From positions 78,239,498 to 78,303,497 of the forward strand of contig NC_068990.1 of NCBI RefSeq assembly GCF_001194135.2: a stretch of DNA of 64,000 nt, written 5' to 3'. Below the pieces are notes generated by a model. That model was not told the DNA's origin. It worked only from the letters and a program-made list of their open reading frames with translations, and did no database searches. Made by a program: the position numbers and the translations under genes. The DNA comes from Octopus bimaculoides (Eukaryota). Below, one piece after another: positions 1 through 64,000 of this stretch (positions within the stretch are counted from its first letter, which is position 1; every line of letters starts with the position of its first letter).

Positions 1-67
<67 letters not shown>

Positions 68-93
68 TTATTTATTTATTTATTTATTTATTT
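1..93. repeat. (TA)n then (TTTA)n microsatellite
   Basis: Directly visible. Confidence 0.98.
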
Positions 94-142
94 CAAGCAG
101 ACACACAGTCACTGATTCTGCAACAAGCAAAAATGTTAGTTA

Positions 143-474
143 TAAAATCTCCCTAAGAGATCAACGCAGTAGTTGTACTGACAAGTAATAATTGTAGCCA
201 CCTTAACATGGATTCTACTGCGGTTTTTTAACCCCAAGAAGACATCTCCTCTAACTGGTTAACGATGCACGGCTGCATCTGATAAAATTGCAAGCAGGGG
301 AGTGAACACCTACCACCTCCTAGTGATGGGACCGCAGCTGTGCATTATTAACCGGCTAGAGGAGATGTTCTCTTGCGGTGCAGTATAGTCTGCTCGAATG
401 GGCAGCCATGTTAAGGTGGCTACAGATATTACTTCTCGGTACAACTACTGTGTTGATCTCTTAGAGAGATTTTA
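143..474. mobile_element. Fold-back MITE-like element
   Basis: 69-bp terminal inverted repeats 143-211 / 406-474 plus inner inverted arms 236-276 / 334-374. Confidence 0.85.
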
Positions 475-2009
475 GGAATAGGTTTTGAGTTTTGTGATAA
501 ATGAGCCATTGTTTTTAATAGTTAAACAATCTTGTTCGACATTGCCTGTTACTCTTAAAAGTATGTGTATGTATATAAATATATATAAACTGCGGTTTAA
601 ACAATAAATTACCTGCCTCTGGATACCTTCTAACGAAGACGGTACCCACACAATTAATTTCCAGGAGTGCCTTCGGATTTAAATATCCCCTGGTTGCTTA
701 GATACTTCAGACTACCCCTGAAATATTGAAGCAATCCTATCATTTACCTATATAAATATATATATTTATAAAATCATCATTTTACATCTGTTTGGTATCC
801 ATGATAACATGGGTCGGACAGTTTGATGGGATTCGGTGGGTTAGAGTATTATGCCCTGCTCTAATATTTCATTTTTCTTCTGGTTTCTGTGGCTGGGGTG
901 AACTTCCTTACATCAACCACTTCACAGAGTATAACAGGAATAGCTTCTTTTTTCTTTTTATGGTACCAGCACTATAGAGGTCAACTTAAGGAAACTACTG
1001 GATATTTTTTGTGGCACCAGCACTGTTTAGGTCACCCGGCAATGTGAAAAAAGATTCCTCAAGATGCAAGGAAAAGATTTATTGTGAGAGGATGGTACTG
1101 GAGAGAATAACAGAAGGAACTGTGTAAAGTATAAGACTAATGGAGGTAGTGGAGAGGGAAAGAGTAATGTTAGACATTAGTGTGAAGGAGACAAAATGGT
1201 TATAGAATGGGTTGAGTAATGCGAACCCAGTCTGTCTGCCCATACCAGTATAGGTTGACAGAGTGTGATAGGGGAAAGACTAACAAAGACAGTATTAGAT
1301 AAAGTGGTTACTGAGAGAGTGAGAGGATAGTGGTGATGGGGGATGTACTACACTGTTACACATGGGTGAGTAATGGGAGGGAAAGGTAAAGGATTAGAGT
1401 GAGGGAGTCAGAATAATAATAATGGAGGAGATGCAGTGCTACCTTGCATTATATATGAATAGTTAGAGTGGTTCATGGAGGAAAGATTAGGTGATAAAAT
1501 GGGGCTGTGGCATATCTTCAAGATAACATTTCCAAGAGATCATGGTGACTGAAAAATCAGTGATGGTGGGTAAAAGTTGCCAGAGTGCAACCCCTCCCTA
1601 TTCAAGCATCATGACATAAGAGGAAGGAGGGGAGCAGGATATATGTAGTGGAGGTATGGGGAAGGGGGAAATATTCAATATGCAAAAAGGGGATAATTTC
1701 CTTTCAGTTATTGGTAGCACGGCACAGTGAGTAGAAGAGATAAGTGGATACAGAATAGATCCAAATTGTTAGGAGAATAGATGGTGATGGGATGTAAAAT
1801 GGGCAGCAGACAGTGTGTGCATGTACAAAATCATAGGGAAATGGTGTATGCATTAAATTGTACTGGATCTTGAACCTTTCAACAGTATCATGAATCATCA
1901 GTTGAATCCATCATTTATCATTTTCATTAGCTATAACATCTTGGCATAATTTTTCACATTTTCCTCCCAAGTCTCCCATTCACATCACCCATACAAGTGC
2001 AGTCTCTTT

Positions 2010-3240
2010 TTATGTACTATATCTGCTGCTTGTTTGCTTCTCATTTCATGCACACTAACATGGCACATGCTTGCCTCATTTCTTTCTAGTCTTTGCAAGT
2101 CCTTTGCATTTATAAGCCATTCTTGCTGCTATGTACAGTGTACTTTGCACACAAGCATCATATAATTTACCTTTCATCTTGAAAAGTAAGCTCTTTGTTG
2201 CCACTAGAGATAATAGTTCTTTAAACTATATCCTATGTTATCTTATTCTAGCTATCACATTTTCAAAACAGCCACCCCTGTTGCTAGTTTAGTCACCTAG
2301 ATAACAAAAGCAGTCTAAGCATTTGAGAGTATTCCCAAGTGCTTACTGTCCCAGTTCACATGAAATCTATCTTCTTGGTCAACCCATTTGTGATCCCACT
2401 ACACCTTTTGTGTGTCCATTGATTACACTGGGTACCTCATAGAATTTCTTCTGATTCCTTTCCTACAGGTGAAGCATAACCATTTCCCTGATGCCAGAAG
2501 GTACTTGATAAATTTTTTGTTTTCACTTAGTTTACTTTAAGGGCCTTCAGTTCTACATTCTGCTTCCATTTGTGGAATTTCTGCTCCAGTTCTTCTGAAT
2601 TTGCTATATAAGAGTTAAGTCATTAAAATATTAGTGTTCCTAAGGGCAGCCTGTCTTAAATACCTCTGGCATGGCTTGGAGGAGTATAATAAATTGGAAA
2701 GGACCGAGAACTGAGTCCTTGATGTGCTTCCACCAACATACTAAATTCACCACTGTACTGTTTTGCTGATTTTCATCTTGCTGACTGCCCTTTGTATATA
2801 ACTGGTATGGTCCTCAGAAATCGTTCATCTATTCACAGTTTCCTAAGTGATCACTAAATTATAGTATGAGGGACCTTGTTAAAGGCCTTCCATAGATTGA
2901 CAAACACTAGGTATAGGGGTTTATTCAGTCATACATTTCTCTTGCAGTTGTCTCATAACTTTGCATTAGTAACACCTCTTCCTAGAAAAATGCCAACTTG
3001 CCTTTCATCTAAATATATCTTATCCTTACCCAGTTTTGCAATAACCCCTTCTGTAACTTCCACAGCCTTCTCCAACAATTTCATATTTCTTTTAGCAGCA
3101 TCTGTTATTTTGCTTGATTTGCGGCATTGGACTGTGACCTTGCTAGGGCACCATCCTGGAGGGTTATGTCAAATTGTTCCCAGTATTTATTTTACCAGTC
3201 CATTTTATTGAACCACTAAGTTACATATTCTTAAACAGTC
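2010..3240 (-). mobile_element. Highly degenerate RTE-clade LINE RT relic (approximate bounds)
   Basis: Minus-strand similarity to better-preserved RTE copies in this window; many stops. Confidence 0.65.
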
Positions 3241-3512
3241 CAATATTACTGCTGTCAGGCATAAACTAAAATACCATGCGCGCGCACACACACACACAAA
3301 GGGCTTCTACCCATTTTCTGGTCATTAAATTCACTGGAAAGGAACTGATCAAACTAGGATTGAATCTGATTTTGAAGTAATCGTCTCCACCATATAGCCA
3401 TTCCTGTTTCTTATAATGAATTTGTTTTTACAATCTGCCGTACATATATAAAATAAATTTTCATTATTACGTCAACAGTTATATAATATTGTTTTCATAT
3501 TTTTCACTTCAG

Positions 3513-3629
3513 GAGATCCATATCCACAATTTGTTAAACGAAAGCTACAACCAATATTCAAGACAGCTGAAAATATAGAGGAAGGACCAGTTCGTGTATC
3601 ATCCCCACCTAATCCACTTTTTGAAAACA
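3513..3629 (+). CDS. DNMT3: DNMT3 exon, linker upstream of ADD ([15 protein letters not shown]...PLFEN)
   Basis: ttcag acceptor and gtgaga donor; phase fits the next exon; little sequence conservation to rely on. Confidence 0.7.
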
Positions 3630-6600
3630 GTGAGATACAGTTTGCTTCTATCTGATAATTAGTAATGAAAACAGTAGGGATGTTGCCTTGAGGTTTGATG
3701 ATAACCAGTCTCCTCAGATCTCAAGAACCTTTCTTGCAGAATACAAGATAGTATTTTACTTCTTCAAGTGAACAATTCCAATATTCTTTTGTTTCTTCTG
3801 CAGTAGTTTGGCTGCTATGCCAAGTGCACCAGTTAGCAAGGAAAATATATTTTACCTTTTGTCTCGTTCAATCTCATCTGTGTGGTTAGGTCTGATATTT
3901 CTCAATTTCTTTTCTATCTACTCTATTCTCATATGTTATTGCCATGTCTGTGATCTTACATTGTTTTCTTTTTTTTTTGCTTGCCCTCTACAATCATATC
4001 TGGTTGCCTTGCCTTAATAGCATGATCAAGAATCCTATAATTATTATTCACCCTCACAATCTTTGGTCCATGTTCATACTACTTTTATGGCAACCACATA
4101 CTTGGCGGACATACCTATCCACCTTTTCCCGACATAGTCATGCCTGTGCTTTACTCATTTTGCGTTAGCTTATTTCATATTCACTTACGAGATGATTTAT
4201 GCTTTCGTCTTCTTTTTCACATTTAGCCTCTGATAGAATTTTAATAATTCTAGTCATTATCAAGTTAATGATTTCTAATTTTGGGTACAAAGTCTAAAAC
4301 TTTTGGGAGACAATTTAGTTGATTAAATCAACCTTAGTATTTAATAAGTACTTTATCTTATTGAGCCTGGAAGGATGAGAGGCAGAGTTGACACGAGTTG
4401 GATTTGAAGTTAATATGTAAAGAGTGGGAACAAATTTAGCAAGGTATTTTGTACAATGCTCTAATGATGCTGCTTCATTCAACTGCTCTAATAAAATATT
4501 TCTAAATTTATTGAAATATTTTGATTTCGACTTTTAACAGATGATCTCATAAATAAACTGAAGACTAATCAAGTAAAAATTCAAGGTGAGTCACTCATAT
4601 TATTTTTTTATTTTATTGTTAAATTTATTACCAGTAATATATTAATTTCAATAAAAGTTGTTATACTCTTTCATCATCATCATCATTTAGCATCTGTTGT
4701 CCACGCTGGCATGAGTTGGACGGTTTGACCAGGGCTGGAAAGCTGGAAGGCTGCACCAAACTCCAGTGTGATTTGGCATCGTTTCTATATCTGGATGCCC
4801 TTCCTAATGCCAACCACTCTGAGAGTTTAATGGGTGTTTTTACGTGCTACCAGCATGGGTGCCATTTGCACGACACCAGTATCTGCCACAACTGTGATTT
4901 TGCTTGGCTTGATGGGTCTTCTTCTCAAGCATGACATAATGACAAAGGTCTTGGTCCTTGTCTCCGTGAAGCCCAACACATGAAAGGAGCTTTTCATGTG
5001 TCACTGGCATCAGACATTTTGCCTCCATGGGACCCAATACTTGAAAGGTGCTTATTACATGCCACTGGTACAGGTGCCAGTTGCATGGCACCAGTATCTG
5101 CCACGACTGTGATTTCACTTGGCTTCATGAGTCTTCTCAAGCACAGCATATCGCCAAAGGTCTCAGATGCTAGTCGTTACTTTTGTGAGGTCCAAAGTTT
5201 GAAGATCATGCTTGACCACCCCCTACCATGTCTTCCTCTACCACAGATTCCCTCCACAGTTAGAGATCAGCACTTCTTTACATAGCTGTCCTCATCCATA
5301 TGCATCACATGACCAGCAAAGTAGTCTCTCTCTTGCTCACTACATCTGATGCCTCATATGCCTAACTTTTCTCTCAAGATGCTTACACTCTGTCGAATAT
5401 GCACACTGACATTGCACAGCCAGCAAAGCATGCTGGCTTCATTTCTTTCAATCCTAAGCATGTCCTTGGCTGTCACAGCCCATGTTTCACTGCTGTGTAG
5501 CATAGCTGTTTGCACACAGGCATCATACAATCTGCATTTCACTCTGAGGGAGAGACCCTTTTTTGTCAGCAGAAGTAGAAGCTCTCTGCACTTTGCCCAG
5601 CCTTATCCTCTTGGAACATCCACTCCGCTACTAACTTGGTCACCTAGTTGACGGAAGCTATCAATTACCTCTAGCCTACCCCACTGGCAGTTAATCGAGT
5701 CTATTTTCTGTATATATTCGGTGTTTATTGTATGTGCATCTTTTACACACAAAAGCTATTTTCCCTGTTAACCTTTCTCTGATATTGCTCCACCTCTTAC
5801 ATGTCCAAAGCTTACACCGGGTGTATCTTATGGAGTTTCCATCTATGCCTTAACTAAGGGATTTATGATTTGTCTGCCTTCCTACTTACTAAGACTTTGG
5901 TTTTTGCTAAGTTAACTCTAAGGCCCTTCAATTCTAGACCTTGCTTCCATACATGAAACTTCTCTAGTTGTGATTCGGCTGTAAGAACAAGGTCATTTGC
6001 ATAGAGGAGCTCTCGGGCAGCCTGTCCTAAATTCCTCTTTTATAGCCTGGAAGACTATGATGAGCAAGAGGGGGGGGGGTGAGGACCAATCCTTGGTGAA
6101 CCCTTACTTGTACCCTGAATTCTTTGCTGTACTCGTTGCTAACCCTCACTTTACAGGAAGCGTTCTTGTACATGGCTTGTACAGCTCTCCCTAGTTTCCG
6201 CATTGACCACCAGATAAGGGATCAGGGGACCCTGTCAAAAGCTTTCTCCAAGTCAACAAAAGCTAAGTACAGAGGTTTATCTTTGGCTAGGTATTTCTGC
6301 TGCAGCTGCCTTACCAGAAATATAGCATCACTGGTGCTTCTACCTGGCACAAAACCAAACTGCATCTCATCTAGACTAACTCTCTACCTAATTAATTGGG
6401 AAGAGGATGATCCAACAAACTGATACCTCTGTAATTATTTCTATCTAAGGCATCACCTTTACCTTTGTGGCAGTTGACTATGGTACTGCTACACCAGTTA
6501 TTGGGTATGACTCCTTCATGAACCACCTGATTTACAATATGGACTAGACCATAACCCACACCGCCAGATATTTTAAGCATCTCAGTGGTGATTCCTGATG

Positions 6601-9600
6601 GGCCGGGTGCTTTCCCTGTCTTTATATCCTTAATTGCTTTATCTACCAAGGTACTGTTGATTTGGATAGTTGGTCCCTTAACTGGGTCGACATTTGGCAG
6701 ACTCTCCTCACCCATTCATTCTCCACATTCAACAGTCTTTCATAATGGCATCTCCCAGCCTCTTTTATTGCAGATAAGGGTTTTAACATCTTAAACAGTG
6801 ATATGGCACAGCATCAAACGTTTCCTATATAGGAATAATATACAAGTGAAGCCTGCCAAATTACTACAAATATTATACCTCTGAATCTCAGGAAATCTGC
6901 CATCGGGATCTAACATATATAAGTTTACCAACGATATTTTTCTTAGATCACAATAACAAGGTCTCATCTTTGGATTCAGGGAACACTTTACTCTTCATCA
7001 TTTCTTGATCTAAAAATCTCACATGTGACCCACATTCAAGTACTGTTCACATATCTTGGATGGTACGGCTACTGCACACATTTACACGGACATCCTAGCT
7101 TACACTCAACATGTTAAATGTATGACTTCATGAGAAGATACAACTGAAACATAACTGAAAATGTTGTGGTTTATTCTTTCATAAGATATTTTGGTGGGTA
7201 GGGAACATAAAAGCAGGGCTTGTGTTAATGGTAGTAATTCAATTAAAATAGTTAATATCTTTCTCTCTTACAGTAGAAGCAAAACATATTGTTATGCTGT
7301 TCAGATAAAGAAAAGTGAACAGATAAAGAGGGAAGGAGTATTATGTTACAAGTGTCCTTAAACATTCAGTTGTTGGTGACATCACAGTGCTGTTGGTAGT
7401 GGTGGTAATAAATATGGCACAGTGTAAATAATATTGTCTTTTTTCCAGAAATCTGTATTGGCTGTAAGTCATCAGACAAAACGATTGTGGCACAGCATCC
7501 ATTGTTTGAAGGAGGACTCTGTGAGCAGTGCAAGGTAATTATTTTATATTTTTCACATGTATATGCCTGTGTATCCTCCTCTTTCTCATTTCATACTTCC
7601 TTTTCCATACTAGCATGGGTTGGACAGTTTCTTTGGGATAAAATTTTCGTGGCCTGATAACCTTCCTTTCACCAACTTTTGCTGCTTATTACAACAGACA
7701 GGGATGCAAAACACACATGTCAATACATATCATATACTTCCTCCCTAAGATCCTATCATTTCTACCTGTAACTGCCTGAAAAGAGTCATTGCCACTCAGC
7801 TCAATACCTTCCTCCTAGATTCGCAATACTAAACNNNNNNNNNNNNNNNNNNNNNNNNNNNNNNNNNNNNNNNNNNNNNNNNNNNNNNNNNNNNNNNNNN
7901 NNNNNNNNNNNNNNNNNNNNNNNNNNNNNNNNNNNNNNNNNNNNNNNNNNNNNNNNNNNNNNNNNNNNNNNNNNNNNNNNNNNNNNNNNNNNNNNNNNNN
8001 NNNNNNNNNNNNNNNNNNNNNNNNNNNNNNNNNNNNNNNNNNNNNNNNNNNNNNNNNNNNNNNNNNNNNNNNNNNNNNNNNNNNNNNNNNNNNNNNNNNN
8101 NNNNNNNNNNNNNNNNNNNNNNNNNNNNNNNNNNNNNNNNNNNNNNNNNNNNNNNNNNNNNNNNNNNNNNNNNNNNNNNNNNNNNNNNNNNNNNNNNNNN
8201 NNNNNNNNNNNNNNNNNNNNNNNNNNNNNNNNNNNNNNNNNNNNNNNNNNNNNNNNNNNNNNNNNNNNNNNNNCTCTACAACTATTATGTTGATAACTGT
8301 ATTGGTACCACTCCTCTCTCTCTTACGAATATTTAAACACTTTCATCTCATTTGCTAGCTCCTTCCAGTCCTCTCTCCATTTCAGATAATCTCCCTTAAT
8401 TTTATTTACTGTTTCTGTTTACCATCCCACCCTCTCCACTTTTATTTTATACGAACCCCTGACTCCTCCTCCTTCCTTGATTTTCCTCCTCTTCCCCCCC
8501 CCCACTGTCTTGTCACTGCTGAGGCACCCACTACACTCTCTGAGTGGTTGGCGTTAGGAAGGGCATCCAGCTGTAGAAGCTCTGCCAAATCAGATTGGAG
8601 CCTGGTGTAGCCATCTGGTTTCACCAGTCCTTAGTCAAATCGTCCGACCCATGCTAGCATGGAAAGCGGACATTAAACGACGATGATGATGATCCACCCC
8701 ACCTTTATTTAAACTACCCTTACACTCTGTTTGGAACCCTAACCCAGTGCATCTGTTTCCTTCACCTACCACCACCGTGTCACTCTGCCCTTGCATTGTA
8801 CTTCACCTTGTTTCTGCCCTTTCCCACTATTCTTTTCTTTGAGCTTTTATTCAATCTATGCAACCTCGTCGTCCACACTGCCTCCTTCCACGCACCAACC
8901 ACTTCTCTCAATTGCTGCACTTTCTACATTGAAGATTCTTTCGGATGCATTCCCAACAACCTCATACATGTGCACCGATGTTCTTGCAATTTAATGTAGA
9001 TTGGGCTGACTATGTGTCTTGCCTGTGAGGACTCTGGCTGAAGCTCCTCTCCACCTTGCCTCTTGAATACAGCATACATCAACACACCTCCGTTCAAGCA
9101 TATTCACTCTAATTTTTGTTGTTGCTTTGTTATATTAGATTACAATGTCACTAGTGTCTTTTGTATAATCATTTTTCTCTTCATTGTCACTTAAAGTAAG
9201 TTGAAACCAAAAACAAAAAAAAGATTATTTGGCTGTTTATAATCCCTTACCTAGGAAATGCTTTTGTGACATTAATCCTTATTATAATTGTTGTTATTCA
9301 TTTTCCAAAATTTTTCAGGAGAACATTTTGGAAACCATTTTTGCTCTTGATGTTGACAATACACATGTAAGTTAATATTTCAACAATTTTCTGTTAAAAG
9401 TGAAGATCTGTTGTATTGCATAGTTGTAAATTACTCAAGTTCATCTCATAATTCTTCTTGTGTGTTGAGCCTCAATATGAAGAGAACTGTGATAGGAAGG
9501 AAATTTGGCCGATCAAGTTTAGTGGCTCCCTTCAATATTTGTTGGTATTTCCTGGGGGATGAGAGAAGGGTGGAGGAGTCAGAGCAGGTTGATTTCTAAA

Positions 9601-12600
9601 GGTATCATATTAATATCTGATGCTTCTGTGTCAATAATAAAACTATAATAAGAAGCCAGATCTTTTATTTTTATTAAGTTGTAGATTTAAAATAATATTA
9701 ACTTGAGAAATGACAGTTCTAAAGCTGTCAAGAAGAAATAAAAGCATCACTGCCACAAGAATCAGCAAAAAATAAAAGGAGCAAATATTAACAACTTCAA
9801 GAAGTTGATGATGAAGTCAGTGTTTTTGCATGTTTCTATTCATTATGGTGTCTCTCAAATCCATGGAAATAAAATGGTATCAGGAACCAATGTATATTTG
9901 ATGATTTGACAAGTTGAAATGATAAGTAACTGGTTGAGTCTGAGCTGATGTTTTCTCATTACCTAAATTTTATTGGTACCTCCATGTTAGCCACTACCCC
10001 CCCCCCCTTCCTCAAATTCAGATATTCTATCACTGAAATGATGGGTTTGTAGCTTGGCATTATCACTTTATACTAAAGATGAGAGACTCTTGGCTGAAGG
10101 CAAAATTTTGCTCAGATTTTTATTTCCAACAACTTTCTGGTGACGTCTCTAACAATTCATCTGAAAAAAAAAAAAAAAAAAAAAAAAAAAAGAAAGGTTG
10201 AGCCTTTGGACCAAAACAATAATTTAATACAAATAACTTTTATAAATTTGTCAAATTAAAGATCCATTATTTTTCTTAGTACAGAAAAAATTTACTCTTG
10301 GTTCTAAAAAGTCACCCCCGCCTCTTCCTTATACCAACATCACAAATAAGTATATTGTTAAGTGAGGTATTTTTCAGCTGCTCTTATATTTCTTTAAAAC
10401 AAAAATATTTTTATTTTGTTAGTAGTGTTACATAACATTGGATGCCGGAACCTTAAATTTTTTTTGCTGTATTCCTACAATCTTGTAAAATCAAGTGAGT
10501 TTTAAGGGTAGTGAAAGGTGAAGTTCTGTACTGTTGTTGGCTGTTGATTTGTCTTCTGTTAGTTCAGCTTGAGAATACTCGATAAAAGCTTAGAAGCAAC
10601 TCACAAAGTTCAGCAGGTCAATCTACATGAACTTCAGCTTTTTAATATTAATGGGTTTCTATTGTTGGATATGTTTAAGACCTAGAACTTGTGGTTTCCA
10701 CTTTCACAAAGTGGAGAACATATGAAAATCTTTTGTGGAGCTAACGTGTTTAGGCAGTTAATATTTTGGGGATTTTTCTCTTAGATTCTATGATGTAAAG
10801 AATGTGAAAATAGTATCATATGTATTGTTAATTTTTTTTTTCAATTTGCTAAATATTTCTGAATTGTGAAACAATCTTATTTTGTATACTTTCAGGCTTT
10901 CTGTAGTATCTGCAGCCAAAGTGGTCAGCTGTGTATATGCAGTGTACCAGAGTGCAATAGGTAACATGCTTTTAGAAGTGCAAGAATGTGATTTTGTAAA
11001 TAAGCCAAAACACTAATCCTGTCAATTAGAAGATTACTATTTTTAAATCTCAGAGAGATATTCAGCAACAGTACTTTGGAGTAAAGATTGTTTGCCAACA
11101 TAACATGGCAGTCCTGGTTTAGGACGAATGTTGCTGTAATTTAGCCCCAGGAGACATCGTCTCCTGGGGCTAAATTAGAAGACATCGTATAGCTAAATTA
11201 GGAGACATCATATAGCCAGCTGGCTATACAATACGATCTGTGTCCTTATATTTTTGAACAAGAGAATTTAGCACACCCAGCGCTACCTCTAGCCAAATAA
11301 TTAATTCTGTGCTGATGAAGGGAAAAAACCTGGAAATCACAATAGACAGATATTGTTTTGAGCTGAGTTGGGGTACTAGATTCCCTTGTTTGAAAATATA
11401 AAGCCACAGATCATATTTGTATAGCCAGCTAGAGATGATGTATCCTGGGGCTAAATTACAGCAACATTCGTCCTAAACCAGGACTGCCATGTTATGTTGG
11501 TAAGCAATCTTTACGCTAATCCTGCTATTTCATGCCTTTATATACCAGTTGTACTAATCCTAGCATACTAGTTATAACACAATAGTTATGATATACTTAT
11601 TGTTTACAAGTTATATTTTTCTAATCATACAAAATTTTACATCAGTGTTTAATTGTGCTATAAAAAAGGTTATTAATCACCCAACTTTGTTGTAGAGTCT
11701 ACTGCATTAATTGTATCCAGAGTTGGGTTGGATGTGATGCATGGGATCTGGTAAGTTAATTCTTTCATAATCCATACAAATAAATGTGAATTTGTGTGTC
11801 CGTACATTGTTTCTTCTTTTTTCTAGACAAGAGACTTCCACTGAAATAGGAGTTCAACACACAATAGGAGTTCAGCACACAAAGAAAAAATTATACATAC
11901 TTATATCTATATTCTCCGAAATATAAAGTCTGTGCATGTGTCCACATGGATTACTACTCTTTCAAATGATATAGATTTGAAATTAGGATCATCTTGGGAG
12001 TGTTTCTATACTACTTTGGTCCACTAACCCACTGCAGAAATTGGGCCCTCTTTATGCCATCTTCAGTTCTTAGCACCAGCAAAATGTGAGTGAAAAGAAG
12101 CCACACTCATTGGAGAATTATTTAGCCTATTCAGAAATTGGGTGGTACACAAAATAATTAATATTTTTGGAACTCTCTTAACTTTTACAATAAAACACCT
12201 TTTGTGTTGGTTTGGATAAAATGCCTCTGACTAGCAATTTTGTTATTGATTAAATCCTTTCCCTCCAAACAAAATCCTTTGAACATGAAGTGATGTGCAT
12301 TTTCCTGATACTGAATCCTTTCTCCAAGCAGTAAATGTTCTTTTATACCACTTGTGAATGATAAAAATTCTTCATTGAAAATATATTAGTCAAGTTGTAT
12401 ATAGCAGTGTCATCTTAAACTGCTACAAAGATAAAGGAGGTGCCTTAGAGAATTCAAGCTGCTAAAGTCACAGATCAATTGTGCCATGACAGAGTTGACT
12501 TACATGAAATGCAGTTTGGTTTCATGCCTAGAAGAGGCACCACAGCTGCAATCTTTCTGTAAGGCTACTACTGGAAAAATATTTGGCTATGAATGGTTTT

Positions 12601-15600
12601 TATTGATTTTGAGGTGTTTGAAAGGGCATTGCATTCAGTAGTTTGTTGGAAATTAGGTGTTACTGAATGGCTTGTTAGGGCTGTACTAAGATGAAATAGG
12701 CCGTGTCAGAGTTGACAATGATTTCAGTGACAAATATAGTGTGAAGGTAGCAGTTCATCGGAGTTTAGTTGTCTTCCATTCATCATTGTCCTACAGGCCA
12801 TCACAGAGGAGTTTACAACTGGATATGCCTAGGAACTCTTACATGTTTTATGATCTACTTCTCATTGCTGAATGAGAAAGAAAACTCCAGGCTTGGAAGC
12901 TAAACTTAGAATCAACAGGTCTTAATGTAAACTTGGCTAAGATGAAGGTTTTAGTAAGTAGGAAATAAAACTGAACCCTGATATTTGCTCTATATGCAGA
13001 AAAGGAATATTTATAAACTCTGTACGCTGTACCCAAGAGATGTAGGGATAGATGTTCTGGAGGAGCACAAGGCATGCAGCTGACTGCCTAGCTCCAATTT
13101 GAGACATGTTTGAAAGGATGGTAGCAGCTTTTCATCAGATGTACAATCCTACAGAACATTTGACTCTCGATGAAGCTGTAGAAGCATTTCAAGGCAGATG
13201 TGCATTTCTCCAATACATGCCTCTAAAACTAGCTAAATATGGAATAAAGCTGCAATGCTTATGTGACACCAAAACTAATTACATATGCAATATGGAAGTG
13301 TACCCTGGAAAACAGCCTGATGGTCTGTTCCAGCTTTCCAATAGACCACATGACATTACACTTTGCCTGGCAGTACCAATCTTTGGCACAGGCTGCAACC
13401 TGATAACTGACAATTGGTATACTAGTGTATCATTTACTGAAGATTTCTTGAAAAGCAAAGGAACTCTTCTTGGAACGATGAAAAGGAACAAGCTGGACCT
13501 TCCACCAGAAATGATGCTGAAGAAAGATTGAGAGGTTTACAGTTCCAGGTTTGCATTCCGAAAAGAAAGGATGATGGTTTCAAATGTGCCTAAACCAAAA
13601 ATGGCAGTTATTTTGCTTGTCTATAATGCACTCTGATGCAAGCCTTGATGAATCAACCAGACACAAGCAGAAACCTTCAGTAGTGACGGTGAATAAAATT
13701 GTTCTTACCTTGACTTGCCATTTGGGTATCATTGGTAGATTGATCAATTCTTCACCCGTTTTGTCATGACTCCTCTATGTCCATGACTGGCATCTGCCAC
13801 TGCGAGTGTCCTAAGGAAAAACAAAATGCAGAGAAAAACTTTGCTTCTCACTTGCCGATGTGATGTCATCTCTTGTCGCTTCCGGTTCTTCCACCACAGT
13901 GACATTCTACAATGGCACTAAAGGTGGTGTGGACACCACTGACAAAAAAATGTGCTGCTACATCTTGCTCCAGATGCACAAACTGATGACTGCTGATGTT
14001 GTTCTATTCCCTCATGGACAAAGTTTGCTTGAATTCCTTTGTGATATACATTTGGAATAATGAGAAGGGTAGTCTATGATCTTGAAGAGAATTTTTTGAG
14101 ATCACTTGGAAAAGAACTTCTGAGGGAACAACTTGAAATATACTTGCACAATAGAACTGGAATACAGAAGGTGTTGCAAAAGACTATTGAGACCTGTGCT
14201 TCCAGAGGTGCTCCAAGCGATGGATGAAGAATTCAATGTGCATTCTGTGCTAGAAAAGATTGAAAGACAAATACATATGGTTCAAAATGTGCCTAACAAA
14301 ATGTGCAAGGAGCACCAGGGACCTTTAACCCGTAAAGATCATCATCATCATCATCATCATCATTTAACGTCTGTTGTCCATGCTGGAATGAGTTGGATGG
14401 TTTGACTGGGCTTGCACGCTGGAAGGCTGCATCAGACTACAGTCTGATTTAGCATGGTTTTCTATGGCTGAATGCCCTTCCTAATGCCAACCACTCTGAG
14501 AGTGTAATAGGTGCTTCTGTGTGCAGATGCTACCAGGGTGCTTTTACATGACACTGGTATCTGCTATGACTGCGATTTTGTTCAGCATGATGGGTTTTCT
14601 TCTCAAGCATGAAAATGTAGTATTTGTTTTTTTACATGAACCTTTTTTTATATTACCTTGGATTGGATAAAGCATGAGATTGGTGCTCTTCCTACACTGA
14701 CCATTGTTTTCAAGTAAACTACTTTATTCCAGTAACTTTTGCACATTGAAACACCAAGTGGAATGTTTTCTTTGTAGAGAGGAAACATAAATCAAATGCT
14801 ACCAGTGTCTTGATGACCGACTCTCATATCCACGTGAGTAATAAATTCAACAGCCTCTTCTGTAGAGGTTCTTTCTGCTGAAGTTAACTTGGTTAATCTA
14901 AGGCTGTACTAGAAGACACTTAATGAAGGTGCCATGCAGTAGGGTGAAACTTTTTAACCACACTGGCATGGCCAAAGTCTTTCATGTTCTAAGATGAAGT
15001 TAGTAGTTCAAAATATAATCTTATGACATCTAATCTAAATAAGCTGTTGTTGACAGTGATAGTTATATGGAGGTTGGAAGCTGGTGATGATGAATGATTG
15101 GAAAGGGAGTAATATAAATTTTGGAGTTGCATGTTTTTTTTTCAGAAATTAAACCACAAATTCACATTTGATTTGTATCTTTATAAATGGCTGAGAGATA
15201 CTCTCCAAGTTGCTTTAGTATCTCAGAAATAGATAATGTCATATAATTTTTAATGTTACCTTTGTTTAGTAAAAGATAATGGCATTCAACTTGATATATT
15301 AACAAAATATATTGAAAATCGACAACAAGATTTCCTTTTCATGTTAAAAACTATGAGAATATTTTTTTTCTATTATCAGATTCTCTCACAGAACCCCTGG
15401 TCATGTTTTCTTTGCCGAACTCCAAACAAAAGACGTGCCTGTGGATATCTTCAAGCCAAACCTAACTGGTCCCTTAACATCATGCATATGTTCAATAGTC
15501 ATCAAAAATTGGCGGTTTGTTATTCAGTTTTGCTGTCTTTCATTTGTTAGAGTGAAATTAATCTTGTCTTACACTAATGTCTGGTCTGTTGCTTATGCAT

Positions 15601-16949
15601 TTCTGGTCATTAGTGACCATCTTTGTCTATCATATGTCTTCCTTCAGAGGTGACAAAATAGGCACCATTAGTTCATTTGGGGAAAATATACCAATAATTC
15701 ATCACAGACATGTGCACTCTAGAATCAACAGTATGACAATGCATTTTCTCAACCTATACATAACAATATACTTCATAAGCCAAAGAAATTCTTTGACCTC
15801 CAAAACTCAGCTGCAGAGACACATCTTAGATGACACACAGCTTGGTTTTCAAACTTGACAAAGCTGTCTGTCACAACTGTTACAGCACCATAACACTATT
15901 CACAATAATATTTTGAGAAGAAAGAACATTGACTGCGTATACCTAGATTTTGCTCTGGTGTTCGACAAGATTGTTCATGAAAAAGGTGGCGAGCTGGCAG
16001 AAACGTTAGCACGCCGGGCGAAATGCTCAGCGGTATTTCGTCTGCCGTTACGTTCTGAGTTCAAATTCCGCCGAGGTTGACTTTGCCTTTCATCCTTTCG
16101 GGGTCGATTAAATAAGTACTAGTTACACACTGGGGTTGATATAATCGACTTAATCCCTTTGTCTGTCCTTGTTTGTCCCCTCTATGTTTAGCCCCTTGTG
16201 GGCAATAAAAAAATAAGATTGCTAATGGAATCATCTGTCATAAGTTAAGGGATCTTGGTATTGGAGGAAAACTTGGAGAATGGCTCTTTGACTTCCTACT
16301 TGGTAGGAGTCAATCTGTTGCTGTAAATGGTTTTCTCTCTGCTAAGTCACCTGTAATAAATGGCATACTCCAGGAAATGGTTCTAGGACCATTATTATTT
16401 ACCACAATCACGGCATGTCTTTTCATTTTATTTGGAAGCATAAGGCCTGTCATTGTTATTTTCTGAAATAGAAGTTCAATAAAAAAATAGTCAAATAAAA
16501 TAATGACTAAAAATACATGTGTCCTCAAATACCGTTTGCACCCTGTATATACTCTTTACTCTTTTACTTGTTTCAGTCATTTGACTGCGGCCATGCTGGA
16601 GCACTGCCTTTAGTCGAGCAAATCGACCCCAGGACTAATTCTTTGGAAGCCTAGTACTTATTCTATCGGTCTCTTTTGCCCAACCGCTAGGTTACGGGGA
16701 CGTAAACACACCAGCATCAGGTGTCAAGTGATGTTGGGGGAACAAACACAGACACACAAACATATACACACACATACATATACATATATACGACGGGCCT
16801 CTTTCAGTTTGCGTCTACCAAATCCACTCACAAGGCTTTGGTCAGCCCGAGGCTATAGTAGAAGACACTTGCCCAAGGTGCCACGCAGTGGGACTGAACT
16901 CAGAACCATGTGGTTGGTAAGCAAGCTACTTACCACACAGCCACTCCTG

Positions 16950-16984
<35 letters not shown>

Positions 16985-19118
16985 TGTTGTGTTTACTTTT
17001 TAGCTAGTTCTTCTTCTGTAATCATACTTTAGCAGGATTTTTCTGTTTTTGATATTTACTTTGAGTAGTTTTTAGATGGATTCCCTTTTCATTTGATGTG
17101 CGTACGTTACTTCATTTTCCAATATTTTAAGGACACATTTATTACCTAGACTGTTAGTATAAAGGGTAGAATAGTTGATTCTCTGGTCTGAATGCTTGCA
17201 ACAGAGTGAAGTTTGCTGAAAATAGTCAAGTGGCCAACAGTGAACTCAGACAAGCAATAATGAAATTATGTCTGTATATAATGTGCTTAGGCTTTTTATT
17301 TTTTTGAAATTAAAAAAATTCATGGCCCCTTTTCCATTTCTAATGGGTTTTTTTTTTCTGCCTTTCAGGAACCCAATTTGTCTTACCTTACCAAGTGTCC
17401 TGAAAGGCCCCCAATTCGAGTATTGTCATTATTTGATGGTATTGGAACAGGTAATATACATCCTAAATTTTCAGCAGTTATTCATATCATGCCAGCAAGG
17501 CATGGCTGCATGCTGGAGAAATTTACTTCCTAGTTATTTAATAGCAACAGTGTAAGATGTACGAGGGAAACACATACTGCTGCACAGGATGTTCAGGCTA
17601 AATTTGACGATTTTATGTCTCCTTTTTTTTTTCAAAAACAGCTTGATGTATTAGTGAAGAGTCACAACGGTATTAGAGGGCATAAAGACTAAAGTTAGCT
17701 GACATAGAGGACTGGAAGCCATGAGCATATTGGAAAAGAGTTAGCTGTATCATGATTCATGCGGGGAATCAAAATGCCATGTAAACACTGTAAAGGATGT
17801 AAGACATGACCATTGGACGCCAGTTTCCTCAAACTGTGCTGGTGCTTGAGTGTGTCTCCAGTGATATCGTGCCACCCAACTCTTTTGAACAAGACCTTAG
17901 ACTCAATTCAGCTGGCTGTGTGAAGCTGCTGGAGACTGCAGTCAAACACTGGCTGGAGAGGTTTGCTGCTGGAAGGCCATATGTATAGCAACAGGATTCC
18001 ATAAAGAGTTGGAGAATTTCCATGACTTTGCCAGCCCCTAATCCCCCTCCCCCCACGTTTGTAATCCCATAGATTACTACATGTGGGGTGCAGTTGAGAA
18101 AAAACACCAACCACTCTGTCTGCAACACCAAGACTGACCTGATAGTCAAGATCAAGGAGTTGTTCAAAGATCTCCCCTGGGACATAGTGAGGAACATATG
18201 CATCATGTACCACAGCTGTCTTGAGGCCACGGTAGAAGCTGAGGGCAGTTACTTTGAATAATCTTATCTCCCAGCCATAATCTAGTTGATATTTTAAACA
18301 CATTTGTTTTCCTTTCCTTTTATATAAATTGTCACATTTAGCCTGAACATCCTGTATGTTTGGAAATGCTAAAGGTTGATTGGCTCCTGTGCTGGTGGCA
18401 TGTAAAAAGCACCATCCAAATGTGATTGATGCCAGGCCCGGCTGACTGGCTCTTGTGCCAGTGGCGCATAAAAAGCACCCATTACACTCTCGGAGTGGTT
18501 GGCATTAGGGAGGCCATCCAGCTGTAGAAACTCTGCCAGATCAGATAGGGGCCTCGTGCAGCCACTGGCTCTCCAGACGTCAGTCAATCCGTCCAACCCA
18601 TGCCAGCATCGAAAACGAACGTTAAACAATGATGATAAAAAACAGTTACATTCAGTAGAGATATGGTATTTCAAACATTTTCCATTTCAGAAAAACTTGA
18701 TGTTTTTTTGCACAGGGAATCAGAAAACTAATTTTGAAGTGGGGAAACTGTTGTTGCTGATGATGGCAACTATATTTTGAATGGATGTTTTATGCTGATC
18801 TGAACTTATTACTTTCTGACATCCCTAGTATACGTGTGTGTGTGTACCTCTTTATCTCAACATTGCATGATGTAATATTCTATTAAAACATGTCAGAAGA
18901 ATGTGAAACAATTTTCATTATCTTGTTTTCCAGGTAAGGTCGCCCTTGATCAGCTTGGACTTACCATCAAGGAGTATTTCTCTAGCGAAGTTGATGCTGA
19001 TGCTCTGATTGTAAAACGGTTTACTTATGGCCAGAGCATCAAAGAAATTGGTGACATAACTGAACTTACAGAAGTAAAGGTAACTTGCAGTCCAAGCTTC
19101 TTGTTTTATTAGTGATTT

Positions 19119-19163
<45 letters not shown>

Positions 19164-22100
19164 TTGAAAGTATTTAGAAAAATACCATATCAAATATGGT
19201 AGAACCAGGTGATTCAGTTCCAGATGTTTTATTTGGTCAAATTAATGCTTGGCCAAGGTGGTGAGCTGGCAGAAACATCAGGCAAAATGCTTAGCAACAT
19301 TTCATCTGTCTTTGCATTCTAAGTTCAAATTCTGCTGAGGTTAACTTCATCTTTCATCCTTTTGGGGTCAATGTAATTGACTTATCTCCTTCCCCAGAAT
19401 TACTGGCCTTGTGCCATAATTTAAAATGAAATTTATACTTGTCCAATCAACGATAAAGTATTAAGAAAACAAATATTTTGTGCATGTTGAAAGTCTAGAT
19501 GGCTGCTGATGTTAACATTCTCCTGTAAATGAACAGCTCTGCTTTGGTTTTGATTTGGCTTTCACAAAAAGTTGAGATAAGAAAGATATTTCATAAGATA
19601 TAAATTGTTAGATTTAAAATTAAAATTTATTATTTGTAGTTTTTAAAAAAAAAACTTGAAAGTAAGTTTCTTCTGTTGTCAGATAACAAAGTATTGTCAG
19701 CCTCAGTTCACTTAGTTAAACTCTGTGGTAGACTTGCATTCTATTAAAGCATTGTCTCTCATCCACTCAGTACTACAGAAACCAAGAATTAAATACCTGC
19801 AAAGAAAACTCAAGATCTGTAGAAGAATTAATTTCAGAGAAATGCTGTGTCATATTCTTATGTGATGGAGATGTCTGTGAGTAGGACAACAGGTCCAATA
19901 ATATTTGTAGTGTTTTGTGTGGCAGAATTAAAAGACTGATTATGTTAGCATTTGAATATCAAAACAAATTTCAGAACATTTAAGACTTAATTATATATTT
20001 TTCTTTTCTCCTTGATTCAGCTGTCAGAACTGTGTCCTTTGGATTTGGTCATAGGTGGATCTCCTTGTAATGATTTGTCTTTGGTTAATCCTGCTCGCAA
20101 AGGATTTTCTGAAGGTACAGTTTACATACTCTATATACATTGCTATTGTTAAGTACCAAGCCAGTATGTACGTGATTGCACACACACATAATCATCATCA
20201 TCATTTAATGTCTGCTTTCCATACTGGCGTGGATTAGATGGTTTGACTGGAACTGGTAAACCAGAGGGCTGCACCAGGTTCCAGTCTGGTTTCTACAGCT
20301 GGATGCCCTTCCTAATGCCAACGACTACTTACTTTTTATGTGCCACCAGCATGGGTGCCATTTACATGACTACAATTTCACTTGGTTTGACAAGTTCTCT
20401 CAAGCACAGTATGTCACCAAAGGTCTCGGTTACTTGTCATCCCTTCTGTTGTGACCAACATTCAAAGATCGTGCTTCACCACCTCATCTCGTGTCTTCCT
20501 GGGTCTACCTCTTCGACAGGTTTCCTCCACAGTTAGAGCTCGGCACTTCTTTACACAGCTGTCCTCATCCATGTGCATCAAATGACAATACCAGTGCATT
20601 CATCTCTCTTGCACACCACATCTAATGCCTCTCGACATTTATGCTGTTGTACTTGCTCACTGATATTGCAGATCCAGTGAAACATACTGGCTTCATTTCT
20701 TTCAAGCTTTTCAATGTTCTCTGCAGTTACAGCCCATGTTTCACTACTGTGGAGCACAGCTGTTTGCACACATGCATCATACAATCTGCCTTTCATTCTG
20801 AGGGAGAGGCTGTTTGTTACCAACAGAAGTAGAAGCTCTTTGAACTTTGCTCAGCTTATTCTTATTTTAGCATCTACACTCTCGGAGCATCCATCTGCAC
20901 TACTGACTTGGTTACCTTGATAATGGAAGCTATCAACTACTTATAGGTATCCCCCAGGCATTTGATGGTGTCTTATTTTCTGTACATTCCTAGTGTTTAT
21001 TGTACTTGTACATACACAAACTATTTTCCCTGTTAACCTTCCTCTTTTATCATTGCACCTCTTGTGTGTCCATAGCTTGCACCAGGTACATCTTATGGAG
21101 TTTCTGTGTATGCCTTTCCTACAAATTAAGCAGAGCCATTTCCCTGAAGGGATCTGTGATTTGTCTGTTTTCCTATTTACTAAGACTTTGGTCTTTGCTA
21201 AATTAACTGTAAGGCCCTTTGATTCTAGACCTTGCTTCCACATCTGAAATTTCTTCTCTAGTTCTGGAAGTGATTTGGCTCTAAGAACAAGGTCATCAGC
21301 ATAGAGGAGCTTCTAGGGAAGCTTCTTTGGCTGGTACAAAACCAAACTGCATCTCATCTAGACTCTCTTCCTAATTAGTTGAGCTAAGACCCTCGCTGTA
21401 ACTTTCATCTGATCTAATAATTTGGTACCGCTGTAATTATTTCTAAGATGTCCCCTTTACCTTTGTAGCAGTTGACTATGATGCTGCTGCACCAGTCATT
21501 GGGTATGACTCCCATGCATCACTGGACCATACCAGCACAATCGTCCCTCTTGCACACCACATCTGATGCCTCTTATGTCCAACTTTTCTCTCAGGATGCT
21601 TACACTCTGTCATGTATGCACACTGACATTACACATCCAGCAGAGCATACTAGCTTCATTTCTTTCAAGTCTACGCATGTCCTGTGCAGTCACAGCCCAT
21701 GTTTCACTGCTGTGTAGTACAGCTGTTAACACACAGGCATCGTACACTCTACCTTTCACTCTGAGTGAGAGGCCCTTTCATGCCAACCAGGAGCTCTCTG
21801 AACTTTGCCCAGCCTATTCTTATTCTAGCAGCTACACTCTCAGAACACCCACCTCCACTATTGACTTGGTCACCTAAAATAACAGAAGCTATCAACTACT
21901 TTTAGGTACGCCCCCTGGCATTTGATGGAGATATTGCTGCACCTCTTATGTATCCATAGCCTACTCTGCATATATTTTATGTAATTTCTACCTTTGCCTT
22001 TGTCTACAGATCGAGCAAGGCCATCTACCTGAAGGGATTTGTGGTTTGTCTGCTTTCCTACTTATTAAGATCCACACTCTTCTGAAGTCACCCATTCATA

Positions 22101-25100
22101 CCTTAAACAATTTTTTTGCGTGATATCTGTACTCATCAGTTTTTCTTTCCCCCACTTATATTGTATGATAAAGCAAAATGAAATATGCAACAAACGTAAC
22201 TGTGTGTGCTGTAGAATTGGATAGTTTGTGTCTGATAATGAAAGTGATGTTTCTATTAAAAACTTGTGAAGGATGTAAAAAGTATTTTTCTTAAAATCAC
22301 AATCTTTTTGATGAGTCAAAAACTTGTGATCATTTCTTCTTATTTCTATTCTCAATTATTCCAGACAAAACAAGTGTTCCCATTTGTCGTCCTACTATTA
22401 TGAAATGTAATTACATCCCAATACTTCTCAGTTGAGAGCAGTATCAGCACATTATCAGATTCCTTCCCTCATCATCTCTGCCCATATTATTTCAGCCAAT
22501 CACCCCCTTTTTCTACCTTTATCCACTGTTCTCTATCTCCGCTCTACTACATTTTAAATACTTTTCTCATCTGTTATCATTCTCAATATCCTCTCATAGC
22601 CCCTTATTTATCGTTTAGGGCATCCAGCAATAGAAACTATAGCTAAGATGATATTGCAGCTTGTCAGTTCTGTTTCAAACTGGCCTTTCTAAACTGCCAT
22701 GGAACATGGGGCATTAAATGGTGATGAGACTATTTCCAGTATTATGAAGGCTTTTGAAGTTAGTGAATAAATTCTGTTTTACATGCATTTTAGTTGGATA
22801 ATGTATACAATTCCTCTATATTAAAATGTTCTCATCATATATAGTGATGTTTAAACAAGTTGTTCTCCAAAATGACCACATTCATGTCAGTATATAAGAA
22901 GTTGTTTTATGGAGCCAATTTAAATCTATTTGAAATATGTAGGGGTGTATTTTAAGCTCCAACATATATTAATAAAGTTAAAATGTATTTTTCTGCATCT
23001 CTCTAATTTTATAAACAAACAGATATTTATATTCAGTCAAAATATTCTCTTTCCAGAGGGCACAGGTATTTTATTCTTTGAGTTTTGTCGGATCCTGTCA
23101 ATTGTTCAAAGGTTGTGCAAAGACCGACATGTCTTTTGGCTTTACGAAAATGTTGCTGCAATGAAAACCAGTTACAAAAATATAATCTCCAGATTCCTAG
23201 GTGTAAGTACTAATTTCTAAATTACAATATTGATTAATTATCTGTTTTCATATGGTAGTTACATTGGATTCTAATCCAACCAGTTATAAATTTGAAGTAA
23301 AATATAGCATGTACTTTTGTTTTACATAATGGTATAAATTAAATTTTGTTGACTTGGAATTGTTTTGCAGATGATAAAAGTCTTTGAATGGTTTCAGAAA
23401 AAATACATATTGAACATGAAAATAACGATTTCTTTATTGTTCCTTCAAGGGCGTTGAGTGATAGAATAATGCATTAATTAGTTACAAACTATGCTTATTT
23501 GATAAAAATGAAGGTATTCATATGTGCTAGTTCCAAGTGAGGTTTTAAGAGAAAAGTTAACATCTTTCTATCTAGATGTCTGTTCATCCATGATAATCAT
23601 TTTCGAAAGATTTTGGTAATTATGTATGAAACCATAAACAGGATAAACTTACATTTAGAATGTTAGACAGAGCAGTGAACTGACACAATGTCTTGTGGGT
23701 ATTTTTCTCAAAATTGCTGGCCTTGTTAGACATGAGTACCTTTCCTTCATTGGACACTAAACTCTGCTTGCGAAGACCTGTTGAGGCAAGTGAAATCGAA
23801 ATCAAGTTAAATTCGATGACTTGCACCCATGCCAACATCGCCTCCTTCATTGGACACGAAACTCAGCTTGTGAAGACTTATTGGGGTAAGCGAAAGCGAA
23901 ATCGGGATGGCACCTGTGCCCAGCGTCGCCTTTCTGGCACTTGTGCTCGCAGCATGTGTAAGGACTTTCAAGCGAGATCGTTGCCAGTGCCCCTGGACTG
24001 GCTCTTGTGCGGGTGGCACGTAAAATACACCATTTTGAACGTGGCTGTTGCCAGTATCGCCTGACTGGTCTTTGTGCGGGTGACACGTAAAAGCACCTAC
24101 TACACTCTCGGAGTGGTTGGCGTTAGGAAGGGCATCCAGCTGTAGAATCTCTGCCAAATAAAATTGGAGCCTGGTGTAGCCTTCGGGCTCCACCAGTCCT
24201 CAGTCAAATCATCCAACCCATGCTAGCATGGAAAGCGGACGTTAAACGACGACGATGATGATGATGATGGTTCTCTGAATTTTTATAACATATATTCAGT
24301 GGTGTTGGTGCATTCACAAGATTTACAGTCGAAAGTTTTCAAGATGTTTGAGTCATTTCATGATTTACTTGTAGTGCAAACCTGCTCTCTGGGATGCAAA
24401 GTTTTTCTCAGCACAACACAGGCCCAGGTATTTCTGGGGTAACTTACCAACTATATACAGGTAAGGTTGACATTCAATTTTGAAATAACTGCATAATCTT
24501 ATAATTTTTATTGTAGCAAATGAAATTGAAGTAGATTGAGTAAATAGGAGGTATTACTAGTCAGAAATAATTTGATGACTATATTTGATACAAATGTCTT
24601 AGCTATAATAATTCTATCATTATTAAATAGATCTATCACTTATAGTGAATACTATTTTTTTTCAGTATTCCCAGCAGAAGAATAAAATAATTTGGCAATT
24701 TAGTCACAAATGATTGTTTGTGTTCTGACATTTTATATATTCTGATGTATAAATGAAGAGTAATTTGTAATAAATTCCATCATATTGACTTGCTTACGAT
24801 ATCTTATATAGAGATGAAAACTGCAGTAATGCTAAAGTAATAGAACTCAATACTGGCCAGCTCAATTCAAACTAAACCAAAAGTATAAAATTCACAATGT
24901 CTGATCTGTATGTTTAGTGTCAGTTCATCATTTAAAGACTTCTTCAATAATTATTTATTTAATGTAAAACATTTTCTTCCAGTTCACAGCCAACAACTGA
25001 AGATGATTCTCTTTACTTAGATAAAATTCTTTCACCAAACTGCAACAGAAAGGCTAGAGTAAGTTGGTTATATTTTCTATACCTCGACAATAGCTGTCTT

Positions 25101-28100
25101 GAGAAGTATGCTTCACAACTTATCATATATGTAGGTTTGAAACAACAGTAGATGCAGTATTGTCTCAACAATGCTAATTAGCTAGTTAATAAATATTGAT
25201 TCATTAACTAAATACTAGAATGGAAATATATATATATATATATACTGTTGATATGTTTGTGGTGCTGCAGCATGGCTCCAATCCATTGACTAAGGAAGAC
25301 TAATACATCATTTAGGCATTGTAAAATATCAATGTATTTTTGTCATCAGGTGAAACAGCTACGGACAGTGACAACGAGAAGTAACTCACTGAGACAGGGA
25401 AAAAATGAAAATATTTTGCCAGTTGAAATGGATGGGGAAGAAGATGCTATTTGGATCACAGAATTGGAAAAGTAAGTCTTTTCGGCTTATTAATGGTGAA
25501 ATAAATTTCTACAAATATTTTCGTTCTTAGCATCCTGAACCTGCAGGAAAGAACTACATTCTCTTTAAACCTAAGGGGAAAAAAAATATGGCATAAAGGA
25601 CACAAGGGTGAAAATAAGAGTAATTGACTTCAGACAGCATTCTTATTTCACCTGTTCAGTTAAAGGTGTAATTAAAAAAGGTAGTTGCCTAGCTCCATAA
25701 TCAAAGATATTTCAGCTGGGATCATCTGATCGAATTGGATTACATTATCCTCCCCCCTCCCCCCCCACCAACTAAAGCTAATAGTTAGCAGTTTTGCAAT
25801 GTGGCAAATAACCTTTTGCCCTATCAATCCTGACTGCTTGTTATACTTTGGTAGCAATTTTGAAATGACATTTTTTCTGATAATCTCTGGTCATTGATAA
25901 AAAAAATTTCACACTAATCTTAAATCTACTTTTGTTATAAAGAGAACATCATCATCGTTTAACGTCCGCTTTCCATGCTAGCATGGGTTGGACGATTTGA
26001 CTGAGGACTTGGTGGACCAGGTGGCTACACCAGGCTCCAATCTGATCTGGCAGAGTTTCTACAGCTGGATGCCCTTCCTAACGCCAACCACTCTGAGAGT
26101 GTAGTGGGTGCTTTTACGTGCCACCGACACGAAGGCCAGTCAGGTGGTACTGGCAACGGCCACGCTCAAAATGGTGTATTTTACGTGCCACCTGCACAGG
26201 AGCCAGTTCAGCGGCACTGGCACGATCTCACTCGAATGTCTTTACACGTGCTACTGGCACAAGTGCCAGGAAGGCGACGCTGGGCACAGGTGCTATCACG
26301 ATTTCGCTTTCACTTGCCCCAAGAGGTCTTCGCAAGCTGAGTTTCGTGTCCATTGGAGGAGACGATGTTGGCATGGGCGCCAGTCGTCGAATTTAGTTCG
26401 ATTTCGATTTCGATTTGACTTGCCTCAACAGGTCTTCGCAAGTGGCGTTTTGTGTCCAATGAAGGAAGGTACGCATAACTGGGCTGGCTACACCTCTGGC
26501 AGAGGCCTTGGATTTAGGTCTCACTTGGCTTGCCGGGTCTTCTCATGCACAGAGGTCTCGGTCAGAAGTCATCGCCTCAGTGGGGCCCAATTTTCGAAGG
26601 TCGTGCCTCATCACCTCATCCCAGGTCTTCCTGCGCCTACCTCTTCCACAGGTTCCCTCAATTGCTAGGGAGTGGCACTTTTTCACACAGCTATCCTCAT
26701 CCATTCTCGCCACATGACCATACCAGCGCAATCGACTCTCTTGCACACCACAACTGATGCTTCTTAGGCTCAACTTTTCTCTCAAGGTACTTACACTCTG
26801 TCCAGTATGCACACTGACATTACACATCCATCGGAGCATACTGGCTTCATTCCTTGCGAGCTTACGCATGTCTTCAACAGTCACGGCCCATGTTTCACTG
26901 TCATGAAGCATGGCTGTTCGTACACATGCGTCATACAGTCTGCCTTTTACTCTGAGAGAGAGACCCTATGTCACCAGCAGAGGTAAGNNNNNNNNNNNNN
27001 NNNNNNNNNNNNNNNNNNNNNNNNNNNNNNNNNNNNNNNNNNNNNNNNNNNNNNNNNNNNNNNNNNNNNNNNNNNNNNNNNNNNNNNNNNNNNNNNNNNN
27101 NNNNNNNNNNNNNNNNNNNNNNNNNNNNNNNNNNNNNNNNNNNNNNNNNNNNNNNNNNNNNNNNNNNNNNNNNNNNNNNNNNNNNNNNNNNNNNNNNNNN
27201 NNNNNNNNNNNNNNNNNNNNNNNNNNNNNNNNNNNNNNNNNNNNNNNNNNNNNNNNNNNNNNNNNNNNNNNNNNNNNNNNNNNNNNNNNNNNNNNNNNNN
27301 NNNNNNNNNNNNNNNNNNNNNNNNNNNNNNNNNNNNNNNNNNNNNNNNNNNNNNNNNNNNNNNNNNNNNNNNNNNNNNNNNNNNNNNNNNNNNNNNNNNN
27401 NNNNNNNNNNNNNNNNNNNNNNNNNNNNNNNNNNNNNNNNNNNNNNNNNNNNNNNNNNNNNNNNNNNNNNNNNNNNNNNNNNNNNNNNNNNNNNNNNNNN
27501 NNNNNNNNNNNNNNNNNNNNNNNNNNNNNNNNNNNNNNNNNNNNNNNNNNNNNNNNNNNNNNNNNNNNNNNNNNNNNNNNNNNNNNNNNNNNNNNNNNNN
27601 NNNNNNNNNNNNNNNNNNNNNNNNNNNNNNNNNNNNNNNNNNNNNNNNNNNNNNNNNNNNNNNNNNNNNNNNNNNNNNNNNNNNNNNNNNNNNNNNNNNN
27701 NNNNNNNNNNNNNNNNNNNNNNNNNNNNNNNNNNNNNNNNNNNNNNNNNNNNNNNNNNNNNNNNNNNNNNNNNNNNNNNNNNNNNNNNNNNNNNNNNNNN
27801 NNNNNNNNNNNNNNNNNNNNNNNNNNNNNNNNNNNNNNNNNNNNNNNNNNNNNNNNNNNNNNNNNNNNNNNNNNNNNNNNNNNNNNNNNNNNNNNNNNNN
27901 NNNNNNNNNNNNNNNNNNNNNNNNNNNNNNNNNNNNNNNNNNNNNNNNNNNNNNCGTGTATCACCTGGTTAACAATACAGGTGACTAGGCTATAGCCGAC
28001 ACTGCCAGATATTTTGAGCATCTCCTGATGGGCCGGGGTGGGGTGGGGGGCTTCCCTATGTTACTCTTTGATGAGCGGAAGCAATAATCTGCTTCCATGC

Positions 28101-28467
28101 TGTGGTTTGTAATGAAAGTTTATAAAATGATTTCCAAAAGCATAACAATACTTTCTTAGGAATATTTTTCAAGTCAATAATTGATATTTCAAACTGCTAT
28201 GGTAAATTCTAACTTGTGGCACAGCTTATGCCTGCAAATGTTGTTTTTTTTTTTTTTTTTTTAGGGGAAAAACAGATAAATATTCCACATTTCCTCTCTT
28301 TAAAGTTTGTATCTTATTTCAGAATCTTTGGTTTTCCTACACATTATACTGATGTACGAAATCTTAATCACAGCCGTCGACAACGGCTCCTTGGAAGAGC
28401 TTGGAGTGTTCCAGTAATTAAGTTCCTGTTATCTCCATTGACAAAATTATTCCACACTGCTACTTAA
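3513..28467 (+). CDS. DNMT3: DNA (cytosine-5)-methyltransferase 3, 5'-partial, 15 coding exons (1448 nt, about 481 aa): ADD domain + catalytic domain
   Basis: Hand-spliced GT-AG exons stay in frame. They give ADD zinc-finger Cys spacing (CIGC..CEQC, CSIC..C..C, CINC, CFLC), motif I FDGIGTG, motif IV GGSPCND, motif VI ENV, motif VIII RPRYF, TRD loop RTVTTRSNS and motif [10 protein letters not shown], ending at stop TAA 28465-28467. Confidence 0.97.
4541..4585 (+). CDS. DNMT3: DNMT3 45-nt exon ([15 protein letters not shown])
   Basis: ttttaacag / gtgagt, phase 1-1; resembles the helix preceding ADD. Confidence 0.85.
4672..6795 (-). mobile_element. 5'-truncated RTE LINE with (GAT)n tail
   Basis: Frameshifted RT fragments ([39 protein letters not shown]) and (CAT)n on the + strand at 4672. 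Confidence 0.9.
7449..7534 (+). CDS. DNMT3: DNMT3 ADD exon (EICIGC...[13 protein letters not shown])
   Basis: ttttccag / gtaatt; GATA-like finger signature. Confidence 0.97.
7835..8273. other. Assembly gap (439 N)
   Basis: N run. Confidence 1.
8519..8692 (+). mobile_element. Young RTE 3' end / RTE-tailed short element
   Basis: Near-identical to copies at about 24090, 25950, 45030 and 53560; ends gcatggaaagcggacattaaacgacgatgatgat. Confidence 0.9.
9319..9366 (+). CDS. DNMT3: DNMT3 ADD exon ([16 protein letters not shown])
   Basis: tttttcag / gtaagt; D-x-D corresponds to the H3K4me0-binding acidic pair. Confidence 0.9.
10896..10960 (+). CDS. DNMT3: DNMT3 ADD exon ([22 protein letters not shown])
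   Basis: tttcag / gtaaca; PHD cysteines. Confidence 0.95.
11081..11514. mobile_element. Fold-back MITE-like element with about 100-bp TIRs
   Basis: gtaaagattg...ccccagga mirrored at the right end; no target-site duplication discerned. Confidence 0.85.
11696..11750 (+). CDS. DNMT3: DNMT3 ADD exon ([18 protein letters not shown])
   Basis: ttgtag / gtaagt; phase 2-0. Confidence 0.95.
12440..13050 (+). mobile_element. Degenerate RTE RT relic (approximate bounds)
   Basis: [14 protein letters not shown]-type segment followed by degraded RT motifs. Confidence 0.8.
13080..14200 (+). mobile_element. piggyBac (PGBD/DDE_Tnp_1_7-type) transposase pseudogene
   Basis: [50 protein letters not shown]; stops, frameshifts and a 210-bp insertion. 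Confidence 0.92.
14338..14610 (-). mobile_element. Older RTE 3' end
   Basis: (CAT)n followed by the diverged family sequence. Confidence 0.85.
15380..15514 (+). CDS. DNMT3: DNMT3 ADD C-terminal exon ([12 protein letters not shown]...HQKLA)
   Basis: tattatcag acceptor; PWxCxxC signature; donor gtttgt is weak but keeps frame. Confidence 0.9.
15690..16410 (+). mobile_element. CR1/Jockey-like RT relic interrupted by a SINE (approximate bounds)
   Basis: [12 protein letters not shown]...[16 protein letters not shown] before the SINE; [18 protein letters not shown] after it. Confidence 0.75.
15985..16217 (+). mobile_element. Young tRNA-related SINE (family A)
   Basis: B-box-like gagttcaaattcc, A-rich tail, CpGs retained; degenerate relatives near 19257, 42530, 43400 and 44590. 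Confidence 0.85.
16551..16950 (-). mobile_element. tRNA-headed SINE with CORE-like segment (family B)
   Basis: Minus strand reads ggttc.gggttcagtccc head then ggcaccttgggcaagtg (CORE-like); internal (CA/TA)n. Confidence 0.85.
17369..17450 (+). CDS. DNMT3: DNMT3 motif I exon ([15 protein letters not shown])
   Basis: cctttcag / gtaata; SAM-binding motif I. Confidence 0.97.
17585..18354 (+). mobile_element. Internally deleted Tc1/mariner element
   Basis: About 28-bp TIRs caggatgttcaggctaaat(t/g)tgac, TA at the right flank; C-terminal transposase remnants [14 protein letters not shown]...[13 protein letters not shown]. Confidence 0.85.
18370..18636 (+). mobile_element. RTE 3' end nested just after the mariner relic
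   Basis: Family sequence ending gttaaacaatgatgat. Confidence 0.85.
18934..19079 (+). CDS. DNMT3: DNMT3 motif II-III exon (KVALDQLG...SSEVD...IGDITEL)
   Basis: ttttccag / gtaact; ungapped match to DNMT3A 646-694. Confidence 0.97.
19257..19430 (+). mobile_element. Degenerate family-A SINE
   Basis: Similarity to 15985-16217. Confidence 0.7.
20021..20114 (+). CDS. DNMT3: DNMT3 motif IV exon with catalytic Cys ([21 protein letters not shown])
   Basis: long pyrimidine tract + cag / gtacag. Confidence 0.98.
20191..22070 (-). mobile_element. Rearranged RTE LINE relic(s) with tail
   Basis: RT C-terminal and Zn-finger-like ORF fragments ([25 protein letters not shown]); a duplicated segment near 21510-21950. 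Confidence 0.88.
23057..23202 (+). CDS. DNMT3: DNMT3 motif V-VI exon ([11 protein letters not shown]...FWLYENV...ISRFLG)
   Basis: ctttccag / gtaagt. Confidence 0.97.
23720..24268 (+). mobile_element. Young RTE 3' UTR copy
   Basis: CpG-rich, (GAT)n tail. Confidence 0.9.
24375..24460 (+). CDS. DNMT3: DNMT3 motif VIII exon ([19 protein letters not shown])
   Basis: ttgtag / gtaagg. Confidence 0.97.
24983..25058 (+). CDS. DNMT3: DNMT3 TRD exon ([25 protein letters not shown])
   Basis: ttttcttccag / gtaagt; phase 2-0. Confidence 0.9.
25350..25471 (+). CDS. DNMT3: DNMT3 TRD-loop exon ([15 protein letters not shown]...IWITELEK)
   Basis: catcag / gtaagt. Confidence 0.97.
25947..28030 (-). mobile_element. 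Young RTE LINE spanning an assembly gap
   Basis: Tail at 25947; open RT C-terminus (ORF 26543-26911); matching upstream RT after the gap; the 967-N gap is close to the spacing seen in the 4672-6795 copy. Confidence 0.88.
26988..27954. other. Assembly gap (967 N)
   Basis: N run. Confidence 1.
28323..28467 (+). CDS. DNMT3: DNMT3 last coding exon ([11 protein letters not shown]...[12 protein letters not shown]...AT*)
   Basis: ttatttcag acceptor; motifs IX and X; TAA stop. Confidence 0.98.
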
Positions 28468-31400
28468 TGTAAGTAAAACAAACATCATTATGCAAGAATA
28501 AAAAAAACAATTAGTGTCACTGTGTGCACGTTTTAAAATGTCATTTGCATCACCCCAGGTTTATTATTTTCTTCTAAAAGAGTACTATTTTTTGGCTTAC
28601 TCTAATAAGTCTATGGAAATTATTTCTAGATCTGTATTTTCTTATTCGAATTAAATATACCTTCATCCTCCTGATGTCTCTGTCATTCTATATATAATTA
28701 TTTGCAGACCCAGGTAAGTTGATTGGTATAAGCATGTTTATCTATCAACTCCCAGTGTTTGTGAGGAATTGTACAAACATGTGTATGCGTATGTTACTGT
28801 CTCTGTCCAGTAGTGGGCTTCACTACCAAAGATGTTTAGTAAGATTATCTTATTTAGAAGAGAGCAGAAGTCCTTATAAGACAGATGCAAGTGAAATGCA
28901 TTTCCTTGAATAAAGTAAACCAACTCTGAAGAAGTGGATGTTTGTTTGTTTGTTGCATTGCTAAGTAAGATATGATATTAATATCAGCAGATCCTTTTTT
29001 GAAACCTTTGCCTAACTTACTGGAAATGGTACATCTATTATCATAAGGCTGTTCCAAACAAAGAAAGCCTCTGTTTGATTCTATCGTTCGTTAAAAAAGA
29101 AAAAGTCAAAAGATGCCGACTATATTACTTGGTCTCCAGAAAAATATCATTTAAAATTAGCCAGAAGTTCCAATTACCTGCCACTCTGCTCCATCGGATT
29201 ACCAGCAACAAAACATGAGATCATTATCATTAATTTGTTGGATATTTTTATAAATCTGGCCTGTATCTCTGTACTTTATGTGTTGTGAAAGAAGACATGT
29301 CAGAATCTGAAAAAGTAATTCTGCAGATAAAAAAACATAGAAAGATGAAGCCGATGATTAGTGAAGCTGTAGTGAAAATAAGTGACAAAAGAAAATTTGG
29401 GAAGTAATTTGTTAAATATATTTACTATCTTGTGTACAAAAAAAAAAAAAAAAAAAAAAAAAAAAGACATTTATATGTCTAAAGTAAATCTTATATTTTC
29501 CATGAATCCCATTAAATAAATTCTACACAGATTGTGGAGATTGGCTCCTAGCTGATGACACTTAATGGCCATGCAGACATATCATGGGTGGGGGGGGATA
29601 TGGCACGAGAAAAAAAAATATATGCAATGAAAATAGAATGTTACACTATTTACATTGATTAAAAACTGTCTTACACAAAGGGGTGGGGTTGAATGAGGAG
29701 ACATTAGGAGTTTGTTGGGTCCAATCAGCTTCTTAATTTATTTGCTTGGAATCAGCTGCAGTTTGCCAATAATAATAATAATAATAATAATAATTATGGT
29801 GGCAGGGGAGAATAGTCATTACTGTAGCGATTGTCTGAGGAATGAAAGAAATGGTTGGGAGAAACAATTACTAAGTGACAGCAAATTTCTGAGGCATTGG
29901 GTATCGAGTAATTTCAACAATGGGTTTATTTAAAATAAATGAAACTCAATGGAAACTGTAAAATTACAGAACCCTTCCTTTACTATAACAAAGAATCTCA
30001 AACCTCTATGAACCACTGAGATTTATTTTTCAATAAAGTAATATTTCTGGTTGATTTCTTCATGGTAGCAGGTATTGGATATGAAGAAGAAATGTTTAAA
30101 CAAATATATTTTTCTGCTGACAAACTGAAACAAGTTGAATATTTTAACTCAGCGAGAGACAGAGAGAAATACTGCAATGATATGGTTGGAACCCATTTTC
30201 ACAGCATTTGCACCATAAAAAATTCAAAAGCAGTGACATGCATTGAAAAATATTGGCATGATAATATAAAAAAAACTTAAGTGTAAACTTACTATCTTAT
30301 GTGAGTCTATAGCTGCACAACCAAATAGACATTTCACTGCATTTTATATCAATTACTAACATAATTAAACAAAGGGGGCCTCCTGAATACTAGAGCAAGC
30401 AACTTGTAATGCAACTATGAACATTGCACTAGCTATGAGACAAGGCAGGAAAAAAGTGGATCTGGCTTAGCTGAGCACTCGACAGACTCTTGTAGTTGTA
30501 GCCTTAACATAATTCTTGAGTAGAATCAGCATGATAAGGCTGTAACGAATCATTTGATATTTGGCTTGAAAATACATATTTACACACACTTACACAAAGG
30601 ACAATTACTTTCAAATTTATGGAGAGGTAAAATAAGCTGTTTTTACTGTGATTTGGGCTTTCGAATTTTCAAAGGGTGAAAGAAAAAAAAAAGAAGTTTG
30701 TTAGAGAAAGGAAAATAAGGTTAAATAAGAGGGGCAGAAAGAAGAGGTAAAGGGTTGATTACAGTATAAAAGATATATAAATGTAAATACTCTTGAATTC
30801 ACAAAGGGAGAGATTGAAATGTGTTAAACTGACATTTTATCACACACACACACACACGAGCATTGTGTTGAAAAACTATTATAAAAACAATTTGAAAGAG
30901 AGTAACTCATCTCAACGCTTTCAAGCAAACACACACACAGTCATATATCTATATTTTTCAGACACAATCTTATGGTTTCTCAGCTAGACGTATCCAAATT
31001 AAAGGGCAACTTCTTGTTATCCCCAGACATGCAAGCATCAGAAATCAAAAGCTAAAAGGCAAGCTTAACTAAGTCCAATAAACTAAATAGCCTTTACTGC
31101 ATGTTTTCCATTCCTAATTCTTCTCAATTGGCTGGGATTTGCAGCTTATTTTCAAAACAAATTAAAATAAACCAAATTGTCTATATCAGTCCTTAAAACT
31201 GTTATGAACTTGCTTGTAGCTAACAATGGTAGACAGAGCCCCCCCACTCCAGTTAGTGTGCAACAGGTTGTTAGTGGCTAAATAAATGAACAACTGCAAA
31301 TCACAGTGATTAGAGGATGAGTATATAAAGGATTGGTTGCTGGTCACAGTGGTGAATGGAAATTAAGGTTAATCAGAGATCAGTCAACATGTTCCGCATA

Positions 31401-31926
31401 GCCATTCATTGACAGGTAAGGGTATTGGTATCGTTGTATTTCATTTGGGAGAGGAAGAAGAGGAGAGGAAGGTTGTGATGGCATTGGCTGCAGCATAAAG
31501 GGTGTGAGTGGAGCAGGAGTTAACTGGGTAGGTAGGTGGGTATCATCATGGTAAGGGTGGCCAGTGCCAGCAAAGATAATTCCAGTAGCACAACTTTATG
31601 AAATGTATCAATGGCTACTTTGAAGAAACACTAAACTCTTGGCAAAAGTTTTCAGGAATCAATCAGCTATGTGACCAAGATTGCTGCCACAACAGCTACA
31701 TTAACGTTGGAAAAAGTCGCTGTCTTCAATATAGCTGGTTGATTTTTTTATATATATATATATATATATAATGTTGCATTTTCTTTCCTCTATTTAAAAA
31801 AAAAAAGCTTGTTTTCTTCATGTTAGTCAGTCTAACAAATGGAAGCACCAAAAGCTTCATTTCTTCATTATCTGTGGCCAGCCCTGTCCTAGGTCCATGA
31901 GAGCAGTCAGCAGAGATATCATCAGG

Positions 31927-31964
31927 TCATCGTTGATAATCATCAAGGGGTTGGACGACTGTCT
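31927..31964 (-). CDS. PTPN4: PTPN4 terminal coding exon ([12 protein letters not shown])
   Basis: tctatttcag acceptor, phase 1 match, V-x-PL resembles the PTPN4 tail as recalled; 11,259-bp preceding intron. Confidence 0.75.
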
Positions 31965-34900
31965 CTGAAATAGACAAATTGCACACATATTAATTGTACT
32001 TTAAAATATACATATCACGTACAAACAGAAGAAAAAGTGTTAAGAATATGTAAACTTTATTAGTTAGAAGCTGATGATTCATTGTGTTGCTATTCCAAAT
32101 TATGGGATTCAAGTGTTGTCATCTGAAAGATTGCACAGGGTAAAAAGTAACAAAAGTTTTTTTTTTTTTTTAAAGTTCTCTTAAGAATATTTTACTAAAT
32201 AAGAAGTGATCTCTATCAGATATATTTTATTGTGTCTGGGGAGAGTCATTCTCTTTTATTAATTTAACACACTGATTTCTACTCATTTATTTTTACTAAA
32301 ATTTTTGTTGCAAACCTTTTCAATAGCCGTTATCTGTCCGTTATCAGAATTGCGGGGGATTTTTGCATGCATGTGCATGCATTCACATGTTTGTGTATGT
32401 ATGTATGGAAATCGGTGTGTTAAATTAATAAGAGAATGACTCTCTCCAGACACAATAAAACATTGCTCCAACACACAAATTCACATAAAGACTCTTGCAA
32501 ACCACATACAAAAATGAAATATATATATGTCTACATTGAGCCTGCAATATTACATGAAAGCAGGATTTATGAAAAATAGCACAGAATCTATGCATAACAC
32601 TGGCAATAGATAAAACTAGATTGAAAAAATTTCATGATTTTACAGCTGAAATCTTTCAGCTGTAAAATTATTAAACATCTTCATTTTAAATTTTTCTTTA
32701 TTCATAAATTACAAATAATAGCATTGCTGCAAGCTTTCAATGTTTACTGCATCTCTAAAGATGAAAGTGATAAAAAGCAGCTGTGATGGACTTTGAATAG
32801 CATCAGTTTTCAACAAAAGATACACATATTTGCACATGGCTGTATATTTTGCTTCTAGACCTCATAGTGTCTTCTAATAATTATGGGCCAACCAGTGCCT
32901 TGTGAGTGAAATTTGATAAACAGAAACTGTAAGAAGCCCATTGTATGTATAAGTATATATATGTCTTACTAGCTTCTTGCTATGATAGAAGGCACTTGCC
33001 TAAGGTGTTGTACAGTGGTACCCATTCCATGTGGCTGTGAAACAAGCAGCAGCTGACCTTCACAGCTGAGCATTAGGAAGTTTGGCAAAGAATCTGAAAT
33101 TGCTGTATTAAATGTTGTTGTTCATTATCACATGTTTGAAATAGGAATTGTAAAGCAAGGAATAAAGAATGCCTGCCGTTAATGAATGAAATTACTTGGA
33201 ATTGGCTTCGGTCCATTAAGTCAGTGATGTTCAAATGACAGCATCTCATTTTCTCAGATATCATCATTTAACGCCTGTTTTCCAGGCATGACAGTTTGAT
33301 AGAAGCTGGCAAACCAGAGAGCTGCACCATGGTTTTTATGGCTGGATGCCCTTCCTAATGCCAACCACTTTACAGAGTATACTTGGTGCTTTCAAGATTA
33401 AAGCCTCTGAGCTGAGAGAAGAAGTGGCTGAGAGCCAGATGAGAGGTGAGTGTATAATAGAGAGATGAGAGAGTTGCCTTATTATGGAGGGGATAGTTGG
33501 CTAGCCCAGTAGGGACAGAAAGGAGAGAAAAGGGAAAGTTAGAAGAGACAGAAATAAATGGTGTTGGAGATGTGTTAGGGCCTAGCCACAGGGGAGAGTG
33601 ATGGGCAAACATAAGTAGTAGAGAGGATAAAGGGTGGTGTTCCATAATGCAAGGGGAGAAACATGACTGATTTAAATATCTCAATGACTGTGTGTGTGTG
33701 AAGATAAGAATAAGACATAATAATAATGATTCTATTAAGAGCACAAGCAGATTCTAGAAAGGGGAAAATGGTGTTTTGAAGCTGTTGAGGATTTAGTGAA
33801 AATTGAAGATTGGGCTAACATCTAAATACTGAAAATAATTGGAATTTCATCAAGAAAACCACTCCGTTCACAAATTTAATAAGAGTTTTATTTTTTTAAT
33901 TCAGATAATTTAAAAAGTAAATAGAATTTTTAAAAGCAAAAAATGGGGCCGACTTGGTGTTTAAGTTTAATTTCTAACCATTTCATTACAAGGCCATACA
34001 AAAAAAAAAAAAAAAAAAAGGTAGGCTAAATTATTATCAAAACTATTAATGTTCACAATTGTTAGGTTTGAACATTCAAAATATATAATTTTGTTGCATA
34101 TCTATGGAAATGCTAAGTTAGAGCAAGAACCTTAAACAGGAGATTGTGCATAATATTACAACATAGATAAAATATTTGTGCTTGTAAATATATATATAAA
34201 CACAGGTCATAATAAGAGAGAAGATTTAAAAGACAATTTAGTTTTAGAAACAAATGTATAAGACGAAAAGGAAATCGTTTACATATGCACAATGGTATAT
34301 GAAATAAAGTTTTATGTCAAACAGGTATTAATTAAAAGGACAATATTTATTGATTAAAAAGAAAGCAATGTTAATTGGTTACATAAGAAATAACTAAAGC
34401 AGAAAGAATACAAAGTAATTTTTGAAAGCAATTTCTATCCACATCGTTACACGTGTGTTTTAAGTTAACTTGGATAATTCAAAAGATTTTTATCAATAAC
34501 TGGAACATAATCTAATGACAAAATATATGAAAAAAACAAAAACGATAATGGTCTATTTTCATAAATAGAAAAGAAAATAAGAAATGGTTTGAAAGTATAT
34601 TGGTAGTGCATGCAGTTAATTCTGTCCTATCATAAACTGTCCTTATATGGTAAGGAGTCAGTTGAAGTGAGAGCTGAGACAATGAAATAAAAGGGTCTTG
34701 TTAGAGAAAACTTATCCCAGTGACATCTCACCAATAATATGAGTATGGTACCTTTTGTCTACAGCCACATTACCTCAACCAAGGCGTCCTTGATGAAAGT
34801 AGTATCTAAGAAACAATTCCTTAGTCTTCAAGGGGTCCTTCAGAGCCATTATTTAATTCCTATTTCATGTTTTGAAGTTAAATTAAGGATATACTTTGAT

Positions 34901-37900
34901 AACACAGGGGTCCTTCAGAACCATTATTTAATTCCTATTTCATGTTTTGAAGTTAAATTAAGGATATACTTTGATAACACGTATTTTCTAACAACTAAAA
35001 ATAGTGTCAATATAGAATAAAGTGCTCTACTTAGAAAAAAATGTTATCAATAGATTTGCATTCCTGACATTTGAGCAGGTATTACAATGCTTAACTCTTC
35101 AACCATTGTGCTTAAAACTGATTGGAGGTAAGAACTGAAATAGCTGACAAGAAAAGATAACCCAACCTGCCTTTTCTTATCAAAATGAAATAATTGAAGA
35201 GTTTGAAGAGTAGTATTACAGCTAAAATGTACACATTCTTTTACACGTTTCAGCCCAAAGGCTGTGGCCATGCAGATAAAATTTTGGAGAACAACTAACA
35301 CTGCATAAAAGCTGAGAAAAGACAACATATAGCTGAACAAAATACATAAATTGTATATATTAGCAGTGAAGATCTCACAACATTTAGGTGCTAAAAAAAA
35401 CCATGAAAAAGCAACATGCTGCAGAGTATGTTGAAGAAAACATTCCAAAGCCTATATAAAGTAGATATCATCTATAATAGTAGATGAAAGGGGGATTTAG
35501 AAATCCAAGCTATCATCTGTCAACATTCCCAAAACTTCACAAAACTGTTACACCCAGAGTTTCACATGACCATTCATCAGACAGTTGTGATAATATGAAA
35601 TAATAAATTTATGTGAATATATTTAATATAGTATTTAGTGGACTATGAATAAGCATTTCAATCTGATTGAGTACTCTGCTTTGGTCAACCCTCTCTGACA
35701 GCTATTAATTTTAAATTAGTTACTCATTGAGATGGAAGCATTTATTTGTTGAACTGTATCTACTAAAGACTAGTATATATACTCAAAAAATTTTATTCCA
35801 TATTATTACAACTGTCTGATGAATGATCATGTGAAACTGAGTAACAATTTTGCAAAGTTTTTTTGGCTTTAATAAAATAGTATACTCTTCTTCCTTTGGT
35901 GTTCAAAGTTATTTTTCCCCACTTGTGTGTGTGTGTGTAGTTTGCTGTATGGTGCCTTAAGCAATTATTGTTGCTTGGTTATTACTTTCACATAGATTTA
36001 AGGCATTAACATACAATCACATTGATACACATAGAGTGAGAGGATAACATACAAAGCTGGCAAGTGACAACAGATTTAAAAAAACAAAAAAAACAACAGT
36101 GATATTTTTCTGCGTCCAGGAAAAATCTGTGGGTACTGGATACAGTGATGCTAAGGTGGTGGAAAGGGGTGGCAGGGGAGAAAAAAGTAACATACCTTCC
36201 CAATTGTTGAACCATTCTCAGCAGTTATAGGTTTGTTTATTTTTGTATTTTTTATATCTATATATATATAAACCAGGTGGATGATCCAAAAGGGCAAATC
36301 CCTTAGATTTATCTCCCTTATGTGAGAGAAGAGAACAAAAGAGAGAAAAAGGGTGGCTTTAGAAGAAGAAGAAGAAATTTGAAGCCAAACTTTAGCAGTA
36401 AAACTAGAGTTATTGAATGCTTTAAGTTCAATTTCTTTTCAAAGATTTCCATTTAATTTTTTTTTTAATTGCATAATACTCATTCATAAACACACACACA
36501 TCATCATTTAACATCCACTCTTCTCTGCAGGTATGGGTTAGATGAAATTTGTTGAGGCAAATATTCTATGGCTGGGTGCCCTTTCTGTCACCAACCCTCA
36601 CCTGGTTCCCAAGCAAGGTAATAATATTTCCCCATGACCAGACATGTTTTCCAAGGATGATAGGAAACGGAACAACACTGCATGTATGACAGTGAAGCTC
36701 ATTTACAACCTGAGGTTAAGATACCAATATATAAATATGACAGGCTTCTTTCAGTTACCCAATCTATTTATAAGGGGTTTGATGATCTGGGGCTATAGTA
36801 GAAGACACTTGTCAAAGGTACCATTCAATGGGACTGATTTCATGATTGGGAAGTAAGCTTCTTAACTACACAGTCACACCCGTGGTTAAAAAGCTTGCAT
36901 GCATGTGTGTGCACACAAAAAAAAACCTATTTACAATAATTCCACATCCACAACATGGAATTATCATTTACTTCTTTTGATAATATGCCCTCTGCAATAT
37001 TAGGACAGGAATCTGCTGTAGAGTTAAATGTTAAAGTTGAAATATTTAAAATACTTTACAGTATTTCTGAGTGAAACTTATCCTTTGTTTTTCTTGAAAT
37101 TGCAGAAAAGGTAACTTCAAATTAATTTCTTCAAAAGTTGTAACAACAAAAATGAGTTAAAAATACAAATGAAGAAATTTCGTGAAGAGGAATTGCCACT
37201 GAAGGTCTATTTGGATATGGGACTGTTTTACTTGATAACATATTCTTCTGCTAGCAGGATGATAAGTAAAGTGGATTTGTTAATTAATGAACATCAACAG
37301 AATAAGAGCCCTCACCATATTGATTTCATAAGATATTTTCTCTTGTACAGAAGAGTTTTATTCATACCCACCCTTGCATTTTTCTGTGGCCACAGCAGAG
37401 AATTGAAAACCTACCAAGTAACAGGGTCGGTGAAAACAGGTTGAAATTGACTCACAAGAGGAGGGCATTTATTCTAAATATGAAGGGATACATTAAAAAG
37501 GAACTTTGTTTAGTCCTATCACAGTCGTAGTGGAAATGAAAATGCAGTCTGTCTACAGAGTGAAGTGGTTGGTGATAAGAAGAGTACTCAGCCATAAAAA
37601 CTTTGTCTGAAACGGAACAAATGAAGGAGACACAGACTTTGGAAGTTGTAGTGCAAACAAAGTATCAGGAACTTGGAATAAAAACTGATATAAAGTAGAA
37701 AGGACTATTGTTGGCATGATAAAATGCACCCAATTCACACATGATAGAAAAGACACCCAATCCAGCCCCCCCCCCCGAAAAAAAAACCATGAAAACAAAA
37801 TGTTGATGTTCTCTGTAGCTGTATGTAGTAGTTTATAAGAGGCTACAGCACAAAGTAAGATGCTTTGAGGCCCATTCATGTAAAGGAAAACACTTGTAAT

Positions 37901-39567
37901 AATGATCATAATATAGAGTGACCCATAATCCTTTGGACTATTGTTCTCACCTATTGGTCCCATAATGTTAATATCATAGCTGAACTGAAATCAATAGAAC
38001 AGCTCTACAAAAAAGATGGGCCCTATGCAACAGCTGAACAATTGGGAGAGATATGCAGCAATTTATATCAGAAAGATAACAGAGGGACTGGCACCTAACT
38101 TTGACAGAAAGCTATGCAAATCTACAAACCGAAATCCACAGCAGAGTGACCCAAAGTGCCACTTATTCCTTGCAGTGTTTGGAGCTAGATTCCATAATAA
38201 CTTGTGGCTTAAAGAGCTGCAGTTCTTCAATATCCTTTGCTAATATACATGAAGGATCAGTATGGAGTAAATGTCAACATAGTCTTCTAAGATCTTATAT
38301 GAATTTACATTACAACAAGAGACATAGGAAGGAATCAATACCAAGCTTACTTGCTTCTCCTTACAATACAAAACAGAACAAAAGCATTTATAGCAGTGCC
38401 CTAGCAATGGCTACATCCAACTGACTGTAAAGAATAAAGAGTTTGATGATAAAACATTGCTAAGCTTCTCACACATGAATGGTTTATTGCTTTCTAAAAC
38501 TAATTTTACATCTATTTTTCCATGTTAGCATAGGCAGAATTATTTTAGCCGTTACGGCATTTCTAATCATTCAATTGTGAAACTGGAACTGTCCTTATTT
38601 TCAATTTGCTTGGGAAGATTTTAACTCCTAGCTATGTGGTCAGTAGCCCAGAAACTTTATTCTTTCTGGCAATATGTTTCTCTAGTAAGAAAATGACAAA
38701 TTTATATGAGAGAAGACTTTCCCAAAAGTGACCATACATGTGAGATTTCATTTGTTTTAAGTAAATGATGAAACATTTTGGAGGCTACTCAGAATTCTTG
38801 TGCATCTATTACAATAATGTAGAGTTAGAGCAGAATGTAGTTCTTTGTACAGAAAAAAAAAAAAATACAATTATGTATATAATCAGAGTTTTGGTATTTT
38901 ACAAAGAAAGAAATTTAAGAACAAGTGCAGACATTGCTGTGTAGTTGAGAAGTTCACAGTTCCAGGCTTGATCCTAATGTATAGCAAATATCGTCTATCT
39001 TGGCTTTGAGTTGACCAGTATTTAATGAGAGGAATCTGCTAAACAGGGACTGTGTAGAGGCCTGTTATGTGTGTGTGTGTGTGTGTATGAATGTATGTGT
39101 ATATTTGTTTTACTTGTTTCAGTTGTTTGACTACAGCCATGCTGGAGCACCACCTTAAAGGGTTTTTTAGTTGAAGAAATTGACTCCAGGACTTATTCTT
39201 TGTAAGCCTAGTACTTTATTGATTCCTTTTGCTGACCCATTAAGTTATGGGGATGTAAAAAAATCAACATTGATTGTCAAGAGATGTGGGGAGGGGGGAC
39301 GGCAACACAGACACAAAGACACACACAGTTTCTGTCAACCAAATCCACTCACAAGGCTTTAGTAGAAGACACTTGCCCAAGGTGCCACACAGTAGGACTG
39401 AACCTGGAACCATGTGGTTGGGAAGCAAGCTTCTCACCACACAGCCACACCTGCACCTATATATATTTGTTTTAATGCCCGTCAATCCATGCTAGTATTG
39501 GTTAAACAATACATATTGAGGCATTGTTTTACAGTAAGACACACTTCATGTTGCTAACATTTACTTC

Positions 39568-39621
<54 letters not shown>

Positions 39622-42600
39622 TTGGCCTTAGTAAAAAGGTTAGTTTCAACAGCTGATAATGACATACTATCAATTAATTTCCTTAAAACCCCCAAAAAGT
39701 CATACATTACTGAACGGCAGCAAACAACCATTGTGTGAAAAGGGAGAGGTTCAGTGGCTCAGTGCAAAAAGTATTTAAACCTAATTGATTACACTGAGCT
39801 GAATCTCAGCAATCAAAGAGAATATGTTGATTAACCCTTTAGTGTTTAAACTGGCTGTATCCGGCCCAGATATTCTACACATTTTATGCTCAAACTGGCC
39901 AGAACCAGCCTCTCACACCTGCCTTGCAATGTCATTCTAAAAATAAGCAATTACATCTTTCCTATCTTGAAGCTACAAAATAATATCAGATAAATTTTTT
40001 TAAATGTGAATAAATAAGGATTACTTCTGACAAATTAATCTGAATGCTAAAGGGTTAAAGTCTCTAATTTAAAAAAAATGAGTCAAATGTGCCGAAGATG
40101 GTTAAATAGACTAGGATTAGCTTCTCGCTATTTGAACATTGGACTGTTTCCTCTCAGACTGGAGACACACCGTTAGTGACTCTAGCCTTATTTCAGAAAG
40201 TGCTGCAAACTACTAAGAAACTGCTACATCATATTTTGAGAACCTTTAAACCCAATACAAATTTAGGTAAGAACAAAAGAGAATTCTTCACTCCAATAAT
40301 CAAAAAGTAAAATTTTAACATAACCACAGTTTTCCTTTAGACAAAATTTGATGATTTTTATATTTGGTTTTGGGGGTTGAATTATCAATATATAAACTGG
40401 AGAAGGTATTTGTGTCTTTCAAATTTCAAACAACTCAACCAAGAGGCCATCAATATTTGTATTTATCTGCCAGTTGTTTCCTACAGAAGCTGCAAAATGT
40501 TTGTATCATAAGCAACTCACTATACATTATTGTTATTACTTTATTGACTCTCAATAAAGCATCTTAACTTCAAAGTAAAAGACCAGTTCTCTGTTTTCAT
40601 GACCAAAGCAAATAAATTTCTATGTTTTGACTTGGAACTACAAAGTGCCTTAATCATTCAGTTCCTATTTGATGAGCTAAAATGCCGAGACACGACTTAA
40701 CAGCAGCAACAAAAGAAGCGTCTGGAATCTTTCAAAGTCAGTTCTTAAGATTTTTCTTTCCACTTTGTTAATAAGTTTCCACAATCAACAATAAAATAGA
40801 TTCTTAATATCAATTCTAGAGCAACTGTCATATCTGTATAAGAGGTGTAACTAATATTATAATGCTGCCAGAGTTGAATTTGCCTTTCATATGTCAGGGA
40901 TACAGTAAAATATGAAATACTGGGAGGGATTGGAAGATTAAATTGAGCTCTTTTTCAAAAACGCCTTTTGCAAAAGTTAGAAATTATAATTAAAGCAATG
41001 GAGTAGAAGATACAGATCAGTGGACAAAGTGATTTATAGTGTTTAGGGATATCTCTCAAGGTTCTAGGTTCAAATTTTAATTTTTCTCTCACCAGAGTTA
41101 ATAAAATGTGCTTCTGTCATGTACTACCATTGAATCAGTAAATATTGATTCTTATTTTATATTGTAATTGGTAAACAATAGTGTTGGTTATAAGTTTGAA
41201 CAAGCTAATCACATTTTCACAGAATTTTTGACAGCAGCACTGTAAAATACCTCATTAGTAAATCACTAGTTTTCCCCCATTTTGGAGGAAGACGTTTATA
41301 TTCACTGAAAAATATACATTTATCAATGAAATCTCACTTGCAAGGGATAGGCCAACCTGAGATTAGGATAGAAGGCACTTGTCTGAGATATGCAATGACA
41401 TTATACTTGGAAGCATGTAGATGTGAAGAGAACTTCTCAAGAGAACAACCAAGCCTGCAGTGTCAGTACAAGTTTGTTAGCTTATTGAATTTCATCTTTT
41501 AAAATTCAGACTTCAAATCCTGTTCAAGTCAACTATATTGTTCATCTCCAAGGGACAGTCAATAAAATTTGTACCAGTAATATACTTGCATTGACTGAAT
41601 CACTTGACCATTTCTATCAATTTATAGCCGTTGTCAATGTATCATATCACCAGTATTGATTCTGGTGTGTTAATATCATGGTCATCCTTCTTTTATCTTT
41701 ATGAAGAAATTATTAAGGAGTTACAGGTCTTCAGGATTGTGGCATAAAAGACATTACAATATTTAGTTTTATCGCTGCTGGAGCCAAGTATATTTCTCAT
41801 CAAGGTTAACTTATGCCTCATCTGTATCTCACGTTGGCATGGGTTTGATACTCTTCCTAATGCCAACCACCTAGCACCAGTCAGGTTGCCATGCAGCTTG
41901 CAAGATTACAAAGTTGAAGTTGGAAAGGGGAACAAATGTGCCGGGAAGATCGGGTTAAATGATGAGAGAAAGAGCTGTGAAGGAGCAAAATGGCTGCTCA
42001 CATTTTAGAAGAGAGAGAGAAAGAGAGGGGAGGGCATTGAAAAAAGGGAAATAAATGAGGTGTTAGAGTGGACTTTCCAGGGGGTATGAGGTAGATAGGA
42101 ATGGGTGAGGCAGCAGGGATGGTGGAAGTGAATGTGTAGAGAAAAGGATGGGGCAGCTGAATGAAAATGATACTGTAAACAGGAGGACAAAAAAGAGATG
42201 AGATGCTGGTGGATAAGGAAGAGAGGCAGGTGGAGTGTACGAGGAGAGTGAGTAGTATAATGGTGGGGGTGGGGGAGGAGAGATAATTTGGTGGCATTGG
42301 GAATGTATGGGTGATCAATGAAAATATGGATGGAGATCAATGTTAATGGATAAAAAGTAATGTGGTTCTGTACAAAAAGGAGGTAGCAAGGAAAAACTGA
42401 AGTTAGGGAATTCATATTTAACTCTACAGCAGATTCCTGTCGTAATATTGCAGAGGGCATATTATCAAAAGAAGTAAATTATAATTCTATGTTATTATTA
42501 TTATTATTATTAAGGCGATAGTGAAATTTCTTCTGGATCTTTACATCCTGAGTTCACTTTGCCTTTTACCCTTTCAGTACTGAGATTGATGTAATTGACT

Positions 42601-45600
42601 TGCCCCCTCCCCTCAAGACTGTTGGCCTTGTATCAAAATTATGAAGAATTATTATTATTATTATTCTAATTCTTGTTGTTATGTTTAGCCTGTTTACATT
42701 TGAACATCATAACTATCCATTTAAAAGCTATATTTAATTAGTATTTAGTTCCAACGTTAACAGTTTTCTAGCAAACATTAACAAACTGTACTGGGGCCTA
42801 GTTACTAGATTGGGGTAAAGCCACACCAAAAACATTTACCATATCAACTCTACAGCTACCTTGTTAACAAGACAAGAACAAAGCATTTCTCATCAAAAGT
42901 AATAAAAAAGACACACACAAAACAAAACAGAATAACCACAACAAGGTTTGAAACAGGAATCTAACTATCAGAAGCCAGATATCTTAAGCTCTATAAGCCA
43001 CCAAGCCTCCATATAACTACAGCAGCCACAAAATAGCTAAAGAATTTCTTTTTGTCATTTATTTTCAACTCTAAATGTTTGTATAGAATTTTGTTTGTTA
43101 ATTTGAAATCCTTCCAAAGAAACAAAAGGAAGAAAGAAAAGAAGGAGGAGATAAAAGGAAAAGAAAGATCAAAGAAAATAGATGTTTAAAGTAAAAGGAA
43201 GAATTAGGATTGGTAAAACTCACCATGGTATACTCGCAGGATGGCTTCACAGACAAATTTGTACTGACTCTACAAAGGAAAAAAAAAAAAAGAAAAAGAA
43301 AAGAAATGAAATCTTCAGGTTGTGTTTGTTTCTAGTTTAATAAATAATTCTAATGACATAAAAAAAAAAAAAGCTGGGTGTCAGAAAAATTGCTTTGCAG
43401 TGTTTCTTCTGACTCTTTCTGCTCTGAGTTGAAATCCTACTGTGGTCAACTTTGCCTCTCATTAGGACAATGAAATTCATCACTACCAGCATCACCACTA
43501 CCAGATCTTACTGCATCTAACGTTGACGACAACATCATAATTCATCCTTGCACATGTAAACTCAATAAGTGAATATGACTTAGTGTTCCTACAGAAACCT
43601 TATTCGATGTTTAATGTCGTTCCACATTCGTGTTGAATTATGCAGCAATCTTATGTTCTCTTCATAGAACACTTGTAATGTATGCAATCACCAGTTCTTT
43701 TGGTAGAGTAGATTCTTGCTATTCTTCTTTATGTCTCATTACAGACGTATAGATTCTAACAAGTCGCTTCTTAAATTTCGCACCTCTCTTGTTCAATAGA
43801 CACTGAGTTAAACTTGCAAAGCTGTTTATTTTCTCCTTTCGATTTTGAATGTTTATTTTAGTGGGTTACCAAACTATTAGTTTGGTCACCCGGCTAAAAT
43901 GGTAGTGACAAATTTTTAAGTTTGCTTGACATGTTATAAGTGTGAAAGGGATTAAAATTTCGATACTCCATATCAAAGGTTCCAACAAAAATAGGCAGAA
44001 AATTAGAGCTTGAGGCAAGAAGACACTTTCGACCAATCAGAATTCTGTTTACATAATCAGTTTGATTAGTCACCTTCCTCTGTCGATTGAATAAAGTGTC
44101 ATCCAAGTTGTTGTTTATTGGTAATTAAACTTAATTTGCAACACATGTGCAAATTCTTCAGCTTTGATTTTGTTGATAAGAATTATCAACAACTTTTCTT
44201 GTAATCATGATTTAAGAAGACATACAGCAGTATGCTAAAGATCAGACATAATCTCCTATGGGCAAGAAATGTAAAATAAAGTTTATCATAAACAACACAA
44301 ACACTTTGTAATTTAATAGCTTTTAGTGTGAAACCTGTTAAACAGAAATTATTTTTATTTAATGAAAATTTAATAAAATCTAATCATAAGTAAGTGAAAT
44401 TATGCTAAATACAACTAAATTGAAAACCTTTTTCCCCTGGCCATATCGGCAATTCTGAAAACTTTTGGGTGTAAATCTTACATGCGTAGAAGCTTTTTTT
44501 TAACAATTTTTATCTTGAAAATCACCTGCGTAAATTACACAGGTGTGCAAATTACAAGGGTTTTTATGGTAAATGCCTTGTAGTAATTATAATCATTTAT
44601 ACTCTTAGTTCAAATCCTATTGAAGTTAATTTACTTTGCTTTTATCCTCCTGGGGTTCAAACAATAAGTGCCAATCAAATGCTACAGTTCTATCTCAAAA
44701 TTTGTGCTCTTGTGCTAATGTTAGAAATAATTATTGTAAAAGTAATGGAGTAACAAAAACGTCCCCCAAAATGTTCAGACCGAGACCTTTGGAAATGGGC
44801 TGTGCGTGAGAAGACCCGGCAAGCCAAGTAAGATCGTTGCCAGTGCCCCTGGACTGGCTCTTGTGCGGGTGGCACATGAGATGCACCATTTTGAGCGTGG
44901 CCATTGCCAGTACCGCCTGACTGGCTCCCGTAGGATTTTCGAGTGAGATCGTTGCCAGTGCCCCTGGACTGGCTTGTGCGGGTGGCACATAAAAGACACC
45001 ATTTCGAGCGTGGCCGTTTTCGTGCGGGTGACACGTAAAAGCACCCACTACACTCTCTGAGTGGTTGGCGTTAGGAAGGGCATCCAGCTGTAGAAACTCT
45101 GCCAAATTAGATTGGAGCCTAGTGTTGCCATCTGGTTTCACCAGTCCTCAGTCAAATCGTCCAACCCATGCTAGCATGGAAAGCGGACGTTAAACGATGA
45201 TGATGATGATGATGATGATTAATTTACCTTAACTGAGCAGAATTAAAAAAATAAACCAACTCTGTACTTGTTTTCTAATAAAACATTGAAATTGTAGCAG
45301 TTTAGTGGTCAGTTTTTAATGAAGTGAATCTCAATGATTAACTAGAATCATATTTCACCTAATTATCTTGTGAAAGGCATTAACATTGCAATTGTTTTCC
45401 CTCATCACCAATTTACTTATTATCAGAAAAGATAGCAATACCATATTCAACAAAATGGAAAAAATTCTCAACTTTCAACATAGCACTTGATATTTTCAAT
45501 TTTTGAAATTTTATACATCCCTGTTTTTTCAAAAAAAATCTTTTTTTCACATTTTTATATCAATGTTAGCAAAGATTCAATTATTCTACAAATTTCAATA

Positions 45601-48600
45601 TATGGTTCCTAACAAAACACTGCATTTAAAAATTCTAGTGCTGAGTTAGGTAAATCATCTCTGATCAGGTATATTATCATTTGCAGCTAAGTAACCAACT
45701 GAAAGTTTGTAGTGAAATTAAACATTCTCGGCACATCAGCAGCTCTTTGTTGCATTCATCCATTGAACCTTTATAGAGCCATTTTAGGGTACAGGAATAG
45801 CTCTGTTAGCTCAAATGTATGGCATGAGGGTAACTAATTGAATGGTTGGTGGTGAGTTATGTAAACTCATCTAGCATATTGGATTCAGTGGAATCCAATA
45901 TTTTGCCATTTGATTACACTTCAGGCTGTAACCTAATTCAGTGTCACATCCATGATATTAAATTTTTGGAGTCGTATCAGTTTTTTTATCTTTCACAGCT
46001 AGAGGAAATCTTTGGAACAGAAAAACATTTAACTCTGAAGTCAAGACTGAATCCTAATTTTAAAAAAACTGGAGCTTTTAAAATAACATCATTGCAGTAG
46101 TGTTTGAAGTTGGTGATTCAGATCTTGTAGAAATTTAACAGAATTACTTTAGCTCTAACATGATATGCCATTCTTCACCAACATATTTTTATACTTACAG
46201 CTGTCTGTATAAGCATTGCTCGCTGATCTCTCATCTGGCGTACAATTGCAAGAGGAAATACAGTTTGATTGGCTTCCACTAAGCACATAGCTGTTTCCAT
46301 TGTAATTAGAACTCCTGTCCGACCAATTCCAGCGCTAGAAAAGGCAAAAAAGAGATTTCAATAATTAGAAACAAAAACCAGGATAGAAAAGATTAGATAA
46401 ATCAAAAATCATCGGTTATAACATTAAATTATCCTTTTATCATTTGATATACGAGAACTAACTTCATAAGATTTGGTTTAGCTGGCTTTCTACAGATCAC
46501 TCAGTTAATCCTGGTTTTGGCAACACTCTCTTACTACCTTGTTCAATCAATAGCATTTGACCCTCTTGTATATATCACAGTAAATAAGACTTTGATGTTT
46601 ACCCAGAAAGAAAATATAAACTGAAGAGAGTAAGCATACTTTGAGAGTGAAGAAAATCTTATGTAATAGTTGTTCAGCTTTTATGTTTACTGGTTGGTTG
46701 ATTATCAGCAGCCAACTTTGATACATATAACAATATCAGACAAAAAATTGTAGCTAGTGTATGCAGTCAGCCATTCTGATATGGAAAATTATGACTGGAG
46801 TAAGCAATCCTACATTTAGCAATAACTGAGACAATGAAACAAAATCCAGGCTGACTATAACTTTCTTATTTGGTTACTTTCCTCACTTTGAACCACCTGT
46901 CGAGTTTGCAATGATTTAGGAACCTCAAGATTTGATTCTTTTAAACATGTCAAGCTCTACAAAGTCTTTTCATGTTAGATGGCTTTCTCTCAATGGGGAT
47001 CTTATTTATATTGGATACTTGTCCAGGGTGTTTTCTAAGGAACACACACAGTGCAGCAGATGATAAGGACTTGTGGAACACTGATATTATGATTTTTCTT
47101 TTCTTTATTGTGTTTCTATTCATTAGTTGTTTCCACAACAGTGATATGAAATAATAACCATTATAGAGTCTCACAAGCAGATGCTTGTTATGGAAAGATT
47201 AAGTTATTGACGAGCTTTACATCGAGAAGATATGCACAGTTGAAATAATGAAGAACATAAAAGACCTACCTGCAATGCACCACAGTAGGCTCAACCATTC
47301 CAATCCTATTCTTCCGAACCCGGATCACAAAATCTAAAAAGTCAGCTGGATCATCAGGTACACCATGATCTGGCCAAGCAATGTACTGCATGTGTTTTAT
47401 ATGTCTCTCTTGGTTAGTCTACAAGTAAATAAATGTCATATTACATACATTAAAGAATTTCAGAAAAAGTTTATTAATTTTAGACAGAAACAAAACATTG
47501 AGGGTAGTGTAAGGAATTCAGCAAATACTAATAAACTTCCAACACCCAAGTTCTCTTACTTGAAGTCATTCCAACCCATGTTAATCTTTTTTATGTTTGT
47601 GCCTGCTTTTTTCCAGCTGGTATAGGTTTGACAAAACTCGAAGTAGTACTCTATGACCGAATGTTCTTCCTGTTGCTATCTTTGCACAATAAACCAGTCA
47701 ATGGTCAGATATGTTTTTACAGCAGGTATAGGCAATGACATCACTATCTAAACACACATGTATAGTTTCCATCAAACAATTTCCCCCACTGGGTGTTGGC
47801 CAGCTTGAGGCTGGTACCACACAGCAGGATCAAACCTGAAATAACATGGTTTGCAAAATCAAATTCTTAACAATACAACCATGGCCCTCCTCAGCAATAC
47901 AGAAAAGTAGCAATATAGAAAAGTAGCATATCTGTGTTACAGAAGATTATAATGTAGTGTAGTGGTACTTAGAACTCAAACTCCTGATATCATAGTAATG
48001 AGAAATAGCAGATGACCTTGAATTCATATAATGTCTGTAGCATGTTTCTAAAACATTTAAAAATTGTTTATTTCTGAAAAATCTTAATGCACACATGACA
48101 CATCACACACACACATTCTAGATTATCCAGCAAAAGGTAATCAACTTTTTAAGCAAGGCTGCACTCATTAGCACTTAAAAACTTAAACCCACAAGAAATC
48201 TCTTTTCTGCGCTTTCACTACTCTGCACTTGACCCCTCTGAACATGTTAATTACATCAGTCCCATGTTAAGGTCTTCTTGTCCCCAGCACGTTTGCTCAA
48301 TCCTTCCTTCCTATAGCTAAAATTATCTTGACCATCTGACCCATATCTTCTGGTCCAGCTAACCTGCAACAATTCAAACAAATTCTAACCAATTACCTTG
48401 AACATTTAGTTTAAGAGAGTTTGAAACGGGATGTGGGAACTGATAAATGAATAAATAGTATAATCACAATATCAAACTTGCCTCTACATGTGTTAATGTG
48501 AATTCTCTGAAAGCAAATGATATAGTTTCTTCTTCTTTGACACAAGTGATCTGTAAAATGCCAAAGTCAGTTGTTTCGTATAAGTCCGGCCAGTACTGGT

Positions 48601-49196
48601 GGCATTTCACCTGCAATGGAGAAGAAACATTAATTGTTGGTGTTAACACGAGTGTGTGAGGAGGGAATGAGTGAAAAGACAAAAACATGAGAGGAAAGTA
48701 AAACCAAATCAAAAGGAATAAAAAGAGTGAAGCTGTCAAATTTGTGACTAAAACAGCAATCATCATAAATCTAGCCATCATCTTTTGACAATGTCAGCCA
48801 CTGTTGCAAATCTTTTTTTCATCTCTACTTACTAACATGGATTGTCTGGACAGCATGAAAAGAAACAGCATACCTTGTTGCTAATTCAATATTTGATTGA
48901 AAACATTTTGTATTATGTGCACTGGATGCATAACAGGTACGTTAACGTTTGTGGGAATAGTTTGTTCTCTCTATGAATTTCATTTACTTTTCACATGTAT
49001 GGTTACCCACAGTACAATAGTATATGATGACAATTTTATGTCCCTGTCATTGTCATTATTAACATCACCAACTGTTCAGTATTCCAGCCAAAAGGGGAGC
49101 CTCAGTACAATTGCTTGCCTGTTAAAAATAGGAGTCAAATTTCCCTCAAATGACACCTTATCACAGACAAAAAATAAACATCACATTGGCTAATGC

Positions 49197-49231
<35 letters not shown>

Positions 49232-52200
49232 TTGCTAATGTCTTAGAAAAAGAAAATGTTTTTCCTTGTGAAGACCCATTAAATGTGATTTCATGTCCTT
49301 GTAAGGAGCTCTATGTCCTATTTAATAATACTTTACCATTCATTATCAGAAAATATCATTGATTTNNNNNNNNNNNNNNNNNNNNNNNNNNNNNNNNNNN
49401 NNNNNNNNNNNNNNNNNNNNNNNNNNNNNNNNNNNNNNNNNNNNNNNNNNNNNNNNNNNNNNNNNNNNNNNNNNNNNNNNNNNNNNNNNNNNNNNTTTTA
49501 ACCCCCCCCCCCAAAAAAAAAAATACCATTATATTGAACCAAATATGAAAACTTATTCTAATACTCACATGTTATCCTGAAAGATATCAGCATATTGTGT
49601 GAAGAGAAGCAACTTGATTTACTATTTCTTTTTTCTTTTACTGTTTTATGTCTAGTTTTTTTTTTTCTATATCAATATAATTGGGAAGATTCCCCCCCCC
49701 CCACAAATCTGAATTGTTTTTTTTTTTCTTTTTACTTGTTTTATTAGCTGTATGCAACAATCCAAAACTAAAAGCAATTTCACTCGCGCACAGAAAAGTG
49801 GAAATTACAGACATCCAGCCTGAAGGATCATATTTCACATGGCAAAATAAAAGAATTATTTCAGTACTTACACGTCCCCTTTCTACTTTTGTAGTTAACA
49901 TAACAACCAATGTACAATGTTGTTCCCAAACCATCTGAAAGAATTGTAGACAAAAAAAAAGAAAAAAATTAGAGACTATTACCAAAAAGCAATGAAGGAA
50001 TGAAGCAGACAATACTGTAACTATAACTGGACAAACACACCATAGATATATGAACACATACTTGTATGTACACAAGTTAAAGTGAAAATGGTTAATTTGA
50101 TAAATTCACTGATTAACTAGTTGAGACACAACTAGTGCCATCTGTTGTCAAAGTATTTAACGTTCAATGGTCAAATTTACCAATTCTAGTAAAACCTACT
50201 CAAATATTTACCAATTCAGCAACTGTCAAAATACATGCCAACCTTTATCAACTCAACTAATATATACATAGATCGTTTACCGTTTATCTTACACCTGTTT
50301 CAGTCATTTGACTGCAGCCATGCTGTGGCACCACCTTGAAGGGTTTTAATTGAACAAATTGACTCCAGGACTTTTTTTTTTTAAGCCTGGTACTTATTCT
50401 ATCGGTCATTTTTGCTGAACTGCTAAGTTAAACATCAACACCAGTTGTCAAGTGGTGCTGGGAAACAAATACAGGCACACAAACATAGATAAACCCCTGT
50501 ACCTGGCTTTCGTTGACTTGGAGAAAGCCTTTGACAGGGTCCCCCGATCCCTTATCTGGTGGTCAATGAGGAAACTCGGGATAGAAGAATGGTTAGTGAG
50601 AGGTGTGCGAGCCATGTACAGGGATGCTGTCAGTAAGTTGAGGGTTGGCAACGAGTACAGTGAAGAATTCCAGGTAGAGGTAGGGGGTCCACCAAGGTTC
50701 AGTCCTCAGCCCCCTCGTATTTATCATAGTTCTCCAGGCAATAACAGAGGAATTCAAGACAGGATGCCCCTAGGAGCTCCTCTATGCAGATGACCTTACT
50801 TTTACTGCTGAGTCACTATCAGAAGTTTCAGGTGTGGAAGCAAGAATTAGAATTGAAGGGCCTTAGAGTCAACCTAGCTAAAACCAAAGTCCTAATAAGT
50901 AGGAAGGCAGACAAACCACAAATCCCTTCAGGTAGATGGCCCTGCTTGATCTGTAGAAAAGGCGTAGGTAGAAACTCTATAAGATGTACCCGGCCAGAAG
51001 GTTGCCAAAAACCAATCTGGAAAAGAAGGAGTTGGAAGCTTAGGAACCCTTCACATGGTCAGAGATTTAGGGATATCCTTACTGAGAAATTTGATGATAG
51101 GGAGAAGGAGCTACAGTCCCGTGACATAGAAGGCAGATAGGAATTCCTGCAAGACAGCTTGCTGAGTGCCACAGACAAAATCTGTGAGAAATGTATCTGC
51201 ATGGATGATGGTGCCCTTGCGTTTAATGATTCTGCAAAGAAAGAGGCTTGGAGATGCCATTATGAAAGACTGTTGAATGTGAAAAATGAATGGGAGGAGG
51301 GGGGGGGGTCTGCCAAAGGGAGAGAGTTAGCCTAGATGAGATGCAGTTTGGTTTTGTGCCAGGTAGAAGCACCACTGATGCTATATTTCTGGTAAGGCAA
51401 CTGCAGGAGAAATACCTAGCCAAAGATAAACCTCTGTACGTGGCTTTTGTTGACTTGGAAAAAGCCTTTGACAGGGTCTCCCGATCCCTTATCTGGAGGT
51501 CAATGTGGAAACTGGGGATAGACGAGTGGTTGGTAAGAGTTGTACAAGCCCTGTACAGGGATGCTGTCAGTAAGGTGGGGGTTGGCAATGAGTATAGGGA
51601 AGAATTCTGAGTAGAAGTAGGGGTTCACCAAGGATCAGCCCTCCGTCCCCTCTTATTCATTATAGTCCTCCAGGCAATAACAGAGGTATTCAAGACAAGC
51701 TGCCTCTGGGAGCTCCTTTATGCTGATGACCTTGCTCTAATAGCCAGAACTAGAGACGAAGTAAGTAAGAAGGCTGTCAAATCACAACTCCCTTCAGGTA
51801 GATGGCCCTGCTTGATCTATAGAAAAGGCATGGGCAGAAACTCCATACGATGTACCCAGTGTAAGCTATGGACACATAAAAGGTGCAACAATATCAAAGG
51901 AAGGTTAACCGGGAAAATAGTTTTTGTGTGTGGCAGATGCACTGGGGTAATAAACACTGAAGATGTGCAGAAAACAGATTTGATCACATGCCGGGGGGAG
52001 CAACTAGAAGTAGTTAATAGTTTCTGCTACCTAGGTGACCAAGTCTGCAGTGGGGGTAGCTGCTTAGAGTGTAGTGATTAGAGTAAGAATAGCCCGGGCA
52101 AAGTGCAGGGAGCTCCTACCTCTGTTGGCAACTAAGGACCCCTTGCACAGGGTGAAAGGTAGACTGTATGATACATGTATGTGAATTGCCATGCTACACA

Positions 52201-55200
52201 GCAGTGAAACATGGACTGTGACAGCTGAGGACATGCATAGGCTTGAAAGAAATGAAGCTAGCATGATCTGCTGGATGTGTAATATTAGTGTGCATACACG
52301 AAAAAGTGTAAGCGCCTTGAGAGAAGAGTTGGGCATAAGAAGTATCAAATGTGATGTGCAAGAGTGGCATCTGCACTGGTATGGTCATTTGTTATGTATG
52401 AATGAAGACAGGTGCCACTCCCTAATTGTAGAAGGAAGCTGTAGAAGAGGTAGACCCAGGAATAAGGTGGTGACGCATGACTTTCGAACATTGGGCCTCA
52501 CAGAGGCAATGATGGGAGAAACCGGGTCCTTTGGAGATATGCTGTGACTGAGAAGACACAGCAACTAAAGTGAGATCACAGCTATGCATGTCCAGCCCTG
52601 TTAAGAATACTCCTGATGTGTCAGGCAATATGATATGCTTGAGAAGACCTGTTGAGTCAAGTAAAACCAATATTGTAGCTGGGGCTGGTGCCCCCCCCCC
52701 CCCCGGCTCNNNNNNNNNNGACGCTCTTCCGATCTGGCTCGCTCCAGTGCCAATGGCACGTAAAAAGCCCCATCCAAACGTGGTCAATACCAGGACCACC
52801 TGACTGGCTCCCGTGTTAGTGGCAAATAAAAAGCACCATCCAAATGTGTTTGATGCCAGGCCCATGTTAATGGCTCTGGTGCCAGTGGCACGTAAAAAGC
52901 ACCTGCCGATTGTGGCCGACGTCAGTATCCCCTGATTGGCTCCTCTGCTGGTGGCATGTAAAAAGCACCTACTACATTCTTGGAGTGGCTAGCATTAGGA
53001 AGGCCATCCAGCTGTAGAAACATTGCCAGATCAGATTTGGAGCCTGGTGCAGCCGCTGGCTCACCAGACATCAGTCAAACTGTCCAACCCATCCCAGCAT
53101 AAAAAACGGGCATTAAACAATGATGATAATGATGATACACACACACAGACACACAAACATTCGCATACATATTCATATACACCTATGCATGTGCATACAT
53201 ATGCATGTTTGAGTGTATGAATGTGTGTGCACACAAATGCTTGTTTACATTTTATAGCTCGACAAAATCAGTAAAATATGTTATCTTTTACTTGGAAAAG
53301 GAAATAAGAGCTTGTAATAGAAAAAGGCAAGTAAGGAAAAAGGAAGGAAATGAAAGTATATGCATAACCATTCACATAACATTTATAGATATATGAACGA
53401 TAATAGTTTGAAAATGAAAGTGTTTAATATTTAATTTCATATATATATATATATAGTGCCCCTGGACTGGCTTGTGCGGGTGGCACATAAAAGACACCAT
53501 TTCAAGCGTGGCCGTTGCCAGTATCGCCTGACTGGCCTTTGTGCAGGTGACACGTAAAAACACCTACTACACTCTCTGAGTGGTTGGCGTTAGGAAGGGC
53601 ATCCAGCTGTAGAAACTCTGCCAAATTTAGATTGGAGCCTGGTGTTGTCATCCGGTTTCACCAGTCCTCAGTCAAATCGTCCAACCCATGCTAGCATGGA
53701 AAGCGGACGTTAAACGATGATGATGATGATAATTGTGCATATGTGTGTGCTAGAGAGAGAGGTGGGGGAGAGAGAGGAACTGATAAAGTAAATACATTTC
53801 AAGTTTAAAAATTTGGAGTTTATTTCATTGAAAATATCAGTGTGTTTGGAGCTGTTGCCTGCTTCAGCATGTGTCACTGCCATTCTGACTGTTGTTTTAT
53901 TCTTCCCTGCAAGTGTGACCGACACGACACCCTTTGCCTTCTATCATAAGATATCTACACATGTGAATGAATACAGCTATGAAAAGTTAAATGAAAGTGT
54001 AACTTTAATAAAGATCAAATGAGCTCACCTGCCAAAAGTCAGCACATGTGTTAGGTAATGGGCCTTGAGCTGCAATATATCGATTGATGATGCCAGATCC
54101 GGGAATTTCCATCTGAAGCAAAGAAGGTGAATGTAGTGTGGCAAGAGTTTTTAACAAATCATTTAAATATTGTGTGTGATTCTTATGTAAGACTTGTCTT
54201 GGCTGAATCTACAAGATGATCACCTTTTCATTGAAGACGTATGAATTAGTATTGGCACAGAGCACTGCCTTGGCTCCAGCACTAACATGTTCACTAGTTT
54301 GGGGGTCTACAATGTAAAGATTGAGTCCCCTTACATCAGGGGTTTTCAAACTTTTTGACTTGTGGACCCCTTTATATTTCAGGATTTACCTTATAAACGC
54401 TTATGAAATTTATACATATATATTTGCTTAAAATAGCATATATTTTTACATTTATTTATTTAACAGTATTTAACAAAATAGGTTTATTGTCAATTAAAAG
54501 ATTTCGATTAAAAAACATATATAAAATCAAATTGCCCATAAAAAGTATTTGCTGTCCACGGATCCCCTGTGGTCCGCGGACCACAGTTTGAAAACCCCTG
54601 CCTTACATCACAATGGGAGGATAGTGGGTTATTAACATTTCAAACTAGATTCATATAACCCTAATGCTCTACAGAAAGGTATGAACACATACATTTTCAA
54701 TTGATCTTTACTAAAAATTACACTTCATGTCTATTTTCTCTTTCAAAAACATGAACAGAATTTCAATGAGCTTCATCTGTAGGGTTCTTCCCTTAAAATT
54801 CATTTCATTGCTACGATAAGTGATTCTAAGTTTATAAATGAGTTGTTATGGCACTTGTAAAATATCTCAAGTAGGTTACTGTTACATTGCAAAAGATTTT
54901 AGAAGATTGTTTTGTTCTGATGTTGAGGTTTTACTGAATACAACAAATTACCAGCTGTAGCTATAACCATCGAACATTATGGTCAGAGTAACCCAGGTTT
55001 GAAACCTAATCATAACAGAACAAAAGCCAATGCGGAAGTCTCTATGCAGTTGCTCAACCTGTTAGAAATATCAGTCATATTTTCTGTAAATCACACCCTA
55101 ATGTCTTTAAAAAATGAAGGAGACATTGCAAATGTTGTCCTGGATGTGTTGATAAAATAGCTGTGGGATGGTCACAGGTCTGTTGGGCAGAGATGGCTTA

Positions 55201-57856
55201 AACAACCACTAGTCATCAGTTATTTCACAAGTGTCAGCAACAGAAAAGAAAGGTTCTGTTGTGTTTTGAGCAGACACCATGTTAATTATCATTGGAGGAG
55301 ATGACAAGCAAGGTCAACTTCATGGTACACAACACTAAATGCTAATTAATATATTTAAATGCTAATTAATATATTTAAATGCTAATTAAAATATTTAAAT
55401 GCTAATTAAAATATTTAAATGCTAATTAATATATTCAAATGCTAATTAATATATTTAAATGCTGATTAACATATTTAAATGCTAATTAATATGTTTAAAT
55501 GCTAATTAATATTAAATATTCTTCTCATATGAGAATGAATGAATGTGTCATTTTAATGCTTTCTCTCTGTCTGTCCCTCCCACCTCCCTCTCTCCCTCTA
55601 TATTGTATTGATACTTTATCATCTAAATTCACTTTGCTCAAGACATCAAACTTATACAAGCATGTGAAGATCACATATCAAACCCATTCAAAAGAGAATT
55701 AAAGTAATAAATCAGCAACTGTTTTAAGTAATTTATAAAAACCCAAAATTGAAACTTTTCAACAAATGCAATTAGCACTTTCTGTTTTTTTTTTATCCAG
55801 CAGATATAATTAACCAAAGCAATAGACAGGAAACACAATATGAGTTCAGACTCTGTAAAGAATCAGCTAACTCATTGATTAGATGAATTTTTTTTTTTTT
55901 TTTAACAAACAGAAAATAAAAATTAAAAAAATCTTACATTTACAAAGTTGGCATTTATATAGTCCCCATTTTGACTACCTTTTAATATCACTCGGGTCTG
56001 GTCATCTAGAAAATAAAAAGTTAAAATAATTTTTAAAAAAGGAAGTCATTATACTAAATTTCAAGTATTTTCAATTCTCATGGTCTGCTAATATTTGAGT
56101 TTAATCTTTTCACAGAGAAACTCCATCTTCACACGTTGCAACCACACAATCACATTCTTCTACAATAATAAATGCAAAACAAATTTCTGTGTGTCAATGT
56201 GTCACACTTTGACCCCCCGCTCTCCCTATTCAATGACACTTCTACTATTCCTCATGTTGGGGTGAGAGTAATAGTAGGCATAGAGATGGTGAGGGTGGTA
56301 ATAGTTTGACGGTTGTGATGGTAACAGGGTGATAGTAATAGTATGAGCTGTAACTGTGGTAGAGGTGGAGGCGACGGTGATGATGGTGGTGGTGGTAGTA
56401 GCCGAGGTGGTTAGGGATGATGGTGACAGTAAGTGATGTGAAAGACAGTGGTGATGGTGGGGGAAGGGGAGGTGGTGAAGTGAAAGATATTGATGGTGGC
56501 AGCGTCAGAAGTCTGAATGGTGTGTGTATGGCAGTTGTGATGGTGATGGTGGTGATGGTTGAAAACAATCAACAGAAAGAAGAGAGAGAGAAAGGAAGAG
56601 GTTAGATAGAAAAAAAATTGTACTGATCCTCCGAATAGGAAGACAAAAAATGTTTATCATGCAGCTTTGCAATATGTTCTAAGTCGACAAATTATATCAT
56701 TGTTATGATGAAAATTATCCATTGCTTGGAAAATATTGGTCAAGTTTAATAAAATTTAATATGTACTCAATGCATGAAGTGTCATTGTAGGGCCCAAGGT
56801 CCAATGATGAGCCCTCCACAGGAGCTGGCTCAAAAGCCACCCTATTGGGCAGCTTTTGAGATAGTAATAGAAATAAAACAAACAAGCAACTGCTTTCAAA
56901 ATATATTGTACAGAATGCTGACATTGATTTGACTTTTGTTTTCAAGATGCACAAAACTTCAATATCATAAACCATTCAAATGTGTTTGTCATGCTTTCCT
57001 TTAAAAATGTGAAACATAAAACTGTAATCCCATTTTTCTCTAAATTTTTATCTCATGAACAATATAAAGCATCAAAGAAACTCTTTTGTAAATATCTCAT
57101 ACTTTTAGTTTTTTACCCCCAAGATGGCATAGGATAGCCAAATATTTCCACCATAGACAGATCTCTGCTATCTCAGCTGTGCAAACAACAAGTTCAAAAT
57201 AAATGCCACTAATAGAGCCAGAAACTTTGACAAATTACTCGGAGCAGAAAAGCTTGTATAACTGCTAAGGTTCAAGCATATACTCCATGTCAAATTTGGA
57301 AATGGTGAGGCACTAGTTAACACTGCACGGCCACTGGATAGCTAAGAACAGTGAGTTCAGTCCCACTAACCCTAACCCAAACCTCTCTCTGTCTGGATAT
57401 GTCATACTATTTGAAGGTATTTAGACTGGTCAGTAGTCTGCTGTGTTAAATGTTTGCTTAGATTAAAACAAGCAATTATATGAGTACAACACTTACAGGG
57501 TGACACATCTCTGTATCTGTTCTTTGAGATGTTGGCAGGTAACCTTGCTGCATTCATTGTCAGGCCATGCTTTTTTCTATAAAGTTGCTGTTGAATAGAA
57601 GAAAAAGAAAAGAAAAAGATACAAATTTGAGAACATATTGAAATCAAAAGCAGAAATTACATGAAAGACTGATGACAGTAAAGATATATAGATGTTGATG
57701 TTGGGTCACTTCTTAGCTGTTTCACTGGCTTGGAGAAGCAATCACCCATTGGTATTGGATGAAAAACGAAAATATCAAGTATTTGGTTGAAAGAATAGGA
57801 ATGAAAGAGTCAGCAGTTTCTGAGAGGAAAGACAAGACCAAAAGAAAACATTCAGT

Positions 57857-57903
<47 letters not shown>

Positions 57904-60900
57904 ATGTGGGACTTCACTTACTTCAAACTGTGCCATGGCAGCCCCACTCTCCAGACTCTCCTGCAGGAGCATCATGGAGGCCTGGAGAGTGTTGGCCCCA
58001 GACATGGTACTTGCTATTTGGTGTGTCTCAGGTATATACATCAAGTCTGGCTCTTCCGCATTATCTTCACTAACATAAACTGCAAAAAAACAAGTAACAA
58101 AATCTGTTTAATATTCAATAAAAGACAAATTAAAATCCATTTCTTTACTTTCCCAGTTTTTCTACGGATGAATAGATCAATATTGAAGTTTTCCAAACCA
58201 CTAATCTCATCTTTGAAGTGTACATTAATAATATTTGTACCTGTATCACATTAACATTGGTTTCATCCCTGAGCATTATTAGGGATCTTGTTCATTGATT
58301 GCATACATGGCCCCTAAACTGCATCTATTATTTTCAGACAAAAATAGAAAGGTATCCAGCTGCAGAAATCAAGTCAAAATGACACGTACAAGCACAAGTC
58401 TAAGCAAGCAGTGGCTCACTTGGATCATGATGACAATCCGACAGATACCAGCACGGAAAGTGGCAGTAAAATGATGAGGAGGAAAACGGGAGTAATTTTC
58501 TTATCCACTGGAGCAAGGAATAAGGCATCTGATGCTGATCAACAATTAAACTTATTGGAAATGAAGTAGCTATAATAGTGGTTGTAGTAAGGGGATTGCC
58601 CTGGAACGGGTGACAACCTTCCAGCCCATGGGTTTATCTTGTTTTGATGAGAGTTTTACAAGGTTAGAGTGCAAATCTTACCTCAACCTCTTTTAGTTGC
58701 ATTTTATGACATGCAGAAGAAACTCTGGGTCTATTCTTTGACATGCTGATCCCCATACAGCATTAGAGCAATGTGAAGTGAAGTGTTTTGCTCAAGAACA
58801 CAACACAACAGATCATGAGTACCTCACCCTAACCACTTGGCCATGCACCTTCACATTGAAATGTAGTGTGGATAGAAATATTATAAGTATAAAACCTAAA
58901 AATGGGATTTTTCATTTATTCATTTTACATCTATTTTCCTATGCTAGCATGAGTTGGATGAATACATATCAAGACAATTTTACAATTAGGTATCCTTCCT
59001 GTCATTAATCTTCACCTGTTTTTCAAGTAACTCATTTTTGAAAGCACAAGGCTACAAGATGATTTGTTAGTAGCAAATGTTTTTTGATTAATGCTTTTCA
59101 TGTAGGGACATGGAATTTAAACACACACAAACACATATGTGTACAATGGGCTTCTATAGAGTTTTTCTCAATCAATTTCCCTAACAAGGCATTGGTGGAT
59201 CTGAGGTTAGAGTAGAAGACTCCTGCCCAAGGTGCCAATGCAGTGACAACTGAAGACCATGTACAACAGCCAAACTTTGCGTCCTTTGGTCTGGGAAAAA
59301 TGTAATAGTCTTATTAAATAATGACTCATCTCAGACATTTAGAAATTAAATACAACATTATTAATTGGTTCTTGTATCTGAAAATGTTTGCCTCCACCTG
59401 AATCAGGGGTTCCTAAACATATGGGAGCTTAGATGACAAGGAAGAATTGGTGAAAGTTGTGGTTGTTGTTACGACTTGTGTTATTTACATTTCCCTTCAG
59501 CTATTCTATTTCTTTTGACTTCACAATGTCAGTTCAGGTGTTGATAGAATGATGCCAATTGAAACATTTCTGGTGGGCTCAAATCTGCCATATCTTTGTC
59601 TCAGTTGTTTTGATGGTAAACTTTAGCTGGTCTTTGTAACAGTGGAAAGGAGGACATCCTTGTGGTCTTTTCCCACTAGTGAATTCACTAAAGAGGATTT
59701 GATGAGGAAATATTTTTCCCTCACTCTAACCATGTGTCTCGACCATTGTAGCCAGAGTTTTAAGATGGTGGATTCAATACTTTGATGTGTGTGATAGAAA
59801 GTAGTGTTATCATCTGCACATTGAAACTCTAAGATGTTGGCACGTCACTGAAATCAAAACCTGGCTGTATTAAATAGTCTGCCATAAACCAAAAAAACAG
59901 GGCAGAAAAATATTAAAAGAAGAGCACAGGTGCAAGAATGCAATCTTGCTTCAATCCAAACACAATTAGGAACTGTTCATAAAATTTCTTTTGATGAAAA
60001 ACACAACCTGATATATCATTGTACAATGTTGAAATCATCTTCATAGCATTTCTTGCATTGTCACAAGCTTTTTGACCAACTGTAGAAAATAAGGAAAAGT
60101 GTTTTCTATTTTCTCTGCCCTTTTCTTGCACAGAAAAATCATGAAATCCACATTGAACTTTGGGAAGAATTCTAAAGAAATCTGTAAGATTTAGGAACTA
60201 AACTCTAGAAGAATAATTGTTTAAAACTGGTCTCTGAAGATAGCATTTTAAGCTTTGAACTCTCATATTTTTCTTTGATATAGTAATGACTATTGATTCC
60301 TTGGATTGTCTTCAACAATTTATGTTCGTGATGATAAAACAATGATATATTCAATTGTTCTAGTAACAAGGACATTTTTCTTGTCTCCAGAAGGTGTCAA
60401 TGCTAGAAAAGTGGATGCATTCTTGTGGTTTTCGTCAATTGGAACTGAGTGTTAGTGATAAAAGTGGGAGCATTTTTAAGGGAAGCCAAAGAGAAGATTC
60501 ACACTACAATACTTTCTTTACTAATGATTAATCTTAAAAGCTGATTATCTCCCCTTAGAGTAGAACTTTATTTTCTTGATGATAATTCCAAAATGCTGTT
60601 AGTTGTCAGTAAAACTGGTTTTCCACACCTTTGTTAGCATGAAGAATTGGAGCATAAGCTGAAATGAGTGTAGCAGTGTTGAGGAACACAGAGAGAGTCA
60701 TAAGGTATCCACTGATGTCAGTTTGAGTTAGTTGATGGCGTTAAGTGATCCTACAACAAACAAAACCAACTCCTTGAATTCCATTTTCTCCTTCCTCTTT
60801 CCAAAAGAAAATGTAACCAGAACTTGTCTCATCAATTTTCTTTTCTTCCTGGAAGCAATGTTTCACACAGGGTAGTCATGTCGATGCTGGTGATGAAAAC

Positions 60901-61520
60901 GTTCTTTCGAAACAAGGGCTACATGTTGTGGCCTCTCAATGTTGTTCATATTAAAAAGTATTCTTATGCTCCATGTTCTAAAGATCAGGGTTAGTAGATC
61001 AAGATTCAGTGTCCTTAGAGTTGCAACTGCCTGAAGGACAATCTGCCCAGTCAAGAAGCAAAGAAAGGATTGTGATTTTTAGCCAACATTTTCTACAGTC
61101 TTCCCTGTTAAGGGTGGGCATTGATATTCTTCCTGAATAGTCCTATCCAGACACAGATGTAGGATCAGAACTTCAAAGTAACCACTAGGCCCTGAGATGG
61201 TAACTACTACACAGTTCTAGACTCGACACTTCAAGCAACAAGAAACCCATTTTCACTGTTCTTGTTCCATTACTGTTAGATTTTTCAAGTAAAATAAAAA
61301 GATAAATATAAAACACAAGTGTAGAACATGACTGTGCAGTAAGAAGTTTGCTTCCTAACCACATGGTTCTGGGTTCAGTCCCACTGTGTGGCACCTTGGG
61401 CAAGTGTTTTCTGCTATTGTCTCAAGCAGACCAAAACCTTATCAGTGAATTTGGTAGATGGAAATGGAAACTGAAAGAAGCCTGTTGTGTGTGTGTGTAT
61501 GTATGTATGTATGTATGTAT

Positions 61521-61554
<34 letters not shown>

Positions 61555-63475
61555 GTGCATGCATATGTCTTTGTGTTTGTCCTCCACCATCATTTGACAA
61601 TCAATGTTGGTTTGCTTATGTCTCTGTAACATAGCAGTTCATTGAAAAAGACTGATAAAATAAGTACCAGACTTGAAAAAAGAAAAGTTCTGGGGTTGAG
61701 TGATGACTAATAGCAGCAGTGTAATGACTGAAACAAGTAAAAGAAAGATATTGATAAAAATCCAAAAGCTTTGAAGAACTGGAAGACATGCTGATGGAAT
61801 GGATTTATTGACAAGGTAACTTAATTTGTCAAGGCACTGAGTGATAAAACACATTAGGGTTTCAGGACCATACCTGGTAGAAGATATGAATGAGACAAGC
61901 AGTGTTAGATGAAAGTACAATAAATTGCTACTGACTTGGTTGTAGCCTTGAGTAACACCTTGTTAACCAGTTCTTTTGGTGTTGTTCTCACCTGCTAGTC
62001 CAAATGAGATCAACCATTGTTATTTATAGCCACTTACACTGGAGTCTTGAAGGAGATTGGTCATGTTCACTTTGGGTTCTCTTCTATAATCGTATTGCTA
62101 TGGGTGACCCTAAATTCACAAGGACATTACTCTTGGAGTTATCAGACCATGCAAACCGTTTGCTACAGCAAGGAATTACCTTCAGGGGGTAACACAATAT
62201 AACAAAAACAAATGTGGAAGACAAACAGTTACATTCCATAGTCGAAGAGTCTTGACACTGCTGTAAGTTGATCATCACTATCAGACATAAGTGGCATAGA
62301 GATATAATAAAAATAACACTGAACAGAGGTGGGGGGGGGGGTGCATATGAACTGACTGGAGCATGTAAAAAAACTACTTAAATAGAAAAGGAATTTACCA
62401 TTAGGTCTAATAATAAGAGCTAATTCTCCTGAATGTGTCTCCCGAGACGCTTTGATAAACATCACAACCTGATAAAGAAAGGAAATGAATCACATTAATA
62501 CATTTATGGTTAAATCAGTTTATTGTTAATTAAATTGATCTTTAGCAAAACTGTACTTAATTAAACATCTCACAGTGACCCGCTAATTTCATGCAACATA
62601 TATCCTGTGATGGTGAAAAGTAGCAATGAGGTTGCAACATTGCTGTTTTGGACATGTGGAGGGATGAAGATAAACTGACACATTAAAATAGCTGTAACAT
62701 CAATCTCTTTTTTGGTCGAGATAATGTGCTCAGTCGTCCACAGCAAATCCAGAGGCATCTAATCTACTAGGCTATGACCTATTATTCCTATTTGCTTACA
62801 TATTTTACAATTACAACTTAATCTAAAACATTTCAAAGTGGACTTGAGTGAAACTAGAACTTGTCTAGACTGCTCTGCAACATGCCCCAATACTGTCAAG
62901 TTAATAGTATAGCTTGCTTCTAAGTCAGATTGAAGACTGACTTAATCAGTGTATAGAATGTAATTTGCAACCTAACAGCCTCAAAGAACTTGGTAATTCT
63001 AACAAGACTATTTAGATTTATTTGATAACATCTCAAAAATGAAGAGATCTAAGAAAATGAACTGATTTCCAACTCAGCAAACCAATTCAAGTTTTATCAC
63101 CATAAACCTTAATACATATTCTATTGAATTAGGCCAGTTCTAAAAAAAAAGTCACTGACATTATACAGTTAAACTCTTAAGGGAATGAAATTACTAAAAT
63201 TCTCAAGAGATCTACTGTGATAAAACTACTAATCTGCATTAAAAGAGACCAAACCAGATCAGTGTAGAGCCACACTGATCTCAAAATGGTATAAAAAGAA
63301 TAAAAAAAATATACAGTTATAAGGCACCTACCTGTTCATGAGTGTGTTGAGAAACATCACGGCCATTTATAAATAACACTTGGTCGCCCTCGTTTAGCCG
63401 AGGTATACATAAATCTGCTGGGGTATTGGGTGCCACCCGAGAAACTATGATGGGCATACACTGGTCAGATCCACC
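31927..63475 (-). CDS. PTPN4: FERM-PDZ-PTP non-receptor tyrosine phosphatase (PTPN3/PTPN4, Ptpmeg ortholog), 5'-partial, 12 coding exons (1176 nt, 391 aa)
   Basis: Spliced minus-strand exons give PDZ ([23 protein letters not shown]), [48 protein letters not shown] and QRAMLIQT in one open frame. Invertebrates have one ortholog of vertebrate PTPN3 and PTPN4, so the symbol is nominal. Confidence 0.96.
33262..33390 (-). mobile_element. Short degenerate RTE 3' end
   Basis: catcatttaacgcctgttttcc...ctggatgcccttcctaatgcc. Confidence 0.7.
34831..34980. repeat. Tandem duplication, 2 x 75 bp
   Basis: 34831-34905 and 34906-34980 differ at one base. Confidence 0.95.
35531..35861. mobile_element. Degenerate fold-back/MITE element
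   Basis: aaaact..gtttcacatgaccattcatcagacagttgtgataatatg mirrored at the right end; inner arms more weakly paired. Confidence 0.8.
39108..39455 (-). mobile_element. Family-B CORE-like SINE
   Basis: Similarity to 16551-16950. Confidence 0.85.
39570..39618. repeat. (CA)n microsatellite
   Basis: Directly visible. Confidence 0.97.
39835..40054. mobile_element. piggyBac-type MITE (220 bp)
   Basis: TTAA target-site duplications (39831-39834, 40055-40058) and ccctttag...ctaaaggg termini. Confidence 0.85.
43224..43269 (-). CDS. PTPN4: PTPN4 exon ([15 protein letters not shown])
   Basis: ctttgtag / gtgagt. Confidence 0.96.
44775..45219 (+). mobile_element. Young RTE 3' UTR copy
   Basis: Near-identical to 53456-53730. 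Confidence 0.9.
46199..46334 (-). CDS. PTPN4: PTPN4 P-loop/Q-loop exon (SAGIGRTG...QRAMLIQTA)
   Basis: ttttctag / gtaagt. Confidence 0.98.
47270..47418 (-). CDS. PTPN4: PTPN4 WPD-loop exon ([12 protein letters not shown]...VVHC)
   Basis: cttgtag / gtaggt. Confidence 0.98.
48482..48610 (-). CDS. PTPN4: PTPN4 exon (VKCHQYWPD...FTLTHVE) followed by a GC donor
   Basis: cattgcag acceptor; donor GAG/gcaagt gives phase 0 into the next exon. Confidence 0.93.
49366..49495. other. Assembly gap (130 N)
   Basis: N run. Confidence 1.
49872..49934 (-). CDS. PTPN4: PTPN4 exon ([21 protein letters not shown])
   Basis: tctttcag / gtaagt. Confidence 0.97.
50290..50470 (-). mobile_element. 3' part of a family-B SINE abutting an RTE fragment
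   Basis: tgtttcagtcatttgactgcagccatgctg family signature. Confidence 0.75.
50480..53136 (+). mobile_element. Two tandem RTE RT relics plus 3' tail
   Basis: [23 protein letters not shown] occurs twice (ORFs 50452 and 51290); YADD motif; Zn-finger-like region; (GAT)n tail. Confidence 0.92.
52710..52735. other. 10-N gap followed by Illumina adapter remnant GACGCTCTTCCGATCT
   Basis: Exact 16-nt match to the 3' end of the TruSeq universal adapter, at a contig edge. Confidence 0.92.
53456..53730 (+). mobile_element. Young RTE 3' end
   Basis: Family sequence with (GAT)n tail. Confidence 0.9.
54029..54112 (-). CDS. PTPN4: PTPN4 exon ([28 protein letters not shown])
   Basis: ttgcttcag / gtgagc. 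Confidence 0.97.
54337..54600. mobile_element. hAT-type MITE (264 bp)
   Basis: 16-bp TIRs caggggttttcaaact / agtttgaaaacccctg and perfect 8-bp TSD ccttacat (54329-54336, 54601-54608). Confidence 0.95.
55336..55510. repeat. 20-bp minisatellite, about 9 copies (taaatgctaattaatatatt)
   Basis: Directly visible tandem array. Confidence 0.97.
55938..56005 (-). CDS. PTPN4: PTPN4 exon ([23 protein letters not shown])
   Basis: ttttctag / gtaaga. Confidence 0.97.
56270..56600. repeat. (GGT/GAT)-rich low-complexity tract
   Basis: Degenerate trinucleotide repeats. Confidence 0.8.
57497..57587 (-). CDS. PTPN4: PTPN4 exon (QLYRKK...KNRYRDVSP)
   Basis: caacag / gtaagt; pTyr-recognition loop. Confidence 0.97.
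57866..57900. repeat. (AG)n microsatellite about 20 nt into the intron after PTPN4 exon 57922-58079
   Basis: Directly visible. Confidence 0.97.
57922..58079 (-). CDS. PTPN4: PTPN4 PDZ-PTP linker exon ([18 protein letters not shown]...AQFE)
   Basis: tttttgcag / gtaagt; phase 1-0. Confidence 0.93.
59480..61110 (-). mobile_element. Old RTE/BovB-like LINE relic (endonuclease to RT; approximate bounds)
   Basis: [19 protein letters not shown] (endonuclease start) and [13 protein letters not shown] (RT) remnants. Confidence 0.75.
61321..61700 (+). mobile_element. Family-B CORE-like SINE with internal (TG/TATG/TA)n
   Basis: ggttctgggttcagtccc head, ggcaccttgggcaagtg. Confidence 0.85.
62399..62468 (-). 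CDS. PTPN4: PTPN4 PDZ end exon ([23 protein letters not shown])
   Basis: tttatcag / gtaaat. Confidence 0.96.
63332..63475 (-). CDS. PTPN4: PTPN4 PDZ exon ([16 protein letters not shown]...HTHEQ)
   Basis: tttttag / gtaggt on the minus strand; 144 nt. Confidence 0.97.
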
Positions 63476-63557
63476 CTAAAAACAAGAAGGAAAAAAAACC
63501 ATAGTAATCATAAAATTGGGATTTTATCCCCAAAAGCTATGTTTGTAAAGAATTGGA

Positions 63558-63632
<75 letters not shown>

Positions 63633-63640
63633 CAGTAGTA
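63558..63640. repeat. (TAG)n microsatellite
   Basis: Directly visible. Confidence 0.97.
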
Positions 63641-63870
63641 GATCAAACATCAACAATCAGAAAGACTTTTACTTATTTTATTTTTATTTTTTGACAATGG
63701 GAAAATGAAAAGCAAATTCATTAGACAAAACTATTACATTTACTGAAATATTCTGCTGATTTAACCACAGACAATGTCAATAATTTCTTATTTGGGCACA
63801 AGATTTTCTGAGACTGAACAACATTCTTAAATTGATCCAAGTAATAGTTTATCAGCCTTAGAGAATTGTA

Positions 63871-64000
63871 CGAGGTGGTATCAAATAGTTCGTGAACTAG
63901 TTCTGTAGCATGCTAACAGATGGCAACACATGGTTATGTGCACAATGAGAGTTAGCAGTGGCCTTCATGAGGCACTCTGCCAAGTGACATCACTGTGTCT
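63871..64000. mobile_element. Possible mariner left terminus, cut by the window edge
   Basis: TA|cgaggtggtatcaaa start typical of mariner TIRs; partner end not visible. Confidence 0.4.

Follow-up and report, generated by a model that had tools for sequence, protein, structure and literature searches.

The DNMT3 of Octopus bimaculoides (obDNMT3, UniProt A0A0L8HNR6) has a PWWP-ADD-MTase architecture and carries His at position 882 (human DNMT3A numbering), with Arg at both 878 and 884 (bioRxiv 10.1101/2025.09.24.678339). A preprint entitled 'Genetic landscape of DNMT3A R882H reveals mechanism of aberrant oligomerization', posted 25 Sept 2025, put this protein forward as a naturally compensated R882H and tested the idea; it describes R882 as conserved in DNMT3A/DNMT3B and not in invertebrate DNMT3 (bioRxiv 10.1101/2025.09.24.678339). 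In that work nearly every residue other than Lys, when put in place of R882, was dominant negative. In a silencing reporter both obDNMT3 and the human triple mutant DNMT3A R882H/S878R/A884R outperformed R882H; the rescue by S878R/A884R was partial and was measured in the human protein in a human cell, and L883R gave a partial rescue too. The mechanism favoured by these authors is that positive charge around 882 guards against macro-oligomerisation (bioRxiv 10.1101/2025.09.24.678339).

Two human enzymes are the other natural references. In DNMT3A, R882H is the allele of AML and clonal haematopoiesis (PDB 6w89, 8te1). It puts a His exactly where the aligned octopus protein has one; in the human protein, however, it is a dominant-negative somatic mutation with S878, L883 and A884 as neighbours, while in octopus it is the germline wild type, stands between Arg878 and Arg884 and is under purifying selection. 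Human DNMT3B has a natural Arg at the corresponding R823, but R823H retains nearly wild-type activity (bioRxiv 10.1101/2025.09.24.678339), a tolerance of His that rests on other paralog-specific residues, unlike that attributed to Arg878/Arg884 in octopus.

The occurrence of His882 together with Arg878/Arg884 in octopus DNMT3 is thus real and already known. The earlier note on this DNA had put it forward as a new observation, a claim of novelty that does not survive the preprint, in which both the observation and the inference drawn from it were already stated and tested. What is added here is small: the conservation of the arrangement across octopods, the finding that the closest relative outside this group has Cys (codon TGT) at the site, and the presence of positive charge at 883/884 when 882 is neither Arg nor Lys. 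The preprint is without octopod-wide conservation, the Cys of the related lineage or the spread of Arg/Lys at 884.

The DNMT3 gene of the window

The DNA analysed is a stretch of 64,000 nucleotides from an octopus genome (the window), in an assembly that has four runs of N here. We located the exons of the methyltransferase domain on the + strand of the window by a motif scan and by tblastn with the human catalytic-domain sequence; splice sites were set by eye and then checked by program. Thirteen DNMT3 exons could be rebuilt on the + strand (to which all the coordinates below refer), covering the ADD and methyltransferase domains. The spliced model has AG at every acceptor, GT at 12/12 donors and an open frame of 427 residues that ends in a TAA stop. 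Its product matched the Pfam families DNA_methylase (E = 1.6e-17), ADD_DNMT3 (E = 3.1e-12) and DNMT3_ADD_GATA1-like (E = 2.6e-9), all of them beyond the curated Pfam cut-offs.

The ADD domain, with its GATA-like and PHD zinc fingers, is encoded upstream of the catalytic domain. Its exon 1 (7449-7534) holds the GATA-like finger (CIGC...CEQC), and is followed by exon 2 (9319-9366), exon 3 (10896-10960) with the PHD-type finger, exon 4 (11696-11750) and exon 5 (15380-15514), which also encodes the linker to the methyltransferase domain. Motif I (FDGIGTG) comes next, at 17369-17450. The exon at 18934-19079 lies between motifs I and IV, and that at 20021-20114 carries motif IV (GGSPCNDLS) with the catalytic Cys. 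Motif VI (ENV) shares the exon at 23057-23202 with the equivalents of the FF-interface Phe residues (within LFFEF and SRFL), and motif VIII (HRPRYFWGN) is found at 24375-24460. A small exon of 76 nt (24983-25058) precedes the one encoding the target-recognition loop, with the R836 and N838 equivalents, and motif IX (25350-25471). The last coding exon (28323-28467) has an acceptor AG and the stop TAA at 28465-28467; it encodes the loop of the RD interface and DNA binding (the 873-893 equivalent) and motif X (GRAWSVPV). Motifs I, IV, VI, VIII, IX (with its TRD loop) and X are therefore all intact in the spliced product, in agreement with the earlier description of the gene as a DNMT3 with complete catalytic motifs.

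A search of positions 1-7400 of the window for PWWP-coding exons, with the PWWP and linker of Argonauta as query and with motif patterns, returned none; the one match was a weak tblastn hit to the Argonauta linker (E = 0.28) at about 3512-3568, a probable post-PWWP linker exon whose 3' end is undefined. The DNMT3 gene thus appears to extend past the 5' end of the window. In Argonauta the full-length DNMT3 includes a PWWP domain and a long Thr-rich N-terminus, both of which fall outside the window.

When the 298-residue catalytic domain was compared with the PDB by phmmer, structures of DNMT3A/B/C were matched with E values of about 1e-86 to 1e-89, against only 1e-20 for the plant DRM2 and 1e-6 for M.HhaI, and the matches of the same domain in sequence databases were all DNMT3. 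The methyltransferase domain of the window is ~50% identical to the solved DNMT3A/B structures. The best explanation is that most of an octopod's single DNMT3 gene, for a putative de novo CpG DNA methyltransferase, lies within the window.

A histidine at the position of human R882

From the TRD loop through the C-terminus the octopus protein aligns with human DNMT3A/3B without a gap. In the phmmer alignment to the PDB, the His of the window stands opposite the Arg of the human ...SNMSRLARQRLLGRSW..., a stretch that we take to run from H873 to W893 of human DNMT3A, a numbering that places the aligned Arg at R882. Among the DNMT3A chains the top score went to 8te1, which carries the R882H mutation (...SNMSHLARQ...). 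The equivalents of the residues of the RD interface (H873, D876, R885) and of the FF interface (F732, F772), as we presume these to be numbered in human DNMT3A, are conserved in the same alignment.

At the nucleotide level, positions 28354-28380 read GTA CGA AAT CTT AAT CAC AGC CGT CGA. The codon CAC at 28369-28371 encodes the His equivalent to R882, a reading that follows directly from the sequence and the gapless alignment and confirms the observation that motivated the present analysis. CGA at 28357-28359 gives Arg at the equivalent of human S878, where the nearest non-octopod relative has AGA, and CGT at 28375-28377 gives Arg at the equivalent of human A884, a position where Arg or Lys is common among protostome DNMT3s. 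The two flanking arginines are present, as had been claimed, but they cannot be called new: Arg/Lys at 884 is widespread in protostomes, and Arg878 is common to the relative that has Cys at 882.

Conservation and selection in octopods

When 1.8 billion cluster representatives were searched, a single match stood out (P0122), with 92% identity over the MTase domain. This is the Argonauta hians protein GAB1603055.1, of 1166 aa and annotated as DNMT3B. The next relatives were far behind, at 75% for the protein P0002 and at about 60% for bivalves and a limpet. The 47 aa of the last exon, used alone as a query against a protein database, matched one fragment, and a further protein search, for which the sequences of the window, P0002 and Argonauta were aligned to serve as query, returned no new cephalopod DNMT3 fragments.

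All 13 exons recur in the Argonauta locus (L005), each equal in length to its counterpart in the window (the last coding exon included) and with AG/GT splice sites, and the loop encoded there reads R-N-L-N-H-G-R. The Argonauta hians DNMT3 is thus like that of the window in its exon lengths and in having Arg878, His882 and Arg884, and differs in having Gly instead of Ser at 883 and CAT instead of CAC as the His codon. All three residues of the arrangement are in fact spelled differently in the window and in Argonauta: CGA/CGT for Arg878, CAC/CAT for His882 and CGT/CGC for Arg884. Over the MTase domain we found a pS of 0.686, which is essentially saturated, a pN of 0.046 and a Nei-Gojobori omega of about 0.03. 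The saturated synonymous divergence, the low omega and the synonymous changes at 878, 882 and 884 taken together point to purifying selection on all three residues since these octopod lineages split. Judged from this comparison, His882 is a normal, fixed and selectively maintained residue of octopod DNMT3. The genomic and mRNA base at the His codon we infer from the same conservation between species.

Position 882 in other animals

The segment equivalent to 873-893 was extracted from all the homologues retrieved, giving 156 distinct segments after the last search. Residue 882 was Arg or Lys in 59 of them and something else in the remaining 97, as anticipated in the earlier note, which had warned that the position might vary among invertebrate DNMT3s. 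Before the last search, when the segments numbered 146, the tally was R 53, P 20, L 13, I 12, V 11, A 10, K 5, F 5, S 4, H 4, T 3 and N 2, with a single case each of C, Q, Y and D. Arg882 was found in vertebrate DNMT3A/3B, lamprey, amphioxus, sea urchins, a crinoid, Ciona savignyi, a leech and a stick insect, and Lys882 in the sponge Oscarella; R882 is conserved in vertebrates and in most of the other deuterostomes sampled. Among protostomes the residue may be P, L, I, V, A, S, T, Q, C, N or H. Examples are Ser in Lottia, Gln in Solemya, Val in Mytilus, Capitella and Priapulus, Pro in Mizuhopecten and a nemertean, Ile in Sinanodonta, spiders and aphids, Leu in ticks and a stink bug, and Ala in a firefly. 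A basic residue at 882 was probably ancestral and was kept in deuterostomes, and the distribution of residues indicates that in protostomes it has been replaced many times.

Histidine is rare at this site. Among the homologues retrieved, it was found outside octopods only in a dendrobatid frog paralogue, a grenadier fish protein and a canid DNMT3A copy. The last of these is intronless in two metagenome contigs, which identifies it as a processed retrocopy.

The neighbouring positions vary as well. Arg or Lys occupied 884 in 46 of the 97 distinct segments with a residue other than Arg/Lys at 882, across protostomes, so that Arg884 is no innovation of the octopus. When 883 and 884 were considered together, at least one of the two was Arg/Lys in 64/97 segments with a non-basic 882 against 4/59 with a basic 882, although the segments are not phylogenetically independent and the pattern is confounded by the deuterostome/protostome split. 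The protostome pattern looks as if positive charge usually sits at 883 or 884 when 882 is non-basic. Neither position is Arg/Lys in the other segments with a non-basic 882 (33/97), so that positive charge close by cannot be strictly required. Arg878 is narrower in its spread. It is common to P0002 (Cys882) and to a marine-metagenome fragment, P0001, that has Asn at 882; some fish paralogues also have a basic 878, as does a group whose loop reads K-N-L-S-A-T-K.

A cysteine in the nearest non-octopod relative

The nearest relative outside octopods (L001 for the nucleotide sequence, P0002 for the protein; RNA-seq run SRR8281685) has Cys at 882, encoded by TGT. The His codon of octopods (CAY) and this TGT are two steps apart, with either CGY (Arg) or TAY (Tyr) in between. 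If the intermediate or the ancestor was CGY, His and Cys are the two products of CpG transition from it. Two cephalopod lineages may therefore have fixed in their germline His and Cys, each a single CpG transition away from Arg encoded by CGY, and pre-existing Arg878/Arg884 would have made both tolerable. In humans, R882H is a change from CGC to CAC and R882C a change from CGC to TGC.

Explanations for the histidine

We consider it very probable that octopod DNMT3 has His882 as its wild-type residue, under constraint and tolerated because Arg878 and Arg884, beside R885 and R887, supply the charge that comes from R882 in deuterostomes. His882 lies in the loop by which human DNMT3A builds its RD homodimer interface and contacts the DNA backbone. 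In octopods the charge would come from Arg878 and Arg884, adjoining the conserved Arg885 and Arg887, and the enzyme would thus be able to dimerise and work in spite of having no arginine as a safeguard at 882; it is the loss of this safeguard that makes human DNMT3A R882H oligomerise and act dominant-negatively. Compensation by the two flanking arginines, suggested in the earlier note, has by now published backing, in that the human R882H/S878R/A884R protein and the O. bimaculoides enzyme are both more active than R882H (bioRxiv 10.1101/2025.09.24.678339). The two proposals differ in the role given to the arginines, which in the preprint counteract self-assembly by their charge and in the earlier note could restore contacts with the DNA backbone. 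We infer that the native octopus enzyme tolerates His owing to the charge at 878 and 884.

A different view would be that constraint on the gene has been relaxed and that His882 marks a hypomorphic or decaying DNMT3 in a weakly methylated lineage. Fewer than 10% of CpGs are methylated in O. bimaculoides (PMC9476566), and related sequences show departures of their own: the L001/P0002 relative is less conservative, with Cys882, Cys-Ala at the equivalents of R836-S837 and PCNE instead of PCND, and in a marine-metagenome fragment, L002, motif X is degenerate and a stop codon comes early. The octopus gene itself, however, has all its motifs and splice sites intact, and its omega of about 0.03 against Argonauta, with synonymous sites saturated and with His882, Arg878 and Arg884 kept through synonymous changes, is hardly that of a gene in decay. 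The DNMT3 of O. bimaculoides was moreover active in the reporter assay (bioRxiv 10.1101/2025.09.24.678339). Relaxed constraint is for these reasons an improbable explanation. Purifying selection on His882 and on both arginines speaks equally against an error in the assembly. A true CGC (Arg) codon, misread or represented in this animal by a rare allele, would be turned into CAC by a single CpG transition, and the assembly is gapped, with the N runs mentioned above. Against this, the exon is not beside any of these runs (the nearest ends at 27954), Argonauta has its His from a different codon (CAT), and His882, Arg878 and Arg884 were reported independently for O. bimaculoides (bioRxiv 10.1101/2025.09.24.678339). 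The CAT of Argonauta and the reported O. bimaculoides His make an assembly error at the CAC codon so unlikely that we have rejected it on the cross-species evidence; error or a rare allele is scarcely credible.

The codon could also be changed in the RNA. In coleoid cephalopods ADAR editing changes the meaning of thousands of codons, and a change from His to Arg is among the possible outcomes. CAC, like the CAT of Argonauta, is one edit away from Arg: A-to-I editing of its middle A (28370) would give CIC, read as CGC, and the enzyme would have Arg882 or a regulated mixture of His and Arg. If this were true, it would amount to an RNA-level His/Arg switch, in neurons or other tissues, at the very site where a change from Arg to His drives clonal haematopoiesis in humans. 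The prior for any given A is, however, just a few percent, and the selection that keeps R878 and R884 is easier to explain if His is what is translated. In the MFE and ensemble folds predicted for the spliced mRNA, which are a weak test, A28370 is unpaired (pair probability 0.09), and thus nothing in the folds suggests a dsRNA substrate. Two supplementary files of an editing paper (PMC8382921) contained no DNMT3 entry. We regard editing as very unlikely, and keep to the reading of His882 as a translated, constrained residue accommodated by its neighbours.

Implications

An animal whose wild-type enzyme has the residue found in leukaemia offers a natural experiment on why R882H is harmful, one already exploited by the preprint (bioRxiv 10.1101/2025.09.24.678339), and for which the sequence of the window supplies context and not discovery. 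Should the CGY origin of the two cephalopod codons be true, the same two substitutions that recur somatically in humans, R882H and R882C, would here have been fixed in the germline.

Genomic context of the DNMT3 gene

The introns of the octopus DNMT3 gene and the region downstream of it are filled by an interspersed repeat family, found at 26001-26987 and in at least 10 other places of the window, on both strands (for example 5115-5577, 20378-20831, 21525-21776, 23732-24203, 44827-45151, 52117-52512 and 53455-53671). The copies are 70-93% identical to each other, and their ORFs gave no Pfam match. A piggyBac-type transposase fragment was also identified within a DNMT3 intron, as a 141-aa ORF on the forward strand (13106-13531) that matches positions 110-248 of the 349 in the DDE_Tnp_1_7 profile (E = 1.3e-25). 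Four runs of N mark assembly gaps (7835-8273, 26988-27954, 49366-49495 and 52710-52719); the second of these, 967 bases long, lies inside the last DNMT3 intron, with the last exon about 370 bases downstream.

Position 882 in related sequences

The closest relative outside the octopods is a transcript contig of 2107 nt (L001, Logan SRR8281685), whose MTase ORF (662-1537) is 75% identical to the DNMT3 of the window in amino acids and about 78% in nucleotides. The equivalent of human DNMT3A R882 is here Cys (codon TGT). TTCANS stands in place of TTRSNS, so that the equivalent of R836, which contacts the CpG guanine, is also Cys, and PCNELS stands in place of PCNDLS. The ADD and MTase parts of this contig are in different frames. 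A Tara Oceans marine metagenome contig of 636 nt (L002) carries a DNMT3 last exon (536-634) that equals the window sequence over 15 residues and continues as N-E-D-RQRLLDKAGLVPVV up to an early stop, with Asn at 882, acidic residues at both 883 and 884, and motif X destroyed. A pelagic mollusc is the probable source of this exon, which would belong to a pseudogene or to a copy that has diverged.

Among mammals, one DNMT3A copy (P0077 and P0202; loci L003 and L004), which carries an annotation from Nyctereutes procyonoides (raccoon dog), has the loop SNMSHLATQRLLGRSW, with His at 882 and Thr at 885. Two metagenome contigs also carry it, with the PWWP, ADD and MTase ORFs in tandem and without introns. 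This copy is apparently a processed retrocopy, in which the His would have arisen by CpG decay. R882 is also lost in some vertebrate DNMT3 paralogues, namely P0051, P0064 and P0079 (frog DNMT3A-like) and P0092 of the grenadier fish Coryphaenoides. The grenadier protein and that of Phyllobates terribilis have His at this position, whereas Eleutherodactylus coqui has Asn and Anomaloglossus has Phe.

Distribution of charge in the loop

Throughout the retrieved DNMT3 homologues, a basic residue at 882 and one at 883 or 884 were almost mutually exclusive, a pattern that is confounded by phylogeny: 883 or 884 was basic in only 4 of the 59 distinct segments with a basic 882, against 64 of the 97 in which 882 was not basic. 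This near-exclusion suggests that the loop requires one positive charge, which can be placed at any of the positions 882, 883 and 884.
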